The translations under genes were made by a program, and so were the position numbers. DNA of 64,000 bases. It comes from Candidatus Acidiferrales bacterium. Its GTDB lineage: Bacteria; Acidobacteriota; Terriglobia; Acidiferrales; UBA7541. Below are positions 1-64,000 of the stretch, piece after piece (position 1 is the stretch's first letter; each line of letters starts with the position of its first letter). The notes beneath the pieces were generated by a model. It was not told where the DNA came from. It worked only from the letters and a program-made list of their open reading frames with translations, and ran no database searches. The stretch lies in assembly GCA_035949735.1 (NCBI GenBank), contig DASYZC010000062.1, positions 4,574 to 68,573 on the forward strand. The letters are read 5' to 3'.

Positions 1-51
1 GTTTTACCCTGCGCGTGACGCGATTCGCATCGCCCCGATGAACCTTCGCGC

Positions 52-1731
52 TCAGAACCCGGAGGTCGTCGGTTCAAATCGGACCCCCGCAACCATCCGA
101 ATTGACAAAGGGGCCGCCTCATGATGCGGCCCCGTTTCTTTTCCAACGAGATCCCATTCTCCCTCGGCCAAATAATGCGGCCTCCTGGCACCAGGTTGCG
201 GTGTCATGCGAATCTCGGATACGTGTTTTCTCAATTCTGTACGTACCGCCACAGGGTCGGCGGTCTCATGTCTGGCCAGCAACTCCCTGATGTCCGAGAG
301 CTTCTTCGTGACGAATAGCCTTATTTCATCAAGGCGCGAATCAATGGATTCCGGTCCAGTGGACAAGAGTTTGTCAGTGATCTGCCGAAGCTCCTGCTCG
401 CGTTCATTTATCGCCTGGATCAGGAATGTGGAAGGCCCTGTGAGTGCTGCTGTTTCCGTCAAGCGGCGCAGCTCAACCTCAATGGCCCTCTTCCGTTCTC
501 GCATTTGCGCCAATTCACCCGAAAGCCTACCTAAGGTCGTCTTGAGTTGGTCACCGAATTGAGCAATGGTGTATTCAAGCGCTTCGGGTTTGAGAATCTC
601 CGTCTGCAAATCAGCAAGAAGCCTCTTCTCAAGCCAAATCTGACGTTCGAGCAGGTTGTTCGAGCACGCGCCCCGATACCAGTGTTGTGAACACCCGTAC
701 TTGCGGTACTGTTCCTTGCCGCCTCCGGCCACAATCGCTAGGTTCCCCCCGCACTGGCCGCACTTCAAGAGGCCACTAAAAAGAAACTTGCTTGTTTCAG
801 ACCGTGGGAGAAGGCCAGGGTGCTTTTTAGCGTGGTACGAATCCTTGAAAGCCTGGAGTCGTGTGTTTACGCGCTCCCATAGAGCTTGATCGATGATCCG
901 AAGTTCCTCCCGCTGCGCGACACGCCATTCACTTTCAGGCCGCATTCGTCTGACACGCTTGTTCGTGCCAGGGACCCGAATAAACTTTGAACGATTCCAG
1001 ATGACCCTGCCAATGTACAGTTCCCGGTACAACATTTCCCGAACCGCCGAATGGCACCAGGTCGCCCAGCCATTTCTGGCCTGTGGGCGTGGTGTCGGAA
1101 CGTGTTCCTGATTGAGCGTCCCCGCGATTTTCTTGAGAGAGACACCATCCGCCGACATCTGGAAAATTCGACGGACGATTGCCGCTTCCGATTCGTTTAT
1201 GGCAAGAACAACTCCCTGGTCGTCGCCGAGAGAGACGTTGTCATACCCGAAGATACGCCCGCCAGTGTGTCGCCCCCGCAGCATAGAGCCATCCATGCCT
1301 CGGTGCGTTTTCTTGGCCAGCTCCTGAACGTACAAGCTATCCACCATGCCGTGCACGGTAACAAGCACTTGAGCTTGCTCATGCTGGGAATCGATGCCTT
1401 GACTGATGGCGATAAGGCGCACGCCAGCGAAACTCAATTTTTCGAACATGCCCAAGGCATTTGCGGTGTTGCGCGATAGACGGCTGCTGTCATCGACCAG
1501 TATTACGTCGAATGGTCGAGGCGACGACAGTGCGGCAGCCAGTAAGCGACAGAGCCCTGGACGCTCTGCACCTACGCCACACAGAGCCTCGTCCACGTAG
1601 ACGTGCTCATCTAGTACCTCAAAACCTTTGGAAATCGCGTATTCCCGACAAATTCGAAGTTGGTCTTCGATGGAAGTAGGTCTCTGGAGATCGCTCGAAT
1701 ATCTGGCGTACAAGGCACAGCGGAAGCTCAT
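52..1731 (-). CDS. Large serine recombinase (resolvase N-terminal domain, recombinase domain, zinc ribbon)
   Basis: The N-terminus MSFRCALYARYSSDLQRPTSIEDQ is a typical catalytic-Ser resolvase motif. A Cys cluster LLKCGQCGGNL...YGCSQHWYRGACSN is present, followed by a coiled-coil-like C-terminal part. The last ~14 codons (RFEPTTSGF) are the reverse translation of the tRNA-like sequence. Confidence 0.9.
   Translation of the reverse strand: MSFRCALYARYSSDLQRPTSIEDQLRICREYAISKGFEVLDEHVYVDEALCGVGAERPGLCRLLAAALSSPRPFDVILVDDSSRLSRNTANALGMFEKLSFAGVRLIAISQGIDSQHEQAQVLVTVHGMVDSLYVQELAKKTHRGMDGSMLRGRHTGGRIFGYDNVSLGDDQGVVLAINESEAAIVRRIFQMSADGVSLKKIAGTLNQEHVPTPRPQARNGWATWCHSAVREMLYRELYIGRVIWNRSKFIRVPGTNKRVRRMRPESEWRVAQREELRIIDQALWERVNTRLQAFKDSYHAKKHPGLLPRSETSKFLFSGLLKCGQCGGNLAIVAGGGKEQYRKYGCSQHWYRGACSNNLLERQIWLEKRLLADLQTEILKPEALEYTIAQFGDQLKTTLGRLSGELAQMRERKRAIEVELRRLTETAALTGPSTFLIQAINEREQELRQITDKLLSTGPESIDSRLDEIRLFVTKKLSDIRELLARHETADPVAVRTELRKHVSEIRMTPQPGARRPHYLAEGEWDLVGKETGPHHEAAPLSIRMVAGVRFEPTTSGF
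64..95 (+). other. tRNA-like 3' fragment (T-arm-like plus acceptor/CCA-like); not a foldable complete tRNA
   Basis: GTCGG-TTCAAAT-CGGAC (68-84) resembles a T-arm with one G-G mismatch. It is followed by CCCCGCA-A-CCA (85-95). The matching 5' acceptor strand TGCGGGG is absent upstream and no anticodon arm folds. I therefore read it as a tRNA/tmRNA 3' remnant or an att-associated mimic. Confidence 0.35.
78..94 (+). repeat. Left copy of 17-nt direct repeat ATCGG(A)CCCCCGCAACC; candidate attL core
   Basis: Matches 45617-45633 at 16/17 positions. The alignment extends to 69-94 vs 45608-45633 at 22/26. The two copies bracket all conjugation and cargo genes. Confidence 0.5.
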
Positions 1732-1913
1732 TGCAATTCCCTTGTCAAAGCCGAGGCGCTCGGCTCTGTGACAGACAGTAATGGAGAGTTATCCGCCAAA
1801 GCAAGTTTATTCTGCTCTTGCATCTCGGCCACGAATTCTCGCACCAAAGCCGGTACGATGACGTTGTCGATCCACTCTTTCAAGCCCGGAGCGAGTTTTG
1901 GTACTGATTTCAT
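1728..1913 (-). CDS. Small hypothetical protein (61 aa) coupled to the recombinase gene; possible directionality/accessory factor
   Basis: ATGA stop/start overlap with the recombinase start at 1728-1731. No motif recognised. Confidence 0.4.
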   Translation of the reverse strand: MKSVPKLAPGLKEWIDNVIVPALVREFVAEMQEQNKLALADNSPLLSVTEPSASALTRELQ

Positions 1914-1969
1914 TCTGACCTTACAAAGAATGCAACAACCAACGCTGGAAAGGGTCTACGAAGGCATCC

Positions 1970-2866
1970 TCACTGTTCACGGCTGGGTTCGTTGCTGTGA
2001 ACTGCGGCATTCCCCGCGACTTGGTGCGTGGGCCTCGCGGATTGAAAATGGGCCTGCGCCTTCTCAACAGTGTGCCGTGCGTAGCCCGGATGCTTTTCCT
2101 CCCCGCGATAGTCCGCAATTCGCCGAATGATCTCTTCGGGATCGTCACCGCGAGCGAGGGCGCGTTTCGCGAATGCCCAATCCCGCTCTGACTGGGTGAT
2201 CTCGCCAGCAGGGGGGCTTGGTGCATCATGTGAGCGATATTGTGCCGGGGTCTCGTGAAGATCCGTGCGAAGCCTAAAGTCTTCGAGATGATATGTCTGC
2301 GTCGCCCCTGGTTGTGCCCTTACTACATGCTCCGTCGCATACTTCCGATTTACGAACTCTGGTAGTCGCAGAACGCGCGTAGAATCCGTGGCGGCGGGAT
2401 CGCCGCCGAATTCTCGTACCATCGCACGCTGAAGGGTTTCTGCTTGATCTTGTGCAATCCCCTCGACCTTCCAAACGACCTGATACTTTTCCGGCGATGT
2501 CTCAAGGACATAGTTGGGCCGTGGCACCAAGCCGGAAGTTTCGACTGCCTCCAGAGCTGACGGCCCGTTGCGGTCGATGTCGAGGTACAGATGCCGGATT
2601 GCTTCGATGTCCTCTTTGGTGCGACTTTGGGCATCGTGTCTGAGCGTGTTCATTCCTATGTACACATCAGAACTGACATTCTTGTGCCGGAGCCACGCCT
2701 GAAAATCCTGGCTGGCCGCATTCGTCGCCGTCGTGATCCGTTGAATCGTTTCGCCCGCTTTGCGACTCCGTACCAGCACAGCAATGCGGTCGGACGCTTC
2801 AAAGTTTTGAAGAATGTAGTCCGGCGCGGACAAGGAATCCAGTTTTGACTCCAGGTTAGAATTCAT
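1970..2866 (-). CDS. RepB'-type (RSF1010-like) DNA primase
   Basis: VLETSPEKYQVVWKV, GGDPAATDSTRVLRLPEFVNRKY and SDVYIGMN align from memory with the RepB' blocks VVETSPKNYQAWVKV, DADPASADSRHYGRLAGFTNRK and NDVYIRP. The helical C-terminal domain RDWAFAKRALARGDDPEEII also resembles RepB'. Confidence 0.75.
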   Translation of the reverse strand: MNSNLESKLDSLSAPDYILQNFEASDRIAVLVRSRKAGETIQRITTATNAASQDFQAWLRHKNVSSDVYIGMNTLRHDAQSRTKEDIEAIRHLYLDIDRNGPSALEAVETSGLVPRPNYVLETSPEKYQVVWKVEGIAQDQAETLQRAMVREFGGDPAATDSTRVLRLPEFVNRKYATEHVVRAQPGATQTYHLEDFRLRTDLHETPAQYRSHDAPSPPAGEITQSERDWAFAKRALARGDDPEEIIRRIADYRGEEKHPGYARHTVEKAQAHFQSARPTHQVAGNAAVHSNEPSREQ

Positions 2867-3837
2867 AACGGCTCTCGCTCACTCTGAAAGATCGCCGCGA
2901 AGTCGTACTCGTCCCGGTCTGGGTCGTACCCCTTGATCTCGACAACTTGGGAGACGAACCGCCTACCCGGACGACGTTCGAGCTGCACAACTACATTGAG
3001 TGAATAGCCTATGTTCGTCTTGATGGCGCGATAAGGCAGGTCCACGCCACTCTGGAGCACGCAGCTCGTGAAACGGGCCAGCGCCTGCCTCGCCGAAGTA
3101 GCGTGAACGGTTGAAAGACTGCCAGAGTGCCCGGTATTCAGAAGCTGGAGCAGGTCGAACGCCTCTCCCCCACGGATTTCGCCGAGGATGATTCTGTCGG
3201 GCCGATGGCGAAGAGCTGCTCTCAAGAGATCCCGAATCGTCACTGCCGGCAGCCCGTTCTGAGGCTGCCGGGCCTCAAACCGAACGAGATTTTGCTGCCC
3301 CATGTGAATCTCTGAGGTGTCCTCAATCAAGAGGATTCGTTCCTCCTCTGGTATGAACTTGCCGAGAATGTTCAAGAGGGTCGTTTTGCCACACCCGGTT
3401 CCGCCAGCAATGAGGATGTTCTTGCGTCCCAACACATAATCTTCGAGCTGGTTGGCGAGCCAGCGCTCCAAGCTCCCAGCGGTGACGAGATCGTCGATAC
3501 CAAAGTGGCGCGAATTGAACTTTCGAATGGTGAGGGTTACTCCGTTCAGGCTGCACGGAGGAATAACGGCGGCAACCCGACTCCCGTCTGGCAGCCGCGA
3601 ATCGAGGATCGGCTTGGCCTCGCAAATATCGTCACCAAGTCGCCGCGCAATGTTCTTTACCGCGATCATCAATGACTTTTCGCCGAGAGAAAGGCCACGG
3701 ACCTCCTCGATGAATCCGCCCCTTTCGATAAAGACATGGCTTGGGCCGTTTACCATGACCTCACTGATCGTTTCGTCGAGGATCAGGTGCTCTATGGGCT
3801 TGAGAAATGGAAGGATCATCTCGAATCCGTTCATCAC
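2863..3837 (-). CDS. virB11: VirB11/TrbB-family secretion ATPase
   Basis: Walker A ILIAGGTGCGKTTLLN; LLIEDTSE Walker B-like; GHSGSLSTVHA His-box. ATGA overlaps at both ends of the gene. Confidence 0.9.
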   Translation of the reverse strand: MMNGFEMILPFLKPIEHLILDETISEVMVNGPSHVFIERGGFIEEVRGLSLGEKSLMIAVKNIARRLGDDICEAKPILDSRLPDGSRVAAVIPPCSLNGVTLTIRKFNSRHFGIDDLVTAGSLERWLANQLEDYVLGRKNILIAGGTGCGKTTLLNILGKFIPEEERILLIEDTSEIHMGQQNLVRFEARQPQNGLPAVTIRDLLRAALRHRPDRIILGEIRGGEAFDLLQLLNTGHSGSLSTVHATSARQALARFTSCVLQSGVDLPYRAIKTNIGYSLNVVVQLERRPGRRFVSQVVEIKGYDPDRDEYDFAAIFQSEREPL

Positions 3838-5831
3838 AGCTCCCCTTCGGCAACTTGCAAGAAATACGATTTGTTTGGGTCGTTGTAGTAGGGCTTCAGG
3901 TAGCAGAACATCGGGGGCCTGGGATTTGATCCATCGTAAGCAATGGTGACCGCCTGCGCGTTCCGCAATTCCATGAAGGTCTTCATGTCGAAGCGATAGT
4001 CCGTCTGTGTGCTGTAGCTCTTCGACGCCGTGATGTTTGCGCGGTGGGAAAGCGCCTTGCCTGTAAGCAGGCTGACTCGGGCGTCGTGTCCGCTCTCGGA
4101 GAGGTTGTAACTCACCTTGAAGCGGTCCTCCCTTCCGCAGAGATCACTTGCGGTGCGAGCGGAGAAATCGTCCGAAAGGGCGAGGAATATCTTTGTCCTG
4201 AAGGTTTGCAGCAGGGTCCGCCAGGTTTCACCTGGTAGCGCGGACTTCAATGAGCTGATGCTTTGCGTCGCGATGATGGGGATGCACTTCGGTTGACGGG
4301 ACAAACTAAAGAATTTTTCATCGCCCGTTGGCTCGCTCTCCCCCACTGTGGCGAAATGGTGGTACTCGTCACACAGAAAAAGCACCTGGCGAAAATACTG
4401 CTCTGGGTGGGCTTCGATCTGCGGGATACGATTCAAGACGGCTCGCTCGAAGTCGAGCTTCATCATCACGCCGAGTGCCTTTGCCAGCCCAGCGTTCATA
4501 ACGGCTGGGAAATTGAGTGAGCACAACTTGCCGTTTTCGATTAGCCAAGAAAAAGAAGGCAGGGGCCTGCCGAATGTGAAATCCCGATTGGCCACAGGAT
4601 CGTAGCACTCCGCAGGCGGGCAAAATGTGCGCTTCACGACCGGGCTGTCGTCAAATAGCGATAGGAACACCGAAATTCCCTCGACGATAGAGGTTCTCAA
4701 TTTCGGCTCGATCCGCTGCCAGTCGTTATAGAACCAGCGTTTGACCGCTTCCAGTTGCTCACGCTTGTCCTGAGAGACAGTTGCTTCGGCGGATTCATTC
4801 AGGATTTCAAACGAAATGTGCTTATCCTTAAGGACTGCAAGAAGACCGGCGGAACTCTTGCCTTTGTACAAACCAAGCTCGGTGTTCAACCGGAATTCGA
4901 ACGGTTCGAGGTCGCGCGGATGCTTGAGATAATTGTCCTCGGAAACCAGCACTGAATCAGACTCGCCTAGCCTCCGCTCCGCTTCCTTCAGCTTTCTTTC
5001 GAGGACAACCGGGGAGATCGCACACTCGTAGACATCGAACAATGTGACGTAGTTGTATGCGACCTTGTGCAGAAGGATGATGAATTTCACAAGGTTCGTG
5101 TATGCCTGCTGCCAGAAGGGTTCCTTGCCTCTCCCGAAGAGATTGTTCAGCAGCGAGGCAATGTTATAGGCGAGAGCGTAGGCGTCGAGGTCGTTGTGAA
5201 GCGGATTGTAGCGGTACTCGGAGCCGAGACCGATTTCGATATAGTCCTCAGCCCTTCCGTTGCGGTCTAGGATTTCTCGAACCTTGTGACAGAAGTCTCC
5301 TTTCACTTCCAAAACCAGTCCGCCGATCTTCTTTTCTTTGTCGGCTGCACGGTAAGCAAGAATCTGCTCCGCGAAAGGGTACATGCAGCAGCTAGTCTTA
5401 CCCGTGCCGATTGCTCCTACGATTGCGGTGCCTGTGAACAGTGCCCGCTCCGGGATCGTCAGCCATTGAGGAGTTTCGGAAGCTATGGGCCTGCGCTTGT
5501 TGTGAATCTCTCCGACAACGAGAAACAGATCATCGCGCCTGCTCGGTTCAGGATAGGGAGGCAACTTGCCCGCCCTGATTTTCTTGTGGACCGTAAGACC
5601 AAAAACATACAACCCGGATAGCAGAATCGAATACGCGATGTAGGGGGTCGTAAATAAGAAGAGGTTGTAGGAATAGAAAAGCCCGTCGTGCACGAGTGGT
5701 GCCCGGAGAGCTATCAGTTTCATAAAGACATTCCCCGTGGGGAATGGCAACTCGAAATAGAGCGCCATTCCCGTAGCCGCCGCCAGGAGGCAGGCAACGA
5801 AGTTCCTTGAGTTGAGAATGCGTTGGATCAT
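3834..5831 (-). CDS. Type IV coupling protein (TraD/TraG/VirD4-like)
   Basis: Start moved to MIQRILNS (ATG at 5829-5831), which overlaps the upstream stop as ATGA. Hydrophobic N-terminal helices. Walker A AIVGAIGTGKTS and Walker B LFLCDEYHHF. The upstream 131 codons of the raw ORF look non-coding (Arg/Gln-rich). Confidence 0.85.
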   Translation of the reverse strand: MIQRILNSRNFVACLLAAATGMALYFELPFPTGNVFMKLIALRAPLVHDGLFYSYNLFLFTTPYIAYSILLSGLYVFGLTVHKKIRAGKLPPYPEPSRRDDLFLVVGEIHNKRRPIASETPQWLTIPERALFTGTAIVGAIGTGKTSCCMYPFAEQILAYRAADKEKKIGGLVLEVKGDFCHKVREILDRNGRAEDYIEIGLGSEYRYNPLHNDLDAYALAYNIASLLNNLFGRGKEPFWQQAYTNLVKFIILLHKVAYNYVTLFDVYECAISPVVLERKLKEAERRLGESDSVLVSEDNYLKHPRDLEPFEFRLNTELGLYKGKSSAGLLAVLKDKHISFEILNESAEATVSQDKREQLEAVKRWFYNDWQRIEPKLRTSIVEGISVFLSLFDDSPVVKRTFCPPAECYDPVANRDFTFGRPLPSFSWLIENGKLCSLNFPAVMNAGLAKALGVMMKLDFERAVLNRIPQIEAHPEQYFRQVLFLCDEYHHFATVGESEPTGDEKFFSLSRQPKCIPIIATQSISSLKSALPGETWRTLLQTFRTKIFLALSDDFSARTASDLCGREDRFKVSYNLSESGHDARVSLLTGKALSHRANITASKSYSTQTDYRFDMKTFMELRNAQAVTIAYDGSNPRPPMFCYLKPYYNDPNKSYFLQVAEGEL

Positions 5832-6061
5832 GCTTTTGCCCCTGGCTTGGGGCTGCTCGGCCCGCCCCTGCGTGGGTCTTGGGCCTTTCGCCATGCCAAG
5901 AAGCCCTTGTCTCTCCACAGCATCATCTTGACGGCTGAATTGACGACGTGATCTGGTGTGCTGCCGATCCAACCGGCATACTGCTCGGCAGCGTCCGCTA
6001 CCAGGTCTTCCAACTGATATTTGCGTTCGACAATCTGCGGTGGTTTGTTGATGACCGACAT
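5828..6061 (-). CDS. Small hypothetical protein (77 aa) upstream of the coupling protein
   Basis: Start MSVINKPP is preceded by AAAGGAGGATAC. The stop overlaps the coupling-protein ATG. No family recognised. Confidence 0.5.
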   Translation of the reverse strand: MSVINKPPQIVERKYQLEDLVADAAEQYAGWIGSTPDHVVNSAVKMMLWRDKGFLAWRKAQDPRRGGPSSPKPGAKA

Positions 6062-6114
6062 GTATCCTCCTTTTTGTGACCGTCGTAAATGCGCGCGGGC
6101 AATCCTTGAAACAC

Positions 6115-6183
6115 TGGGCTGGAGCGACCCCACGAGGTCTTTGGGCGGCTGTAGGCCGCCAAAGGTGGGGTCGCTCCAGCCCA
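6115..6183. repeat. Long inverted repeat (19-bp perfect outer arms plus ~10-bp inner arms); oriT or terminator candidate
   Basis: TGGGCTGGAGCGACCCCAC (6115-6133) pairs with GTGGGGTCGCTCCAGCCCA (6165-6183). The inner arms are CTTTGGGCGGC and GCCGCCAAAG around a TGTAG loop. Confidence 0.8.
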
Positions 6184-6251
6184 GTCCGGTGTTTTGCCCG
6201 CGCCCAAAATTGACTGTCGTGCAACGCACATCCTTATTGCTCCCGACAAGT

Positions 6252-6278
6252 TCCGTTCACCGCAGAGGTGAACGGAAT
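6252..6278. repeat. 11-bp perfect hairpin TTCCGTTCACC-GCAGA-GGTGAACGGAA, part of a cluster of GTTCACC/GGTGAAC heptamers
   Basis: The heptamer occurs at 6256-6262, 6268-6274, 6280-6286 and 6315-6321. Confidence 0.75.
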
Positions 6279-6305
6279 GGTGAACCGGGGGGTGATCTGT
6301 GTCTT

Positions 6306-7328
6306 TCACGCCACGTTCACCCGTCCTCTCTTTGTGCCGGCCAGATGTGACTGGTGTTGGCCGACCAAATAGCTCTCGAAGAAAACTGTCCGATCTGGTT
6401 TGTTCTGACAGAACTCGCGCCGAAGTTCCGGCTCGCTCAGTGCTCCCGAGTCCCACGATTTGTACAGGTGTTCGAAGCGTTCTCCGTGAAACCGCCGCTT
6501 AGCTTCGTTCAAAAACTCAAAATCCGCTGTCACCGGCACAACGTATTGCCGGTTTTCAAAGCGCTGCCGAACCTGGAAGTAGCGGACGATCTCGCCCGAT
6601 ACGTCCGACTCAAGGGGTTTCTTCACGACGGAGCGAAAGCACTCAGTCACCCTGGGAAAGTCCGCGTCCCTCGGCGATATGTAGAGGAACCGCAATGAAC
6701 GCAGTTGCCGAAAGAGTGGTTGATAGGCCGCGAGATGGGTCAGGAAGCCCGAGATGCTGCCGAGGCCCGAATCAACATAAGAAAAGGTGACCACGGGGGG
6801 AGTGCCAGGGAGAGGCGGTGCAAGAAACAACGGGAATTTGTCCACGAAATAGCGAATCGTTGGACGGCTTCCAGGTCCTCCCTCATAAATCTTGCCCGGA
6901 AGAAAGTCCTTTGCGACCCTTAGTTTGTCGCAGAAAAATCTGATCTTGTCCGGTTCTGTTTCGAGATACTCCACTTCACGATTGGCAAGAATGAAGTCGA
7001 GCAATACGAGCCGCGTGCGGATGAATTCAAACGAATGAGCGCGGCGATTGCGGAGATTCCCTTTCTCTATCTGCCCGTAGAGAGTCCTCGAAAAAAGGTG
7101 GTAAATCGAACCGTATCCCATGTAGTCGCGAACGGAGGCGTGACCGTTGTTCAGTATCTTCCGAGCAAATTGCGAGGAGCGTTTTCCACGGTGTGCGCCT
7201 GTAAAGTTCAGATACTGCCGGAGAATGAAATAACCCGAGTGAGTCGCGACAACGTAGAGGAATTGCGCCTCCGGCTCGGTGTAACCAAACTCCATGAGCA
7301 ATTCGACCTGATTGCGGGGGATGTTCAT
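6306..7328 (-). CDS. Hypothetical protein, possibly replication-relaxation (Replic_Relax)-like DNA-processing protein
   Basis: 340 aa, coupled to the upstream gene by an ATGA overlap. The N-terminal wHTH-like segment is LLMEFGYTEPEAQFLYVVATHSGYFILRQYL. The family assignment is from memory only. Confidence 0.45.
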   Translation of the reverse strand: MNIPRNQVELLMEFGYTEPEAQFLYVVATHSGYFILRQYLNFTGAHRGKRSSQFARKILNNGHASVRDYMGYGSIYHLFSRTLYGQIEKGNLRNRRAHSFEFIRTRLVLLDFILANREVEYLETEPDKIRFFCDKLRVAKDFLPGKIYEGGPGSRPTIRYFVDKFPLFLAPPLPGTPPVVTFSYVDSGLGSISGFLTHLAAYQPLFRQLRSLRFLYISPRDADFPRVTECFRSVVKKPLESDVSGEIVRYFQVRQRFENRQYVVPVTADFEFLNEAKRRFHGERFEHLYKSWDSGALSEPELRREFCQNKPDRTVFFESYLVGQHQSHLAGTKRGRVNVA

Positions 7329-8260
7329 AAACTCAGAATCTCCGCAGTGATTTCCCGCTGCTCCAGTACGCGGCGCAGATTTGGCACGTCCTGAGCGCGG
7401 GCATAAATAGAGAAGCCTGCGCGGACTTTTTGGGCGATGTTTTTGAAGCGGTAGTGCTCGGTGGCGAGTTCGAGGTCAATCCGAGCAGTTTCCTGGTCCG
7501 GGGTCTCGTACTCAATACGAAGATCAGGCACTGGAATCCTCCCGCGCACTTCGTGGAGGCCATGGCGTTCAGCAATATCGGACTTGGCAGTGCCTGAATC
7601 TGCTGTTTGTCCGGCACGGGCTAGATCGCGGTAGAGGATTTTCTTGAGTTCCGAGTCGAGAATGACTCGTATGTTCTTGCCTCCCGCCCGATTCACCCTG
7701 TCCCTCCCTCGTTGGTAGAGCCGATATAGGTCGGCGTCATGGTGGGCCTCGCGAGGCTTCGTAAATCCGTCATAGATTGCCTGTCGCTTCGGCACAGTCT
7801 TGGTTGCTATCAAGAGATGGCGGCCTTCCTTGGTCAATGCCAGAAGCCGACGAGGGGATGTTTCCTCGTGAGGGATTTCTCGTTCGGAAATTAGCCGCTG
7901 CTTGCGGAGGTTTGTGAGGTCCGCCTCCATGTGTTTTCTATCTCCGCGATATATGAACTCTTCGAGATCCCTCGCGGCCACTGCCCGGAATTTGCCGATA
8001 TCAGTCATCACTGCGATTTCAGAGCTGCGGAGCTTGTAGGTTCGGCCGCGACATTCGTATGGCTTACGAGGCTCAACGACACGGGCTTCGGTTTCCGGTG
8101 TTTCTGGCGTCTCGTCCGGGCGAGGCTGGCTGTCAGCACCGACGCCTGAGCCGGATTCCCGCCTCTGTTCGTGCCCGTGCGGGGTGGGTAAGTCTCCAAC
8201 CGTTTGCAACGACTGGCCGCGAGAGTTGGCCATTTCTTCGGGTGAATATGAGCGCGACAT
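7325..8260 (-). CDS. Hypothetical protein with wHTH-like and nuclease-like segments, possibly replication-relaxation-like
   Basis: 311 aa with a disordered acidic/Pro N-terminus. It then has IAVMTDIGKFRAVAARDLEEF...LRKQRLI (wHTH-like) and PDLRIEYE...DLELATEHY (acidic motif). Confidence 0.45.
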   Translation of the reverse strand: MSRSYSPEEMANSRGQSLQTVGDLPTPHGHEQRRESGSGVGADSQPRPDETPETPETEARVVEPRKPYECRGRTYKLRSSEIAVMTDIGKFRAVAARDLEEFIYRGDRKHMEADLTNLRKQRLISEREIPHEETSPRRLLALTKEGRHLLIATKTVPKRQAIYDGFTKPREAHHDADLYRLYQRGRDRVNRAGGKNIRVILDSELKKILYRDLARAGQTADSGTAKSDIAERHGLHEVRGRIPVPDLRIEYETPDQETARIDLELATEHYRFKNIAQKVRAGFSIYARAQDVPNLRRVLEQREITAEILSL

Positions 8261-8261
8261 C

Positions 8262-8573
8262 TCAGCTCAACTCCTCGTTATTTCCATCGATGGTGTCGAT
8301 GGAAGGTGCGGGCAACTCGCCCTGGCCGACTTGCATTTGCTTGTCGAGATGCGAAAGTTTTCTGCCTGTGTCCTTGAGGAAGAATCTGCGGTTGAGTGCG
8401 AACGCTGCGGCAAAAAGATTCGTAAATAGCACCACAAGGAATATGAAAATCGGGGTGCCGTATGCGTGGATGAGAACAGCCCTATAGGGAATAAGGAACT
8501 TGAGCTCTCCCATGAGCCAGAAGGAAAGCGCGAGAAGGATAGCGATAGTCAGAATGAGTGCATTGCCGATCAT
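8262..8573 (-). CDS. Small membrane protein (103 aa, about 3 hydrophobic helices)
   Basis: Hydrophobic N-terminal two-thirds; lies inside the T4SS operon. No family recognised. Confidence 0.5.
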   Translation of the reverse strand: MIGNALILTIAILLALSFWLMGELKFLIPYRAVLIHAYGTPIFIFLVVLFTNLFAAAFALNRRFFLKDTGRKLSHLDKQMQVGQGELPAPSIDTIDGNNEELS

Positions 8574-8635
8574 TTTGTTCTTCCCGGTTCACTGGACAGC
8601 TTCGCCATCTAAGCGCGACACTCGGACGCCGGTCG

Positions 8636-9307
8636 TCATTTGAATGCCTGGTCCTCGCGAAAATAAGTGATCGTCAACCCAAGCGGGTTGATGGGAATGA
8701 GCTCGTTGGGAACCTGGTTCTTGAAAACGAAGACGAAATTCGCTGTGTAAAGGTCGCGTTTAATTTCGCTATGGTCGGCGGGCGAGTAGTACAGCATGTA
8801 AAAATCCACTCGCGCCTTATACGGCGGGGCCTGCATGTCTTCGAGTGCAACCTTCTTCACATCTATGTCGATCTCCGGCGCGGACGTGTTCGTCAGAAAC
8901 TTTCGGATAATGTCGTCTTTCCGGTACGCGTCGAGGATGCCATCGGCCAACTTCCCGTCCAGGAAATACAGACCCTTTGAGAAATCATTCTGAATCGTGT
9001 ATCGGTTACGACGGTAGTAGAGGGCGCAAAACTGACTTAGGAAATACTTCGCCTCTGCGTCTTGAGGCTTGTATTCGAAATTGTGGTAGTTGATCGCCTC
9101 GGCCCGCCCGAGGTCGTCGATGCGGATGACGAGAGGCCGGAAGTTCTGGAACGTGCGAATCGTCCTCAGATCAATCAGTGCTAAGGCAACGCACACAATA
9201 GATAGCAGGGCGAGAGCGATCTTCAGATAGGTATTTGTGACCATTGGATCACCGTACTGTTCGAGATAGAGCCGCTTCGCATCGAGAAAACTGGCATCGT
9301 TGTTCAT
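8636..9307 (-). CDS. virB8: VirB8/TrbF-like T4SS inner-membrane component
   Basis: Start set at MNNDASF (ATG 9305-9307, ATGA overlap with the virB6-like stop). A single TM (KIALALLSIVCVALALI) is followed by an NTF2-like periplasmic region typical of VirB8. Confidence 0.7.
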   Translation of the reverse strand: MNNDASFLDAKRLYLEQYGDPMVTNTYLKIALALLSIVCVALALIDLRTIRTFQNFRPLVIRIDDLGRAEAINYHNFEYKPQDAEAKYFLSQFCALYYRRNRYTIQNDFSKGLYFLDGKLADGILDAYRKDDIIRKFLTNTSAPEIDIDVKKVALEDMQAPPYKARVDFYMLYYSPADHSEIKRDLYTANFVFVFKNQVPNELIPINPLGLTITYFREDQAFK

Positions 9308-10146
9308 GCTAGAAAGTCCTGAAGGATTTGTGCCGACGAGCCGCCCGACGTGCCACTGAAAATGTGATTCGTCAGAGCTGGAACTCTCAGCAGCACGTAA
9401 ATGGAAGCGACGAAAGTGATGAGTAAGACAGGAAACCAGCCAAGGAGCTGCACGGTTGAAATCGACCCATTGGGCTGCAAGTTGAGAATTCCAAGGATCA
9501 GATTGCCAATGATAAAAACGACCGCTGCCGCGATCACCTGATAAAAGGCGTATTGAATGAAGCAGCGGAACCAACCCCAGAAGAGCCACTCCAATTTCGG
9601 GACTATGAAGAACGGTATGAATATCGGGCCAACAAGGACGCACACGGCAGTGGCAATAAATCCGTAGGCGATCACGACGATAGCGATGGCCTGCGCTGCG
9701 GCGAGTAAAATAATTACAACTGCGTAGATCAGCGTGCCAAGGATGTCGCCCCAGGTTGGGGAGTCTAGGCGGGATTCAAAATCCGAAACGCGTTCTGTGA
9801 CTGTCTGCAATTCTGCCTGATTGATCCGGTTGGCTAGGAATTGGGACTCATCCGTAATCAGATTGTGGAAGCTCGTTCCGATTCCTGGAATTGGGTTGCT
9901 GTAGTAATTGACCATCCCGAAGCCAAGGCTGATCGTCATAAGCAGGCTGGCAAAGTTGTCGAAATGGAAGGGATGTTTCCCAGCAGCAGCGGCAAGAGCG
10001 GATTTCACTCCGAACCAAACAACTAAAATTGTGGCGAAGGAGCGAAACAGGTTTTGGCCCATAGTGTCGAAGAAGCCGAGATTCTGCGTGAGCAGATTGT
10101 TGATCGCCTGAAAGATGAACTGCAGGAAGTCTGGCTGCTGCTGCAT
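9304..10146 (-). CDS. virB6: VirB6/TrbL-like polytopic T4SS membrane protein
   Basis: 280 aa with at least 5 hydrophobic helices and a central loop. It occupies the position between the VirB5 and VirB8 homologues. Confidence 0.75.
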   Translation of the reverse strand: MQQQPDFLQFIFQAINNLLTQNLGFFDTMGQNLFRSFATILVVWFGVKSALAAAAGKHPFHFDNFASLLMTISLGFGMVNYYSNPIPGIGTSFHNLITDESQFLANRINQAELQTVTERVSDFESRLDSPTWGDILGTLIYAVVIILLAAAQAIAIVVIAYGFIATAVCVLVGPIFIPFFIVPKLEWLFWGWFRCFIQYAFYQVIAAAVVFIIGNLILGILNLQPNGSISTVQLLGWFPVLLITFVASIYVLLRVPALTNHIFSGTSGGSSAQILQDFLA

Positions 10147-10188
10147 GGCGTCGGCTCCTTCGACCTGGGCTGTAATTCCGGTGCAGGC

Positions 10189-11010
10189 TTACTGCATGCG
10201 GAAGTTCTGGAGTGAATTGGTGAGCGTTCCGGTCACCTGAGCCATGTTGCCGGAGATGCTCGCTTGGCGACCGATGTCGGTATTAATGGCGTTTGTTGTG
10301 GCGTCGCGCTGTTGCTTTGCCAGGATGGTTTGCTGTTCCAGAAGCGACGCGAGAAGTTTGTTCGAGTCCTGGACCGTGCGGAGAGTCAAAACACCTGCCG
10401 CATTGATCTTGTTGAGGACGGAGACTTCACTGTTGAGATCGGAATCGCCCGAGAACGAGTCCTGTTCGAGGTTAGCGATCTGTGCCTCGACGCTCTGGGC
10501 GTTGCCACGGATCGACCCGATGGTGGCCATCGCATTCATATTTGCGCCGTCGGCCAGTTCCACAGAGGCGTACTGGGACTGGACGCGTCCGAGTTCGGCA
10601 GAATCCATTCCTGAAAGTTCGTACGGGTCGTACTGAGACAGTGGGGTTGTCGCCTTGAGGTAGCCGGTGTTGATGGTTGGGAACAGACCGGAGTTGATAC
10701 CGTTAATCCAAGACCCGGTATTCCCAAAAGTGTTCATTGAGGTTACATTTCGCCACTGGGAAAATGCCGCGCGGTAACGGGCGGGCATGTTTCGGATAAA
10801 TGTGGCCATCTGCATGGCGAGGTTGAGTTGGTTGGTGATCTTGGCGTAGCTCTTTTGCAGCTGAACCAGGTGCTGCTGGAGCTGGTAGTAGCGGAGCAGC
10901 GCGTTGTGATAGTTCGTCGGGTCGTAGACGATTCCGCTACCGAATTGAGCGGTGGCAGTGCCAACGCCCAATCCCAACGCGAGGACGCAAGCCAGAATCT
11001 TTTTTTTCAT
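10189..11010 (-). CDS. virB5: VirB5/TrbJ-like secreted T4SS protein
   Basis: Signal peptide MKKKILACVLALGLGVGTATAQ. The segment VYDPTNYHNALLRYYQLQQHLVQLQ resembles the conserved TrbJ N-terminus. The rest is helical. Confidence 0.75.
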   Translation of the reverse strand: MKKKILACVLALGLGVGTATAQFGSGIVYDPTNYHNALLRYYQLQQHLVQLQKSYAKITNQLNLAMQMATFIRNMPARYRAAFSQWRNVTSMNTFGNTGSWINGINSGLFPTINTGYLKATTPLSQYDPYELSGMDSAELGRVQSQYASVELADGANMNAMATIGSIRGNAQSVEAQIANLEQDSFSGDSDLNSEVSVLNKINAAGVLTLRTVQDSNKLLASLLEQQTILAKQQRDATTNAINTDIGRQASISGNMAQVTGTLTNSLQNFRMQ

Positions 11011-11031
11011 CGAACTGTTCTCCTTCCGCCT

Positions 11032-12330
11032 TCACAAATCAGAAGGCATCTTGTGGTTGTTGTAATCGGGCAATGCGAGATCGCCCGAGAGATAGACTTT
11101 GACTCGGTGGCCTTCACGGATGGTCACCGTGGGCATGATGTTCAAGAACTTGTCTAGGATTTGCGCTGAGGATTGCGCGGTGCTTTGCGCGAATCCCTGG
11201 CGCATAAGGTCAGAACTGGATGCGTTGAGCGAGCCTGCTGTTCCACCTTCGGCGACCGCTCCCAGAGCACCGATGGCGAGCGACACTCCGAAGATGCGGA
11301 GATAGTGGTTGTTCACCTGATCGCGCAAGCCTGTATCGCCAATTTGGTTGAGACCCTTGAATTGATCGAGGCTTACGGAATAGCCGTCCGGCATGAGCGC
11401 TCGATGGAACACGACGGCCAGACGTGTCTGGCCGAAGGTGTCCACTTTCTTGGTTTCGCCAAGCAGCTTTGAACCTGCGGGTATCAACAAGTGCTGGCGG
11501 TCGTTGGAATAGACGTTGGTTGAGAGTAGGCACTCGACGGGGCCTGCGAAACTCCCGTCGAGGCGATTGATGAGAACGGTTTCGAGGATAGTTCCTTCAA
11601 ATAGCAGGTAGGTTTTTCCTGCCGAAGCATTTGCAGATCCAGCGGACACGGCGGCAGGGTTTTTCTTTTCCTCCTTTCGGTTATTCGCTGTTTCCGGGGA
11701 ATCGCCTCGCACCGGCGCAAGCGATGAAGCATCGGGCGCGGGCGAAAGCGGATTGGGTTGCATCTGTTTCAGGAGTTGTGCGACCTGTGGGTCCTCCGGT
11801 CCCACGGGGACAAGGTTCTGGGTTGCAGCAGCGAGTGCCTCAGGTTGAGGTGCTGGCGGAGTTGCAGGTGCCTTGCGGTAGGTCAGAGCGACATTCGAGG
11901 CAAACAGCGACACGTAGGCACGTCTCTTCCGCTCCGCCTGAATTGGGTCCTCCGCTCCCTGATTAGGGAGGTTGCCGGAGACGCTCTGTTGCTGGATTTG
12001 TTGCGAATCCTGCGGACCAGCGGCACCAAGCAGCCGAGTCTGCTGTGTAAGAGCACTCTGCGCGACCAGTTGTTGGCGTTGCAAATCTTCTATCCGATTT
12101 TGCAGGTCGGCAATCTTCGTTTCGTTGACTTCGAGCGGTGCCTGTGACGATGCGGCGGACGACGCTGCTTTGGCTGGTGTTGGCGGCTTCTTACCCCCGG
12201 TCAACCACATGATGGCGACCATGAGGAACGCCAGGCCGATGAGGAGCCAGGATTGAACGTTCTTTGGGAGAAGACCCAGGGGTTTCTGCGTTTTCTCCTG
12301 AACGCTAGCGGGTTGGTTCGGTTGATTCAT
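11032..12330 (-). CDS. virB10: VirB10/TrbI-like T4SS protein
   Basis: An N-terminal TM is followed by a Pro/Gln-rich linker. The C-terminal block is LLFEGTILETVLINRLDGSFAGPVECLL...LLIPAGSKLLGE. I prefer the start MNQPNQ (12330); the ORF could start at 12366. Confidence 0.85.
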   Translation of the reverse strand: MNQPNQPASVQEKTQKPLGLLPKNVQSWLLIGLAFLMVAIMWLTGGKKPPTPAKAASSAASSQAPLEVNETKIADLQNRIEDLQRQQLVAQSALTQQTRLLGAAGPQDSQQIQQQSVSGNLPNQGAEDPIQAERKRRAYVSLFASNVALTYRKAPATPPAPQPEALAAATQNLVPVGPEDPQVAQLLKQMQPNPLSPAPDASSLAPVRGDSPETANNRKEEKKNPAAVSAGSANASAGKTYLLFEGTILETVLINRLDGSFAGPVECLLSTNVYSNDRQHLLIPAGSKLLGETKKVDTFGQTRLAVVFHRALMPDGYSVSLDQFKGLNQIGDTGLRDQVNNHYLRIFGVSLAIGALGAVAEGGTAGSLNASSSDLMRQGFAQSTAQSSAQILDKFLNIMPTVTIREGHRVKVYLSGDLALPDYNNHKMPSDL

Positions 12331-13195
12331 CGCTCGCTCCTCTGTTCGCGGCAACGCGGCGCGCAAACGGCAGTTTCTTTTTGCCGATGACGAGGTAGCC
12401 GGTGTCGATGATCTTGGGTGCGATGTAAACGCCGTTCTCGACTTGGAACGAGATCAGGTTCGGCTTGCCGTCCTTGATTTCATAGAGAGCGGGTGTCTCC
12501 CGTGCGCCGCACTTGATATAGGTGAACGAGTCGTCGTGATAGATGGTGGACACCATGAACGGCTCGCGGCCAGCTTTCGAGTCGAGGAGATAGTCGAATT
12601 GGAGTTTAGGTGCGTAGCTGGACCGGAAATGGTTGAGCTGTTCGGCGGACTGGGCTTGCGCAGCGCGGATTTGATCCGCAGTCTGCGAGCGGAGCCTTTC
12701 CAACTCCTTCTTGTACGCGTCCGCCTCGCTCGCGCTCACATAGCCGCGCAGTCCGGTGTTTGCCGCGATCCCGGAGCCTTCCTTTGATTCGACGAAAATC
12801 TTGAGATCGGGTTCGGCATTCGGTTGGTTACTGATTTCGGTTAGCAGGAACGAATAGACGTGACCGCTTGCGGTGATGAGATTCAGATTGCTGCGGATAC
12901 CGGTCTGCGCCGGATGCACATAACACAAATTGTGCGCACCGTTGATGACCCAGAACTCCTTGTCGCCGGTGGTGAAGTCGAGAATCTCCTCATCCTCGGG
13001 AAGAACAATGAGCGTCGAAAAGCGGAGCTTGGCCCGAACGGGGACGATATCTTCCTTCGAATACTTCACAACCCGCGCCGCCACTTCCGTTGCAGCGTGC
13101 GTGGGTGTAGCGTGGAAGACGCCTACGCCCACAACTAGGAGGGCAAGGACCCGGAAGAGAAAGCTATGCAACTGAGTATGAAACATTTGTTTCAT
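12305..13195 (-). CDS. virB9: VirB9/TrbG-like T4SS outer-membrane complex protein
   Basis: Start MKQMFHTQ is preceded by AAAGGAG. A signal peptide is present. The block VPVRAKLRFSTLIVLPEDEEILDFTTGDKEFWVI is VirB9-like. The raw ORF's 106-codon N-terminal extension is rejected. Confidence 0.85.
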   Translation of the reverse strand: MKQMFHTQLHSFLFRVLALLVVGVGVFHATPTHAATEVAARVVKYSKEDIVPVRAKLRFSTLIVLPEDEEILDFTTGDKEFWVINGAHNLCYVHPAQTGIRSNLNLITASGHVYSFLLTEISNQPNAEPDLKIFVESKEGSGIAANTGLRGYVSASEADAYKKELERLRSQTADQIRAAQAQSAEQLNHFRSSYAPKLQFDYLLDSKAGREPFMVSTIYHDDSFTYIKCGARETPALYEIKDGKPNLISFQVENGVYIAPKIIDTGYLVIGKKKLPFARRVAANRGASDESTEPTR

Positions 13196-13380
13196 TGATC
13201 TGCTCCTTTTGAGACTGACTGATGTTTCAGGGAACCTTGGTCGCGACCGGAAATGACCACGACAGACAACTGAACGCCAAAAATGATTGCGGTGGCGAAT
13301 CCCGCGAGCACGAGAGGCAGGAACACATAAAGCGGATCGGTTCCCGGCGCGCACGCTTGGAGAAAACAATGAAAATTCAC
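13192..13380 (-). CDS. Small single-TM protein (62 aa) between virB4 and virB9
   Basis: ATGA overlaps on both sides. One hydrophobic helix, LPLVLAGFATAIIFGVQLSVVVI. It may be a VirB7-position protein, but there is no clear lipobox context. Confidence 0.4.
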   Translation of the reverse strand: MNFHCFLQACAPGTDPLYVFLPLVLAGFATAIIFGVQLSVVVISGRDQGSLKHQSVSKGADQ

Positions 13381-15845
13381 TGGTGCCCTCCCGCGAGCAC
13401 TTCAAGACCTCGTTCAAAGCCGTAGGTCTCGAAAGCCTCCTTCCGTTTTTTGTTGTCGTAAGGATCGTTCGTATAGAGCCAGTAGCTCTTCGGGTCCACC
13501 GTGAGATTCGCAACCTTCGCCAGCTCTGGCGTCTTAATCAGGAATTGCTGCTTGGGGATGAGGCCCGAGATCAGTTCGACCTCGTTTTCGTTCAGGTGGA
13601 ACTGACGGCGGTACAGATCCCGGTCCATATCGGGGTTCGCGAGGAAGATTTTGGTGGCACAGCTTTCGATGATTACGTCGATGATGTCCGAGCGCTTGAG
13701 TTCATCGAGGGATTGCGTCGAGAGGATCATGGCGGCGTTGTGCTTGCGCCACGTCTTGAGGGCCTCGACGACGTACCGTTGAATGCTGGGGTTCTTCAAG
13801 AACACCCATGCCTCGTCGATGAAGAAGGCTTTGAAAACAGATGAAATCTGACGGTCCGCGATGACAGCATTGGCGCGATGCAAAATGTAGAAGAGCAGCG
13901 GTTCCAGAAGTTCCGGGTACTGGCTCATGCGCTGGAAGTCGAAGCACTGAAAGCGGGAGAACGAGATCGTGTCCTCGGAGTTGTCGAAGAGGAATCCGAA
14001 CTGGCCCCCTCGGGTCCATTTGGAGAGACGGCTGGCAACATCATGCCCGAGCGTGTTCGCCAGCACGCCCAGCGTGCGCAGCGCGGGGTCCACTGCATAC
14101 AGGTTCTCGACCTGATGGAAGAGATCGCGGTCGGTGGCGGGATCGAGCTCGCCCGCTCTCTGGCCTTGCATCAAGACTTTCAGGAAGAGAGCTAGGAAGT
14201 CGAGATTCTCTTTCGTGGGTGGCAGCGAAAACGGGTTGATCTTGAAGTCCTCGGACTCAAGCCCAACTCGAACATACGACCCGCCGAAAAGCTGAGTGAG
14301 GCTTTCAAAGCTTCCGCCCAAATCGAAGATGAAGGTGTGCGGCGCGTACTTTTGCAGGTTGGTGATCAGGAAGTTCAAAAGAAAACTTTTCCCCGCTCCC
14401 GTTCGCCCGAGAATCATCGTGTGAGCCACATCGCGGTAATGAAGGTTCAAGAAGTAAGGGGTGCGGTGATTGGTCTCAAGGACCGCAAGATACTCCTGCC
14501 GGAGATGCTCGTTGTGCGGCTCGCCCCGATGAAGGGTGAAGAGAAACGAGAAGTCCGCATAGTTGGTGTTGAGCAGATACAGGGACCGTAGGTTGAAGAC
14601 GTGGTTGCCGGGAACCGCCGCGAGGAAGGCGTTCAGAAGGTTGTATTTTTCTTCATAGAGCTGGGCGTCGTGGACACTGAAAACCTTGTAGAAGTCGGCG
14701 CACGCTCGCTCAACCTTGGCCACGTCGAGGTCGTAAATGACGACAGTGAGGGAGAACTGCCCGAAGTAATTGCCATGCAGCTCGATCTCCTTGATGCCTT
14801 CACCCAGTTCGCGGACCTGGCTCTCTTTCGAATCGTCTAGCAGCACATCCTGCGGAGCCGAGTCGTTCATGTTGACTTGGCTGACGAAGGATCGCTTGGT
14901 GTTGTGAAAATGGCGGCGCTTGCTCTGGATGACCCGGCGCATCCTGCCGGAATCTTCCTTTTTCCATTCCGTCACGACGTAATAATTGGCTTCAACTTCA
15001 AGGAGGCGCTTGAAGATGAGCGGAAAGCTCTGAGCGGAAGGCTCCTTGAGCGTTAATACTTTGACGTAGTAATCGTCCACGCGAAGATGTCCGCGATGGC
15101 ACTCGATGGGAGATTCGGGAAGATAGTAGTCAAGGAAGGTGTCGTATTTGAGTTTAGCGAGTTCGAGTTTGCCAGGTTCGAAGTTGAGCGTTCTCTTGAG
15201 AACGCGGAAGGCTTCCCCTTTGTCGAGCATCCGAACAGCGAGGAAGTCGCTGACTTGGAGGATGAAGCTGCGTGCCTTTTGAAGCAGCGCTGCCTGCGCG
15301 TTGCTGACGTGCTCCCCCAGAACGACCAGTTGCTTTTGACCCGAAAAATGTGCCCGCAGATCCGCTAAGGCTTTCTTTGGATTCTTGGGAAATTCGGCGA
15401 GCGCGCCTCCGAGTTTCTGTGAAGTCTGAAATCCCTCGTACAGCACCACGTAATAGACGGCGAGGGAAAACAGCGTGTCGGCCTTGCCGCCAAGGTACGC
15501 GATGCGATTCTTGATCGCGGCGTCCACTATGGAACTGTCGTAGAGCTTGTAGGGGATCACTTCGTTGTTGCGCTTGAAAAGGTACTGGTAGAGGCGGTAG
15601 TTTTCGTCGAACAGTTTCAAGGCCGATTCGAGGCGTTTGGTGAAACCATCAATCGACGCGTCATCGAGACACTCATAGTCAACACCGCGAACTTCGAGGA
15701 TGACGCCCACCTCCCCGCTCTTAGTGAGAAAAACGTGTGGTCCGATGAAACCGTAGAGATTGATCTGCTCGCTGAGAGAGCCGGTTTCGTTATAGTTTTT
15801 GAAGACTCGGCTAAGCCTGAGCATGGCCATCCCTTCGGATTGCAA
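13377..15845 (-). CDS. virB4: VirB4/TrbE T4SS ATPase
   Basis: 822 aa. Walker A ILGRTGAGKSFLLN and Walker B FFIDEAWVFL. The start could be one of the Met codons a few residues downstream (MAMLRL). Confidence 0.95.
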   Translation of the reverse strand: MQSEGMAMLRLSRVFKNYNETGSLSEQINLYGFIGPHVFLTKSGEVGVILEVRGVDYECLDDASIDGFTKRLESALKLFDENYRLYQYLFKRNNEVIPYKLYDSSIVDAAIKNRIAYLGGKADTLFSLAVYYVVLYEGFQTSQKLGGALAEFPKNPKKALADLRAHFSGQKQLVVLGEHVSNAQAALLQKARSFILQVSDFLAVRMLDKGEAFRVLKRTLNFEPGKLELAKLKYDTFLDYYLPESPIECHRGHLRVDDYYVKVLTLKEPSAQSFPLIFKRLLEVEANYYVVTEWKKEDSGRMRRVIQSKRRHFHNTKRSFVSQVNMNDSAPQDVLLDDSKESQVRELGEGIKEIELHGNYFGQFSLTVVIYDLDVAKVERACADFYKVFSVHDAQLYEEKYNLLNAFLAAVPGNHVFNLRSLYLLNTNYADFSFLFTLHRGEPHNEHLRQEYLAVLETNHRTPYFLNLHYRDVAHTMILGRTGAGKSFLLNFLITNLQKYAPHTFIFDLGGSFESLTQLFGGSYVRVGLESEDFKINPFSLPPTKENLDFLALFLKVLMQGQRAGELDPATDRDLFHQVENLYAVDPALRTLGVLANTLGHDVASRLSKWTRGGQFGFLFDNSEDTISFSRFQCFDFQRMSQYPELLEPLLFYILHRANAVIADRQISSVFKAFFIDEAWVFLKNPSIQRYVVEALKTWRKHNAAMILSTQSLDELKRSDIIDVIIESCATKIFLANPDMDRDLYRRQFHLNENEVELISGLIPKQQFLIKTPELAKVANLTVDPKSYWLYTNDPYDNKKRKEAFETYGFERGLEVLAGGHQ

Positions 15846-16116
15846 TCGGAGAGAATTTCATCGGGTCGTATTGAGCGCGGATTCTTGCAGCCGTCAGCAG
15901 AAATCTCAGAATCTGTGGATCGGTTTGGGTGGCCCAGCGAGCCATGAAGTAGAGCAACAAAAACATCAGCAACCCACCGAATAGGCTATTGAGAAGGTTG
16001 AAGGTGGCAGCGCCAAGACACATGGCGAAGAAGAAGAGCTTTCGCTCGGCCCCAAGGATAGTCAGTGGTCGGGAGAGCGACCGATGCACTCTGTTGATTC
16101 GTCTTGCTTCCGCCAC
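15811..16116 (-). CDS. virB3: VirB3/TrbD-like protein
   Basis: 101 aa. The segment LSRPLTILGAERKLFFFAMCLGAATF is followed by a second TM. It sits between the pilin and VirB4 homologues. Confidence 0.8.
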   Translation of the reverse strand: MAEARRINRVHRSLSRPLTILGAERKLFFFAMCLGAATFNLLNSLFGGLLMFLLLYFMARWATQTDPQILRFLLTAARIRAQYDPMKFSPIAIRRDGHAQA

Positions 16117-16140
16117 GTGCTTCTCCTTTGAGTGCGTACT

Positions 16141-16458
16141 TCAGTTGCCGGGAAAAAGCCACGACAGGAAATTCACCGCCGCGATAGCCATGCCGACTCC
16201 GAAGAGCACACCGGCGAGCACACGCTTCGAGCCTCCTTCACCGAAGGCGAATGTTAGACCGGCCACGACAATAGCAACGAGCGAGAGGCCGCGAGCAATG
16301 GTGCTGGTGAAAGCCTGCTGCAGCACGCTAACAGCGTTCTCCCAGGGGGAAGTCCCTTGGGCGAAGGCAGGCGTAGCCAGGACCAGCCCTGCCACAACTA
16401 CGCACGCCTGACGGGAAGCTGCCTTTAATCGACTTGCATTTCGCCAGATGATTCTCAT
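16141..16458 (-). CDS. virB2: VirB2/TrbC-type pilin precursor
   Basis: 105 aa with a long signal sequence ending PAFAQG, followed by two hydrophobic helices. It is the first gene of the operon. Confidence 0.8.
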   Translation of the reverse strand: MRIIWRNASRLKAASRQACVVVAGLVLATPAFAQGTSPWENAVSVLQQAFTSTIARGLSLVAIVVAGLTFAFGEGGSKRVLAGVLFGVGMAIAAVNFLSWLFPGN

Positions 16459-16894
16459 GTTGGGAAAACTCCTTTGCGCTCGATCTCGCCTGAGAGTAGT
16501 TGGGAGAGTTCTCGCGTCATCTCGGGCCGTCAGCGATCAGCAAACGCAAGGTCGAAGAACCGCTCTCCTGGTTTGAAAGTCCTTGCGCGCGGTCAAGGCA
16601 CACTTGGAGCAGGCGCTCCTACCAGAGGGTTTCTACCTTCGCGTCCGGCTTGACGTTTGTCGGCTAGCTGCGATGCTTAGCGGCTCACAGGTGAGGTTTG
16701 TGGCCGCCCAGCCCGTAGCGGAGAATTCAGCGAGAACTCCCCTCATTTACAAGGAGGCTTTGAGGAAGAAAAAAGTAAGAAGAAAAATCTGCACAACTTA
16801 AGGGTGCCTTTGGGGTTCTATTGACATCATAACAAACAGCGTGCCACGCTTTTAATGCCCATTCCCACTGGCCGGAGCCTGGACGAGTGACCCG

Positions 16895-17524
16895 ATGGAG
16901 AGACCAGACCCGTATGGCGAATGGGTACTCCGCCAGAACACTAACTCAAAGGACGGTACCCCCGCGCCAGTCGACGAAACGCTGCTGGCCGCAGCTCGCG
17001 CATCGTGGCCGCGCGTCTTAGCACATGCCAGACTAGAACTTCGGAGCAAGAATTCCGAGGGTGAGACTGAAGCCTTGACCGCAGAGGTCTGGGAATCGGT
17101 ACTAAAGTCCGTAGCCAAGGCCCTTCAAAGGAACCGCGAGAAGGGACGGACGATTGCAAACCTCGAAGGATATTTGTTCGCGGCTTTCCACCATCGCTTC
17201 AATAGATTCCTTAAATCAGAACAGAGGCGAGACGACGCGATTGAACTTGTTTCGTCGTCGATGGATTTCGATAAAATCGCGACTGCACAGGACACGCGAT
17301 GGGTTTCCGAACTGGAAACTGCGATTGCGGTTAGAGAAATCATTCGGCTGATGGATGGCCGGACCCGAAAGATTTGGCAGGCGCGGCAGTACGGCTATTC
17401 CTGGAAGGAGATTTCAAAGTGGTTGGGTGTAACGGAACAGCAGGCAAAGATGAAGTTTCGATATGGTCTGGCGAAGACTCGGGAGAGTCTGCTCAGGACG
17501 CGCAAGCGAAACTCAGGTCAGTGA
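16895..17524 (+). CDS. ECF-type sigma-70 family factor
   Basis: Region-2-like LEGYLFAAFHHRFNRFLKSEQRR. Region-4 HTH TRKIWQARQYGYSWKEISKWLGVTEQQAKMKFRYG. Confidence 0.75.
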   Translation: MERPDPYGEWVLRQNTNSKDGTPAPVDETLLAAARASWPRVLAHARLELRSKNSEGETEALTAEVWESVLKSVAKALQRNREKGRTIANLEGYLFAAFHHRFNRFLKSEQRRDDAIELVSSSMDFDKIATAQDTRWVSELETAIAVREIIRLMDGRTRKIWQARQYGYSWKEISKWLGVTEQQAKMKFRYGLAKTRESLLRTRKRNSGQ

Positions 17525-17641
17525 GCTATAAATTATTTCTGTTGAGTCTGACTGCTTTAAGGCGTTCAATTCTCGTAAGGTGAGGCTGGTCTGAGCGAAA
17601 AGGCATATACCGCGAAGGAAGAGAGGGATGTCCTAGCTGCA

Positions 17642-18250
17642 TTGGGTCGAGGGCTTCGCGACGAGTTCCCGAATCCCGAGCGGGTTGGATGTCCTGCTCA
17701 GGAGATTGTCGCTGCCATCGCCGCGCACAGGATGCCTTTATCTCAAGCCCAGTCGTACCTGGAGCATTTGACTTCCTGCAGCCCATGCTACCGCGATTTT
17801 TCGCACCTTCAGGCGCAGTACCGCCAACGCCGAACGAGAATGGTCCTTGCGGTTGCGGCAAGCGTATTGATCGTGGTCGGTCTAGCGACTTGGGCATTGC
17901 TCCGCCCGCATGGTCAGCAAACAGCGCGTGCGGTAATCGATTTGAGAGATCGCTCGATGGCGCGAGGAAATGAACCTCCTCCGTCCGAAACGCCTCTGGA
18001 GATTCCAAAGAACGTCGCGGCCTTGGACATTTATCTCCCCTTGGGAAGTGGTGAGGGTTCCTATGATGTCCGCGTCATCTCTGCTAATGGAGAATCTCTC
18101 CTCTCGGCTACGGGAGAAGCGAAGCTGGATCATGGGTTGACGATTTTGAATATTGACGTGGGACCCCGTTTATCGAGGCCGGGCAACTATATTTTTCAGG
18201 TTCGAAGGCAGCAATCCGAGTGGGGTTCATTCGCTTTGCACGTGCGTTAG
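17642..18250 (+). CDS. Zinc-binding (ZAS-type) anti-sigma factor with one TM
   Basis: H-x3-C-x2-C motif EHLTSCSPC with an upstream Cys (GCPAQE). TM MVLAVAASVLIVVGLATWALL. It lies directly after the ECF gene. The annotated start is a TTG. Confidence 0.7.
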   Translation: MGRGLRDEFPNPERVGCPAQEIVAAIAAHRMPLSQAQSYLEHLTSCSPCYRDFSHLQAQYRQRRTRMVLAVAASVLIVVGLATWALLRPHGQQTARAVIDLRDRSMARGNEPPPSETPLEIPKNVAALDIYLPLGSGEGSYDVRVISANGESLLSATGEAKLDHGLTILNIDVGPRLSRPGNYIFQVRRQQSEWGSFALHVR

Positions 18251-18325
18251 GATTGGCACTCGACGGCACTGTGAAGCTAGACTCTTCCTCGCTTGTCCAT
18301 ATTCGCTTGTTGAGGCAGGGCAACA

Positions 18326-19477
18326 ATGACTGAACAATCTAACACCCAAGGTGTGCCCCCTAATGTCGCTAACCACGAGAGCGAATCTATAGGGGACAAA
18401 CAAGATGAGGGCGCAGTTTCCCGCCCAAGCGAACACAACGTTAAGACCTCTCCTCCAGCCTCGCGGGTGACTGTTTTCGCGCTTTTGTTTCTTGTGGCAG
18501 TTGCTGTCTGGCTCTACGCCACGACTTCGCTTCTTGCCGATTATGCGCCGCTGATCTTGGTTTTCGTTTCTGCAATCGCTGGCATTGTTGGAAAGAGTTG
18601 GAATGAGGATAAGAAGGGCCTCGCCCGTGTCACAACTAAGGGTTGGCTGCTTGCTGCATTGGCTGCCCTCGGCTTCGTTGTAGGAATTCGCAACACCGAA
18701 ATTAGCCACTCCAAGCTCAAAGAAGTCGGGAAGATTCAGACCGTCGCCTATCATCAGTTAATGGAGGGCGTCAGCATGATGCTCTTTCCGATCACTTCAT
18801 CGTGGAGAGAACCGCCGAAGAACGATGCCGATATCCTGTCAAGAGCGGCAGATCAAAAGACGATTGATTTACTGACCGGGACACGTATCGTTCCTTTTGC
18901 AGATCCGGTCCGCGACACGATGATGATGGTTGGGGATACCAGAATGTTTGCAGTGTCGGCAAAGGATGTACGAATTTCGTCCTCGTGTGGCCAGCCACAC
19001 GGAACTTTTCGAGCGCTTTACGAGTTGTTCGATTTCTGCGTTGACACGGGTGAGGCCAAAGTGAAGGAGTCTGAGCAGATTTTCCTGAGCAATTTAGACT
19101 CAGAGACGATTCGATTAGTTCAGGATATGTTGGGAGACGAATATTATGTCTCCCACTACAAGAACCTAGCGCATCACGACGATCTGTACTATCAGGGCCT
19201 CTATGACGAGGCCGTTACGCGTGGAACAGCACCGAGTTCTGATCAGACGTGGCGAGCTTTGATTGCTGTGCAACGCACTCTGTTGCCAGAGCAAAATGAT
19301 CCAGCGAGTCCAGGTCGGAAGGACAAGACATCTCCATATCTATACCTCGGCACATACTATTTCGGTCAGAATAATTCGGATTCGACAGCGTATCGACAGT
19401 TCCTTCAAAAGGTCGGTGCGTTAGTGAAGCACGTTGAGACGGTAACGAATTCACAGAATGTCATCGATACGTTCTGA
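18326..19477 (+). CDS. Hypothetical membrane protein (383 aa)
   Basis: Three or four N-terminal hydrophobic helices followed by a soluble domain. No motif recognised. Confidence 0.6.
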   Translation: MTEQSNTQGVPPNVANHESESIGDKQDEGAVSRPSEHNVKTSPPASRVTVFALLFLVAVAVWLYATTSLLADYAPLILVFVSAIAGIVGKSWNEDKKGLARVTTKGWLLAALAALGFVVGIRNTEISHSKLKEVGKIQTVAYHQLMEGVSMMLFPITSSWREPPKNDADILSRAADQKTIDLLTGTRIVPFADPVRDTMMMVGDTRMFAVSAKDVRISSSCGQPHGTFRALYELFDFCVDTGEAKVKESEQIFLSNLDSETIRLVQDMLGDEYYVSHYKNLAHHDDLYYQGLYDEAVTRGTAPSSDQTWRALIAVQRTLLPEQNDPASPGRKDKTSPYLYLGTYYFGQNNSDSTAYRQFLQKVGALVKHVETVTNSQNVIDTF

Positions 19478-19515
19478 GCAGCTAATTCGGGGAACGAAAT
19501 TGCGAGGGAGACCCA

Positions 19516-20979
19516 ATGGCAGAGAAGCTCCCGGAAGTCGAGCCGGTTCCTGACGAAAATGAACACGATGCGAGTGTTTGCCCGCGCTGCGGTCGCGCGG
19601 TCCATCCTTTTGATGTATTGTGTCCTTCCTGCCGGGCCACATTGGTTTCTGCGCCTACAAGCGAGCAACTTGAACAAGCTGAAAAGCTCGCAAGCATTCG
19701 CTCGCATTTGTCGTCGAGCAGCACCGATGACCGGGCTGCGCGGGTAGGCTGGCAGGACGCGACCAAGTCGCTTTTACCGGTGGCGGTCACTCTCATTGTC
19801 GCACTCGGCGGGTGGTGGATCACCTCAACGTACAATGATGCTCAGCTTCAGGTGCAAAAGGCACAGCAGTCTGCAAGCCGCGCTTCTTCTGAGGCAAGTG
19901 CAAGCCTTGCTTACCTTCAGTTTCTAGCGAGCAATCCTTCACCGGCCCAAGAGCGACGTGACCAAGCGCTGATGGCTGTAGCAGGCGTCCTTCCTCCAGA
20001 ACTGAGTTTTAGCCTCGCTGCAAAGAGACTGCCTGAAGAGCCAGCGGTGCTGAACCTTTTGCTGAGAATCTATGGGGACCAGTCTTGGAAATACTTGTCT
20101 CCGCTTATTGAAGACTCGTCTAGTGCTCAGCCAATTCTCCAACTGCTACACGACCAAAACGTTCTTGACCGCGAGTTCGATTGGCTCATCGGTGCCGCCA
20201 ATGATAGACCGCATCGGCGGCTTCAAGCACTCGTTTCGTACTTCCAGTTTCTCAGAGAACTAGATGCCCACCAACATCCAGAGGTGAATAAGCCCGCGAC
20301 ACGTGCATTGGTCAGTCGCGCCTTGCGTAGTGACAGCATTGGCGTACAAACCAAGTCAGACTTGGCAGCGGCTGCCGCCCTAGTCTTTGTTCAAGATCCA
20401 AGCTACACCCCAGACTGGGACCTGCTTGATATGGCTGCCAACCTGTTCTGGGAAGGAATTGATACCGGCGTGGGGGAACTGCCCCAAGAAGGTAGTCTCA
20501 AGTATCAACTCTACTTTACTCGGTTCCGCTTCACTTTTAACGGAAAGGGGGTGCCCACGGGTGCGATAGAGACCGCGAGTAATTCGCTTGCTGGCCGACT
20601 CTTAGCATCGCGTTTACAAGACAAGACGGTTTATGACCTTGGGCGCCTGATGTATAGCTACAGCGAAGAACGTGAATACTTGAGTCCCGGCGATGCTCTA
20701 CGTTTCGTTCGAGGAGTCTTGGCGGCAGTGAACAGCCAAGAGAGGCGAAAGCAATTCTCTGAAGAACTCGGTTCATTGAGTGGGGATGTGTTGTATCGCA
20801 ATATGAGCAGGGACTCAACTGTGCGACGCCAATATGCTGATCTCATCGTAGACTGGTATTCTCAATACGCCACTCGTGGATGGGCAATTCCGAAGTTCCT
20901 TGCGGAAGTTGAAGTTGACTACCCAGATTTAAAAGAGCGAATTGAAGCTGTATTCGACGCAACACGCCCAAAGACCTGA
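19516..20979 (+). CDS. Hypothetical protein with N-terminal zinc ribbon and one TM (487 aa)
   Basis: CPRCGRAVHPFDVLCPSCRA, TM LLPVAVTLIVALGGWWI, then a helical C-terminal domain. Confidence 0.6.
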   Translation: MAEKLPEVEPVPDENEHDASVCPRCGRAVHPFDVLCPSCRATLVSAPTSEQLEQAEKLASIRSHLSSSSTDDRAARVGWQDATKSLLPVAVTLIVALGGWWITSTYNDAQLQVQKAQQSASRASSEASASLAYLQFLASNPSPAQERRDQALMAVAGVLPPELSFSLAAKRLPEEPAVLNLLLRIYGDQSWKYLSPLIEDSSSAQPILQLLHDQNVLDREFDWLIGAANDRPHRRLQALVSYFQFLRELDAHQHPEVNKPATRALVSRALRSDSIGVQTKSDLAAAAALVFVQDPSYTPDWDLLDMAANLFWEGIDTGVGELPQEGSLKYQLYFTRFRFTFNGKGVPTGAIETASNSLAGRLLASRLQDKTVYDLGRLMYSYSEEREYLSPGDALRFVRGVLAAVNSQERRKQFSEELGSLSGDVLYRNMSRDSTVRRQYADLIVDWYSQYATRGWAIPKFLAEVEVDYPDLKERIEAVFDATRPKT

Positions 20980-21069
20980 ACAGTATCTGCCCTCTTCGTC
21001 CCTTGTCCGACGCACGGGGTCCCACTACTGTCTCGTCGAAAAAGGCAGCATCAAGATGTTCCCGCTGAA

Positions 21070-22302
21070 TCAAAGCCCGCGTGCGAGTTCCAGCGCTTTT
21101 TGCATCTGAGGGTCTTCGCCAACGAGAAGCTGTTCAGGTGGTTGTGCCACGGGAATACTCGGGGTGACGCCTCTCCCTTCGATCAGCTTGCCCTGCCAAG
21201 TTAGATACGCAGCGACGGGAAGGCCGACGATGTACCCAAAGCCCGCCTTGAACGCGCTGCCGCTCAACAGCCGTCCTGGAGTCTTAACTCCGATGATGAT
21301 GGCGAGATTGTTCTCCTCCGCAAAGGCCGCGACCATCTCTCCTGCGCTGGCAGTGTGCTCGTTAACCAGAATTATGACGCGCCCATGAAACCGTTGCGGA
21401 CCCAAGCCCTCGGTCACAACGAGTATGGACTTGTCGATGAAGCCGTAACGCAAGGCGAGCCAAATTAAAGTGGATTTCCGTGACGGTATGCGGCTAAACC
21501 GTGGAAGTTTCTCGGGTGCATATCCCTTCTCTTTTCGCTTTCGCGTGAGGCTATAACCTACTTCCAATTTGTCGGGCGTTAGATAGCTCATCAAGCGCAA
21601 TCCGCCGATGCCCCCGCCTGTGTTACCTCGTAGATCGACAATCAAACGACTGGATTCCCGCAAATGGGCGAAAGCATTGTCGAGAGCCTTCGCCAGATCT
21701 ATTCCGACCGCACCCGGAAACATCGTGACCTTGAGCCAGCCGATTCCTTCGGGGAGTTGTGAGCAAATCACAGACTTGGGAACGATGACAGGGTGCTTCT
21801 TGGATCGCGGTGAGGGCACCTGAAGGTTGCCGGTCACGCGCTTTCCGTCCGGCTTTTGAACGGCGTACTGCGAATCTTCTCCGACCGGAAAAAGTGGAGG
21901 ATCGGGCGGGCGCAATTCTCGATTTCTGACTTGGAGAAGGATGTCTCCGGGCCGCAACCCTGCGGTGTGCGCGGCCCCCCCCTCGTGAACATCCTGGAAC
22001 ATCCAGCGTTGTTCCCCATCCAGATTGAAGCGCATGAAGGTGGCGCTGATTGCGTGCCGGCCCGGAACGTTCGGGCTTTTCGCGTGCCTGAATCCCGTGT
22101 GGCTCGTCTTCAGTTCGTTCAGCAGTTCCTGCATTCTTTTTTCAAACTCATCATCCGTGCCACTTTGCAGAACTTGGTCCCTCCTGGCTGACGCGAGCGC
22201 GTTCCAATCGGCTCCGTTCATTCCAGGATCAAAGTGTTTTCGCTTGACGAGTTCGGACACTCGCGCATAAATCTTTTCGCGTGCTTGAAGCTCAAGGCTC
22301 AT
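21070..22302 (-). CDS. S41-family (tail-specific/C-terminal processing) peptidase with PDZ-like segment; no signal peptide
   Basis: Start MSLELQ (ATG 22300-22302) overlaps the CHAT gene stop as ATGA. Motifs: GLRPGDILLQV (PDZ-like), LIVDLRGNTGGG and NEHTASAGEM (Ser nucleophile region). Confidence 0.8.
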   Translation of the reverse strand: MSLELQAREKIYARVSELVKRKHFDPGMNGADWNALASARRDQVLQSGTDDEFEKRMQELLNELKTSHTGFRHAKSPNVPGRHAISATFMRFNLDGEQRWMFQDVHEGGAAHTAGLRPGDILLQVRNRELRPPDPPLFPVGEDSQYAVQKPDGKRVTGNLQVPSPRSKKHPVIVPKSVICSQLPEGIGWLKVTMFPGAVGIDLAKALDNAFAHLRESSRLIVDLRGNTGGGIGGLRLMSYLTPDKLEVGYSLTRKRKEKGYAPEKLPRFSRIPSRKSTLIWLALRYGFIDKSILVVTEGLGPQRFHGRVIILVNEHTASAGEMVAAFAEENNLAIIIGVKTPGRLLSGSAFKAGFGYIVGLPVAAYLTWQGKLIEGRGVTPSIPVAQPPEQLLVGEDPQMQKALELARGL

Positions 22303-25034
22303 TGGACATCCAATCGGATCGGCGAGCCGCCGTCGCCGGTCAAGACGAAAGCCGCCCAATAGTAGGGTGGGACTTCCTTCCCATATTTTGCAAGCAGGTC
22401 GAGCTTGGCGTCTCGAAGCGCTGATGCTTGATCCTTGCCTTCCACAATGTGAGTGTAAAATCGATCCATCAGAGCATGGGTAAACGTATCGTCCGCGCTC
22501 CAAAGACTTGCTACGACGGATCGTGCTCCGCTCACAAGAAATGCCTCGGCAAGATCGGTCACGCCCTCTTCTCCCTGAAGCTTTCCCACACCCGTATCGC
22601 ATGCCGAGAGTGTTACGAGATCGGCGTTGAACCGGAGATGAATAATCTCGCGGACCTGCAGAATCCCATCATCGGAAGTTGCCGAATCAACGCCTAGCAC
22701 AACGCCCGAACGCTCAGGAAACCGAGAGTCCGAAAATCCGTGTACGGCCAGGTGAATGATTTGGAATTCGCTCAACGGTTCGGCCTTGAAAGCTGTTTCA
22801 GTAGCTTCTGGCCCAAGCAGAAGGGTCGAGTCATTCCCGAGTATTCTCTTGATATCGAGAACCTCGTCCCGCGTTTCCGGCAGGTCATATAACGTCGTGC
22901 GGAAAGAATCAGACATCCCGCGCAGTAACCTTTTCTCGATGCCCGTTGGTTTTACGAGTTCTGCTGAGACGTTACCTTGATTCTGATATGGCACATTGCC
23001 GACCGCCAGCAGGGTTCTGCGGTGATTATGAGAATTCTTGGCATTGCGCAGAACATACAGAACGGTCGAGGCGGGCGCGTAACTGATGATTTTCTTATCA
23101 AGCAAGAGCGAACTAGAGGCATCACGCAGCGTCTCAAATGGCAAGAGATGCAAAATGCCGTCCGGGACGATCACGAGCTTTTCCGTTGTGGAAAGTTGGC
23201 TGAACGGCGGCAAAAGAATCGCGTAGAGCTGGCTTGCTAGGATTGAATCACTGCGCTTCTCGCGAATGGAAGAAAGATACCTGCGCGTTAGTTCTTCAAT
23301 CCTTGTTCTGCCCCCGCTCAACTTCTCCACGCCAGTCGCGTTCCTAGAGATCCAGAGGCAATAGGACTGTGGCTCGCTGAGAACATATTCCAAAATCATT
23401 TCGTCGGCGCGAAGGCGAGATTGAATTGTCTTGAGAGCTACGGGCCGTTCGAACCACTCCCGTTGCGTCGTCTCCAAGCCACTACGGGTCCAGCCCAATC
23501 TGCTCTCGTACTCGACAAGTTGGTCAAGAAGAATTGCGCGGTCAGTCGCATCTTCGGACCGCATAAGGCGTAATTGCAATGAGGCAACTTCGGTCTCAAG
23601 GGCCGTTACCTCTTTCGGTTCGTTTCGAGTAGACGAGCCACCGTTTTGAAGCAAAGACGCAGGCGTTCGGCCTCTTACGCGCTCAAGCACACGGAAAGCC
23701 TGTTCCACATTGCCTAAACGAGCCTCCAACTCGAAATGCCGAAGGTATGTATCGCTCATTGCATCCGCCATCGAGCTGCTCCAGTAAGCTTCGTCCGAGT
23801 TGACGAGCATCCCGTCAATCACATCCTCAGCTTGGGCATAAAAACTCTCAGCATCTGTCGTTTGTCCTTTCCGGGTTTTGAGCTCTGCGAGCACTGTCAG
23901 ATCGCGTGGCAAGTAGTAGCGGTCACCGACCTTTCTGCTGACATCCACTCCTATGGCGGCGCGGTCCTCGGCGGACTGAAGGTCGCCCGCGTCTCGATAG
24001 ATTCTCGCGAGGTCAAACATTGCCTGAGCCGCCATCCGAAAAAACGCATGCTTCCGCGCAAGATCGCCCCCCTGTTCCAGGTATTCGATTGCTTCTTGAC
24101 GATTGCCGATGCGGAGCGCGAGTTCACCCTTTTCGACAAGAATCTGAGACTGATGGCCGTACTTTTCGTTTTGTCGAGCATTCGTCAAGGCATAATCCAG
24201 TGCGCGCCTCGCCTCATCGAATTGTCCTTCTCCCGCGAGTGTCCATCCCTTGCCTTCATACGCCATGTAGGGGAATCCACAGTCGGGATTTTGGCCGCTG
24301 ATCTTGATGGCCCGGTCGAAGAAGGCAAGGGCTTCGCCGTAACGCCGCACTTCGTTGAAACCGTTTCCAAGCATTTCAAGTGCGCGGACCTGTTCACCCA
24401 CGTCACCGCTTGCAATCGCCGAGAGAACCGCATCACCCACCATCGTCGCAGCTCGTTTGCTGTCGCCTTCCAAGAAAGCGATGATCCCTAGCTCCCCTTC
24501 CGCGCGTGATTCCCATTGCGTTTCGCCGAGCGAATGCGCGAGTGTCCTTGCTTCTGACCATGCTCGCTTGGCAGATGCAGCGTTGATTTCGAGGTCCGTA
24601 TACCCTTTCTGGACGAGACACCAAAGCATTAGCGTTGGATCAGACTTCGTGACTGGCCGCGCGATTTCCTTGTCGATCATCTGAGAGACATCGACGTAGG
24701 ACATCGTCTCTGACTGTGCGCGAATTCGTCCGATGCGAGCGTAGATTTCATTTCTGGTGTCGCCCTTCGCCTTGAAGAGTTGCTCTGCCCGGACGTAGAG
24801 TGGCTCTGCCTTGGGCCAATTGAAGAGCCAAGCAAGTCGGTTTGCTTCCCCCAACAACACGCTCGGATCAAGTGAGTTTATTGAGTCCGGCCCGAATTGG
24901 CCGGCGAAAGCGCCGGAGCGGTTCAGTTCGCGTGAAATGTAGAGCTTAACGTATTTGTGGGAGATTGCAGCGAACGCAAGGACAGCGAGAGATATGAGAA
25001 GGAGCGTTACTGCGAGACGCTTCGACACACTCAT
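22299..25034 (-). CDS. TPR-repeat CHAT-domain (caspase-like) protease with N-terminal hydrophobic anchor
   Basis: 911 aa. N-terminus LAVTLLLISLAVLAFAAI, then long TPR-like helical repeats. C-terminal CHAT dyad context: IIHLAVHGF (His) and LVTLSACDTGVG (Cys). Confidence 0.85.
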   Translation of the reverse strand: MSVSKRLAVTLLLISLAVLAFAAISHKYVKLYISRELNRSGAFAGQFGPDSINSLDPSVLLGEANRLAWLFNWPKAEPLYVRAEQLFKAKGDTRNEIYARIGRIRAQSETMSYVDVSQMIDKEIARPVTKSDPTLMLWCLVQKGYTDLEINAASAKRAWSEARTLAHSLGETQWESRAEGELGIIAFLEGDSKRAATMVGDAVLSAIASGDVGEQVRALEMLGNGFNEVRRYGEALAFFDRAIKISGQNPDCGFPYMAYEGKGWTLAGEGQFDEARRALDYALTNARQNEKYGHQSQILVEKGELALRIGNRQEAIEYLEQGGDLARKHAFFRMAAQAMFDLARIYRDAGDLQSAEDRAAIGVDVSRKVGDRYYLPRDLTVLAELKTRKGQTTDAESFYAQAEDVIDGMLVNSDEAYWSSSMADAMSDTYLRHFELEARLGNVEQAFRVLERVRGRTPASLLQNGGSSTRNEPKEVTALETEVASLQLRLMRSEDATDRAILLDQLVEYESRLGWTRSGLETTQREWFERPVALKTIQSRLRADEMILEYVLSEPQSYCLWISRNATGVEKLSGGRTRIEELTRRYLSSIREKRSDSILASQLYAILLPPFSQLSTTEKLVIVPDGILHLLPFETLRDASSSLLLDKKIISYAPASTVLYVLRNAKNSHNHRRTLLAVGNVPYQNQGNVSAELVKPTGIEKRLLRGMSDSFRTTLYDLPETRDEVLDIKRILGNDSTLLLGPEATETAFKAEPLSEFQIIHLAVHGFSDSRFPERSGVVLGVDSATSDDGILQVREIIHLRFNADLVTLSACDTGVGKLQGEEGVTDLAEAFLVSGARSVVASLWSADDTFTHALMDRFYTHIVEGKDQASALRDAKLDLLAKYGKEVPPYYWAAFVLTGDGGSPIRLDVQ

Positions 25035-25312
25035 TCCTGACGATGGGCGGGTTGGTTGATTTCATTTGCCTGTCAAACCGCTAGATGCCGGGGGCTGGGC
25101 TTCGGGTTTCCTCCCACGGTATTTCACGGCCAAGCCTCGTGTGACCGAGGCCATGTCCGTAGCAACCCCATTCTACCTTTTTAGTTGCGCGCCTGGCATG
25201 GCGATGCAGCTCCGGTCGGCTTCCCGACCGCACGGACCAAAACACTTTCAACGCACAAGATGCGTCCCGCGCAGCGTGCGTAGAAGTTAGTAAGCTGATA
25301 ATATCCCCCGCA

Positions 25313-26158
25313 ATGGCCGAGTACAAACCAGATGAGGAATCGGTTTTGCGCGCCGAAAGAATATCCTCCCGGCTGATGGATGATTTGCGCGAGGTCACGG
25401 AAATAGGCCCGCAACGAGAAATGCGACGGGAACTCTTCTCTGAACAACGTTATTCTGGAGAAACAGAAGGTGTCCCAATCGGAGACGTTCTGGATAACGT
25501 GAATCAAATGGCAGTGGAGTTCGCGGCAGCTCGCCGCTGGGATGGCGCAATCGCGTGCCTAAAGCTGGAAACTGGCGAGATAGCGCCGATCTCGTGGACT
25601 GAGCTCTTCGGTGGGCCATCGTGGCGGTCCTATGGCTCTGAAAATTGGATCGAGTTCTGGGATAGGTATTTTGGTGGTCCATTCCCCCTGCACCACATCT
25701 GGCGAGACACCATGAAAGAGTTCGCACGTCAGGACAGCGCGTTCCTGGTCACTGATGTCCGGGAAGCGGGGGAGAGCATCCAACGCGCTTTAACCCAATT
25801 CCTTTCCTATCGATTCGCCGGGATGAAGCGATGGTTCGACTGGGCACAAAGGGGTGGAACGAATCCTCCCAGATGGCCTTTCCGCCGCAGAGGTAACCCG
25901 CCCCTGCCGCCACTCAGTGACGGCGGTGGTCTAAAGGTTCGAGTCTCCTGCAATACGCGGGGACTGCGGATTCATGTATCCCCAGCCTATTTCGTCAGTT
26001 GGGTATATTTTGGAAGTCCAACTTCACCAGTCGTGAGCTACGTGCTTCCGGGTCGATATATTTTCGCCGGCGATGGACCGATGATGCCAAAGCGCAGAAC
26101 GGACCCGACGGTCTTTTGCATCCCTGCAGATTACAACCCGCAGCTCAAGAGATTTTGA
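25313..26158 (+). CDS. Hypothetical protein (281 aa)
   Basis: Trp-rich protein with no recognised motif. The next gene follows after 2 nt. Confidence 0.5.
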   Translation: MAEYKPDEESVLRAERISSRLMDDLREVTEIGPQREMRRELFSEQRYSGETEGVPIGDVLDNVNQMAVEFAAARRWDGAIACLKLETGEIAPISWTELFGGPSWRSYGSENWIEFWDRYFGGPFPLHHIWRDTMKEFARQDSAFLVTDVREAGESIQRALTQFLSYRFAGMKRWFDWAQRGGTNPPRWPFRRRGNPPLPPLSDGGGLKVRVSCNTRGLRIHVSPAYFVSWVYFGSPTSPVVSYVLPGRYIFAGDGPMMPKRRTDPTVFCIPADYNPQLKRF

Positions 26159-26160
26159 AA

Positions 26161-27198
26161 ATGTTTGCCTCTACTTCAGACTATGGCCCTTTCGCTCCCG
26201 TGGTTGGATACGGGGGAGCGATCATGGCTGCGGCTGGCGCTCTATTCCTAATGTGGGGCGGCAAAATGCAGAAGTGGAGGCCGCCTGACGAAGACCTGCC
26301 CGGCACCGGACAAGGTATTGTGCTTCTCTTGTGCGGTGTGGGTATGGTTCTTGAGTGGTACTTTGCGACCCCTGCCGCGATCCCATGGTTTCTTGCAGCA
26401 GTCGCGATGCTTGCGATTGCATGTATCGTGTGCTTCCTAAGGTACAGCGGCTTGCTAGGCACTTTTACCTATATTAAGAAAGAAGTCGCGGGCGAAAACT
26501 CGACTCGCGACGTTCGCATTCTCGGCGGACGGGAGCTCCTTCCTGACGCGGAAAAGAAACGCAAGAAGCTCGGAGTTGACATACAAACGCTGCTGGAAGG
26601 CGCGGCATACAAGGTTGACATGTTATGGAGCCGGGAAGCCCGGCAGTGGGTTAAACAGAGAGTCCTTCTTTTCTTTATCCTCACGCTAGCGTTTGGAACA
26701 TTCGCCCTGACGGGAGCAGGCTTTGCTACCCAAGTGCTTCTCAGCAAGAAGGCGGCTGCCACTGTAGTCCGCCCGGCGGATGCCCCTCCTCTTACGGACA
26801 AGCCTGGCGACTCACCAAGTCCCAAGAGAGCTGAGGAGCCTAAGAAACCGGAATGGCATACCGAAGATGAAAACGGAAATAAATATGTTGTCGTCTGGCG
26901 GATGGACCCTGCTTGTCATCGGGCGGACCCGAATGACACAAAGCACCTTTGCAATTTTACTCATACCCAAGTGAGCTTTGCGGGTGACAATACGCCTTAC
27001 GATCATTGGAATATCAAAGTTGAGCCCCCTGGCCCTGTGGTTGACGTTCTGTGTGAAACAACCGGGACGAACGAATTCAACGAAGTAAAAGGCGTCACAA
27101 AGGGTGACATTGATGGAAAGTTCGCTAGTTGCAGCGGATGGATAAACGGTGGCGACGCGGACATCAAATTGACTGCTTGGTACAAGCAAAAATGGTAG
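26161..27198 (+). CDS. Hypothetical membrane protein with Cys-rich C-terminal domain (345 aa)
   Basis: Start MFASTSDYG at 26161. About four hydrophobic helices and a Pro/Lys linker. The C-terminal domain has six Cys residues. Confidence 0.55.
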   Translation: MFASTSDYGPFAPVVGYGGAIMAAAGALFLMWGGKMQKWRPPDEDLPGTGQGIVLLLCGVGMVLEWYFATPAAIPWFLAAVAMLAIACIVCFLRYSGLLGTFTYIKKEVAGENSTRDVRILGGRELLPDAEKKRKKLGVDIQTLLEGAAYKVDMLWSREARQWVKQRVLLFFILTLAFGTFALTGAGFATQVLLSKKAAATVVRPADAPPLTDKPGDSPSPKRAEEPKKPEWHTEDENGNKYVVVWRMDPACHRADPNDTKHLCNFTHTQVSFAGDNTPYDHWNIKVEPPGPVVDVLCETTGTNEFNEVKGVTKGDIDGKFASCSGWINGGDADIKLTAWYKQKW

Positions 27199-27258
27199 GT
27201 TTAGGTCATCTTCAGCTTTACAGACCGCCAGACATTTCTGTTCGATTGCGAGCCATCG

Positions 27259-27286
27259 CGGGACGCCCGCACGCGCGGGCGTCCCG
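27259..27286. terminator. GC-rich 12-bp perfect hairpin between convergent genes
   Basis: CGGGACGCCCGC-ACGC-GCGGGCGTCCCG. There is no clear U-tract on either side. Confidence 0.5.
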
Positions 27287-27295
27287 GAGTGTGAG

Positions 27296-28096
27296 TCAAT
27301 CTGTCGGTGTGATCGCTGTCAGAATTTCGGCGCTGGTGTGCTGAATCCGTTCGAGCGACGCCGCCAGAGTTTCCGTGTTGCCGTCGTACAGGTGAATGTA
27401 ATCCACTGAGCTGGTCGCTGCGAGTCCGATACCTTCGCACACCACGAAAGCAACTGCTTCCGCTTCCGTTTCGCGGACGCGTTTGCTGGTTTCCTTGCGC
27501 TGCTCTCCCTGGTGCAAAAGCGCGTGGGCTACTTCGTGCACCAGAGTTGCAAACTCTTCGGGGGCTGCCTGTCCTGGTAGGATCACAATCTTCCCCGGTG
27601 AGCATTGCCCTTGTGCCGGATAGATCGCGTCCGAATACTCAAGTTGAATTCCACGGTCCGAAAGAAATTGCTTCAGCCGGTCTGCACGGTCGGACGGGTC
27701 GCCCTCCGTATTCCCGAATTGCGGAAGAGGTTTGCCGTCTGTGTCGGCCATGTCGAACACGTAAGCCGCTCGAAAGCGGATCGCCGCTATTTCGTTCTTT
27801 TCGTCTTTCTGTTTCTGTTCGGCCTCTTCACGAAGCACGACCGGAGCAAGAATCAGGATTCCCTTCGCGCCCTTCTTCACGAATCGGCCAAGACGCTTCC
27901 AGGTGTGAAATCCGGCGACATGGGTGGCATCTGGCCTTTGTGATGCAATTAGCATGATGTTGTGCAACGAATAGCGATGGAATCGCGCCATTGCTCCTAG
28001 ATATTCCCTCAGCTTCTCACTGTGGCCCGCTTCCAGGGCATGACTGAGTTCCTCGATTGCCTTGCCTGCGATCTGCTTTGCTTGCTCGATTTTCAT
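27296..28096 (-). CDS. ardC: ArdC-like antirestriction protein (ssDNA-binding N-domain plus HExxH metalloprotease domain)
   Basis: Start MKIEQAK is preceded by AGGAGGAAC. RFHRYSLHNIMLIASQRPDATHVAGFHTWKRLGRFVKKGAKGI is typical of the ArdC N-domain. HEVAH lies in the C-terminal half. Confidence 0.8.
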   Translation of the reverse strand: MKIEQAKQIAGKAIEELSHALEAGHSEKLREYLGAMARFHRYSLHNIMLIASQRPDATHVAGFHTWKRLGRFVKKGAKGILILAPVVLREEAEQKQKDEKNEIAAIRFRAAYVFDMADTDGKPLPQFGNTEGDPSDRADRLKQFLSDRGIQLEYSDAIYPAQGQCSPGKIVILPGQAAPEEFATLVHEVAHALLHQGEQRKETSKRVRETEAEAVAFVVCEGIGLAATSSVDYIHLYDGNTETLAASLERIQHTSAEILTAITPTD

Positions 28097-28380
28097 TTTA
28101 GTTCCTCCTGTTTCGGGAGTCGTTGCTCCCTTCACCGCGCACCGAGGGAGCAATGACGCGAAACAGAGGACCGAGCGAAGAGGGTGACGCGTTCAGGACG
28201 CAACGTGAGGCACAGCTGAGTGACACAGCTTTTCCGTGGCGCGAAATGTGCTAGTGGAGGCCGGAGCCGTACTCTTCAGGCGGAACGCGGCACTCTCGCA
28301 GCGACAAATTCGAGCAAGTTGAGAGCGTAAGGGCTAGGTCGTAAAGCAGTCTTGGTAGGCGAAGAGAAGGCGAATATGAT

Positions 28381-28614
28381 ATGCTTCGAGCCATGATCGG
28401 TTTCAAAGAGCGGACTTGGCGCATTACGCTCTACAAACGTGAACTCCAGCCAGACGGTCGTGTGGCTGATGTTGAAATGGAGACGTTCGATCAAGCGCGG
28501 GCCAAAGGCTCCTCGGGAGACATCCGAGAAGCAAACGGGCGGCTTGCGTTTCTGACGGCGAACGGAAAAGAAGTAGTAACCGGTGGGGTCGCTTTTGTTG
28601 CTCGGGAATTGTGA
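28381..28614 (+). CDS. Small hypothetical protein (77 aa)
   Basis: An ATG with an AGAAGG-like sequence upstream; the composition is plausible for a protein. No motif. An antisense ORF overlaps it. Confidence 0.3.
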   Translation: MLRAMIGFKERTWRITLYKRELQPDGRVADVEMETFDQARAKGSSGDIREANGRLAFLTANGKEVVTGGVAFVAREL

Positions 28615-28683
28615 ACTCCGAGACTGAGGGTCGAGCGCAATCGCGTGTGGTTCCCGCGTCGGAACGACAAACGCTCCGCACCT

Positions 28684-29505
28684 CTACGAGGGCGTTTGAA
28701 TTAAGTATTTCTGTTTCAGCTTGCGCGCGTACGCCCGCAATGTGTCGGGGCATCGCTCATCGGTCGAAAGGCTCGCGATCACGTCTTCAATGGCTACTGC
28801 TGAAATACGTTCGCGCGTGCCGGCCACTACTCCCGAGAGCAACTCTTTTAGCGAGGCCCAAAGACCGGCGTTTGCGCGCGGCAACAGAAATATCAACCGG
28901 CTTCGGTCATCGTGCACCATGTGCCAGACGTTGCGATTGAACTGGTAAGCATCAAGAAAAGCCCGCATCTCAAGCCGATTCGCTTGCAGATGCGGGGCAA
29001 GCTTCTGGTGATAGATGTTACTAAACTTTGTCCGATGCCGAAGGTCATTGGCGGCCTTACCAAATTCTGCCTCAGAAAGTTTTACCTCGCAGAACGTCTG
29101 AGCGCCGTCTGTGGTCCTCCAAACTACATCTATGTTGCTTTCCTCCAACGGGTCGGGCACCTGTTCTAGCTCCCAAATCGCGAGAGTGCCTGGACAGCCA
29201 AGAGCTCGAAGTAGGGCCGAAGCCGCCTCTGCTGTGCCATCGAAATACGGGAAGAACAGATTGAAAGCGAAAGCTTGCGATGAATTCAGATGATGGAAAT
29301 ACTTGTGAAGCGCTAGCTTGTTTCCATACTTCTTTAGAATCGGTTGAGCTTCTTCGAGCAGATTCCGGGAGGCTTCAGCAAGGGGAAGGATGTGATCCTG
29401 CGGCACATCGCGTCCGCGATACTGAAATACTCCCGGTTCGTCAATACCGAGGCACAGCCGCTTGTAGTCCGCCAGATGTTTCTTGAGGTCATCCTGATAT
29501 CCCAT
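28684..29505 (-). CDS. PD-(D/E)XK nuclease-like protein (273 aa)
   Basis: HLNSSQAFAFNLFFP and the acidic/Lys signature NIDVVW...TFCEVKLSE fit a restriction-endonuclease-like fold. The family is not identified. Confidence 0.5.
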   Translation of the reverse strand: MGYQDDLKKHLADYKRLCLGIDEPGVFQYRGRDVPQDHILPLAEASRNLLEEAQPILKKYGNKLALHKYFHHLNSSQAFAFNLFFPYFDGTAEAASALLRALGCPGTLAIWELEQVPDPLEESNIDVVWRTTDGAQTFCEVKLSEAEFGKAANDLRHRTKFSNIYHQKLAPHLQANRLEMRAFLDAYQFNRNVWHMVHDDRSRLIFLLPRANAGLWASLKELLSGVVAGTRERISAVAIEDVIASLSTDERCPDTLRAYARKLKQKYLIQTPS

Positions 29506-29557
29506 TCTCTGCGCCGCTATCCGCTCTTCTTCGAGTAAACCGCCCGATGGCGACAGC

Positions 29558-29803
29558 TTAATCGCAAAAAAACGAAAGCTCTTTTCTATAAAGCCTCGCC
29601 AATTGTTGGAGTTCGACGAAATCTACCCTGCGTTCGCCAAGTTCGCATTTCGATACGAAAGAATGCGGCTTGCGAAGGCGTCTTGCAACCTCCACCTGGG
29701 TGAGGTCGGCCTCGCGTCGCGCTTGGACCAACCGAGCGAGGAATCTCTTATACGCCTTGTGGTAACCCTTATCGTTGGCATTCACCTCCGCATGTATAGT
29801 CAA
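29558..29803 (-). CDS. XRE-family HTH transcriptional regulator
   Basis: HTH ADLTQVEVARRLRKPHSFVSKCELGERRVDFVELQQLARLY. The start is uncertain: in-frame TTG at 29803 or GTG at 29785. The raw ORF extension to 29956 is unlikely. Confidence 0.7.
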   Translation of the reverse strand: MTIHAEVNANDKGYHKAYKRFLARLVQARREADLTQVEVARRLRKPHSFVSKCELGERRVDFVELQQLARLYRKELSFFCD

Positions 29804-29811
29804 TCTTGACA

Positions 29812-29855
29812 GATTCCCCAAAATAGGGAATCCTATAATTCCCCAACATGGGGAA
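29812..29855. promoter_or_regulatory. Two adjacent palindromes sharing a TTCCC/GGGAA core; candidate operators of the XRE regulator
   Basis: GATTCCC-caaaata-GGGAATC (29812-29832) and TTCCCC-aacat-GGGGAA (29839-29855). They lie between the XRE start and the ATG at 29862. Confidence 0.45.
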
Positions 29856-29861
29856 ACAGTT

Positions 29862-30209
29862 ATGCCAGTTATGCCCTTGAACACTCCTTCCTCTGCTGCC
29901 CGTTCGTTCCCCGAGCGCAAGCCATTTCGGATTGGCTGCGAGGCAGGCGACGGCAACCGGTTTCACGTTCAGACCGATTCGGTCTCGGTCACGGTGGGTC
30001 AGCGCGTTCTGAGGGATGGGGTCCTGGAAATGTGGGACTCGGTAAGTGTTCATGCAAAACAGGACATCGAAGGCGTTTTGGTCGTTGAAGTTCTTGTTTT
30101 CAACCCAGATTGGGACGAGCCGGTTCGCATAGCCTCGATCAGCTCGCGTCCGCAAGACGAGACATGTTTAACGGCGCTCGGCTGCTGCTTCGACCACGTA
30201 GTACCGTGA
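29862..30209 (+). CDS. Hypothetical protein (115 aa); mutually exclusive with the codon-aligned antisense ORF 29769-30155
   Basis: On the same strand as the following five small genes, with the operator-like palindromes just upstream. The antisense ORF has equally plausible codon usage, so the call is ambiguous. Confidence 0.3.
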   Translation: MPVMPLNTPSSAARSFPERKPFRIGCEAGDGNRFHVQTDSVSVTVGQRVLRDGVLEMWDSVSVHAKQDIEGVLVVEVLVFNPDWDEPVRIASISSRPQDETCLTALGCCFDHVVP

Positions 30210-30255
30210 TTCGCGATATCGATTTCTGCTACACCGTGAAGGGAGGACCACAACG

Positions 30256-30465
30256 ATGCAATTCCCGGAGGTGAAGGGTAAGGTCGTGGAGTTCGTCCAA
30301 GCCTCAGCGCAGACGGAGGGGGCGTTTGTTAACATCCGATTTACCGACAAAACCGATCTTGGTCTTACGTTCAACGCCAAAATGAAATTGGATTACGTCA
30401 CTCTAAACGATGTGACCGACGGCAATTACGAACTCATTAAGGAATACATTAAGATGCCATCATGA
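30256..30465 (+). CDS. Small hypothetical protein (69 aa), paralogue of the next gene
   Basis: GGGAGGA lies 9 nt upstream of the ATG. FPEVKGKVVEFV...IRFTDKTDL...TLNDVTDG...IKEYI aligns with the next protein. Confidence 0.65.
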   Translation: MQFPEVKGKVVEFVQASAQTEGAFVNIRFTDKTDLGLTFNAKMKLDYVTLNDVTDGNYELIKEYIKMPS

Positions 30466-30800
30466 AAAAGCTACGGGCGCTCTCCAAGAAACGCAAACGA
30501 GAACGGGGCAACGCTTTTCCTGGCCTGAAGGGAAAGGTCGTCCATTCGGTGGAAACATCCTTTGAAGAAGACAGGCTATATATTCATGTTCGCTTCGACG
30601 ACCGCACCGAACTCACTTTTTGGCTGTCGTCACGGATTGTGATTGAGGAAGCCACTTTGAGTGACTGGAAGACCGGCGATGACGTTATCAAGCGCACGTA
30701 CATCCAAAGTCCCGAAGTCAAGGCCATCGCGGCGCAAGAGCCGGAATTCCAAAGAATTTGCCGCGAGATCGAGCGGGAAAAGAAGCGCAAGGGAAAATAG
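30462..30800 (+). CDS. Small hypothetical protein (112 aa) with basic N- and C-terminal tails, paralogue of the previous gene
   Basis: ATGA overlap with the previous gene. FPGLKGKVVHSV...VRFDDRTEL...TLSDWKTG...IKRTYI. Confidence 0.65.
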   Translation: MKKLRALSKKRKRERGNAFPGLKGKVVHSVETSFEEDRLYIHVRFDDRTELTFWLSSRIVIEEATLSDWKTGDDVIKRTYIQSPEVKAIAAQEPEFQRICREIEREKKRKGK

Positions 30801-30801
30801 A

Positions 30802-30960
30802 ATGGCACGTAAAGAATCCACAGAGCGGGCGACCGAATGGGTATCGAAATACCTCAAAATTATCATCAGCGATCGGGAGGCGCGGGAGTTTGTGGCACAA
30901 TTGCCGAGCGCGATAAAGGACTTGGACCGACTTAAAGAAATAGTTGCTGATGAGAAATAG
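30802..30960 (+). CDS. Small hypothetical helical protein (52 aa)
   Basis: The ATG lies 1 nt after the previous stop. Sequence MARKESTERATEWVSKYLKIIISDREAREFVAQLPSAIKDLDRLKEIVADEK. Confidence 0.4.
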   Translation: MARKESTERATEWVSKYLKIIISDREAREFVAQLPSAIKDLDRLKEIVADEK

Positions 30961-31004
30961 AAGTCTGCGGCGACCGAGCGGCGTTTCAAGGGTGGCTTGC
31001 CACA

Positions 31005-31331
31005 GTGAATTCGCAGGGGGCAGACGAGGTGTTGATCGTTGAACGGTTCCACATCATACGAGAGGCGATGAATCTCTCCGTCGAGGAAGTTGAGCTGCGG
31101 GCCGGGCTTCCACGCTCGTATCTCTGCGACCTAGAGAACGGGCAGAAAGTTCCGTCATTGGCGGTATTGGAGAAGATCGCGACGGCACTGAAGGTTCCTC
31201 TTGCGAAATTGTTTTATGACGGTGACCGTGTTCCCCCGTTGCCAAATCTTCCCGCTCGGAAAACCGCCGATGACATCGTGGGTGAACCGAATTCCAGGCG
31301 ATTGAAAAAAAGCCGCACGCAACCATTCTGA
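31005..31331 (+). CDS. XRE-family HTH protein
   Basis: MNLSVEEVELRAGLPRSYLCDLENGQKVPSLAVLEKIATALKVPLAKLF. A GTG start at 31005 is needed to include helix 1. Confidence 0.65.
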   Translation: MNSQGADEVLIVERFHIIREAMNLSVEEVELRAGLPRSYLCDLENGQKVPSLAVLEKIATALKVPLAKLFYDGDRVPPLPNLPARKTADDIVGEPNSRRLKKSRTQPF

Positions 31332-31380
31332 AAGAGTGATAATCAGACTAGGTAGCGGCGGCTCCGCAAGGAGGTAAAAG

Positions 31381-31869
31381 ATGGACTTGCGATGCCCGAA
31401 TTGCAACAGCACAAACTTGAAGAGCCTGTCTGTCGCGTTTCAAGAAGGCCGTTTCTCCGTAAATGCGAGTTCGCGCTTGCGAGGTGTCGTCGTCGGAGAA
31501 GGCGGGCCGGACATTGTCATTGGCCGAGCAACGACGCGCGGATCACAACAGAGCGACCTTTCCAAAAAACTCAGCCCTCCGACAAAATGGTCATACGGCA
31601 AGGTGATCTTGTGGTCGGTCGTAATCTCCTTCATTGGTCTGGTGGTGTTCGTTCGCTCGGTCATGTCACATCCTGGGCCTGCGTCGTCTTTTCCAGTGAC
31701 TCTGTACGCCGTGATTTTCCCCATAGTTTTAGCAGTTCTCTTGGCTGCAATTTGGCGACACAATCATTCAACATACAGTCGGGAATATGGCGAGTGGAGT
31801 CGCTCGTTCCTTTGCGAGCGATGCGGAACCGTGAGCAAGCACGACCTCCGCAGCGCTGCGGCTGCCTAG
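31381..31869 (+). CDS. Membrane protein with N- and C-terminal zinc-ribbon-like CxxC pairs (162 aa)
   Basis: CPNCNS near the N-terminus and CERCG near the C-terminus, with two hydrophobic helices between. AGGAGGTAAAAG lies upstream. Confidence 0.6.
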   Translation: MDLRCPNCNSTNLKSLSVAFQEGRFSVNASSRLRGVVVGEGGPDIVIGRATTRGSQQSDLSKKLSPPTKWSYGKVILWSVVISFIGLVVFVRSVMSHPGPASSFPVTLYAVIFPIVLAVLLAAIWRHNHSTYSREYGEWSRSFLCERCGTVSKHDLRSAAAA

Positions 31870-31902
31870 CAACCTGTAAATCCCCCGTCGCACAACAAGG
31901 AC

Positions 31903-32565
31903 CTAGCGGAGCCGTTGCTCCGCTAGGTCGAAATACTGCTTGGACAGTTCGATGCCGAGGAAGCGTCGATTCAGATTTCGTGCGGCGAGAAGCGTTGAAC
32001 CTGAACCACAGAACGGGTCGAGAACAACGTCTCCCGGATTTGAGAAAGATTCAACCAATGGCGTCAACACGCTGACCGGCTTCTGAGTCGGATGAAGGTT
32101 GTTGCCGGTGTATTTCCATTCCAGAACGTCGGGGATGGTGCGAGCCGGTTTCTGCGGATTGCCCTTCGCCAGCAGGTAGGCGTTCTCATGCTGGTAACGA
32201 AGAAAACGCTCTGTGGAAGCATAGCGCTTGATGAACGTCAGATGGCCGATCACCCGGAAACCCACTTCACGCCATGCAGCGAGGAATTTGTCGGCCTTGT
32301 GCCAGCCATAGAAGCTGACGCAAAAGCGATTCCAGCGCAGCACGCGGTAGATTTCCTGGAAAGCAGGCTTGACCCAATCGCAGTTGTTGTCATTGGGAAC
32401 GCTGCGCCCGTCGCGTGATGAATAGTGGGCCAAGTAAGGCGGGTCCGTGAGAACAAAATCGACACGGTTGGATGCCATGCGGGAAAGAAACTGAATGCAA
32501 TCGCCGTGCAGCAAACTATTTGAGAATCCATCATTGATCTGAGAATTGATTTGTTCTGATTTCAT
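31903..32565 (-). CDS. Orphan beta-class N6-adenine/N4-cytosine DNA methyltransferase (220 aa)
   Basis: Start MKSEQIN at 32565. DPPY motif (FVLTDPPYLA) precedes FCGSGSTLLAA. No cognate endonuclease is adjacent. Confidence 0.8.
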   Translation of the reverse strand: MKSEQINSQINDGFSNSLLHGDCIQFLSRMASNRVDFVLTDPPYLAHYSSRDGRSVPNDNNCDWVKPAFQEIYRVLRWNRFCVSFYGWHKADKFLAAWREVGFRVIGHLTFIKRYASTERFLRYQHENAYLLAKGNPQKPARTIPDVLEWKYTGNNLHPTQKPVSVLTPLVESFSNPGDVVLDPFCGSGSTLLAARNLNRRFLGIELSKQYFDLAEQRLR

Positions 32566-32768
32566 TTTCCGTTCTCCTGTAGGTGATTTGGTTCCTTCAC
32601 CCGAGCACAGGAACCAGAGCACCGGGCCACAGGAGGACGGAAAGTTCAGCCTTGAAGCGGCTGAAGCGGAAGGCAACGGGTGTGACAGGAGAGGGTTTTG
32701 CGAATGGCGCAGCCGTGTGCTTAGCGCCAGCCGTTGGCTTAGCACGTTCTAGTGGGTCGAAAGCCTCC

Positions 32769-35700
32769 TCAGTTTCGCGCGGGTGCTTTTGTAGCAGGCT
32801 CTGCTGCTGTGGTTTTTGAATTTCGGGCAGTTCGAGGTTCGACGCTCGCCTCGATGATGGCGCGTTCTTCTGGGGTCAAGACATAAAGATCATAGACGAG
32901 CCGGTCGATCTCCTTCTCCAGGGCCGTGGTGTCTGCGGCGTGATTACCCCGCTTAGCCTCAAGTACCTGAGCAACAAGCTTCGCAATTTCGTCTCGATGT
33001 TTGTGACCGTTTGAAGGCAGCGGAAAGTCCGCCAATTCATTCACTTTGAATTGTGGAAAGGTTTCGCGCTGCATCTTTCCGAATTTGTGAACGAACCACC
33101 ACGAAACCATCCGAGAATTCAAAACGCCAAGGACGTACTCAGGCTTTTCCCTTATGTTGATAATGTTCATGGAATTCAAATCGTTCAACGCTACTTCGTC
33201 CGTTAGGCAAGCATGGACACAGTAGGGCGGCTTGGCCGGAATCTGCCGTACCAAGATTCTCGCAGTTGAATACAGGCGAAAGTCCTTCCTTGGTGCGGCG
33301 AGGTTGTCGCCATATTTGAGATATTCTCCGCTCCAACCGAGGTAGTACCGGCAGACATCTTTTCCGTCGAAGTACTTGATGTAGTCTTTGCTGATTTTCC
33401 GCGTGTTGTGATAAACGCGTTCTTTCTTCATCTGGTTCGTCTGTGGCGGAACACCGCACCCCGTCTCGTAAGCTTTCAGACCGGCTCTAACATCGGCGAC
33501 CCCCGAAAGGGGCGCGGAATGTGCCTCGATCTTCTGCATTAGACTTGCTGTGCCCCCGGACTTGAACGCCTCGATATTGATGACGTACTCGCGCTGTTTC
33601 AGGAAGAACTCGGAATCAGCTTCCTTGATAAACCGGAAGTCGTCCGTGTATTCAAACAGGCGGACTCGATGATTGTGCGCAGACTTCGTGAAAATAAGGA
33701 TCGAACTGTCCACATCTGCACTCTCGAATACACGGGCATAAAAGTTGACGATGGAAACGTCCGATTGCCCAAGAACAAATTTCCGCATGGTCTTGTTCGT
33801 GTTGATCGTCAGCCAGTTATTCGGGGTAATAAAGCACAGCGAACCGGTTGGGCGAAGAAGCCTTGCGCCCTTCTCGACGAAGAGCGGGTAAAGATTCAAC
33901 TGATATTCAGCGAGTTCGTAATTCTTATAAAAGTACTTCTTGTCTTCGTCTGTGAATCCCTTCTTCGCGCTTTCTCTGGCGAAAATGTAAGGAGGATTCG
34001 CGATCACAACCGCAAATCCCTTTTTGTTATGAAATACTTCCGAAAAGTAGATTTCGAAATCGAATGCCTCCTTTCCGTTAGTCAGCGTATGGATGAGGTC
34101 ATCGATTTCTTTTTTATACCTCTCTTTCTGCCCCCTATCGGACTCGTCGAAGTAGAGCGGTTTCAACTCCTCTAGGCGGTGAAATAACTTTTCGTTGAAG
34201 AGAGTTTTTTCAATGCCGAAGAGCGAATTGCCCACGACCACTTTGTAGTCGAGATTTGGCAGCGGCTTAATCTGCGTCGTTTCTTCTTCGTCTACAACGA
34301 GGGAGAGCCAAAGCCGGAGTTTGGCTATCTCGATGGCACCTGGGTCAATGTCCACGCCATAGAGGGAATTCTGGATGGCGTGGCGTTTGAAATAGTAGGG
34401 CGTGCGCTCGTGCACGTCGTTGAAGTACGAAGTAAGAGCACAGCGAGCGCGAACAATTTCGGTCATCATTCCGACTGGGAATGCACCTGAACCGACTGCA
34501 GGGTCGCACACTGTGATCGCTGCTAGACTCTCATCCAGCAGCCGCGCTTGCTGTTGAATGCTTTTCGGCATCTTGATGGCGTACTTTGCCTCGACTGCCT
34601 CGTAGTGAGAGATCTGTTCGCCCAAATGCACAAACGTCTCGATGTCATCACGGGAGACGAGTTGCTTATTTGCGTTGAGCGCAGTATCGAGATAGTTGAC
34701 CAAACTTTCCTGACACATGTAGTGCACGATTTCGCGCGGCGTATAGTACGCACCCAAGCCTTTGCGCCGATTCTCTTCAATGAGGTTCTCGAACACTTTG
34801 CCAAGCATTTCAGGGTCGATGGCCACTTCCTTTTCGAGAGGCTCGGCTTCGTTAACGGTGAAGTTGTATCTGTCAAAAATGTCAAGGACGCCGGTGCCAA
34901 GGATGTCGCCCTCAAATTGCTTCGTGTTGGTGAACAAAGAATTTGGCAGAGGGATGTCGATTTTGCGCCAATCGTAGTCGCCGAGCGGTTCGAATAATCC
35001 GCCATTTAGGAATGGAATCCGGCATTGGAAGCGGTCGCACCATGCCGCGTGCCCCCGATCCGTCGCCAACGTGTCATAGAACAGCGGTTCGAGGACATCG
35101 TTGAAGAAGTTGTCATACTTACCCTTCTGCGCTGCAGCCAGTTGCCGTAAAAAGTCGTGCGGGCCAGCTCCCCAATCTTCGCCCTTCGGGACACCGAGCC
35201 AGCCCTTCTTCTGAAGAAAGTAGAGGAATACGATTTGGCCCATGAGCTTCTTCGCGAAGTCGATTATGTTGATGCGCTTCTTATTGAACTCTTGGCGGAT
35301 CGCTTTGTCCTTTTCAATCAGCACCTCCAGTGCTTTATGAATCTCGCCGAAGAGCTGCGCGTATTTGGTGAAGAATTCCTTCGTGACGGCTTCGACGCTG
35401 AAAGCCTCTTCGATATCAGCGAATGTCGGATTGGTTCCCGTATCTTGGAGCAACGCCAGAAAGCGAGTCTGGGCCGTGTGGCAGCTTTCGCCCTCACCAA
35501 CAAGGTAGGAGAAGCGCCGCGCCGGTGTGAGACGTGTTTCCACACCCACCTTGCCGGACTCACTCGCGACGCTGGCATAATCCATCTTCACATAAGAGAA
35601 TCGCCACTGCTTCTCGGTAGGCGACACAAACGCGACCAGGGCAGCGTCCTTTTCATCCCGCGTCTTGAGGTGGTCTGCAACGAAGTTTCGAATAGCCGTG

Positions 35701-35966
35701 CGAGCGCGTTCAAGTTTCGATGCTGTCGTGAGATATACAATCAAAACATCCAGTTTCTCGTTCTCCGCTGATGTGTACGTGCCCAGCCTTTCGTATCGTT
35801 GGACATGATCCTTGAACGCATCCTTGATGTATTGGCTATTCCAAGATCCTGCCTTGCTCTCGTCAATGCGATTAAGTACGTTTACCACGAAGCTGCCAAA
35901 GCGGGGTTTGTCAAAGGACTGGGTAAAGGTTTGGGCAATCAGGGTGCGGGCTTGGTCCCGATTCAT
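32769..35966 (-). CDS. Large Eco57I/PglX-like gamma-class N6-adenine DNA methyltransferase with C-terminal specificity region (1065 aa)
   Basis: GAYYTPREIVHYM, VCDPAVGSGAFPVG (SAM binding) and VIANPPYI (catalytic NPPY). ATGA overlap with the PLD-SNF2 gene stop. Confidence 0.85.
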   Translation of the reverse strand: MNRDQARTLIAQTFTQSFDKPRFGSFVVNVLNRIDESKAGSWNSQYIKDAFKDHVQRYERLGTYTSAENEKLDVLIVYLTTASKLERARTAIRNFVADHLKTRDEKDAALVAFVSPTEKQWRFSYVKMDYASVASESGKVGVETRLTPARRFSYLVGEGESCHTAQTRFLALLQDTGTNPTFADIEEAFSVEAVTKEFFTKYAQLFGEIHKALEVLIEKDKAIRQEFNKKRINIIDFAKKLMGQIVFLYFLQKKGWLGVPKGEDWGAGPHDFLRQLAAAQKGKYDNFFNDVLEPLFYDTLATDRGHAAWCDRFQCRIPFLNGGLFEPLGDYDWRKIDIPLPNSLFTNTKQFEGDILGTGVLDIFDRYNFTVNEAEPLEKEVAIDPEMLGKVFENLIEENRRKGLGAYYTPREIVHYMCQESLVNYLDTALNANKQLVSRDDIETFVHLGEQISHYEAVEAKYAIKMPKSIQQQARLLDESLAAITVCDPAVGSGAFPVGMMTEIVRARCALTSYFNDVHERTPYYFKRHAIQNSLYGVDIDPGAIEIAKLRLWLSLVVDEEETTQIKPLPNLDYKVVVGNSLFGIEKTLFNEKLFHRLEELKPLYFDESDRGQKERYKKEIDDLIHTLTNGKEAFDFEIYFSEVFHNKKGFAVVIANPPYIFARESAKKGFTDEDKKYFYKNYELAEYQLNLYPLFVEKGARLLRPTGSLCFITPNNWLTINTNKTMRKFVLGQSDVSIVNFYARVFESADVDSSILIFTKSAHNHRVRLFEYTDDFRFIKEADSEFFLKQREYVINIEAFKSGGTASLMQKIEAHSAPLSGVADVRAGLKAYETGCGVPPQTNQMKKERVYHNTRKISKDYIKYFDGKDVCRYYLGWSGEYLKYGDNLAAPRKDFRLYSTARILVRQIPAKPPYCVHACLTDEVALNDLNSMNIINIREKPEYVLGVLNSRMVSWWFVHKFGKMQRETFPQFKVNELADFPLPSNGHKHRDEIAKLVAQVLEAKRGNHAADTTALEKEIDRLVYDLYVLTPEERAIIEASVEPRTARNSKTTAAEPATKAPARN

Positions 35967-38900
35967 TTAGCCTCCAACAAATACGAGGAAAGGATCACTT
36001 CACGAGGGCTAAGGCCGTGCGGGTTTTGTTGTGCACGCGTAGCCTGGAAAAATAGCGCGGGGATGTCCCTTCGGAGAACGGCCAGCACCCTCAGCGGCTC
36101 GATCTCCGCTTTGAGGGCTTCAGCCACTTTCTTCGTCGTTGGACGAGGCAATGCTCCATCGACTAAGAGATGCATAACATCCTGCATGTAGCGTTCGTCA
36201 TCATCGGTGAATCCGTGATAGCGACGAATCTCTTTCGCCTTGAGGCGCTTCAATATGTAAGCGTCGTTCGCACCTCCTCTGTGCCCTTGAGTGCTATCGT
36301 CGAGATCCGCACTCGTCGCCTCGACGAACGCAGCCTTGCTCTTGTCGAGTAGGGTGTAAAAGTCAGCCGGGACGGATTGGCGCTTTTCGGACGGGTCGAG
36401 GGGTTTCAAGACTGTGGCGGCGGCGAAGAAATCAAGCTCACGAGACTTGGGACTGGTCGGTTCGGCCAGAAAGAATTTGTCCAGCTTCCCCTGGCGAAAG
36501 TAACTTAAAAGCGCCGGAAATCCCTTTGTCCCGCCCGTTGCTTCCTGAGTGACCTGCCTCGTCGAGCGTGCCTTTTTGGGTAGTCGTTTGATACGAGCAA
36601 ATAGCTCTGGATGTTTGTCGCGGACATCGCGAATCTCAGTCAAATATTCCAGTTCGCTCTGCTCCTCCTCGTCCTCGCCCGTGATCGTCTTCTTGGATGT
36701 CAGTTTCGCGAAGAGGTCATGTGATTTGATCTCCTCTCCCTCCGTGAGCAGGCGGGCGTCAGCGCCCAGCATTTCAATGAACGCCCGGATTTTCGCTTCG
36801 GCGGCTTCTTTCAACTTGATGAGGTCGTTGCTCTCGTCAGTTGGGAAAAAGTTGTAGGTGTGGATGGTGTCGAAAGTCGTATCGACACGGTTAACGCGTC
36901 CAACCCGCTGTATAAGCCGCGTTGGATTCCACGGGATGTCGTAATTGATCACGATATTGGAGCGATGCAGGTTAACGCCTTCGGAAAGCACTTCTGTGGC
37001 GACGAGAACCCGGTACTGATCTTTGGGATGAAAAGCACGTGCATCGAAGTTAGCGATGACTTCTTTGCGAACAGCCTCGTCAGAGCTACCGGTGAACAGC
37101 AGAACATCCTTTTCAACTTCATTTCTAATCTGTTCGGTAAGATATTCGGCAGTTTCCCTCGACTCCGTGAAGATAATCAGCTTGCCCTTCTTTAGCTTGG
37201 GTTCCCCGCGCAATACTTCACGGAAAGTGGCCCACTTGGGGTCGCGTTTAATCCGTTTCCAAAGGTCGGCAACTTCCCGGAGAATCTGGCGATCACTGTT
37301 CAAATCACGGATGAAATCAGCGCTGAACTCTTTAGCCTCCAAGGACTGGGCCTTTTCAGCTTCGAGCAGCCTGTCGATGCCTTCCTGGTCGTCGCTCTCC
37401 AGTAGATCGAAGACTTTGTTGATGTGCTTTTTGCTGATATAAACGTGGCCCTTGTGGTACTCGTCGATTACGCGGTCGTAGGACCGGATGAAGCGGTCGA
37501 GGGTTAAGCGGAACGCGTGAAAGCTGCTCTCAAGGCGTTTAATTAACAAAATCTTCATGAATTTCGCTAGGTTACGCTGGCTCTGCTTCTGTTGTTCCTC
37601 AATGTCGCCCTCGTAATACGTCAGCGGCTTGTAGCGAGCGTATGTGAAGTCTTTTGTCAGTAAGCGGATCGTCTCAAGGAAAACTTCGTTTTCAGCCTTG
37701 CTGAACTTATAAAACAAAGGCTGCGGATCAGTCACGTCCGGGAACTTCAGGCCCTGAAGATTGAGGTCTTCCCCGTAGTACTTCATGATTTCGGTTCTCG
37801 TGCGCCGAATCATCAGATGCTTCAGTACTTGCTCGCGGGTCGCCTTCGCGTTCGCCTGCACGGTATTGAAATACTGATCGCGGTCGGTCTGGCGGTCGAG
37901 TCCTTTGAGATTTTTCTCCAGAGTAGAAAAAAATGTCTCCAAGTTGCGAACGTTGGGAATTGTGCTGTTTTTCCCATTCTGGAACAATTTGACCTGGCTG
38001 AGAATGTCTCGGGGCGTATTGTTCATCGGTGTGGCCGAAACCAGAATGATGCGTTTGCCACGACAGATCTGCGCGAGCATTTCGTAGGTCTGAGTTGTTT
38101 CTGTACGAAAACGGTGAGATTCATCGATAAAGACGTTCGCGTACTTCGAGGTGTCGCGCTGAAGCAGGTCCTCAAGCTTCCCGAGGGACTCGAAATCCGT
38201 ATGAGGCACTCGGAAATCGCCGAAAACGTTTGGCCACGAGCCCGGGTTGTCTTTGTCTAGCAAGTGGGGCGGTGCAATTACGAGTGACCGTCCATTGAGT
38301 TGCTGGGCCAGCAACGCCGCCATGTACGTCTTGCCAAGGCCGACGACATCTGACAGGAACAATCCTCCGTATTCTTCGAGCACTTTCTTGGCACTCAAAA
38401 CGGCCTCTTCCTGATATTTCAGCCGCTTGAAATTGGTCGGAACATAAATGTCCTCCAATTCACTTGGCCGGTTCAATTCGTCACGGAAGTATTCATAGAG
38501 GAATTTTAAGTAGAGTTCGCGCGGTGTGAATTGCGCGAAAGGCGAGCGGTTAATGATCGTGTCCTCATACGGTTTGGACACGTCCACAGCAACTGCCCAG
38601 AGTTCGTTGAATTTCGCAAGGGCGAACTCATAGTCCGCCCGGTTCTTCAATTCGACGTTGAACTCCAAATTGTCTTGGAGACCCGATTGGCTCAGGTTGC
38701 TTGAACCAGTGATGACCCGACCCTTGTCCCTATCTCCTTCCGCGAAAGTCATGATGTAGACCTTTGCGTGCAAGTTCTCGGAGGCATGGGCCTTGACCTC
38801 CAGCTTCCCCGATCTCACCCACTCGACAAATTTGTGAACACCCGTTTCGACATCGGCGCTATCGGGAGATTTCTCAAGTTCATCGAGCACCTCATTGACG

Positions 38901-39208
38901 ACCTGTTCTTTCGTCGAAGCATGCGATTTGAGGGTCAGCTCTCCCTGTTCTTTCGCCCGCTGGAGCAGTTCGTACGCCTTACTGTCGGTTTTCAGGCCGA
39001 CCAAGATACGAATCTTCTCGATTTTCTCCAGGGTAGGGAACAGCTTGTAAAATCCGCTGATAAAAAAGTATCCAACCAAGCAATCGAAATAGCGGGTGTC
39101 TTCGGGTAGCAGATCCCCAAAGCGATCACGTAGGCTTTTGCCTGGTTCGTTTGTTAGAAACGTCAAATCAGATGACATAGGAGTCAGGATTGATCCCCCC
39201 GGCGTCAC
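35963..39208 (-). CDS. PLD-family nuclease domain fused to an SNF2-family helicase/translocase (1081 aa)
   Basis: HKD-type motif LHAKVYIM...GRVITGSSNLS. Helicase motifs DVVGLGKTYMA, FIDESHRFR, LVSATPMNN and WNPTRLIQRVGRVNR. Start is either GTG at 39208 (GGGGGAG upstream) or ATG at 39178. Confidence 0.85.
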   Translation of the reverse strand: MTPGGSILTPMSSDLTFLTNEPGKSLRDRFGDLLPEDTRYFDCLVGYFFISGFYKLFPTLEKIEKIRILVGLKTDSKAYELLQRAKEQGELTLKSHASTKEQVVNEVLDELEKSPDSADVETGVHKFVEWVRSGKLEVKAHASENLHAKVYIMTFAEGDRDKGRVITGSSNLSQSGLQDNLEFNVELKNRADYEFALAKFNELWAVAVDVSKPYEDTIINRSPFAQFTPRELYLKFLYEYFRDELNRPSELEDIYVPTNFKRLKYQEEAVLSAKKVLEEYGGLFLSDVVGLGKTYMAALLAQQLNGRSLVIAPPHLLDKDNPGSWPNVFGDFRVPHTDFESLGKLEDLLQRDTSKYANVFIDESHRFRTETTQTYEMLAQICRGKRIILVSATPMNNTPRDILSQVKLFQNGKNSTIPNVRNLETFFSTLEKNLKGLDRQTDRDQYFNTVQANAKATREQVLKHLMIRRTRTEIMKYYGEDLNLQGLKFPDVTDPQPLFYKFSKAENEVFLETIRLLTKDFTYARYKPLTYYEGDIEEQQKQSQRNLAKFMKILLIKRLESSFHAFRLTLDRFIRSYDRVIDEYHKGHVYISKKHINKVFDLLESDDQEGIDRLLEAEKAQSLEAKEFSADFIRDLNSDRQILREVADLWKRIKRDPKWATFREVLRGEPKLKKGKLIIFTESRETAEYLTEQIRNEVEKDVLLFTGSSDEAVRKEVIANFDARAFHPKDQYRVLVATEVLSEGVNLHRSNIVINYDIPWNPTRLIQRVGRVNRVDTTFDTIHTYNFFPTDESNDLIKLKEAAEAKIRAFIEMLGADARLLTEGEEIKSHDLFAKLTSKKTITGEDEEEQSELEYLTEIRDVRDKHPELFARIKRLPKKARSTRQVTQEATGGTKGFPALLSYFRQGKLDKFFLAEPTSPKSRELDFFAAATVLKPLDPSEKRQSVPADFYTLLDKSKAAFVEATSADLDDSTQGHRGGANDAYILKRLKAKEIRRYHGFTDDDERYMQDVMHLLVDGALPRPTTKKVAEALKAEIEPLRVLAVLRRDIPALFFQATRAQQNPHGLSPREVILSSYLLEAK

Positions 39209-39511
39209 ACTCTCGCTCCCCCATCAGAAACCGCCAATTACGGTTACCTTGGGCAACGGCCCAATAGTCGGTTCGGCGACTCAAAGCGGACCACTCCAGA
39301 CGTACCAGCATTTGTGAATTCATATTTCTCTTGAGGTCTCAGGAAACAACTGATTTTATACCTACTTGCGTCACGGAAAGCCAGTGCTCATCTCTCTTTA
39401 CGCTCTGCGCGGCCAGCGGACGAATCCGCGTCTCAAATCCACGAGCGGCACTCGGATGCCCGTGAGATCAATGACGGGATTCCGTAGGCCGAACCAAGAC
39501 GCGGTCCAAAT

Positions 39512-40123
39512 GTGCGATCATATCTGTTGCAAGCAGCGACTAAATTGCAGAAGAGAGCCGCAAAAAACATGCTCAAACAATCAGCGATGACACGCCCGCT
39601 TTTCGAGGAGCCTTCAGATGGAATTGAGAGGACAGAGCCGTTTTCCGGCCCGAAGGGATTCATGTTTGGCGGAATGTGTTCTGCAACGAAACAGCAGCTA
39701 GGGCAGCATTATTTTGAGGCGGCGGACCTTCTTATCCGCGCGATCAAACGTAATGAATTGGAGGACTACAAGCTAGCTCACCCAGTGTTTTTTCTATACC
39801 GTCATTCCATTGAGCTGACGCTCAAAAGTCTAATCGAATGGATGGAATCTCCAGATGTCTGGGGGCACAATCTTGCATCGCTAGCTGATCGGTTTGAAAC
39901 GGCTGTGCAGCGGAAATTCGGGCAGGAAGTGCCGAGTTGGATAATAGACCGGATAAAAGAGATTGCTGTAATGGACCCTGGTTCCACAACCTTCCGCTAC
40001 GACGATGCTCAGAACGATGGTGAGATGTATGTATCTCTGGTACACCTCCAAGAAGTGATGAAAGGATTGAACTCAGCCCTGTGCTCAGTATGGGTTCATC
40101 TGCTTCGTGAATCTGCAGAGTAA
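39512..40123 (+). CDS. Hypothetical protein with HEPN-like helical signature
   Basis: FFLYRHSIELTLKSLIEW...GHNLASL resembles the canonical HEPN helix pair, but no R-x4-6-H motif is evident. The start is uncertain; internal Met codons occur at MLKQSAM and MTRPLF. Confidence 0.4.
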   Translation: MRSYLLQAATKLQKRAAKNMLKQSAMTRPLFEEPSDGIERTEPFSGPKGFMFGGMCSATKQQLGQHYFEAADLLIRAIKRNELEDYKLAHPVFFLYRHSIELTLKSLIEWMESPDVWGHNLASLADRFETAVQRKFGQEVPSWIIDRIKEIAVMDPGSTTFRYDDAQNDGEMYVSLVHLQEVMKGLNSALCSVWVHLLRESAE

Positions 40124-40135
40124 TAGTTGGTGCTA

Positions 40136-41140
40136 TCACTGCTGAAGCTTCGGCTGTTGTTTTACACAGAGCGCAGTCGGCGCGGAATTCACAATGAAAT
40201 CCATATGAGCCTTCAGTATAGGAAAGACAGATGTTTCCTTCCCCGCGAGAGTCAGAGAGATCGTGCCAGCGCAGCACCTGCGAGACTCACTGCCTTTCGA
40301 GACTTTGCCTGAAAGATGGCTAGGTTCAGTGGATGGCAGTTGACTGGCACAGTGCTCTGACAACTGAGTACACAGGATGCGAATGTTGGTCGAGAGACTA
40401 CGCACTGCGGCGACAATTTCGGGTCTTGGCGTATCGTATCTGCCTCGGCCAATCGAAAAGATCAACGCTTCCGGCTTGCTCGCGTTGTAGAAGCTAGTCG
40501 CGAAACTTGACAGATCTGTGCTCGCTGGTCCTCCGCCATGATGTGGGAACACTGCGATCTCCGCCGAAATGTCAGGGCTACTCTCTAGAAGATTCGCCAA
40601 TCCGATTTCGTCAATATCTCCCGGAAGCAAAAGCAGTGGCTTGCCATCCCTCAACAGACGGACGATTGCACTGCTCGAATTGCTCGTTAGCTTTCTCCCT
40701 TTGTGGTCGTGGCTTCCTGGTCCTTTGACTGCAAGACCAGGGCTTGGAGCCAAAATCTCGACCTTAATCCTTGCCGTGTCGAAGTTCCCGGTTTGATTGG
40801 TGGTTAAGCCGACGTCGAAGCGAATCCTCCCCGCCTTATTTGCTTCATCCAAGAGATACGTCAAATCGTTCCAGGTTGGCGAGCCCTTCAGTGCGTCAGA
40901 ATTGATTCGCACAATATGCACCGCGACCGTTTGTGACTCCAAAAGGCTCACCAGACCCTTTATGTGGTCCTCGTCGGCGTGAGAGATGAGCACAACGCCA
41001 ACTTCTTTGATCCCCTCTTTCTCTAGAAAATCGAGCAATGTGGTTCCCGGACCCGCATCAATCACGACAACTTTGTCGTCAATTAGAACAGCGCAATTCC
41101 CGTGGCCGACATCCAGTATTGAAACCGTTGGTTCGGTCAT
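40136..41140 (-). CDS. ComEC/Rec2-type metallo-beta-lactamase-fold hydrolase (putative nuclease), 334 aa
   Basis: ILDVGHGNCAVLI and VVLISHADEDHIKGL match the SHxDxDH signature of the ComEC-type MBL domain. LLLPGDI and FPHHGG are further metal-ligand-like motifs. ATGA overlap with the upstream gene. Confidence 0.75.
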   Translation of the reverse strand: MTEPTVSILDVGHGNCAVLIDDKVVVIDAGPGTTLLDFLEKEGIKEVGVVLISHADEDHIKGLVSLLESQTVAVHIVRINSDALKGSPTWNDLTYLLDEANKAGRIRFDVGLTTNQTGNFDTARIKVEILAPSPGLAVKGPGSHDHKGRKLTSNSSSAIVRLLRDGKPLLLLPGDIDEIGLANLLESSPDISAEIAVFPHHGGGPASTDLSSFATSFYNASKPEALIFSIGRGRYDTPRPEIVAAVRSLSTNIRILCTQLSEHCASQLPSTEPSHLSGKVSKGSESRRCCAGTISLTLAGKETSVFPILKAHMDFIVNSAPTALCVKQQPKLQQ

Positions 41141-41823
41141 TTTGATTTGCTCTTAACTGGAAACTCAAAATTAGTGAAGAATAGAGCTTCGGGCTGCTCC
41201 GCCCCCTTGTTGACACTCGCAAAAAAACGTACCCCTGGCTTGATGAGCCTCCTGCGCCGGTACGGAATAAGGTCTAACGGCAGTCGGATAATTTCTTTGG
41301 AATCCCATCCTGGAATTGCGACGTAGAACAATGCAGGTTTGGAACTCGTCTCGACCGATTCAACGCGCACCAGCGTTCGCCACGCTCTCCTGCTCGGAAC
41401 AGGTGCACTCTTGAACTCACTTATGCATCGTGCGAAACCAGTCGCAATCGTATCGGGATTGATCTCGTCGATAGATATAAGAGACGGTATGAATGGAATG
41501 TATTGGCGGATAGCGTCAATGTCCGCCGTGCTCCAACGCGTACACAGGACTGCCGGGCACTGAGCGTTATAGAGCTCGGCGACGGCTTCTGCTCCGTTAA
41601 ACGCCGCGTAGTGGCCCTTCTTGAGACGGTGATCACTGACCACCGCATCAGCGTGTTTCTTCGTGGAGGCGACAAAGGTGCTCAGCTTTGGCAAGGGTCC
41701 GTCAGCGGGCAGTGCCTCAAGGTTCGCATCTGTGATTGTGAATGCCATCGCCTGCCTGGCCGTGGGGTCGTCGTCAATGACCTTTACCCGCGAAATAGTT
41801 TGACCAAATATGTTCAGAGCCAT
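41137..41823 (-). CDS. Receiver (REC)-like domain protein with unknown C-terminal domain (228 aa)
   Basis: Start MALNIF at 41823. VKVIDDDPTARQ (acidic pocket), AVVSDHRL (candidate phospho-Asp) and AVLCTRW (Thr). The conserved Lys is not evident. The C-terminal ~90 aa are unassigned. Confidence 0.6.
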   Translation of the reverse strand: MALNIFGQTISRVKVIDDDPTARQAMAFTITDANLEALPADGPLPKLSTFVASTKKHADAVVSDHRLKKGHYAAFNGAEAVAELYNAQCPAVLCTRWSTADIDAIRQYIPFIPSLISIDEINPDTIATGFARCISEFKSAPVPSRRAWRTLVRVESVETSSKPALFYVAIPGWDSKEIIRLPLDLIPYRRRRLIKPGVRFFASVNKGAEQPEALFFTNFEFPVKSKSK

Positions 41824-41824
41824 T

Positions 41825-43897
41825 TCATTTTCCAAGAATGGGGAGCTCCACCATGAAAGAAGCCCCTCCAAGATCGCCATGCGCCTGAGCCTTAACCGTT
41901 CCTCCCAGATCCTTTACCGCATCGTGAACGATGGTCAGCCCTAATCCGGTTCCGTTTGGTCGCGTTGTCTCGCCTGCAAGCCAGACATCATCTGGATCGA
42001 TTCCTTCGATTCCGGGACCATTGTCATCAAACCGAATCCGCAGGTTCCCATTAGCAACTTCCGTTCGAATTCCGATCTTGTATTTCTTAACCTGAACTTT
42101 CTCGAACCAGACGAGGCTGTTGTTCAAGAAATTCGTAACAATCGATTCGATTGCGGCCTTGCTTCCTCTCAAGTACGGCTTCCCGCCCGCAAGCTCGGTT
42201 GCGACCTCAACATCCCGTTCTTTGAAAAACGGCTCATACGTTTTGACGACCGACTCGATTATTTCGTGTATCTCTACTTGACTCGCTCTCCTCTTCTCGT
42301 GATCAAGCAGACTAAACGTCACATTGCCCAACACTTTCATTGCGTCCGTCGAGCGAATGATGAGTTCTACCGGTTCCGCCAAGGTATCGTTGTACCTATC
42401 GCCGAGTTCCTTTCTCGCTCTTCTTTCAATCGACTTAGCAGCTTGGTCGATGGCTTTGATCGGATTGCCCGCCGACTCATGGGCGAACGTGGCAGCAGTA
42501 ATTCCGGCAGTGCTCAAAGTACGGTAGAGTTGCACTTCCTTGCGAAGAGTCTTTATTTCTTTCTCTCGAACCACTTCGTATTTCTTGAAAGCTTGTTTGA
42601 TCGCCCGCCGCTTCGGAGCAGGCACTCGTTCGATTGCCTCCTTAATCTCCAGCTTGGCCTTTACGGTTCGCTTCGGGGCTTCCACCCTGTCACTAGCACG
42701 CCGCTTCAAAGCCTCCTTCATTCTGCATCGCGCCATCCATTCAAGCGCATCGTTAGCAAACCTTTTCAGTTCGAGGAATGCGTCATTCTCAATGAATCCC
42801 GACCGGTCAGTCTTCTGAGCGAGTCGGCCTCCAGTTTCGAAGGTTGAGACTCGTCCAATCGAGGTGTTTGTCGAAGGCCGCTCTTCGGGGCTGCGTGCCC
42901 TCCTTAAGTTCATGTCCAGCCAATCATTCCCAGGGTTTCCGTACGGACTGACGCGCAGACCATTCTGATAAAGATGCACACCGCCAAAGTGCCCGAGCCA
43001 CTCGCGCACTTCTTCGACGGAAGAAGTCCTGGTCGAAAAAGTCGCCTTGTTTAGAATGAAGACCCAGAGGTCAAACTGAGCTTCGGACGACGCGTATTTT
43101 GGATGCCCTGGTCCTGTACTGATCTCGGCATGTTTCGCGCTGAAAAGAGTCTTGCCCTTCCAGTCGGTGATGACCGCTCTCGCCGTACCATCTTTGTCCA
43201 GGTTTGCAGAAAGATGAAATTCAGCGTCCTCAAAGTACCGCGCTTTGACTAGCTTCTCCAAATCTGAGAATTCAGAAGCTTTCAAGACCGGCCTAAACCC
43301 CTCGGGATCGTCTCCAAAGGGATCGGCCAACAGAATCATTGCCCGCGCTAATCTGCTTACTTCCGCACGGGTGACGACAGCGCGGAGCTCGTCAATCGTG
43401 ACTACCGTGCCGGACGTCCCGCCGTTCTTGCGTGTGCTTCCTTCAACCGAGAGCGGTACTTCTTCTACTACCTGCGCCGCGTCATACTTTGACCAGTCAA
43501 TTGTGAGAAGGAACTCGCGCTGAGGAGCGGCGAGCGGCCAACTTCGCAACGTTGCTGAGTGCCCTAGTCGCAACGCTGCCAATCGCCCCAGTCCCTTACT
43601 TCCGGCTGGAACTCTGTTCAACCGTGTTCGCTGCTCTGGATTTCGGCCAGAGCGCCCGAGGATCAGCCAGCCATTAATGATTCCTTCTGCGTCCATGCCG
43701 TCGCCATTGTCGGAAATTTCAATCGTTCCTCCCATTTTTTCGGTGTTGCGCAACACAACCGTGCACTCTCTAGCGCTCGCATCAAAAGAGTTTTTGACAA
43801 GCTCAAGAATGCTCTGGTCGAGGCTCGGATTGAGTTCCTCTCCGAGGCGTCGCAGGATATCTGGCGAAAATCTGAGGGAAGTCGATGTATCTGTCAT
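41825..43897 (-). CDS. Dual GHKL protein: N-terminal MORC/Hsp90-like ATPase module plus C-terminal histidine-kinase transmitter (DHp + CA), 690 aa
   Basis: N-terminal module: ELVKNSFDA (N-box), ISDNGDGMD (G1), GSKGLGRLA (G2). A coiled-coil linker follows. C-terminal module: FAHESAGNP (H-box), NFLNNSLVW (N), DDNGPGI (G1), GTGLGLTIV (G2). The start ATG at 43895-43897 overlaps the MTase stop as ATGA. Confidence 0.75.
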   Translation of the reverse strand: MTDTSTSLRFSPDILRRLGEELNPSLDQSILELVKNSFDASARECTVVLRNTEKMGGTIEISDNGDGMDAEGIINGWLILGRSGRNPEQRTRLNRVPAGSKGLGRLAALRLGHSATLRSWPLAAPQREFLLTIDWSKYDAAQVVEEVPLSVEGSTRKNGGTSGTVVTIDELRAVVTRAEVSRLARAMILLADPFGDDPEGFRPVLKASEFSDLEKLVKARYFEDAEFHLSANLDKDGTARAVITDWKGKTLFSAKHAEISTGPGHPKYASSEAQFDLWVFILNKATFSTRTSSVEEVREWLGHFGGVHLYQNGLRVSPYGNPGNDWLDMNLRRARSPEERPSTNTSIGRVSTFETGGRLAQKTDRSGFIENDAFLELKRFANDALEWMARCRMKEALKRRASDRVEAPKRTVKAKLEIKEAIERVPAPKRRAIKQAFKKYEVVREKEIKTLRKEVQLYRTLSTAGITAATFAHESAGNPIKAIDQAAKSIERRARKELGDRYNDTLAEPVELIIRSTDAMKVLGNVTFSLLDHEKRRASQVEIHEIIESVVKTYEPFFKERDVEVATELAGGKPYLRGSKAAIESIVTNFLNNSLVWFEKVQVKKYKIGIRTEVANGNLRIRFDDNGPGIEGIDPDDVWLAGETTRPNGTGLGLTIVHDAVKDLGGTVKAQAHGDLGGASFMVELPILGK

Positions 43898-45189
43898 TGG
43901 TCGCCCCAAGGAAGATCACTGAGGGACGACACTGTTAAATGGCGGCAGCGAATACGTTGATCAAGATATTCATTCGCTCTCTGCTCCTTAAGAACCGCCA
44001 AAAGCCGCTCGCAACTTGCCACTTTGCGATCTCTCGGTCGGAGAACCAGCAAGTGGTTCTCGACAGCAATGCGGCGGCGACCCCGGATGACAGTTCCGAC
44101 GGCCCTATTCTTGTCGCCTGGACGAGATGTTCTCCTAACAACGACGAACGGAGGCCGAAAGGTTTTGCCGTTGAATCTCCTATGGTGGCAAAACTCAGAA
44201 ACAACTTCCCACGAGGGTAAATCGCGGGCCTGGATGAAAGGGAACCAAGCGCCCTCGTGCGGATCGCGATAAGAGACGACCGCTCCGACCGAGACCTCAA
44301 ATTTGTCTCTCACGCGCGAACCGCTGTGTTTGCGAGGAATCCAATCAAATCTGGATGTGGATTTGTCTTTCTTCCTTATTTGTCCAACTGCTAGGAACAC
44401 GTCTACGTCCGTGTCGCGGTCGAATTGACCAACGATTTGTATCTTTCGGAGAGCGACTCTTTCCTCAAAGAGAAGTCGCCACTTCGCATACCTGGAACCG
44501 CTTCGAAGAACGTCTGGCAGAATCGCGATAATTTCGGTGCCGGGATCGGAGCGCGATACACAAGCGTCCACGAATAATGCTGCAGAGTTAACCTTGCCGC
44601 TCCCCCACGAACACGCCTCGGGCGCATCGACAGGTGTAAACGGAGGGTTAATCAGAATGTGCGTTGCCTGTCTGTAAAGATTCTCCTCACTCAAACTTGA
44701 TCCTAAGCCAACTCCGGGAAACAGCTCGTCAAGGTTCGGTATTCTTGTCCGGTGACCTGGTGATTGGCGTCGGATGGCAGCGAGCGCCAAGCGGAGCTTT
44801 GTGGCCCTGACGAAATTCGCCTGAAGATCAAGAGCAAAAATGCGCTGTCCCCAATCCCGCAGCGTTGACGTGAGATCAAAAGAACACGGAAGTAGCCCTG
44901 CCATCGCAACTAGGAGGTCCCCCGCGCCACAGGCGGGATCAAGCACGGTCACGTCGGGCGTGAGACGCAAACCAGCCGCGCTGATCGCGAGCTTTGCCAT
45001 CGCCGAACCTGTAAAGAATGCCCCGGTTTCACGAAGAACATCAATCGGAACTTGGCGACGAAGTTCGGCGGACGGCTGTCCATCCAAAGCGGCGTCCAAG
45101 TCCTCCGGGAACGCGGCGTCTCGCACCGGTCGCATCGACCTGTGAAGAAGTTCTTCTAATCGAACCACATATGGGCGAAATGCTTCCAT
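43894..45189 (-). CDS. Gamma-class N6-adenine DNA methyltransferase (431 aa), first gene of the four-gene operon
   Basis: VLDPACGAGDLLVA (motif I) and ILINPPF (motif IV). The C-terminal ~170 aa could be a target-recognition domain. Confidence 0.8.
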   Translation of the reverse strand: MEAFRPYVVRLEELLHRSMRPVRDAAFPEDLDAALDGQPSAELRRQVPIDVLRETGAFFTGSAMAKLAISAAGLRLTPDVTVLDPACGAGDLLVAMAGLLPCSFDLTSTLRDWGQRIFALDLQANFVRATKLRLALAAIRRQSPGHRTRIPNLDELFPGVGLGSSLSEENLYRQATHILINPPFTPVDAPEACSWGSGKVNSAALFVDACVSRSDPGTEIIAILPDVLRSGSRYAKWRLLFEERVALRKIQIVGQFDRDTDVDVFLAVGQIRKKDKSTSRFDWIPRKHSGSRVRDKFEVSVGAVVSYRDPHEGAWFPFIQARDLPSWEVVSEFCHHRRFNGKTFRPPFVVVRRTSRPGDKNRAVGTVIRGRRRIAVENHLLVLRPRDRKVASCERLLAVLKEQRANEYLDQRIRCRHLTVSSLSDLPWGDQ

Positions 45190-45336
45190 GTGAGAATCAT
45201 ATATATAACAGACCAGCTCGACCCGGAAGAAGGATATCCTGGTTGCGTCCTGTCCGACGACGGGTAGCCACGTGCGGCCTGAACGGGATTTGGCTCAGCC
45301 GACAACCCAGGCTAAACGCTCGGGCGGATTTGGAGG

Positions 45337-45359
45337 CGCGATACGCATCGCGATACGCA
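45337..45359 (+). repeat. Tandem 11-mer CGCGATACGCA x2 (12-nt period) near the right ICE end
   Basis: Copies at 45337-45347 and 45349-45359. A 13/14 match, CGCGATTCGCATCG, occurs at 19-32 in the left flank. Confidence 0.6.
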
Positions 45360-45616
45360 ATAACGTTGGTCTATGACATACTTCCAATGACTTGCCGAGC
45401 CGTCCGTGCTCTTCCACGTCGTTGAAAGTACTGATAACCCGCTAACTGTCACGGCACGGGTCCCAATTCGAGCGTCCGGTTCCCGCCGGAACTCAGCGTC
45501 CATTAACCGCTGGCTTGTACGCTCCCATTCTCCCCCCTGCAAATGAGGGACTTAGGCAGCGGAATGAATCAATTCGCTGCGGAACGGTATGCTCAAGAAT
45601 TGTCTATTCGGTACGT

Positions 45617-45633
45617 ATCGGGCCCCCGCAACC
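45617..45633 (+). repeat. Right copy of the 17-nt direct repeat ATCGG(G)CCCCCGCAACC; candidate attR core
   Basis: See 78-94. It lies in a 570-bp region with no convincing gene, between the last cargo gene and the chromosomal efflux operon. Confidence 0.5.
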
Positions 45634-45759
45634 GAAACAAGTTTTTCCTTTCGAGAACCCTGTGTTCCCGTACAGCGATCCAAAGCCGCAGGGCGAGCGG
45701 AAGCGGCCGTCCCTTGGCTCAAAGGATTGTGTCGGAGCACGCGCCTCACTGCGGGAGCT

Positions 45760-47175
45760 TCATTTCTCCGGTCTCTGAGGGTTTTTGTTGAGGGCTGGAG
45801 AATTGGCATTGATCGGGAACACCTCGCCGGGGGCAAGCGGGCGTTGGACGGCGTCTTCGAGGTCGCCCAAAGCTCGCTGTGCATGAGCTAGTGCGTCTAG
45901 TTTCGCGCTGGCCAAAACGGAAAGTTGAATCTGGGCTCCGTCGAGACTGAAACGATAATCAGCGCCGGCGCGGATTGCCTGCTGAATCACCTGCAGTTGG
46001 GTTTCTTGTATTTGATAAAGGGATTGGGCCTCGCTTATTTCCTTCAGTGCGGCGGCGTAGACCGCAAGCGCGCGTTCGCTTTTTTCGATCACTTGGGCCT
46101 GAGTTTTCAAGAACGCAGCCGCTGCTTCCTTGCGGCGACCCTCAGCTTCGGCTATCGGTCCCTGGTTGCGGTTGAAGACAGGCAGAGTGGTTGAGAGGCC
46201 GATGGTAAAGAAGTTGTTTCGCTCCTCATAGGTGTATCCCGGACCGAGGTTGAAGTTTGGATATTGCCTCGCGATCTCTAGTTTGAGATCCGCGTCTGCA
46301 GCCGCGTATTGTGCAAGCGAACGCCGCACATCTAGTCGATTTAGGACCGCATCACCTTGGATTTTCACCGGCGAGAGGGATTCCGAGTTCGGGGGTATGC
46401 CCATATCCGGCCATGAGAGGTCAGCTCCGTCCAGCCCCGCGACCGGAATGCCGATGGTGGCAGCTAGAGCAGCCTTGGAATCGGCAACTTGGCCCTCAGC
46501 CGCACGGATAGCCACTTCTGTTTTCAAAAGCTGAATCTTTGTGACATCCACATCCACTCTGGTTATTCCTCCCACCGACAATTGCCGCTCCAAAATCCTG
46601 ACTTGATCTTCTCGGGCCTTTTCCTGCGAGCGGAGCAATTCTAAATTTCGAGAGGCAACAAGATAATTCAGCAGCGCGAGACGAACGCCCATCACGACGG
46701 TCCAAGCGGAATCCGCAAGATCAAATTCGGCCGCTCGATTAAGGTCCTGGGCGATCTGAACGCGATGCCCTCGCTTGCCCGCCGTCTCGATGGGAAGGAG
46801 AAAATCCAGCGACAGGAGGTAGGGACTCGGGATACCAGGGGCGAAATCCAACGTGGGATTTGGCCGGGCGCTCGCCGTCACTATAGCTCCCTCGGCGGTG
46901 GCAAGACGTGCCCGAGTGACGTCTAAAGTCAGATTGAAGTACAAGGCAGCAAGCGACAATGTTTGCAGGTCCCAACTCTTGGGCGGCCAAGGCGACATCT
47001 GCCGACATAGACTCTTTTCCTCAAAAGATCGAATGCCCGCATCGGCGAGACTCCGCGATTGAAAGCGGAAAGCAGTTGCGCTGGGAACGATAGGAGCGGG
47101 CTGATATCGCTGCGCAGCACACCCAGCCAGCCAGAAAATTGCGAACAAAGCGATTCGTCTGCCGATTAGACTCAT
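45760..47175 (-). CDS. TolC/NodT-family outer-membrane efflux lipoprotein
   Basis: Lipobox FWLAGC. Two long helical repeats typical of outer-membrane factor proteins. It is the last gene of the efflux operon. Confidence 0.8.
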   Translation of the reverse strand: MSLIGRRIALFAIFWLAGCAAQRYQPAPIVPSATAFRFQSRSLADAGIRSFEEKSLCRQMSPWPPKSWDLQTLSLAALYFNLTLDVTRARLATAEGAIVTASARPNPTLDFAPGIPSPYLLSLDFLLPIETAGKRGHRVQIAQDLNRAAEFDLADSAWTVVMGVRLALLNYLVASRNLELLRSQEKAREDQVRILERQLSVGGITRVDVDVTKIQLLKTEVAIRAAEGQVADSKAALAATIGIPVAGLDGADLSWPDMGIPPNSESLSPVKIQGDAVLNRLDVRRSLAQYAAADADLKLEIARQYPNFNLGPGYTYEERNNFFTIGLSTTLPVFNRNQGPIAEAEGRRKEAAAAFLKTQAQVIEKSERALAVYAAALKEISEAQSLYQIQETQLQVIQQAIRAGADYRFSLDGAQIQLSVLASAKLDALAHAQRALGDLEDAVQRPLAPGEVFPINANSPALNKNPQRPEK

Positions 47176-47212
47176 TCTGGCTTCTCCCTTTCAATTCGCC
47201 GTTGGCGGTAAG

Positions 47213-48409
47213 CTAACGTCCTGCGAACACAATGCCAGGTTCAAGCTTCAGGACCGGACGGGCGCTGATTGCCGCAGCAACAATGCTTACGACCATGACC
47301 ATCACGGCCCCCAGAACCGGCGTGAACCACATCATGCGGAACGGATACTCGAACTCCACGATTGCGATTTGGCCGACAATGGCGCACAACCCAAGCCCGA
47401 GACCCGTGCCCAGAAGCGCGCACAAACCTGACTGCACGAAGATCATCGCGAGCAGCAGGCGCGAACTCGCACCCATGGCCTTGAGCACCGCGTACTGCTT
47501 CAGGCTGTCTGCTGTGAACATGTACAGCATGACTCCAGTGACCCCGAATCCCACCAGCATGGCTATCGAAACCATCGAAGCCATGTCGCCGACGTCTTCG
47601 GAGTTAATCAGTAACCAATCGACGGTGTCCGCTTTGAAGTCATCGGAGGATCGTGCTCTCAGACCCGTTTGCGCTTGGATGCGCGTGGCCAATTCGCGCG
47701 GCGACACATCCGGCGCAGCTTTCGCTAGCACAAAGGTCAGCAGGTGCGGCGACGGCGGTAGTATCCGAGAGGCGTTTGAGAGGCTGGTGTACATCAGCGG
47801 CTGGGGCGGATACCGAGGCAGGGCGGTCGCACGGCCTCTAACGATAACGCGATGATCATTGATCAGCAGTTCGTCATCTGCCCGTAGTTCGCGCGTTGGT
47901 ACGTCGAGACGTGGCTGCCCATAAGGCCACTGATCGGCCGGTGAAACCGGCGTTTCCATCTTTCCCTCGGTTCCACCCGAATTGACCACGACGGCGTCGG
48001 GAGTGCGGAGCACCGTCGGAGAGACTCCGTTTTGAATCGGAGGAAGCCCAAATAAAGTGGCACCGTCCACAGCAATGAGTTGGAATGACTGAAAGCGTGC
48101 GTTGGGAAAACGTGCGTCTACTGTCGCGACAGCCAGCGGTTCGGCGAAGAGTACGCCGTCAACGCTGCGAACGCGTGAGAGTGCCGAATCCGGTATGTTA
48201 ATGGTCAACTCGGTGGACTCGACCGCCGCGTCCATCACCCATACGTCCGCACTCGGGTTCTCAGCCACAAGCGCAAATCCACGCGTCAAAAAACCGCAAA
48301 GGTAAGAGACGGCGAACGCCACCAGAAACGAAGTAAACGTTATGCCGGAAAGCAGCCCCATATACTTCGCGCGGTCTCCCAGAAGCATTTTCACGGCGAC
48401 TCGCAGCAT
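47213..48409 (-). CDS. MacB/DevC-like ABC transporter permease (FtsX-type)
   Basis: An N-terminal TM, a large periplasmic domain, and three C-terminal TMs. Confidence 0.8.
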   Translation of the reverse strand: MLRVAVKMLLGDRAKYMGLLSGITFTSFLVAFAVSYLCGFLTRGFALVAENPSADVWVMDAAVESTELTINIPDSALSRVRSVDGVLFAEPLAVATVDARFPNARFQSFQLIAVDGATLFGLPPIQNGVSPTVLRTPDAVVVNSGGTEGKMETPVSPADQWPYGQPRLDVPTRELRADDELLINDHRVIVRGRATALPRYPPQPLMYTSLSNASRILPPSPHLLTFVLAKAAPDVSPRELATRIQAQTGLRARSSDDFKADTVDWLLINSEDVGDMASMVSIAMLVGFGVTGVMLYMFTADSLKQYAVLKAMGASSRLLLAMIFVQSGLCALLGTGLGLGLCAIVGQIAIVEFEYPFRMMWFTPVLGAVMVMVVSIVAAAISARPVLKLEPGIVFAGR

Positions 48410-49486
48410 TTACGGTCTCCTTTCCGTGTCGGCGGCGGCGTTGCCGTGGCCGCGCGCATCGTCGTCCCTAGCGCGGGACGACTGTTGGGTTCGACCGTTT
48501 GTATCCGCCGCAGCAGGGAGCGCTTCGATGAACACATCCATCAACTGCCCGACGTAAGTAGGCAGGGAGGAGCGGTCGAAGCTATAGATCACCTGTAAGA
48601 CCCGCGTGTCGGTTCGCTGTGTAGCATCACCGGTAAGCAACGGTTGAGGCACCACGTCAGGGTCGGTCCGGACGTAGCGCACCCGGGTCTTCAGGCTCGC
48701 ATTGCCGCGCACGTAGGCGATTGCCGGCGCACCGGGATGAAATCTCCAGGCATCACTCTGGTCTACGTCGATGCGCACATACAAAACGGTATCGTTCCCA
48801 ACGACCATCAAGGGCGTGCTGAGAACGCCCGCCTGTGCGTATTCTCCTAGACCCGTGTTCATTTGAAGTATGCTCCCCGAAACCGGAGCTCGAATTGTGC
48901 GGAGCTGTATCTCGTCCCTGATTTGTTGGACTTGAGCTCTGGCTACGGCAATCTGGGTTTTGATCTGGTCGACCTGCGCTTTGGCTGAGCCGAGAATCGC
49001 CTTGTCAATGCCGACGTCGAACTGTCTGTTGGCTAAGTCTTCGGCGCTGATGGACACCCCCGGCTCCAAGCCTTGGCCGACCTTAACCAGGTTTCCTGCT
49101 TTCGCCAAGGTTTCCTGCGCTTCCGTGACTTTGGCAGTGGCCGGCAATAGCTGCGCCTCGACCTGATCGACATTGGCGTTCGCTGGAAGAAGTTGGGCGT
49201 CGAGATCGCGAGTATCGACTTTGAATAGAGGCCTTCCAGCCTGCACGTGCTCGCCCCAGGTCACGTAGATAGCGGTAACAATGCCGGAGGCTGGGGTGCC
49301 GATGGCGATGTTTTGGGTGCTCGCCTCAACAATGCCCGGGCCGAAAATATACGAGGAGAATGGCGCCTCTGCCGGCTGAAACGCTGGCGCGGCGATTGGC
49401 GGAGTGCGGCTGCCCTCCTCCACCATAGCGATGGCAGCAGCGAGGCCGAATACCGCAAAGAGGGGAAGCACGTATTTGCGAATCAT
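48410..49486 (-). CDS. HlyD/MacA-type periplasmic adaptor (membrane fusion) protein
   Basis: An N-terminal anchor, a coiled-coil hairpin region and beta-barrel segments. It sits between the ATPase and the permease. Confidence 0.8.
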   Translation of the reverse strand: MIRKYVLPLFAVFGLAAAIAMVEEGSRTPPIAAPAFQPAEAPFSSYIFGPGIVEASTQNIAIGTPASGIVTAIYVTWGEHVQAGRPLFKVDTRDLDAQLLPANANVDQVEAQLLPATAKVTEAQETLAKAGNLVKVGQGLEPGVSISAEDLANRQFDVGIDKAILGSAKAQVDQIKTQIAVARAQVQQIRDEIQLRTIRAPVSGSILQMNTGLGEYAQAGVLSTPLMVVGNDTVLYVRIDVDQSDAWRFHPGAPAIAYVRGNASLKTRVRYVRTDPDVVPQPLLTGDATQRTDTRVLQVIYSFDRSSLPTYVGQLMDVFIEALPAAADTNGRTQQSSRARDDDARGHGNAAADTERRP

Positions 49487-50217
49487 TGCGCACGCTCCTT
49501 ATGGTTTCCGTCAATGATCTCGATAATCTTTCCGTCATCCATGCGAGCGATACGGTCGGCAAATTCGAAGATGCGCGGATCGTGAGTAACTATGATGAGC
49601 GCCCTCTCCGAGCTCTTTGCAAGGTCTCGCAGGAGCTTCATCGTGCTTTGGCCGGTCACGTGATCGAGATTGCTTGTTGGCTCGTCGCAGACAATCAGCT
49701 TCGGTTCATGCACCAGCGCACGGGCAATCGCCACGCGCTGCTGCTGGCCGCCGCTCAGCTTCGCTGGGACCGTGTCGAGGCGCGAGCCGAGACTGACCGA
49801 CGCGAGTACCTCTGCCGCTCGGGCTTCCGCATCTTTGCGAGCCATGCCGTTGATCAACAGCGGAATGGAGACATTCTCGACCGCGTTGAGCGCAGGCAGT
49901 AGATTGAAGAGTTGAAACACAAAGCCAATCGACAGGCCTCGAAAACGCGAACGTTCTTTCTGAGCCATATGCTTCAGATCATGACCCAGCACATCGCATT
50001 GGCCGGAATCCTGGTCCAGAATTCCCGCGATGACAGAGATGAGAGTGGTCTTTCCGCACCCGGACGGGCCAACGACCATCAGCAGTTCGCCTCGACGCAC
50101 GTCGAGGTCAATGCCGCGCAGCGCCATCACTCTTGCGTCGCCCGCTCCGTAGCTCCTGGTTACGCCACGGCAACGAACCGCTAAATGCGAATTCGTCGAT
50201 TCAATTGTATTTTCCAT
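49483..50217 (-). CDS. ABC transporter ATP-binding protein (MacB/LolD-like)
   Basis: [25 protein letters not shown] and [12 protein letters not shown]. Confidence 0.95.
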
Positions 50218-50443
50218 GTATACGTCCTACTCGTGCCGTCCACTTTGTTGGCTTCGATGATCGGCTTCGCTCGCGAAATCTTGCAAGTTACGGCGCGAGA
50301 GGCGGCACGCCGTTTTCTTTTTCGCTCGGGGCCTAATAGGGCTGTGGTGCCAACATTGAACGTGGGAGGAAACACGTCCACCGACGCCGATTCCGTTCCG
50401 TTACGAACAGGCACGGCTCAGTATTGGACTGATGGCGGAAGGA

Positions 50444-50863
50444 CTAGATGCGGAGTATGGCGAGCGGTGGACTTGCAGCCAGAAAAGGCGCCGTGCCGAG
50501 ACCGCTGAGCGTTTCCAGCGAAGTATGAAACAGCTTCCGAGCGACCCTGGTCGCTCGCACCCGCAGGAGTCTCGACACATAAACGACGGCTCGTGCGAAC
50601 ACAAACGTCGCGCCGATGCATAACGCCAGGACGACGAACGTGGTTTCGGTATCTTGACCGGTCTTGAGCTCGTGGTCCCAACGGTCGAACATCTGCATGA
50701 CAGGACACACGAAGCACGCCGCCAAGACGAGCCAGATCATCACGGATGTTAATGCCCGACGCACCACCGCTATGCTAGCGCCAGCAAAGACCAGAATCAA
50801 GGCCCCTGTTTTGTGCGGGGTAAAAGTATCGGACCGAAACACTTCACACACCGGCGCTCGCAC
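50444..50863 (-). CDS. Hypothetical membrane protein (139 aa)
   Basis: Four hydrophobic segments. No motif recognised; overlapping alternative ORFs exist. Confidence 0.35.
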   Translation of the reverse strand: MRAPVCEVFRSDTFTPHKTGALILVFAGASIAVVRRALTSVMIWLVLAACFVCPVMQMFDRWDHELKTGQDTETTFVVLALCIGATFVFARAVVYVSRLLRVRATRVARKLFHTSLETLSGLGTAPFLAASPPLAILRI

Positions 50864-50956
50864 GAAGCAGTGCGGGCGGGGACGCTTGCCCGCGGTCGAG
50901 ATGCCACCCTTTCAAGGGATGGCGCTACAGGAACCTCCTCTGCTCGCTACGGGCGT

Positions 50957-52483
50957 CTAAAGATAATCGAATAAAGCCATGAAGCCAAAATCCATATGGA
51001 GTTGTTGATGGCAGTGGAAAAGAGTGAGACCGGGATTGTCGGCCACGAAGTCGATTTCGTAAGTTTGGTATCCGCCCAGCATGACGACGTCTTTGAGAAC
51101 ACCGGCGGTGGAGGTTCCGACGATTTTGGTGAGCTCGAAGCTGTGACGATGGAGGTGGACGGGATGGATGTCGTCACTGGCATTACGCATCCGGATGCGG
51201 TAGCGCTTGCCCTGATTTAGATGAAGCATGGCGGGAGCCGGTTTGCCGAACATGGCTTCCATAGGGAAGGCGACTCCGTTGATGGTCCAGCGATTGAAGC
51301 CCTCGGCGGCGGCGTTGTCCTTGGCAAAGGTCATTTCGATGGTTTCGTCGGGCGAAGGAGCGGAGGCGTCGGGTTTGGCAAAACGAAGGTAGCTCCATCG
51401 GAAGGGCGGCGGGGCGATCCACTGAGCCTTGCCGGGCCGGCCCGCATATTCGACCACGATACCCATGCCGTGGCTGCGGTCATCATTCGCGAGATCGCCG
51501 AGGATCCAAACGCCAGGATGGTTCATTTCCACGATGGCGGAAACGCGTTCCGCAGTTCCGATCCACAGGACAGGAACGTGTCGGGGATTCGGCACAGCGT
51601 TTCCATCGAGCGCGACCACTTGGAATGAGTGGCCCGGCAAGGCGAGGCTGCGAATTTCCGTGGCGCTGGCATTCAAAATGTGAAAAAGCACGCGTTCGCC
51701 CTGCTTCACACGGATTGGTTCGCCGTGGCCGAGCATGCGGCCGTTGATGGTAAACACGGTGTAGCCGACCTCGTAGCCATGAGGCATACCCTTGTCCAAC
51801 GAGGCTTTCATAGCCGTCTCGCCGGCATCCTTGAGGGCTTTATCGGGAGGAGAGGGCGACAAGAAATCCTGGGCCATGTCGCCGCCACGGCTAAGCGTGG
51901 GCTCGAATTCCTTCAAGGTAAGAAAAACTTCGCGATCGTGGCGGCCCGGCTCGTTTTTCGGTTCGATGTAAACTGGCCCGGCCTGGCCGGTGTACGTGCC
52001 CGCAAAGAGATTTGCGCCCGCGCGATTATGGCTGTGATAGAAGCGGAGTCCGGCGGGATTGGGCGTGAAGGTGATGCGCCGTTTGCCACGCGCCGGGATG
52101 TATGGCGTGCCTTCCTCCGCCGCCCCATCCACGTCCGTGGGGATTTTCTGTCCGTGCCAGTGGAGCTGCTCGGGCGTGTCCGTGTCGTTAAAGATATCTA
52201 CGGTAGCCTGACGGCCTTCATGAAAACGGATGAGCGGACCGGGGAACTGGCCATTGTAAGTAATCGTTGAGAGGATAACTTTCGGAGCGACCTCGATCGG
52301 GGCCGCCTGGATACGAATTGTGTAGTCGGCAGGACCGGAATCGCTCTGACGAGCAGGCGGCGAGTCGGGCGGACGATTTGCGGCTAATTCGCCAACGACG
52401 CGGTCCGAAGGAAGCAAGAGAGCACCTGCGGTCAGCCCCGCACCCTTTAGAAATCGCCGCCGTGAGTCTGCAAATTTGTCCAT
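50957..52483 (-). CDS. Tat-exported multicopper oxidase
   Basis: Start MDKFADSRRRFLKGAG (twin-arginine). Copper ligand motifs HWHG, YHSHN, HPVHLHRH and HCHQQLHMDFGFM. Confidence 0.9.
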   Translation of the reverse strand: MDKFADSRRRFLKGAGLTAGALLLPSDRVVGELAANRPPDSPPARQSDSGPADYTIRIQAAPIEVAPKVILSTITYNGQFPGPLIRFHEGRQATVDIFNDTDTPEQLHWHGQKIPTDVDGAAEEGTPYIPARGKRRITFTPNPAGLRFYHSHNRAGANLFAGTYTGQAGPVYIEPKNEPGRHDREVFLTLKEFEPTLSRGGDMAQDFLSPSPPDKALKDAGETAMKASLDKGMPHGYEVGYTVFTINGRMLGHGEPIRVKQGERVLFHILNASATEIRSLALPGHSFQVVALDGNAVPNPRHVPVLWIGTAERVSAIVEMNHPGVWILGDLANDDRSHGMGIVVEYAGRPGKAQWIAPPPFRWSYLRFAKPDASAPSPDETIEMTFAKDNAAAEGFNRWTINGVAFPMEAMFGKPAPAMLHLNQGKRYRIRMRNASDDIHPVHLHRHSFELTKIVGTSTAGVLKDVVMLGGYQTYEIDFVADNPGLTLFHCHQQLHMDFGFMALFDYL

Positions 52484-52493
52484 GGAAGCGCGC

Positions 52494-53063
52494 CTAGGTG
52501 CGCTGCGGTGGGCGTCGCGCGTCCAAGGACCACGCACCGCCGCCCAAGATAATGAGAAAGATCAGCGAGCAGAGCATCGCAAAATCAGCGCGCGCGTCGC
52601 TCACCATAAACCAAAATCCCTGGTTCGCGCGGAATAATTCCGGAATCTTGGTGGTTGCGATCGCAGTTGAGATCACAATCAATAGCGGGACGGCTGCTGC
52701 CCGCGTCCAGAGCCCGAGCAACACGAGAAGCCCGCAGACGATTTCGAAGGTTCCGACGAAGTGAGCGGTGAAATAGGGATGCGGGAATCCGATCCTGGTG
52801 AAACGAATGACGCCCATTTTAGGGTCGGAGAATTTCAAAATGCCCTGCGTGAAAAAGATCAGCCCCGCGGCGAGACGGATCAAACAAATACTCGCCGGAC
52901 CTCGCGTTGGTCTAAAGAAGAAACCAATTGAGCTCACTTGGGTGTACCGTCCTTTCCGCAGATATAGACGGAGAATCGGCGAGCTTTCAAGCGACGCACA
53001 CCTTTCTGCCGTTGAGATATATGTTGAACGCGCGCACGGCTTCATTATAGACAGTAAGCGCAA
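52494..53063 (-). CDS. DoxX-family membrane protein
   Basis: LIRLAAGLIFFTQGILKF and FEIVCGLLVLLGLWTRAAAVPLLI are typical of DoxX. The true start is probably downstream of the annotated ORF start. Confidence 0.7.
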   Translation of the reverse strand: MRLLSIMKPCARSTYISTAERCASLESSPILRLYLRKGRYTQVSSIGFFFRPTRGPASICLIRLAAGLIFFTQGILKFSDPKMGVIRFTRIGFPHPYFTAHFVGTFEIVCGLLVLLGLWTRAAAVPLLIVISTAIATTKIPELFRANQGFWFMVSDARADFAMLCSLIFLIILGGGAWSLDARRPPQRT

Positions 53064-53134
53064 TTGCTGGACAGGTTGGGGATGAAGACATCGGAATCAG
53101 CAGAGCTCAGGTGATCTCTTAGGGGCGAACTCAA

Positions 53135-54298
53135 ATGGCCGATCGAAAAAATCGGAATGGATTGGCGGCGGACAGATTGCGTCATCTGAAGGCTGTGATC
53201 GAGGACGATATCAAACGCGGCCGCTACTACGGCGGGGTGATTTTGGTGGCGCGGAATGGCGTCGTGGGCCTTCACGAGGCGATTGGCTTCATCGACTCGA
53301 AGCACAGGAAGCCGGTAACCGAGAAATCGGTTTTCAGTATTTTCTCGACGACGAAGGCGATCACCAACGTGCTGGTCTTCCGCGCAATCGAGCGCGGGGA
53401 GTTCGCGTTGACGACCAAAGTTTCCGAGGTGATTCCCGAGTTTTCTGGAGGGCAACGGCAGCACATCACTTTCTTTCATTTGCTGACGCACAGTTCGGGA
53501 CTTCCGAGCATATTTACGCCCAAGGCGGGCATGTGCATCGACCGGCTGGACGAGATCGTCGCGGCCATCTGCGAAAACGTGCAGTGTGCGGACGAACCCG
53601 GAAAAGTGATCAACTATGCGCCGATGGCGGGGCACGCTCTGATGGGCGAGGCGGTGCGGCGCACCGATCCCAAGAAACGGTCATATCGCCAATTGGTTGA
53701 GGATGAGATTTTGAAACCGCTGAAGATGAAGGACACTTCGATTGGCGTGCGCAAGGATCTGAAGGCACGGCATATCGTTCCCATATTTCTCGAGCCCTTT
53801 CCCTTCGATCACCTGGGACACAGCAACCTCGGCCCCAATGGCGCGTTCGAAGAAGAAAAGGCGGAGATGCCGTGGGTGGGCGGAATCACGACCGTGTGGG
53901 ATTTATTCCGGTTCGCGGAAATGTTGAGGCGGGGCGGTGAACTGGACGGTGTGAGGATTCTTTCGCCAGCGATCCTCGATTTGGCGAGCCGGAATTGGAC
54001 GGGCGACAGACCAAATGAGCTTTTCAAGCCGATGATGGCGGCGCGCGGGTGGGAGGATTGTCCTGCGTATCTCGGGCTTGGTTTTCAGGTGCGTGGCGAC
54101 ACGATTTGCCACAATTTGTTTGGAACGCTAACTTCGCCGCGAACGTTTGGGAATTACGGCGCGGGGAGTTCGGTTTTTTGGGTCGATCCGGAATTGCAGA
54201 TGACGTTTGTGTGCCTAACCGCGGGCGTGATGAATGGCATGGATAATATTGAGCGGTTTCAACGGCTTTCGGATATCGCGGTTTCGGCGGCAACGTAA
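53135..54298 (+). CDS. Serine hydrolase (class C beta-lactamase/esterase family), copy 1
   Basis: S-x-x-K motif in SIFSTTKAIT. By eye it is about two-thirds identical to 57209-58369. Confidence 0.85.
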   Translation: MADRKNRNGLAADRLRHLKAVIEDDIKRGRYYGGVILVARNGVVGLHEAIGFIDSKHRKPVTEKSVFSIFSTTKAITNVLVFRAIERGEFALTTKVSEVIPEFSGGQRQHITFFHLLTHSSGLPSIFTPKAGMCIDRLDEIVAAICENVQCADEPGKVINYAPMAGHALMGEAVRRTDPKKRSYRQLVEDEILKPLKMKDTSIGVRKDLKARHIVPIFLEPFPFDHLGHSNLGPNGAFEEEKAEMPWVGGITTVWDLFRFAEMLRRGGELDGVRILSPAILDLASRNWTGDRPNELFKPMMAARGWEDCPAYLGLGFQVRGDTICHNLFGTLTSPRTFGNYGAGSSVFWVDPELQMTFVCLTAGVMNGMDNIERFQRLSDIAVSAAT

Positions 54299-54526
54299 CT
54301 CGCATGCGGTTCCCCCACGAAAATGGGGTCGGCGATCGGATGATCGAAGAGAGATCCTTCGACTGCGTGCCCCGGCGCTTCGCGCAGAAGAAAAGGCACG
54401 GGACACTCCGCTCAGGATGACGCTACAAATAAGCGGGGAAACCGGGGCGCACTGCGGGTTGCGCGGGAACGCGAATTGGTGTTACATCGGGGCGACAATA
54501 GCAGTTGGAACTGAAGGAGCAGGCCA

Positions 54527-55495
54527 ATGGAACCAACAAAAGATGCGGGCGCTGTGCTGCATGCGGCCGGCGCAAGCGTGGGTCATGCAGCGAGCCTCGC
54601 TGGTGAACCGGCGCACGACTACAGGAAGGGCGAGCGGCGAATCGGCCGATGGAGCGTGGGCGATGTGAAGATTACGAGTGTGATGGAATCGGCCGAACGC
54701 ATTCCCTGGGCGCCGCTGCTCCCTGCGGAAACTTCCGAAAACTACAAAAAGTACGATTGGCTGGTGCCGCGGTTCGTCACTCCCGAGGGACAAATTATTT
54801 TGGCGGTGCAGGCGTTTGTGCTGGAGACAGGCGGGCGGCGGATTGTGGTGGATACCTGCGTGGGAAACGATCGGGCGCGCGAAATCCCGCACTGCAACGG
54901 CCTGCAGACAGCATTCTTGGAGGATATGGCGGCGGCCGGGTTTCCCCCGGAGACAATTGATACAGTGCTTTGCACGCACCTGCATTTCGATCACGTCGGC
55001 TGGAACACGCGGCTGGAAAATGGACGCTGGGTGCCCACGTTTCCGAAAGCGCGATATTTATTCGGGCGGCGCGAATGGGAATGGTGTGAAATGCTTCTTC
55101 GGGAAAAAACGCTGGACGTGCGGCACATTCTGGATTCCGTTCAGCCGATTCTGGACGCGGGACTGGCCGATCTGGTGGAGACGAACCATCGCTTGACGGA
55201 CGAGCTGTGGCTCGAGCCCACGCACGGGCATACGCCGGGGCATGTGAGCCTGCACATTTTGTCGCGGGGGCAGCATGCGATCGTGACGGGCGACGTGTTT
55301 CACAACCCAATTCAATTCGCGGAGCCGGAAATATGCTCGGTGGGATGCGTGGACAAGGAAATGTCACGCAAGACGCGACGGGAATTTCTAAAGCGATACG
55401 AAAACCGGGCGGCGCGCATTTTCGCCGTTCATTTCAACTCGCCCGTGGGATGGATTGTGCGCGACGCAAGTAATTGGAAATTCACCACGGACTAA
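54527..55495 (+). CDS. MBL-fold metallo-hydrolase (lactonase-like), copy 1
   Basis: LCTHLHFDHVGWN (HxHxDH). GAAGGAG lies 7 nt upstream of the ATG. Paralogue of 60059-60934. Confidence 0.85.
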   Translation: MEPTKDAGAVLHAAGASVGHAASLAGEPAHDYRKGERRIGRWSVGDVKITSVMESAERIPWAPLLPAETSENYKKYDWLVPRFVTPEGQIILAVQAFVLETGGRRIVVDTCVGNDRAREIPHCNGLQTAFLEDMAAAGFPPETIDTVLCTHLHFDHVGWNTRLENGRWVPTFPKARYLFGRREWEWCEMLLREKTLDVRHILDSVQPILDAGLADLVETNHRLTDELWLEPTHGHTPGHVSLHILSRGQHAIVTGDVFHNPIQFAEPEICSVGCVDKEMSRKTRREFLKRYENRAARIFAVHFNSPVGWIVRDASNWKFTTD

Positions 55496-55504
55496 GCTCG
55501 GTTC

Positions 55505-57163
55505 ATGCCTGAACTTCGGAGTTTCGACTACATCATCGTCGGCGGAGGGACCGCTGCGTGCGTGCTTGCCAACCGGCTGACGGAGGATTCTGCGGTTCGC
55601 GTGCTGATGATCGAGGCGGGACCTGAGCCCGAGAGCCCTTGGATCAAAATGCCGTTGGCCATGGGCAAACTTTTTACTCATCCGACGCTGAATTGGGGTT
55701 TTTACACCGAGCCTGAAGCGAAGCTGAACAACCGGCCGATTTTTTGGCCGCGTGGAAGGGTTCTGGGCGGGTCCAGCTCGATCAACGGCAGCGCGTACGT
55801 TCGCGGGCAGGCTGAGGATTACGACGGTTGGAGGCGGCTCGGCAATGTGGGATGGGGGTGGTCCGATGTGCTGCCGTATTTCAATAAATTGGAACGGCGC
55901 GAGGATTTGCCGGCCGAGTCTCGAAACAGCGCGGGCATGCTTGCGGTGAATTATCCCACGTACGTTCATCCCATTACGCGAGCATTTATCGAAGGCTGTG
56001 TGCGAAATGGTTTGCCCGCCAGCAAGGATTTGAACGGCGCGGTTTCCGAAGGCATCAGCCTGATGCCCAACTCGGTGCGTAAGGGAGTGCGCCAATCGGC
56101 AGTAGAAGCGTATTTGCGGCCTGTGCGGCAGCGAAAGAATCTTGTGGTGGAAACTTCCGCGCTTGCCCGGCGCGTGCTGACTGGGGCCCGCCGCGCAACG
56201 GGCGTCGAGTACGAACGCAACGGAACGATTCAGAAAGCGCTGGCCACGCGGGAGGTGATTCTCGCGGTCGGCTCGATTGGCTCGCCGCAAATTCTGATGC
56301 TTTCTGGAATTGGCCCCGGCAGGCATTTGCAGGAGCATGGGATCGCGGTGGTGGCAGACGTTGCCGGCGTGGGAGAAAATCTGCACGATCACCCTTACAC
56401 GACTTGCACGTACAGAACTACGGGGGAAAATTCGTTGAATCCACAGCTGAAAGGGCTGCGCGTGGCGTGGCACGCGCTGAATTACTATGTGGCGAAGCGC
56501 GGGCCGCTGACCAACGGCGCGTCGCAGGCTACGGCGCTGGCGCGCGGGCTGCCGGACGCTCCGTGTCCCGATTTACAAATTGTTTTCCGGCCGATGAGCC
56601 ATGTTTTTGACAGCAGCGGGAAAATTGCGCCCGATCCGATACCGAGAATTACGGGCGGCGTCGCGTACGTGCGGCCGAAATCGCGAGGGCGGCTGCTGTT
56701 GAAGTCCACCGATCCACGGCAGGCGCCCGCGATGTTTGCGAATTATCTGGCGGTGGCAAGCGACGAGGAGGGGCTGCTTACCGGCGTGAAACTCGTGCGG
56801 CGCATTTTTCAAACCGAGCCGCTCAAGTCTCGCATGTTGGGCGAAGACGCGCCGGGCGATGCGTGCAGGACCGACGCTGATCTGCGCGAGTACTTGCACA
56901 AAGCGGCCAATACGTTTTGCCATCCGAGCGGCACGTGCAAGATGGGGCAGGATGCGATGTCGGTGGTGGATGAGCGGCTGCGCGTTCGCGGAATCGAGTC
57001 GTTGCGAGTGATTGATGCGTCGATTATGCCAGCGCTGCCCTCGGCGGGTCCTGCGCCCGCGGTGTTTATGATTGCGGAAAAGGGCGCGGACCTTATCAAG
57101 GAAGATCGGTCGCGTGGAGTTACGTCTGTGAGAAGCGATGCTGTTGCTTCGGCCGTGCGCTAG
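55505..57163 (+). CDS. GMC-family FAD oxidoreductase, copy 1
   Basis: FDYIIVGGGTAACVLANRLTED (FAD-binding). C-terminal HPSGTCKMG signature. Confidence 0.9.
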   Translation: MPELRSFDYIIVGGGTAACVLANRLTEDSAVRVLMIEAGPEPESPWIKMPLAMGKLFTHPTLNWGFYTEPEAKLNNRPIFWPRGRVLGGSSSINGSAYVRGQAEDYDGWRRLGNVGWGWSDVLPYFNKLERREDLPAESRNSAGMLAVNYPTYVHPITRAFIEGCVRNGLPASKDLNGAVSEGISLMPNSVRKGVRQSAVEAYLRPVRQRKNLVVETSALARRVLTGARRATGVEYERNGTIQKALATREVILAVGSIGSPQILMLSGIGPGRHLQEHGIAVVADVAGVGENLHDHPYTTCTYRTTGENSLNPQLKGLRVAWHALNYYVAKRGPLTNGASQATALARGLPDAPCPDLQIVFRPMSHVFDSSGKIAPDPIPRITGGVAYVRPKSRGRLLLKSTDPRQAPAMFANYLAVASDEEGLLTGVKLVRRIFQTEPLKSRMLGEDAPGDACRTDADLREYLHKAANTFCHPSGTCKMGQDAMSVVDERLRVRGIESLRVIDASIMPALPSAGPAPAVFMIAEKGADLIKEDRSRGVTSVRSDAVASAVR

Positions 57164-57208
57164 GCTCCCGCGGTAGCAGAGCGACGGTTGTTTGAGGATA
57201 CAAGAGAA

Positions 57209-58369
57209 ATGGGCGAGACGAAGAAACTGGAGCTCAATCCTGAGCGGTTGCGCCACCTCAAGTCCGTCGTCGAGGAAGACATTAGGAAAGGCCTCTATTT
57301 TGGCGGCACGATTATCGTGGCCCGGCATGGCAAAATTGGATTCCACGAAGCGTTCGGCCATGCCAATTCCGAGCGAAAGCGTGCCGTGAGAAAGGATTCG
57401 GTCTTCAGTTTGTTCTCGGTTACGAAATCCTTCACCAATGTTCTGGTGCTGCGGGCGATCGAGCTCGGCCAATTTGCACTGACAACCAAGGTCACCGAGA
57501 TCATCGCGGAATTCGACGGGCCGCTGCGCAGAGACGCGACGGTTTTTCACTTGCTGACACACAGCGCAGGGCTGCCGCCGGTCTACACGCCGAAGGCCGG
57601 CATGTATATCGACCGGCTTGACGAGATGATCGCGGCAATTTGCAAGTTGGTGCCTGGCGAGTTCCCACCCGGCACGCGCGTTGACTACTCGCCGTTCGTC
57701 AATCATGCGCTGCTCGGCGAAATGGTCCGGCGCACCGATCCCAAAGCGCGCTCCTACCGGAAAATTGTGGAGGATGAGATTCTGAAGCCGCTGGGGATGA
57801 AGGACACTTCCGTGGGTGTGCGGCGCGATCTGAAGAAGCGCCATCTGGTGCCTGACTTCCGAGGCAACGCCGCAATCAATCATCTGGGTCACAGCGATTT
57901 GGGACCGAATGGCGCATTCGAGGAAGAAGATGCGGAGATGCCCTGGGTCGGAATTGTTTCCACGGCATCGGACCTGTTCCGACTGGCCGAAATGCTGCGG
58001 CGGCTGGGCGAGCTTGACGGCGCGCGCATCCTTTCCCCCACGATCTGCAAGAAGGCGCGGCAAAACTGGACAGGGGACAAGCCGAACGAGGTTTACAAGC
58101 GGTTGTGCATCGAGCACGGCTGGCCAATTATCCCGGCCTATCTCGGCCTCGGCTTCCCACTGCGCGGCGAGGCGATCGGCAATCATCTTTATGGCACGCT
58201 CACTTCGCCCAACACGTTCGGGGGCTATGGCGCCGGCACAACTATCTATTGGGTGGACCCGGAACTCGAGCTGACCTTCGTGGGCCTGTGCACCGGTGTG
58301 ATGAATTCGGCGGACAATTATTTGCGCTGGCGCCGGCTATCCGACATCGCGGTCTCAGCGGCCATTTGA
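57209..58369 (+). CDS. Serine hydrolase (beta-lactamase/esterase family), copy 2
   Basis: SLFSVTKSFT. The start MGETKKLELNPERLRHLK aligns with the copy 1 N-terminus. Confidence 0.85.
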   Translation: MGETKKLELNPERLRHLKSVVEEDIRKGLYFGGTIIVARHGKIGFHEAFGHANSERKRAVRKDSVFSLFSVTKSFTNVLVLRAIELGQFALTTKVTEIIAEFDGPLRRDATVFHLLTHSAGLPPVYTPKAGMYIDRLDEMIAAICKLVPGEFPPGTRVDYSPFVNHALLGEMVRRTDPKARSYRKIVEDEILKPLGMKDTSVGVRRDLKKRHLVPDFRGNAAINHLGHSDLGPNGAFEEEDAEMPWVGIVSTASDLFRLAEMLRRLGELDGARILSPTICKKARQNWTGDKPNEVYKRLCIEHGWPIIPAYLGLGFPLRGEAIGNHLYGTLTSPNTFGGYGAGTTIYWVDPELELTFVGLCTGVMNSADNYLRWRRLSDIAVSAAI

Positions 58370-58392
58370 GGCACCACCAAAAACAGAACATC

Positions 58393-60039
58393 ATGCCGAA
58401 CCGAAATAATGAGGATTCGTTCGACTATGTGATCGTCGGAGCCGGAACGGCAGGCTGCGTACTTGCCAACCGGCTCTCGCAGGATCAAGCGAACCGCGTG
58501 TGCCTGATCGAGGCGGGTCCCAAGGACAGCCATCCCTTCATCCACGTGCCCGCTTTGGTTGCGGCCGCGATGGTGAGGCCGAGCATCGTCTGGGGCTACT
58601 GGACAGTGCCGCAGCAAAACCTGAACGGACGGAAGGTTCCGATTCCGCGCGGGCGAGTGGTGGGCGGCACCAGCTCGATCAACGGCATGGTTTACATGCG
58701 CGGCAATCCCAAGGACTATGACGATTGGGCTGCGGCGGGAAACAGCGGTTGGAGCTATTCGGAAGTGCTCCCCTATTTCGTGCGTTCGGAAAACAATGAA
58801 GCGTTTGATGGCTCTCCGTATCACGGCAAAGGCGGGCCGATGAATGTTAAAAGCATCAGGCGGCCCAACGCGCTTAATACTGCTTTTCTCGAAGCGATGA
58901 AATCGCTGCAATTTCGCCGCAACGATGATTTCAACGGCCTGGACAACGAAGGTTATGGGCTGCGCCAGGGAACGATACGGGGCGGTTACCGCGAATCCGA
59001 AGCGACAGCTTACCTAAAGCCCGCGATGAGCAGGCCGAACCTGAAAGTGCTAACCGGAGCGTTAGTCACGCGGGTCGTCGTGGAGAATCGCCGTGCGACC
59101 GGCGTCGAGTTTCAGCGGGGCGGCGAAACACGACGGGTCGCCGCGCGGCGAGAGGTCATCGTGTCGGGCGGCAGCATCGGATCGCCCCAGATCCTAATGC
59201 TCTCGGGCATCGGCGATGGCGCGGCGCTGCAGGCTCTGGGAATTTCAGTGACTCATCATTTGCCCGGCGTAGGTGCGAATCTTCACGATCATGTCGCGAC
59301 CTCGGTGCAGATGGTCACGTCGAATTCGACTTCTTATGGTATTTCGCTGAAGGCATTGCCGCGCGGAATGTGGAACATTTTCGAATATTTGTTGCTGCGC
59401 CAAGGGCCGTTCTCCAGCAATGTGTTCGAATCGAATGCGTTTTTGAAGAGCATGGACGGCCTCGACCGGCCCGACACGCAGGTGGTTTTTCAGCCGGCGC
59501 GGCGGAATCAATCGACGTTCCCGCTGCCGCTTGGACACGGCTTTGCAATCAGTGTGGTGGTCTTGTTTCCCAAGAGCCGCGGCCGCGTCGCACTATCGAG
59601 TGCTGATCCGCGCACGGCGCCGATTATCGATCCCAATATTTTGAGCGCGCCAGAAGACTTTGAGCCGCTCCTGCGCGGGCTCAAGCTGGCACGCCGCATA
59701 TTCGCGACTCCAGCCTTCGCCCGATACAAAGCAACCGAGTTTCTCCCCGGTCCGACGGTCCAAGGTGACGACGCGCTCCGGGAATATATCCGTAAGACTA
59801 CGGCAACGGTCTATCATCCGGCCGGAACCTGCCGCATGGGTCTTGACGACGACGCGGTGGTCACTCCCGAACTCAAGGTAAGGGGCATTGATGGTTTGCG
59901 GGTCGTGGATGCATCGATTTTCCCGAGGCTGATGGGAGGAAATCCGAATGCGCCCGTGGTGATGGTTGCGGAGAAGGCTGCAGATATGATCGCGGGGCGG
60001 GCGTCGCTTGCGCCCGTTGCATTGCCGCGAGATCGCTAG
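58393..60039 (+). CDS. GMC-family FAD oxidoreductase, copy 2
   Basis: Start MPNRNNEDSFDYVIVGAGTAGCVLANRL. HPAGTCRMG signature. The raw ORF's upstream extension is rejected. Confidence 0.9.
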   Translation: MPNRNNEDSFDYVIVGAGTAGCVLANRLSQDQANRVCLIEAGPKDSHPFIHVPALVAAAMVRPSIVWGYWTVPQQNLNGRKVPIPRGRVVGGTSSINGMVYMRGNPKDYDDWAAAGNSGWSYSEVLPYFVRSENNEAFDGSPYHGKGGPMNVKSIRRPNALNTAFLEAMKSLQFRRNDDFNGLDNEGYGLRQGTIRGGYRESEATAYLKPAMSRPNLKVLTGALVTRVVVENRRATGVEFQRGGETRRVAARREVIVSGGSIGSPQILMLSGIGDGAALQALGISVTHHLPGVGANLHDHVATSVQMVTSNSTSYGISLKALPRGMWNIFEYLLLRQGPFSSNVFESNAFLKSMDGLDRPDTQVVFQPARRNQSTFPLPLGHGFAISVVVLFPKSRGRVALSSADPRTAPIIDPNILSAPEDFEPLLRGLKLARRIFATPAFARYKATEFLPGPTVQGDDALREYIRKTTATVYHPAGTCRMGLDDDAVVTPELKVRGIDGLRVVDASIFPRLMGGNPNAPVVMVAEKAADMIAGRASLAPVALPRDR

Positions 60040-60058
60040 GAACCCGGAGGAAAAGGCC

Positions 60059-60934
60059 ATGGCCAGGGAGCACATCAGAAAGTGGAAGATCGGCGACGTC
60101 GAAGTGGTCCGCATTGTCGAAGTGCCGCATGAGGATCCTTTCGAAGTGCTGCTGCCCGGCGTCACGCCGGAGGTCGCCAAGCAATACGACTGGCTGTTCC
60201 CCCATTTTGCGACGCCGGACGGCCATATGAAGATTTGGTTTCAGGCTTTCGTTCTGCGCTCCGGCAAAGAAAAGATCATGATCGATACGTGCATCGGCAA
60301 CGATCGCCAGCGCGAGTTCCCGATATTCACGAACATGCAGACTTCATTTATCGAAGATTTGACTATCGCCGGATACGCGCCGGAATCGGTTGCAAAAGTT
60401 TTGTGCACGCACATGCATTTTGATCATGTGGGTTGGAACACACGCAAAGTAAATGGCCGCTGGGTTCCGACCTTCCCGAATGCACGTTATCTGTTCGGCC
60501 GCAAGGAGTACGAACATTGGAAAATGCTCGAGCGCACGGGCGGCTATCATGACTGCACGCATTTGACGGACTCAATCGAGCCGATAACCAGTGCCGGTCT
60601 CGCCGATTTCATCGAGCCGACTCACAGGCTCACAGATGAGATCACACTCGTGTCGACCCCCGGACACACGCCTGGCCACGTCAGCGTGCAGATTTCATCG
60701 AAGGGACAAGAAGGTTTTATTACGGGCGATATGCTGCATCATCCGATCCAGCTTGCAGAAATCGAGCGTCCCGGAAATTTCGACATGGACAAAGAACAAG
60801 GAATCAAGACGCGCAAAGCGATGTTCGAGCGGCTCGCCGACAAGAATATTTTGATCATCGGCAGCCATTTCTCCGAGCCGACCGCCGGCTACATTGTTCG
60901 CGATAGAAAGAATTGGCGATTCAAGATTCAGTGA
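60059..60934 (+). CDS. MBL-fold metallo-hydrolase (lactonase-like), copy 2
   Basis: Start MAREHIRKW is preceded by GGAGGAAAAGGCC. LCTHMHFDHVGWN. Confidence 0.85.
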   Translation: MAREHIRKWKIGDVEVVRIVEVPHEDPFEVLLPGVTPEVAKQYDWLFPHFATPDGHMKIWFQAFVLRSGKEKIMIDTCIGNDRQREFPIFTNMQTSFIEDLTIAGYAPESVAKVLCTHMHFDHVGWNTRKVNGRWVPTFPNARYLFGRKEYEHWKMLERTGGYHDCTHLTDSIEPITSAGLADFIEPTHRLTDEITLVSTPGHTPGHVSVQISSKGQEGFITGDMLHHPIQLAEIERPGNFDMDKEQGIKTRKAMFERLADKNILIIGSHFSEPTAGYIVRDRKNWRFKIQ

Positions 60935-60968
60935 GTGAAGCGTTCTAAGTTTCACCGGGAGCAAAACA

Positions 60969-61733
60969 ATGTCGCGTCTGAAAGGGCAGGTTGCGTTTGT
61001 CACGGGGGCGGGGCGCGGAATCGGGCAGGCCATGGCGCTCGCATTTGCATCGGAAGGCGCGATTGTGGGAGTCGCGGATATAGACCCGGCGACCGCTAAA
61101 GCGACCGTGAGCCAAATCGAAAAAAGTTCTGGGACAGCTCGCGCTTTCCCGATCGACGTCAGCCGGCGCGAGGATGTGCTGCGCGCTGTGGATCAGCTTG
61201 TTTCGGAATTTGGACGTTTGGATATTGTCGCCAATAACGCGATCGTGTTCCGGCGCGAGCCGGTTTCGGAAGTGCGCGAGGAAACGGTCGAACGAATGAT
61301 TTCGGTAGGGCTGAAGTCGATCCTGTGGACGGCGCAAGCGGCTTTGCTGCACATGGATCCCGAGCGCGGCGGCGTAATCATCAACAACACATCGCCGGCC
61401 GCGGAACTTGGCGTGCCGCGCTCGACGGTCTATTCCGCAATTAAGGGCGGAGTGTCATCGTTGACTCGTTCGCTTGCGGTGGAATTCGGCTCACGCAAAA
61501 TCCGCGTCAACGCCGTTTGCCCCGGCACGGTGCCAACTCCCGGAGCGCGAGCGATGAACAACAATGACGACGCGCTGTACGAATCCCGGCGACAAAAAAC
61601 TCCGCTTGGGCGCCTTGGTACTCCCGAAAATATCGCGTCCGCGGCCGTATTCCTGGCTTCTCCCGAGGCATCGTTCATCACGGCGGCAATTTTGCGAGTT
61701 GACGGCGGGGCTACGGTGAACGCCGGAGCTTAA
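60969..61733 (+). CDS. Short-chain dehydrogenase/reductase (SDR)
   Basis: VTGAGRGIGQA (TGxxxGxG) and YSAIK (YxxxK). Confidence 0.9.
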   Translation: MSRLKGQVAFVTGAGRGIGQAMALAFASEGAIVGVADIDPATAKATVSQIEKSSGTARAFPIDVSRREDVLRAVDQLVSEFGRLDIVANNAIVFRREPVSEVREETVERMISVGLKSILWTAQAALLHMDPERGGVIINNTSPAAELGVPRSTVYSAIKGGVSSLTRSLAVEFGSRKIRVNAVCPGTVPTPGARAMNNNDDALYESRRQKTPLGRLGTPENIASAAVFLASPEASFITAAILRVDGGATVNAGA

Positions 61734-61760
61734 CTGCTACGAAGTCATTTGCCACTCGTG

Positions 61761-62165
61761 CTATCGGAGCGTGCTCACGTAGTAGCTATCCATGTATTCG
61801 CGGAGAGCGAAAATCTTATCGTCCCTGATCTCAAGGATGAATGCGTAGCGGTTATTGTATTCCTTACCGTTTTTGAGGCGGCCAACACCGCGCGCTTCCA
61901 CTGCCGCGTACTGCCCTTGCAAAATTAGGTGCTGGATCAACACTTTCGGATCGCCATCCTCGAAGATCCCGCGCACTGGCGCGAGAAAATCGTCAATAAT
62001 CTCTTTGCGCCCCCTTTTTTCGCCCGCGCCGGGAAGACCCGTGACCATTCCAGTCCAAGTAGCCTGTTCGTGGAACAGAGGCCGGAGGCGTTCTAGGTCG
62101 CCCGCGCTAAGCGTCTCGAAAAATGTCCTGACGATCTGCTCGTTGCGACTGGTTGCTTCAGACAT
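61761..62165 (-). CDS. SnoaL/NTF2-like small protein
   Basis: Start MSEATSRNEQIVRTFFETLSAGDLERL. The length and pattern are typical of SnoaL-like polyketide cyclase / ketosteroid isomerase folds. Confidence 0.65.
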   Translation of the reverse strand: MSEATSRNEQIVRTFFETLSAGDLERLRPLFHEQATWTGMVTGLPGAGEKRGRKEIIDDFLAPVRGIFEDGDPKVLIQHLILQGQYAAVEARGVGRLKNGKEYNNRYAFILEIRDDKIFALREYMDSYYVSTLR

Positions 62166-62517
62166 CGGTATCCCTCCAATTGTTGATCGCTGGATAATTT
62201 CTGAATCGCGCGGGTTGCGGCGATTCTGGCGCACACTTGGGTATCACAACCCGAGGGCGCGCCGCAAAGATTTAATCCGTGCTTCGCGATTCTGAACGCT
62301 TGTTTTGCCCTGTAGAGTGGCTTGCAGGCTCGGGCGGTGTTATACTCTGCACGCTTCCATTTTTGCCGTCGCGCTGAGCGACGGGTGTCTTAACTGGAGA
62401 GCCTCGAACCGGAACAAGTCTTCAAGCCCTCCCTCGATTTGAACCGGTTCGCGGCGGTTGACGCGTCACGCACATCCCCAGGGTTCCGTGGTTGCTCGAA
62501 ACAGAAGGAGTTCAATC

Positions 62518-62715
62518 ATGTACACGTACATCTGTTGTCGCTGTACGAATTGCTCCGCCCAGATTGTGTTGGAAGACCGGGCGGACTCGGACATGATTCA
62601 TCGGCCTCCGAGGCCGCGGTCGGGACGCGAGGCTTGTCCATATTGCCGAGCCGTGTTCGTCCCTGAGAAATATTACGTCAAAGAGAGTGGGTCGCCTCTC
62701 TTGGAGCGGGTGTAA
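62518..62715 (+). CDS. Zinc-ribbon miniprotein (65 aa)
   Basis: AGAAGGAG lies 7 nt upstream of the ATG. CxxC pairs CRCTNC and CPYC. Confidence 0.45.
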   Translation: MYTYICCRCTNCSAQIVLEDRADSDMIHRPPRPRSGREACPYCRAVFVPEKYYVKESGSPLLERV

Positions 62716-62736
62716 GTACGGGATGCTGTCGCCGGC

Positions 62737-63999
62737 CTATCGGGCGTGCACCTGCGCAGCTCGCAGGATGGCCTCGATGCTCTTCTCTACATCCGCGTCT
62801 GTGGTTGACCAGTTACTCACGCTGATGCGCATTGCCGGCCGGCCTTTCCACGTGGTTCCTCCGCACCAGCAGACGCCCTCCTGCTGGATCGCCGCGATGG
62901 TGCGCTGAGTTTGTTCAGCAGTGCCGAATGAAACCAGAACCTGGTTGAGCAGCACTTCGTTGAGCACTTCGTATCCCGCGGCCCGCAAAGCGATAGAAAA
63001 CCGGCTTGCCTGGCGGCAGTTGCGTTCGATCGTTTCGGCGATCCCCTGGCGTCCGAGGGACCGCATAGCCGCGTATACCGGAATCGCCCTGGCGCGCCGC
63101 GATTCCTCCGGCACAAAGTCATGGGGATCGCGCTGGCCGCCTGTAGCGACAATATAAGCGGCGGCCAGGGACATGGCGCTGCGATGCGCAGCTTCGTCGG
63201 CACAGAAGACAATCCCGCAATCGTAGGGGACATTGAGCCACTTGTGCGCATCGGTCGCCACCGAATCGGCATTCTCGATACCGCGAACGAGAGCCGCGCG
63301 TTGGGGTGAAGCAGCGGCCCAAAAGCCGAACGCGCCATCCACATGCAACCAGGCGCCGCAGTCCTTTGCCGATTCGGCGATTTCGTGAAGAGGATCGATT
63401 GCGCCCGTGTTCACGTTGCCCGCTTGCGCGCACACAATGCAGGGTCCGCGATGTCCACGCAGTGCAGCGGCCAGACTTTCGGCGCGCATCCGGCCCTGAC
63501 TATCCGTGGGAATTCGCCGAACGCGATTGGATCCGAGGCCCAATAAGCGAAGGGCCGTGGATATCGTGTAATGCGCTTCTTCGTTGACCACCACGTCGAT
63601 AGGCGGCGCTCCGAAAAGGCCGTCTGACTCGACATCCCATCCGGCGTTGCGCAATACGCGATGCCGGGCGGCAGCCAGTCCGGTAAAGTTCGCCATTTGA
63701 CAGCCGGTCACAAAGCCATAGCTCATCGCGGCAGGGAGGCCGGCGAGTTCGCGCAACCATGACCCCGTGATCTGCTCGATCACTGAGACCAAAGGAGACG
63801 TAACGTAGACACAGCTGTTTTGATCCCAGGCCGATACAAGCCAATCGGCGGCGAGCGCGGCTGGCAGACTGCCACCTATCACAAAACCGAAGTAACGAGG
63901 CCCTGCAGAGGCGACCGTGCCTTTCATACCGGCGTTCGCGAGAATTGGGGTGAGGGCGTCCGCGGCGATTCCCTCGTCGGGAAGCGGGCCACCGAGCAT
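62737..63999 (-). CDS. PLP-dependent (group II) decarboxylase; the N-terminus runs off the window
   Basis: PLP-lysine context SVATDAHKWLNVPYDCG. The ORF is still open at the window edge. Confidence 0.8.
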   Translation of the reverse strand: MLGGPLPDEGIAADALTPILANAGMKGTVASAGPRYFGFVIGGSLPAALAADWLVSAWDQNSCVYVTSPLVSVIEQITGSWLRELAGLPAAMSYGFVTGCQMANFTGLAAARHRVLRNAGWDVESDGLFGAPPIDVVVNEEAHYTISTALRLLGLGSNRVRRIPTDSQGRMRAESLAAALRGHRGPCIVCAQAGNVNTGAIDPLHEIAESAKDCGAWLHVDGAFGFWAAASPQRAALVRGIENADSVATDAHKWLNVPYDCGIVFCADEAAHRSAMSLAAAYIVATGGQRDPHDFVPEESRRARAIPVYAAMRSLGRQGIAETIERNCRQASRFSIALRAAGYEVLNEVLLNQVLVSFGTAEQTQRTIAAIQQEGVCWCGGTTWKGRPAMRISVSNWSTTDADVEKSIEAILRAAQVHAR

Positions 64000-64000
64000 C

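Follow-up and report, generated by a model that had tools for sequence, protein, structure and literature searches.

The locus described here occupies positions 40136-45189 of the window, by which we mean the whole 64,000 nucleotide stretch of DNA that was analysed. Its open reading frames form a unit of four minus-strand genes. Gene 1 (43894-45189) encodes a 431 amino acid (aa) AbrA-family gamma-class N6-adenine DNA methyltransferase, gene 2 (41825-43897) a soluble dual-GHKL histidine kinase of 690 aa as counted from its ATG, gene 3 (41137-41823) a 228 aa two-domain response regulator, and gene 4 (40136-41140) a 334 aa soluble ComEC-type metallo-beta-lactamase (MBL)-fold hydrolase. A TTG at 43909, upstream of the gene 2 ATG, is also a possible start for that gene. 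The longest open reading frame of gene 3 begins at 41880, and by alignment the start in distant orthologues lies at the position equivalent to MALNI. Read directly from the sequence, the junctions are 'caATGAca' at 43897-43894 between genes 1 and 2, 'aaaTGAaATGgct' with a 1-nt gap at 41824 between genes 2 and 3, and 'aaATGAcc' at 41140-41137 between genes 3 and 4, a pattern which shows translational coupling of all four genes. An earlier note on this DNA had claimed such packing, and the minus-strand frames, ATGA overlaps and 1-nt gap are all there to be read; every motif it quoted is present as well (VLDPACGAGD and NPPF in gene 1, the H, N, G1 and G2 boxes in gene 2, IDDDP and VVSDHRL in gene 3, and SHADEDH in gene 4), and its domain assignments are upheld by profile searches (Pfam, NCBIfam and PDB) and Foldseek.

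The sole conserved element upstream of gene 1 in an alignment of the window with five relatives is a TATATA/TATAAA box, here TTATATATAT on the minus strand at 45199..45208, which puts it ~9 nt ahead of the ATG that starts gene 1. Since a generic sigma-70 scan gave no two-hexamer promoter, we infer, and do not assert, that this TATA-like box serves the cassette promoter as its -10 element, in which case the mRNA would be leaderless or have a very short leader. With L004, an Acidobacteriota MAG and the nearest relative, nucleotide homology is 81% and extends from ~50 nt upstream of gene 1 to the gene 4 stop, and blastn of window positions 36000-50000 against loci L004-L009 delimits a transferable module at 40148..45238 on the minus strand. 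The GC content climbs from 0.52 to 0.57-0.60 past about 45-46 kb. The earlier note placed the operon at the cargo end of an ICE, and an ICE setting is supported: the window carries a serine recombinase (52-1731), a T4SS coupling protein (3834-6224) and a VirB4-like ATPase (13377-15845), with defence-type cargo adjoining the cassette. Other copies reside on conjugative or other plasmids, and an IS interrupts one copy.

More than 15 phyla are represented among the 83 loci that have this four-gene order, a recurrence beyond chance, and the spacing of the genes is just as tight in distant phyla wherever gene calls are available. The kinase is accompanied by gene 3 in 82 and by gene 4 in 81 of the 83 loci (the misses are contig ends) and by the methylase in 76; the seven loci (~8%) that lack gene 1 still have the other three genes, and in one of these a SNF2 helicase replaces the methylase. 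The four proteins have co-varying pairwise identities (r=0.66-0.79), and the predicted functional residues are at least 95% conserved: N36, D63xGxG, H473-E474, N589, N593 and D625xGxG in the kinase, D17, D18 and D64 in the receiver, H54, D56, D58, H59, D175, D177, H200 and H201 in the MBL protein, and DPxxGxG and NPP in the methylase. The gene 3 family alone comprises 369 clusters at E<=1e-30. No flank is conserved, any one flanking gene family being common to at most 4 of the 83 loci. These features support the view that the cassette is a single conserved unit that is horizontally mobile. Its commonest immediate neighbours are integrases, with restriction-modification (R-M) genes, HmaC and SIR2 among the others. 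Two observations count against the reading favoured below: in a qualitative survey most of the immediate neighbours have housekeeping roles (134 proteins, with 130 Pfam families among them), and searches of phage and IMG/VR collections gave no orthologue of at least 44% identity, the relatives there being 22-35% identical.

Gene 1 has the methylase motifs I (DPACGAGD) and IV (NPPF); its match to Pfam N6_Mtase is weak and under the Pfam cut-off, and it matches the PADLOC models mad2 (1e-10) and MTase_II (2e-8). The C-terminal domain contains conserved RTS, ENH, C393 and C415-R-H417 residues, and across phyla this region is conserved to the same degree as the catalytic core. The specificity domains of R-M systems normally diversify, so in this respect the protein is unlike classical R-M enzymes. 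We regard the methylase as an integral partner in the cassette; it may mark self DNA, which the Ambrosia data described below argue against, or may have the non-protective but essential role that AbrA has in Ambrosia.

The gene 2 protein consists of an N-terminal HATPase_c_3 domain (Pfam, residues 27-148, 2e-17), a conserved middle domain, a coiled coil, a HisKA-type DHp domain and a catalytic C-terminal HATPase_c domain (residues 581-687, 8e-18), and has no transmembrane segment. The N-terminal ATPase has E32, N36 and D63xGxG, the middle domain carries the motifs GGVHLYxNGLRVSPYGNPGNDWL and QKTDRSGF, and the transmitter has an H box FAHES (H473, with E474), an N box (N589/N593), a G1 box (D625xGxG) and a G2 box (G649-L654). 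It matches NCBIfam histidine kinases and, in PDB profile searches, the ZraS, FixL and HK853 transmitters; the N-terminus has a borderline PDB profile match to MutL (E about 1e-3), and an NCBIfam similarity to the BbrUII/HgiDII restriction endonucleases is confined to residues 13-186 (5e-16).

In gene 3 the N-terminal domain (residues 1-137) aligns with receivers through the acidic pair D17-D18, the phospho-acceptor D64 and T95. Pfam Response_reg is weak by sequence; the AF2 model (pLDDT 93), for which Foldseek gives receiver domains at probability 1.00, confirms the predicted receiver fold. The conserved lysine that precedes the beta5 proline is absent from the alignment (I112-P113), so the phosphorylation chemistry may be atypical. 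The C-terminus (~145-220) is predicted to form a five-stranded OB/cold-shock-like barrel with many conserved Arg and Trp residues; its model has a pLDDT of 86 and its top Foldseek folds are the cold-shock domains of YBX1 and CspA and the OB domain of Teb1, with TM scores of 0.55-0.67 and E-values of just 0.09-0.3. With E-values this weak, the output domain is best called putatively OB/cold-shock-like, and not HTH.

The metal ligands of gene 4 are H54-x-D56-x-D58-H59, D175/D177 and H200-H201. The protein matches Pfam Lactamase_B (1.4e-11) and NCBIfam TIGR00361 ComEC_Rec2 (1.4e-9; 36.6 bits, where the cut-off is 190), and all six of its PDB sequence matches are ComEC MBL domains, five with E-values of 5e-9 to 9e-8 and one of 3e-4. 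The C-terminal MBL nuclease domain of ComEC/Rec2 is thus its closest sequence family and provides its sole solved relatives, with metal-binding motifs in common, but gene 4 encodes a soluble protein without competence channel or transmembrane segment and has its own Cys-rich C-terminal module (conserved C257, C264, C290, H312 and C325). Its N-terminus weakly matches the PADLOC defence MBLs LmuA, RTasMBL, PDC-M48B and Avs1a, and there are weak NCBIfam matches to RNase Z (2e-5). MBL enzymes include RNases and phosphodiesterases as well as DNases; we predict that gene 4 is the nuclease effector of the cassette.

PADLOC v2.0.0 and NCBIfam r20 models assign the cassette to no named system. Detocs (DtcA-DtcB-DtcC), described by Rousset et al. 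in 2023, reportedly uses a His-Asp phosphorelay to drive an anti-phage effector post-translationally, and offers the nearest precedent for our proposed output logic. It has neither a methylase nor an N-terminal GHKL module, both of which are present here, and its reported effector, a fusion of receiver and PNP, depletes ATP. PADLOC matches of genes 2 and 3 are limited to two REase_II models on gene 2, so neither gene matches any Detocs model. The type II enzymes BbrUII and HgiDII and the paraMORC GHKL ATPases of R-M systems resemble gene 2 in their N-terminal ATPase and R-M-like context; however, gene 2 scores 58 bits against a BbrUII/HgiDII cut-off of 550 and in its C-terminal half carries a histidine-kinase transmitter rather than a nuclease. 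Gene 2 is at most a candidate member of paraMORC, which combines GHKL and S5 domains, and no kinase-fused, receiver-linked or MBL-linked version was described by Iyer, Abhiman and Aravind in 2008 (PMC2292703).

Bellieny-Rabelo et al. (2021) described pairs of dual-GHKL HEF_HK kinases and Response_reg_2 receivers in R-M contexts, mainly with C5 methylases and HNH_2, Vsr or other restriction endonucleases, and mentioned neither MBL proteins nor phage defence (PMC8011034). As in gene 2, these kinases are soluble and have HATPase_c_3, DHp and HATPase_c domains, and as in the cassette an atypical receiver is tightly linked and DNA methylases or nucleases are associated. An example on a B. glumae plasmid, accompanied by Vsr and a C5 methylase, aligns full-length with gene 2 (28% identity, E=6e-49); its partner protein is unrelated to gene 3, and PF19191 and PF19192 match neither gene 2 nor gene 3.

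The Ambrosia system of Pseudomonas aeruginosa (a 2025 preprint) consists of an XRE protein AbrR, N6-methylase AbrA, kinase AbrB, receiver AbrC and HNH protein AbrD; it is experimentally validated as anti-phage, its defence is lost with N40A (GHKL), D60A (receiver), HNH or methylase mutations, and 76% of its 537 instances are in Pseudomonadales (bioRxiv 10.1101/2025.09.30.679545). It shares with the cassette the order N6-adenine methylase, dual-GHKL histidine kinase, receiver protein, nuclease. AbrA is 35% identical to gene 1 over 358 aa (E=3e-68), AbrB is 27% identical to gene 2 over its available N-terminal half (E=2e-27), and in two Ambrosia-like loci, L090 and L091, the full-length methylases are 35-41% (41% in L091) and the full-length kinases about 26% identical to genes 1 and 2. 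AbrC has only a receiver domain with its acceptor Asp in common with gene 3 (hhalign 88%), and its reported tail is wHTH or helical, whereas gene 3 has the OB/cold-shock-like barrel. The Ambrosia effector is HNH rather than ComEC-type MBL, the cassette has no XRE gene, and the MBL branch covers more than 15 phyla. The Ambrosia authors required AbrD and at least 500 bits for AbrB (bioRxiv 10.1101/2025.09.30.679545), and with a kinase identity of ~26% the cassette would probably be missed. The cassette stands as a nuclease-swapped, apparently undescribed relative on a distant branch of the Ambrosia type. The earlier note's word "undescribed" stands for the MBL/receiver-OB variant, which has no PADLOC or NCBIfam name, and fails for the overall design of methylase, dual-GHKL kinase, receiver and nuclease, known from bioinformatic work since 2021 (PMC8011034) and validated as Ambrosia in 2025. 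The defence role that it proposed is likely: AbrA and AbrB, the homologues of genes 1 and 2, come from a system shown by experiment to block phages, and the defence cargo of the ICE and the copies on conjugative plasmids point the same way.

We favour, with about half of our confidence, an autonomous, horizontally mobile anti-phage or anti-plasmid module, an effector-swapped Ambrosia branch in which a phosphorelay would gate a predicted DNase. One promoter and translational coupling would cause the four cytoplasmic proteins to be made together, and the N-terminal ATPase and middle domain of the kinase would sense an infection-linked cue, probably DNA state. H473 would then be autophosphorylated and the phosphate transferred to D64 of the receiver, which would act post-translationally, its barrel binding nucleic acid and/or the neighbouring enzyme, to recruit or switch on the ComEC-like metallo-nuclease and so cause DNA to be degraded. 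Distant relatives carry swapped effectors (HNH, Vsr and GIY-YIG), and in one the receiver is fused directly to a HEPN domain; these favour direct gating of effectors. The transcriptional control proposed for Ambrosia is a different output logic, and counts against direct gating.

A strict R-M system, which is the model of the earlier note and in which the methylase marks self, the kinase reads unmethylated sites of incoming DNA, the receiver unleashes the MBL nuclease against unmarked DNA and loss of the methylase alone is toxic, is unlikely, though the most probable of the alternatives. The methylase heads the operon, occurs in 76 of the 83 loci and has conserved catalytic motifs, the kinase N-terminus is like type II restriction enzymes, and relatives accompany C5 methylases, Vsr and HNH as in R-M systems (PMC8011034). 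However, phage pre-methylated by growth on an AbrA-expressing host remains fully sensitive to Ambrosia, and an AbrA mutant loses defence without host killing (bioRxiv 10.1101/2025.09.30.679545), and gene 1 belongs with that methylase family at 35-41% identity. The seven methylase-less loci and the non-diversifying methylase C-terminus also argue against it.

We consider it distinctly improbable that the phosphorylated receiver is instead a regulator which binds DNA or RNA through its barrel and, upon infection alone, upregulates the operon or other genes, so that methylase and nuclease would work as an inducible pair that may depend on modification. Single-stranded nucleic acids are bound by cold-shock/OB folds, which can also serve in antitermination; this suits the fold matches of gene 3 and the conserved Arg and Trp residues on its barrel, and Ambrosia reporter fusions are induced upon infection, for which its authors propose transcriptional control (bioRxiv 10.1101/2025.09.30.679545). 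Against this, the cassette has neither an HTH domain nor an XRE gene, the receiver-HEPN fusion joins receiver to effector, and translational coupling of the four genes downstream of a single short-leader promoter means that the regulator is made along with the products it is supposed to control.

There is little chance that the MBL protein degrades RNA (like RNase J/Z) or a nucleotide signal, with abortive infection or signal quenching as the outcome. The RNase Z matches, the resemblance to MBL proteins of defence systems with varied substrates, and the frequent binding of RNA by cold-shock-like folds are consistent with it, but the best family and every solved-structure match are ComEC MBL domains, the HxDxDH-type motif and HH pair fit that family, and related cassettes have DNA nucleases at the equivalent position. 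Least probable is a non-immune role, either as a mobile signalling module in epigenetics or DNA processing, such as regulation or repair coupled to methylation, or as an element-stabilising addiction module, a part that R-M-like modules can play. The housekeeping neighbours and the lack of a named orthologue in defence databases would suit such a role, but against it stand the homology of genes 1 and 2 to validated Ambrosia, the patchy spread over many phyla with unconserved flanks, the IS-disrupted copy, and the copies that lie beside other defence genes on ICE or plasmids.

The four minus-strand genes of the cassette (window 40136–45189) and their junctions agree exactly with the layout drawn in the earlier note, and all of the motifs that it quoted are found in the translated ORFs. 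Gene 1 (methylase) occupies 43894–45189 and gene 4 (MBL) 40136–41140; the longest ORF of gene 2 (kinase) is 41825–43909, with its start taken at the ATG at 43897, and that of gene 3 (receiver) is 41137–41880, with its start taken at the ATG at 41823, the start common to distant orthologues in the alignment. With these starts genes 1 and 2 overlap by 4 nt ('caATGAca'), genes 2 and 3 are separated by a 1-nt gap ('aaaTGAaATGgct'), and genes 3 and 4 again overlap by 4 nt ('aaATGAcc'). Upstream of gene 1 there is no XRE-type gene, only small junk-like ORFs at 45190–45760, and a generic sigma-70 promoter scan gave no match. The sole conserved upstream element is a TATATA/TATAAA box 7–13 nt 5' of the methylase ATG (window 45199–45208, about 9 nt from the first ATG; equivalents in the related loci L004–L008), and it suggests an operon mRNA that is leaderless or nearly so. 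All four proteins lack hydrophobic segments of membrane-spanning length, and a Pfam scan found no PD-(D/E)xK, HNH or GIY-YIG domain in them.

Gene 1 carries motif I (DPxxGxG) and motif IV (NPPF) in the gamma-class order; its N6_Mtase Pfam match is below threshold, a PDB sequence search with it gave no match, and conservation is no weaker in its C-terminal region than in the catalytic core. The kinase has Pfam matches to HATPase_c_3 (residues 27–148) and HATPase_c (581–687). A canonical transmitter of the HisKA type makes up its C-terminal 250 residues; in the PDB the kinase profile matches ZraS, FixL and HK853, and NCBIfam gives numerous histidine kinases. The N-terminal ATPase is similar to type II restriction enzymes of the BbrUII/HgiDII family over the first ~180 residues only (5e-16, NCBIfam; also REase_II in PADLOC), with a borderline match to MutL (E ~1e-3, PDB profile search). 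Both ATP-binding sites, H473-E474 and the middle-domain motif GGVHLYxNGLRVSPYGNPGNDWL ... QKTDRSGF are invariant or nearly so among 37–83 orthologues; no solved structure covering the middle domain (~residues 150–440) was found by PDB sequence search.

The Response_reg Pfam match of gene 3 is below threshold. In its predicted structure (pLDDT 93) residues 1–137 can be laid over receiver domains (probability 1.00, target TM ~0.7). Among 82 orthologues D17, D18 and D64 are kept in 95% or more; the Lys normally present in beta5 is missing, I112-P113 being found instead. A separate model of the last 90 residues (pLDDT 86) shows a barrel of five strands, and its best structural matches are cold-shock domains and OB folds. 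These matches have weak E-values (0.09–0.3, TM 0.55–0.67), so the assignment of the output domain as an OB/cold-shock-like barrel is tentative; its conserved Arg and Trp residues are R145, W148, R149, R153, W173 and R199. This putative receiver-OB family comprises 369 clusters (50% identity) at E<=1e-30 in 1.84 billion representatives, and of the 150 listed nearly every one is a stand-alone protein of ~215–240 aa. Gene 4 matches Lactamase_B in Pfam, and its solved relatives by sequence are ComEC MBL domains only (six matches, five at E 5e-9 to 9e-8). Conservation covers its metal ligands (H54, D56, D58, H59, D175, D177, H200 and H201) as well as a Cys/His cluster in the C-terminal part. That it might be a ComEC/Rec2 competence channel is ruled out by its length of 334 aa, its lack of a hydrophobic segment and the score of its best NCBIfam match, TIGR00361 (ComEC_Rec2), at 36.6 bits against a cut-off of 190.

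The cassette is a self-contained module that has been transferred widely. A Candidatus Acidoferrales MAG encodes a protein identical to the window kinase. The kinase search yielded over 2,400 clusters (90% identity, E<=1e-5), a total that will include other histidine kinases; the 120 listed are all full-length and at least 56% identical. One genome per GTDB species was scanned, and of the 123 loci obtained 80 were kept (44–89% identity), from Acidobacteriota, Latescibacterota, Planctomycetota, Bacteroidota, Chloroflexota, Actinomycetota, Myxococcota, Spirochaetota, Alpha-, Beta- and Gammaproteobacteria, Verrucomicrobiota, Gemmatimonadota, Armatimonadota and others. The neighbourhood that had been proposed as a four-gene unit is borne out in the 83 orthologous loci: by tblastn gene 3 is present in 82 and gene 4 in 81, the misses being contig ends, and gene 1 in 76. 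Gene order is constant, the methylase being inverted in two loci, and in the five loci with gene calls the spacing is likewise overlapping or near-abutting. The pairwise identities of the four proteins co-vary (r=0.66–0.79, 68 complete loci). Nucleotide homology to the closest relative, L004 of an Acidobacteriota MAG, runs from 45238 to 40148 and ends there. All-against-all clustering of 827 flanking ORFs gave no flanking family common to more than four loci, and a fifth conserved gene was sought with no XRE, helicase or HEPN partner emerging.

Seven loci have no AbrA-type methylase (L032, L061, L014, L029, L050, L052 and L082). In L032 a 1150-aa SNF2 helicase (4549–8001) lies in its place and overlaps the kinase start, and L061 has a divergently oriented Eco57I-like methylase together with a BsuBI/PstI endonuclease (5105–7470). 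Some copies are decayed: the chromosomal copy L059 has an IS3-type (rve) transposase (10043–11107) between the receiver gene and a truncated kinase gene, the N-terminal third of the MBL is without alignment in L004 (about 10760–11120), and the MBL gene call is split in one Logan contig.

The closest described system is Ambrosia, which comprises AbrR (XRE), AbrA (N6 methylase), AbrB (histidine kinase/HSP90-like ATPase), AbrC (receiver) and AbrD (HNH), guards P. aeruginosa against siphophages and myophages, and loses defence upon point mutation of each of its proteins (bioRxiv 10.1101/2025.09.30.679545). With the query sequences of the preprint's Table S1 (AbrA, first 399 of 448 aa; AbrB, residues 1–399), gene 1, the first gene of the cassette, shows by BLASTP 35% identity to AbrA across 358 aa (E=3e-68), and gene 2 is 27% identical to AbrB residues 1–399 over 350 aa (E=2e-27). 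The IMG/VR contigs L090 and L091 carry complete Ambrosia-like loci; gene 1 is 35–41% identical to their methylases over the full length, and gene 2 residues 4–687 are 25–26% identical to their AbrB-like proteins. N36 of gene 2, the counterpart of the mutated Ambrosia N40, is invariant. The gene 3 profile aligns with AbrC by hhalign (probability 88%, E=3e-6, gene 3 residues 12–99), and the alignment ends with the receiver domain: the AbrC output is reported as a winged HTH, whereas that of gene 3 models as a cold-shock/OB-like barrel. The last gene also differs, AbrD being an HNH protein and gene 4 a Lactamase_B/ComEC-type MBL whose homologues fill the slot after the receiver gene in 81 of the 83 orthologous loci, and unlike Ambrosia the cassette has no XRE gene among its upstream ORFs; its relatives have no upstream gene in common.

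More distant kinase relatives (22–35%) are found on seventy further prophage-like contigs, and seven prophage-borne distant relatives have AbrD-like sequences. The partner genes in 64 non-duplicate prophage-like loci, L090 and L091 included, are C5 methylases (20), receivers (15), HNH proteins (9) and, more rarely, Vsr (3), GIY-YIG (2) and a receiver-HEPN fusion (1); no MBL family ranks among the 25 commonest partner families of these loci. The fusion follows the kinase gene in the prophage-borne distant relative L116 (2803–3732) and joins a receiver to a weakly matched RiboL-PSP-type HEPN domain (E=7e-4). Phage GenBank records gave three weak matches only. The window cassette is a separate branch of one modular superfamily, with its own effector (the ComEC-like MBL), its own receiver output (the putative OB-like barrel) and no XRE gene, and literature searches found no description of an MBL-containing branch. 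The earlier note's term 'undescribed' holds for this MBL variant alone, but not for the design, which was anticipated by the Ambrosia preprint and by PMC8011034.

The latter study (PMC8011034, Bellieny-Rabelo et al. 2021) described soluble HATPase_c_3 + DHp + HATPase_c kinases, 91.6% of them linked to atypical receivers, in restriction-modification neighbourhoods with mainly C5 methylases, HNH_2 and Vsr, and makes no mention of MBL or phage defence. The cassette shares with this HEF_HK/Response_reg_2 system its soluble kinase architecture with a DHp His-Glu and, in 82 of 83 loci, an adjacent receiver gene. The kinase of one plasmid example, from B. glumae, is 28% identical to gene 2 over its full length (E=6e-49), and the gene 3 profile shows no relation to the 397-aa partner of that kinase. 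Neither PF19191 (HEF_HK) nor PF19192 (Response_reg_2) matched at E<=10; kinases and partners from the C5-methylase/Vsr contexts on which these models were founded also went unmatched, so this negative carries little information. The models may be very narrow, or the Pfam copy scanned may lack them. The paraMORC proteins of Iyer et al. 2008 have a GHKL ATPase followed by an S5-fold domain; gene 2 likewise has the GHKL part, and that paper contains no kinase-, receiver- or lactamase-linked paraMORC. Scans with PADLOC v2.0.0 and NCBIfam r20 place the cassette genes in no named system, giving only weak sub-threshold matches (mad2, the REase_II N-terminus and the LmuA/RTasMBL/PDC-M48B N-terminus). 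Detocs (DtcA kinase, DtcB buffer receiver, DtcC receiver-PNP), whose output is reportedly ATP depletion, does not fit, since the gene 2 PADLOC matches are two REase_II models only, gene 3 has none and the Pfam scan found no PNP domain. MADS is rejected at 21 bits against a cut-off of 720 for NCBIfam MAD2, 1e-10 only for PADLOC mad2 and no matches to the other mad proteins, and classical type II restriction-modification because only the gene 2 N-terminal ATPase resembles BbrUII/HgiDII enzymes (58 bits, cut-off 550) and the Pfam scan found none of the PD-(D/E)xK, HNH or GIY-YIG domains.

Of the interpretation in the earlier note, the four-gene unit, the domain assignments and a probable defence role stand; its novelty beyond this variant does not, and its proposal that the methylase marks host DNA as self is doubtful. 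Self-marking conflicts with the Ambrosia methylation experiment, in which AbrA-pre-methylated phage remained sensitive (10.1101/2025.09.30.679545), and with the seven natural cassettes that do without an AbrA-type methylase, one of them with a SNF2 helicase instead; the strong conservation of the putative specificity region of the methylase also speaks against it. These natural methylase-less versions and the unusually conserved 'specificity' region offer a way to probe what the methylase actually does.

The best-supported reading is that the cassette is a phosphorelay-gated nuclease. A cytoplasmic sensor kinase would be switched on via its N-terminal restriction-enzyme-like ATPase and would pass phosphate to D64 of the receiver-OB protein, which when phosphorylated would recruit or activate the MBL DNase; we infer all of the steps past domain identity and residue conservation. 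The alternative is a transcriptional output, infection-induced transcription being the model favoured by the Ambrosia authors (10.1101/2025.09.30.679545). Direct output is favoured because the cassette has no HTH and no XRE gene, because one conserved TATA-like box precedes all four genes, which are coupled in translation, and because a distant relative fuses its receiver to a HEPN effector. Lacking a DNA-binding HTH and an XRE repressor, the branch therefore affords a clean test between direct nuclease gating and transcription, which the Ambrosia work leaves undecided, and is well suited to asking whether two-component signalling directly licenses a nuclease. We regard it as possible, if somewhat unlikely, that the His-Asp phosphorelay of the gated nuclease is a post-translational safety catch on a DNase, phosphorylated REC-OB and the soluble ComEC-like MBL forming a switchable DNA-degrading machine connected to a methylase and to an ATPase sensor of restriction-enzyme type. 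ComEC contains OB and MBL domains, which the putative OB-plus-MBL make-up of the cassette would echo. Such a safety catch would add a third kind of output to two-component immunity, after that of Detocs and the transcriptional control put forward for Ambrosia, in a pan-bacterial, experimentally untouched branch of the Ambrosia family.

This branch is pan-bacterial, unannotated and experimentally untouched: its genes are at present labelled 'sensor histidine kinase', 'hypothetical protein' or 'response regulator', and 'MBL fold metallo-hydrolase', and defence-annotation tools overlook them. If its role is defence, the very recently recognised class that combines restriction-modification parts with a two-component phosphorelay reaches beyond Pseudomonas into more than 15 phyla, in bacteria of soil, marine and host-associated habitats.

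The ICE context suggested for the window is supported by a large serine recombinase (52–1731), a T4SS coupling protein (3834–6224) and a VirB4/TraG-like ATPase (13377–15845), all on the minus strand; the whole window is without a tRNA gene, and the ICE edge showed no attachment repeat. Within this element the cassette comes last among the cargo, and GC content rises past it. Orthologous cassettes also lie on plasmids of Hymenobacter (one), Burkholderia (two, of which the IDO3 plasmid is typed as conjugative) and Pseudanabaena (one). Cultured carriers include Burkholderia sp. IDO3 (plasmid p1; WP_143331247, WP_096506410, WP_096506409 and WP_096506408), Hymenobacter volaticus (plasmid), Microbacterium tenebrionis YMB-B2, Demequina aestuarii NBRC 106260 and Albitalea terrae S-16. 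Most of the 134 nearest neighbours are ordinary metabolic genes; the commonest Pfam family among them is phage integrase (6), followed by Eco57I/N6 methylases, Mrr, HsdR and HNH, to which PADLOC adds type IIG enzymes, HmaC, SIR2 and PDC-S02.

Beside the cassette, window 31903–39208 looks like a second, independent defence module, with an Eco57I/MmeI-like methylase (1065 aa, TaqI_C specificity domain) and a PLD(HKD)+SNF2 helicase (1081 aa) that overlap by 4 nt (32769–39208, minus strand) and a separate N6_N4 methylase just downstream (31903–32745, minus). The helicase matches PADLOC 'HKD+Snf2' C3a139 (2e-45) with DrmD-like similarity; the PLD-SNF2/Eco57I module is not conserved with the cassette and so is not a component of it. 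A 203-aa ORF convergent on gene 4 (39512–40123, plus), with a weak HEPN match (E=0.005), was rejected as a partner, since it adjoins the cassette in no other locus. A 911-aa TPR+CHAT (caspase-like) protein and an S41 peptidase with PDZ, encoded by overlapping ORFs (21070–25034, minus), and a nearby REase-ARP/PD-(D/E)xK nuclease (28684–29505, minus) are possible further conflict-system cargo of the element. A MacB/HlyD/ABC (and TolC-like) efflux operon adjoins the cassette in the window (45760–50217, minus) and in two unrelated phyla, in loci L001 (1945–6395) and L003 (14209–15435); this adjacency is probably due to chance, because such operons are very abundant in these genomes. We note that upstream of the cassette on the Hymenobacter volaticus plasmid (L084, 1–5264) genes for a patatin-like phospholipase, a ThiF-family adenylyltransferase and hypothetical proteins may form another defence cluster.

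Follow-up and report, generated by a model that had tools for sequence, protein, structure and literature searches.

The window analysed here, a stretch of 64,000 nucleotides from a Candidatus Acidiferrales bacterium (contig DASYZC010000062.1), carries on its reverse strand four adjoining genes that encode, in the direction of reading, an adenine methylase, a sensor histidine kinase with two GHKL ATPase modules, a receiver protein, and a metallo-beta-lactamase-fold (MBL) hydrolase (Table 1). These four genes are translationally coupled: the methylase stop and the kinase start overlap in an ATGA, the receiver start lies 1 nt past the kinase stop, and the receiver stop and the MBL start overlap in a further ATGA. 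The forward-strand frame across the kinase gene is broken by stops throughout, and a longer receiver ORF of 247 aa is probably not used. A scan of positions 39900-45800 gave no sigma-70 promoter, and terminator-like sites occur there at chance level. The surroundings of the four genes form a defence island that includes a PLD-SNF2 gene, a type IIG-like methylase, and another methylase.

Table 1. Genes of the four-gene cassette and domains of the kinase, in positions of the window
Feature	Position	Strand	Basis or detail
N6-adenine DNA methyltransferase, 431 aa, operon gene 1	43894..45189	(-)	Pfam, PADLOC, motifs
Dual-GHKL sensor histidine kinase, 690 aa	41825..43897	(-)	ATG 43897, stop 41827-41825
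MORC/MutL-type (HATPase_c_3) Bergerat ATPase domain, kinase aa 1-190	43328..43897	(-)	Pfam, profile vs PDB, NCBIfam, conservation
Conserved α/β middle domain, kinase aa 195-370	42788..43315	(-)	Conservation and AlphaFold2 model
Two Lys/Glu/Arg-rich helices joining ATPase head to DHp, kinase aa 372-464	42506..42784	(-)	AlphaFold2 secondary structure
DHp helical hairpin with H-box FAHESAGNP, kinase aa 465-535	42293..42505	(-)	Conservation, alignment, Foldseek
Histidine-kinase CA domain, kinase aa 538-690	41828..42286	(-)	Pfam HATPase_c 8e-18, alignment, conservation, Foldseek
Receiver protein, 228 aa from ATG 41823	41137..41823	(-)	AlphaFold2, Foldseek, conservation
ComEC-type MBL-fold hydrolase, 334 aa, presumed nuclease effector	40136..41140	(-)	Pfam, NCBIfam, PDB, conservation

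An earlier, sequence-only reading of this DNA had proposed a single protein with two Bergerat-fold ATPases, and Pfam indeed recognises both: HATPase_c_3 at aa 27-148 of the kinase scores 63.9 bits (cutoff 25; E 2e-17), and HATPase_c at aa 581-687 scores 65.3 bits (cutoff 26.4; E 8e-18), each match far beyond chance. The motifs on which that proposal was built are all present, namely ELVKNSFDA (aa 32-40), ISDNGDGMD (61-69), and GSKGLGRLA (99-107) toward the N-terminus, and FAHESAGNP (471-479), NFLNNSLVW (589-597), DDNGPGI (624-630), and GTGLGLTIV (649-657) toward the C-terminus. Its statement that classical sensor segments are absent likewise stands, as Pfam assigns no PAS, GAF, HAMP, or other sensor domain, and the kinase is a soluble protein without a transmembrane segment. 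The expectation that profile searches would return HisKA alongside HATPase_c_3 and HATPase_c held for the two ATPase families but not for HisKA: when the kinase and the receiver were compared with Pfam at E <= 10, no HisKA, HEF_HK (PF19191), Response_reg_2 (PF19192), PAS, GAF, or HAMP model was reached. Among 60 kinase orthologues, residues E32, N36, D39, D63, G65, G67, G99, K101-R105, and H473, together with N589, N593, D625, G629, and G649-L654 of the CA part, are invariant, and most of them are still invariant among 53 relatives at only 21-28% identity. An AlphaFold2 model of the kinase has a pLDDT of 82.9 and a pTM of 0.75; searched uncropped with Foldseek, this full model returned histidine kinases only, the kinase half being the part that was matched. 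Overall, both Bergerat ATPase sites of the kinase are intact, its DHp carries an invariant histidine, and a further sensor domain is absent.

The N-terminal module had been described as MORC/Hsp90-like, and its membership of the GHKL fold is borne out by HATPase_c_3 and by its best relatives in the PDB. A profile of the N-terminal 375 aa matched MORC3 (1.7e-6), MORC2 (2.8e-6), and MutL (6.5e-5), followed by Hsp90/TRAP1; the alignments covered aa 21-149 only, with nothing past aa 149. The ATP motifs of this head comprise motif I (E32/N36/D39), motif II (D63xGxG67), and a lid (G99xKGLGR105). In addition, the N-terminus of the BbrUII/HgiDII restriction-enzyme family of NCBIfam matches the head at 5e-16, below the family cutoff. 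The middle domain that follows has no database family and no sequence match in Pfam or the PDB over aa 195-370. Its hallmark is FGGVHLYxNGLRVxPYGNPGNDWLDMNLRR...QKTDRSGF, its residues D325, W326, and R365 are invariant superfamily-wide, and the AlphaFold2 model gives it a β3-α-β-α order at aa 227-304, so far as the modelled fold goes; it is a possible candidate for an S5-like transducer. The coiled coil rich in Lys and Glu that had been proposed to lie between the two ATPases corresponds to two very long modelled helices at that place, one of 52 residues (aa 372-423) and one of 38 residues (aa 427-464).

By sequence and by fold, the C-terminal 240 aa resemble HK853, ZraS, and CpxA, H-box included. 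FAHESAGNP aligns with the H-boxes of ZraS and HK853, one extra residue standing between its His and its Pro. The presumptive phospho-acceptor H473 (codon 42479-42481) is invariant in the 60 orthologues and in the 53 distant relatives, and E474 is at least 90% conserved. In the model, helices 427-498 and 507-530 of this region form a hairpin followed by an α/β CA domain, and Foldseek, with E values of about 1e-13, pairs the DHp and CA domains with those of CpxA, HK853, and ZraS. The modelled hairpin, the Foldseek match, and the invariant histidine together mark the H-box region as a DHp hairpin like that of class I (HisKA-type) sensor histidine kinases. The boxes of the CA domain are an N box with N589/N593, a G1 box with D625xGxG629, and a G2 box with G649xGxG653; G627 is conserved alongside the other box residues in both orthologues and distant relatives.

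The receiver protein consists of a REC fold at aa 1-138 and an orphan all-β domain at aa 148-228, the latter with five strands and one short helix. Its AlphaFold2 model has a pLDDT of 95.3, and Foldseek matches it to receiver domains at 8e-7 with a TM of about 0.7. The acidic pair D17/D18, the phospho-acceptor D64, and T95 are conserved, and I112-P113 stands where the canonical Lys of a receiver would be; because this Lys is absent, the phosphochemistry of the receiver may be atypical. Pfam gave no HTH, wHTH, or LytTR signal for the receiver, and the isolated β-domain matched nothing credible in Pfam or the PDB. The order β1-3/α/β4-5, which is the one feature pointing this way, fits an OB-like domain, so that the predicted domain could be OB-like and could bind nucleic acid instead of the nuclease.

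In the methylase, motif I (DPACGAG, aa 84-90) and motif IV (NPPF, aa 181-184) are at least 90% conserved in 30 orthologues. The match to Pfam N6_Mtase is weak (E 0.002), and PADLOC matches it to mad2 at 1e-10 and to MTase_II models at 2e-8; a comparison with the PDB gave no match at E <= 1. A conserved C-terminal region may be a target-recognition domain. The MBL protein carries an HxDxDH motif (H54/D56/D58/H59), H200-H201, and four conserved Cys residues (257, 264, 290, and 325), and it matches Pfam Lactamase_B at 1.4e-11 and NCBIfam ComEC/Rec2 at 1.4e-9, the latter below cutoff. Its best PDB matches are ComEC MBL domains (5e-9), with the metal ligands conserved. The MBL fold includes hydrolases other than nucleases.

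The same cassette was examined at 37 loci, which span more than 12 phyla and include one plasmid. The four genes alone recur and the flanks are unrelated, with the order methylase-kinase-receiver-MBL kept at 33 of the 37. Where the orthologous methylase is missing (L017, L024, L029, and L030), a different adenine methylase abuts the cassette; some adenine methylase is therefore always adjacent, even where the orthologous one has been replaced. Clustering of all flanking ORFs at the 37 loci, small ORFs of the 570-bp upstream spacer excepted, revealed no conserved fifth gene such as an XRE regulator. The clade is mainly found in Acidobacteriota, Planctomycetota, Bacteroidota, Actinomycetota, and others, a Hymenobacter volaticus plasmid carries the same four genes, identity between phyla is 45-60%, and decayed copies exist. 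In phage records a full-length distant homologue occurs on one short faecal contig only, which gives no sign of the cassette being carried by phages.

The sequence-only reading considered the fusion unusual for two-component systems, and this did not hold. Proteins combining HATPase_c_3, a DHp, and HATPase_c, with a receiver gene and linkage to restriction-modification (R-M), were published in 2021 (PMC8011034), and at E <= 1e-30 the kinase superfamily numbers about 2,800 clusters when grouped at 50% identity. In the HK-like/RR-like pairs of Bellieny-Rabelo, Pretorius & Moleleki 2021, HATPase_c_3, HEF_HK, and HATPase_c are paired with Response_reg_2; 174 of 222 proteins have the order HATPase_c_3, HEF_HK, HATPase_c, and 70% of the protein set is from Proteobacteria (PMC8011034). 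These pairs and the window pair share the order of a paraMORC-type GHKL module, a DHp with a conserved His-Glu, and a kinase-type GHKL module, and in both cases the kinase is soluble, has no transmembrane or PAS segment, adjoins a receiver gene, and is linked to methylases and nucleases (PMC8011034). The kinase of a Burkholderia glumae plasmid, whose neighbours are an RR-like gene, Vsr, and Dcm, aligns with the window kinase end to end, including the middle-domain motifs (28% identity, E 6e-49). There are also differences. Unlike the published definition (PMC8011034), the window pair matches neither PF19191 nor PF19192 and is therefore not placeable in the published Pfam families, although the same two models are also unmatched by 53 superfamily members and by the B. 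glumae pair and may be narrow or missing from the Pfam copy used. The partners in the window are an N6-adenine methylase and an MBL protein, whereas HK-like/RR-like systems pair a C5 methylase with either Vsr or HNH. The window receiver lacks the Lys reported as conserved in PMC8011034, and its C-terminal domain differs as well.

A close match in gene content is Ambrosia (AbrR-AbrA-AbrB-AbrC-AbrD) of Pseudomonas aeruginosa, an anti-phage system described in 2025 and reported in Gammaproteobacteria only (bioRxiv 10.1101/2025.09.30.679545). Defence by Ambrosia requires every gene and the phospho-Asp of the receiver, its authors favour transcriptional control, and methylation gave phage no protection from the system (bioRxiv 10.1101/2025.09.30.679545). 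Compared by gene content, both Ambrosia and the window combine R-M parts with a two-component pair and have the same order of N6-adenine methylase, HK/HSP90-like ATPase, receiver, and nuclease. Ambrosia, however, includes the XRE regulator AbrR as a fifth gene, with no counterpart among the 37 window-type loci; its receiver AbrC has a wHTH output in place of the orphan β-domain; and its nuclease AbrD is a type IV HNH enzyme rather than a ComEC-type MBL protein. An hhalign comparison found the REC part common to the window receiver and an HNH-version receiver (91%, aa 43-142 only) and the C-terminal domain not shared, from which it follows that the output domain changes together with the nuclease. 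The window cassette thus looks like an undescribed, nuclease-swapped relative of Ambrosia; the architecture of the protein is not new, and the make-up of the cassette is what differs.

Two further groups share the ATPase head. The paraMORC1-5 and prokaryotic MORC GHKL ATPases are found in R-M operons (Iyer, Abhiman & Aravind 2008; PMC2292703), and they resemble the window kinase in having an N-terminal HATPase_c_3 whose ATP motifs are intact and after which a second conserved domain comes, in being encoded beside methylases and nucleases, and in their sporadic, laterally mobile occurrence. They end in S5 and a nuclease, TIR, or unknown extensions, whereas the window kinase ends in DHp-CA; its output would be phosphotransfer, in contrast to the direct recruitment of the paraMORCs (PMC2292703). 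In the BbrUII/HgiDII type II restriction enzymes (NCBIfam NF050001), the GHKL module corresponds to about the first 180 residues of the kinase, with PADLOC REase_II also matching at 4e-8; the NCBIfam match reaches 58 bits against a family cutoff of 550, and the head alone is matched. Those enzymes include a nuclease part of their own and lack a kinase module. The match to their N-terminus means that this kind of ATPase head is already used in DNA-cleaving restriction proteins.

On balance, we lean toward the view that the kinase is the sensor of a self-contained, horizontally mobile, four-gene defence cassette linked to methylation, in which its phosphorelay licenses the MBL nuclease. The methylase would mark host DNA. 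The MORC/MutL-like head with the middle domain would act as an ATP-driven, dimerising clamp or sensor of foreign or unmodified DNA, or of another infection cue, and closure of the head would be passed through the long helices to the DHp, whereupon the CA domain would autophosphorylate H473. The phosphoryl group would then be transferred from H473 to D64 of the receiver, the β-domain of which would bind and license the MBL nuclease, and the nuclease would degrade invader DNA. As it has no DNA-binding HTH, the receiver probably acts post-translationally. Like the sequence-only reading, we infer DNA sensing as the input of the phosphorelay, here from the kinship of the head with MORC and MutL and from the methylase and nuclease that are its obligatory neighbours. 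A more specific version, phosphorelay-gated restriction, in which the head is a direct sensor of DNA, possibly of its methylation state, wired to the His-Asp relay, and the β-domain activates a ComEC-type DNase post-translationally, is a real possibility that we hold tentatively. Under it, the firing of the nuclease would depend jointly on methylation, ATP-driven clamping of DNA, and phosphotransfer. Because methylation did not protect phage from Ambrosia, the logic by which methylated means self may be wrong for this family.

Response regulators with all-β DNA-binding output domains of the LytTR type exist, which lends some support to an alternative in which the kinase responds to infection and the β-domain of the phosphorylated receiver binds DNA and turns on transcription of the methylase and nuclease, the nuclease being controlled by expression. 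The strand order of the β-domain is compatible with a nucleic-acid-binding barrel, and this is the model proposed for Ambrosia, whose cluster reporters are induced upon infection (bioRxiv 10.1101/2025.09.30.679545). We nevertheless consider it unlikely for the window: Pfam shows no HTH, wHTH, or LytTR match for the receiver, and neither Pfam nor the PDB shows one for its isolated β-domain; the cassette is accompanied by no conserved XRE or other regulator gene; a single coupled four-gene operon must already be expressed before any sensing; and an output domain that swaps along with the nuclease is easier to reconcile with a protein partner than with a promoter.

A role in DNA housekeeping or epigenetics seems improbable. 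Such a role could be MutL-like, methyl-directed repair or recombination with the head recruiting the MBL protein as an exonuclease, or methylome-responsive signalling, and it draws on the relation of the head to MutL, on the repair-type partners Vsr and Dcm that adjoin relatives, and on the fact that ComEC-type MBL domains work on DNA in transformation. However, the patchy multi-phylum spread at 45-60% identity, the unrelated flanks, the plasmids, the defence island, and the decayed copies are what marks a mobile element for defence or addiction and not housekeeping, and the closest relative put to the test defends against phage. About as improbable is a two-headed ATPase scaffold that recruits the nuclease directly, with the C-terminal kinase and the receiver as structural relics and no real phosphorelay. 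The near or complete invariance across phyla of H473, of the N, G1, and G2 boxes, and of the DD pair, D64, and T95 of the receiver is not expected of relics, and the phospho-Asp of the receiver is essential in Ambrosia (bioRxiv 10.1101/2025.09.30.679545); this weighs against the loss of the canonical Lys, the one-residue insertion from His to Pro in the H-box with a low-confidence kink at aa 474-477, and the failure of the DHp to reach a Pfam HisKA model, all of which a scaffold would accommodate.

In textbooks, two-component systems detect environmental signals and respond through transcription. The present superfamily would put two-component chemistry to work in immunity or restriction, where a MORC-like ATPase would supply the input. 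Since it lacks both a regulator gene and an output domain that binds DNA, the MBL cassette offers the cleanest setting for asking whether a nuclease can be gated directly by a His-Asp relay. It is also suited to asking what a prokaryotic MORC-type head senses, a question of relevance to eukaryotic MORC proteins and their part in genome defence. For the cassette as a whole there is no system model in PADLOC, which gives only generic matches (the REase_II N-terminus, mad2/MTase_II, LmuA, RTasMBL, and Avs1a MBL parts), and the annotation of the genes goes no further than sensor histidine kinase, hypothetical protein, and MBL fold metallo-hydrolase; missing from PADLOC 2.0 and generically annotated, the cassette therefore escapes current annotation of defence systems. 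The kinase superfamily itself is found over most bacterial phyla and on plasmids, and Deinococcus and Bacteroides plasmids carry HNH/Eco57I-methylase cassettes with homologous kinases.

The frame read on the plus strand across 41825-43897 is closed by stops, and the kinase gene lies on the minus strand, from an ATG at 43897 to a stop at 41827-41825 (690 residues); a TTG four codons upstream is a possible start, and the ATG is the one used by orthologues in an alignment of 60. In this translation, all motifs quoted by the sequence-only reading are found at their residue positions, and its claim of two ATPase modules in one protein holds, as Pfam places HATPase_c_3 at residues 27-148 (E = 2e-17) and HATPase_c at residues 581-687 (8e-18). 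No further Pfam domain was reached with the threshold relaxed to E <= 10, in agreement with the claimed lack of classical sensor domains; of the profiles expected for such a protein, both ATPase models were thus recovered, but HisKA was not.

The C-terminal 240 residues can be aligned, H-box included, with ZraS, HK853, CpxA and FixL chimeras, and the AlphaFold2 model (60 homologues; pLDDT 82.9, pTM 0.75) retrieved only histidine-kinase DHp+CA structures from the PDB by Foldseek (E about 1e-13), bearing out the assignment of this half to the histidine-kinase type. NCBIfam matches were all sub-threshold, with AtoS, ZraS and similar kinases at residues 449-687 and the BbrUII/HgiDII restriction-enzyme family at residues 13-186. 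In profile comparison of the N-terminal 375 residues with the PDB, MORC3 and MORC2 came first (~2e-6) and MutL next (6e-5), followed by TRAP1, HtpG, Hsp90, PMS2 and Topo VI-B, all confined to residues 21-149. This ranking places the N-terminal ATPase, or head, in the MORC/MutL Bergerat class, much as the MORC/Hsp90-like label had proposed. For the second domain, the strand order beta3-alpha-beta-alpha at residues 227-304 of the model and an R365 invariant in alignments are at most suggestive of a possible S5-type transducer.

More than 120 database proteins (56-100% identity) share the two Pfam domains at nearly equal length. Invariant in the 60 orthologues are E32, N36, D39, D63xGxG67 and G99xKGLGRL in the head, W300...G305G306...Y319G320...D325WL...R340P...K362TDR365 in the middle domain, and H473, N589, N593, D625xGxG629 and G649xGLGL in the kinase half. 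When 1.84 billion representatives were searched exhaustively by profile, 2,810 clusters were obtained at E <= 1e-30, about 65 of them at orthologue level (>550 bits) and many others full-length at 300-440 bits. Both domains are present in all 53 full-length relatives sampled at 21-28% identity (six from plasmids), and both ATP sites, D325, W326, R365 and H473 are invariant among them; selection therefore acts on the two ATPase modules and on the phospho-His throughout a large superfamily. A full-length distant homologue (26% identical, with 99% of the query aligned, E = 1e-33) also occurs on MT838277.1, an unannotated 'Bacteriophage sp.' contig of 5.4 kb derived from human faeces.

Coordinates of the cassette, its surroundings and related features (window positions unless a locus, kinase residues or an accession is named)
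Feature	Position	Strand	Remarks
N6-adenine methylase, 431 aa	43894-45189	-	first gene; DPACGAG and NPPF motifs
Dual-GHKL kinase, 690 aa	41825-43897	-	second of four co-directional genes
Receiver, 228 aa	41137-41823	-	third gene; REC fold and C-terminal beta-domain
MBL hydrolase, 334 aa	40136-41140	-	fourth gene; ComEC-type
Segment directly before methylase ATG	45190-45225	-	AT-rich; TGTTATATATATGATTCTCAC
HEPN-like protein, 203 aa	39512-40123	+	weak match, E 0.005, below cutoff
Second R-M-like module	32769-39208	-	just downstream of cassette
PLD-SNF2/type IIG-like methylase gene overlap	35963-35966		4 nt
N4/N6 methylase, 280 aa	31903-32745		next after R-M-like module
Alpha/beta GHKL domain	kinase about aa 1-190		AlphaFold2
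Second alpha/beta domain	kinase about aa 200-370		AlphaFold2
Two very long helices	kinase aa 372-423, 427-464		AlphaFold2
Helical hairpin bearing H473	kinase, between long helices and CA domain		AlphaFold2
CA domain	kinase aa 538-690		AlphaFold2
Non-orthologous adenine methylase beside cassette	L017:9766-11592; L024:4037-5470; L029:9612-11324; L030:9216-10859		N6_N4_Mtase-Mrr_cat fusion or Eco57I-type
Two-ORF split of the kinase or MBL gene	L001 8758-9740; L004 5989-8073; L010 9218-9739; L036/L037
Distant kinase homologue	MT838277.1 1396-3426

The four genes of the cassette are joined, in order, by an ATGA overlap, a 1-nt spacer and a second ATGA overlap. No Shine-Dalgarno is evident in the segment before the methylase ATG, and in the 570-bp spacer upstream, a scan with promoter consensus sequences detected no sigma-70 site. 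The receiver (AlphaFold2 pLDDT 95.3) truly adopts a REC fold (receiver domains in Foldseek at 8e-7, TM about 0.7) with D17/D18, D64 and T95 conserved; in its family the canonical beta5 Lys is gone, with I112-P113 in place of Lys-Pro, and an invariant R106 nearby might substitute for it. The rest of the receiver is modelled as an all-beta domain of 80 residues containing a single short helix, not a wHTH, and has no match in Pfam or the PDB. The MBL (metallo-beta-lactamase fold) hydrolase carries a ComEC-style HxDxDH motif, H200-H201 and four cysteines, and among solved structures only ComEC MBL domains match it significantly (5e-9). These cysteines (C257, C264, C290 and C325, in the C-terminal third at residues 257-325; at least 90% conserved) could make up a structural zinc site or a redox element that ComEC lacks.

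Scanning a single genome for each species yielded 37 cassette loci, in Acidobacteriota, Planctomycetota, Bacteroidota, Actinomycetota, Cyanobacteriota, Verrucomicrobiota, Spirochaetota, Myxococcota, Latescibacterota, Armatimonadota, Gammaproteobacteria and others. The order methylase-kinase-receiver-MBL occurs in 33 of the 37, contig ends cutting some, and clustering of all flanking ORFs left only these four genes in common; identities are highest for the kinase (45-89%; the other three, 31-86%). Four loci lack the orthologous methylase, and a different adenine methylase abuts the cassette; in L035 the orthologue lies downstream on the opposite strand. A Hymenobacter volaticus plasmid carries the same cassette, annotated 'N-6 DNA methylase / sensor histidine kinase / hypothetical protein / MBL fold metallo-hydrolase'. 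The cassette is mobile and patchily distributed, and the kinase is obligatorily linked to an adenine methylase and a ComEC-type MBL hydrolase. In L030, the match to the kinase begins at residue 157 with an ISAZ013-family transposase gene upstream, and this cassette may be a decayed copy; the split ORFs of several copies could reflect real decay or assembly indel errors.

The fusion had been regarded as unusual, a view that does not stand, as the same architecture was published in 2021: HATPase_c_3, HEF_HK (DHp) and HATPase_c occur in this order in 174 of 222 proteins, linkage to an RR-like gene is 91.6%, R-M genes (C5 methylases, Vsr, HNH) are enriched, and kinship with paraMORCs (Iyer et al., 2008, PMC2292703) was proposed (Bellieny-Rabelo et al., 2021, PMC8011034). 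Because neither kinase nor receiver reached PF19191 or PF19192 (Pfam, E <= 10) and the kinase can be aligned over its full length with one from a B. glumae plasmid (28% identity, E = 6e-49; neighbours an RR-like gene, Vsr and Dcm), it represents a separate branch of this superfamily. Other plasmid branches combine XRE, Eco57I-type methylase, kinase, RR and HNH (Deinococcus gobiensis), kinase, RR, HNH and Eco57I-type methylase (Bacteroides finegoldii), or Dcm, kinase and RR (Acaryochloris, C. jejuni). Ambrosia, a P. aeruginosa system of five genes, has the HNH arrangement; it has been shown to block phage, for which every gene and the receiver's phospho-Asp are required (bioRxiv 10.1101/2025.09.30.679545). 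By profile comparison, the window receiver and the Bacteroides HNH-type receiver share only the REC part (91% probability, residues 43-142), and their C-terminal domains differ. The shared part takes in a private DxRL...FNG motif that follows the phospho-Asp; this motif is common to the receiver family of the window and the receiver of an HNH-type cassette (L048). No published description of the MBL version was found, nor does PADLOC 2.0 contain a model of it. Overall, the kinase adds a new member to an already published architecture, and the four-gene MBL cassette is a new form within the known group of Ambrosia-like, R-M-linked two-component modules.

Both ATPase sites and the phospho-His of the kinase are intact, as is the receiver pocket; a non-phosphorylating relic is accordingly a very improbable reading, the missing receiver Lys being atypical and a caveat on the mechanism. 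In the scheme we propose, the methylase would mark self DNA, and the MORC-like head, hypothetically a DNA sensor, would, together with the middle domain, detect DNA or some cue of infection through ATP-driven dimerisation. The signal would pass down the long helices and switch on autophosphorylation of H473, from which the phosphoryl group would move to receiver D64. Since the receiver lacks an HTH, conserved regulator genes are absent and the output domain changes along with the nuclease, direct licensing of the MBL nuclease by the receiver is most likely; transcriptional control, as proposed by the authors of Ambrosia for that system, is an unlikely alternative. A repair or epigenetic role is scarcely more probable than the relic. 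Sequence comparison points to homology of the kinase with those of R-M-linked and experimentally defensive cassettes. Because methylation gave phage no protection in Ambrosia (bioRxiv 10.1101/2025.09.30.679545), the self/non-self logic may, by analogy, not be classical.

In the window, the cassette lies within a defence island, where its neighbours are a PLD-SNF2 gene, a type IIG-like methylase pair, another methylase and the weak HEPN protein. The HEPN-like gene is convergent with the operon, its stop ~12 nt from that of the MBL gene, and is not conserved beside the cassette in other loci. The R-M-like module contains, on the minus strand, a 1081-aa PLD(HKD)+SNF2 helicase fusion (PADLOC C3a139 'HKD+Snf2', 2e-45; DrmD-like, 3e-37) and a 1065-aa Eco57I/TaqI_C type IIG-like methylase (PADLOC PDLC03596, 1e-248).
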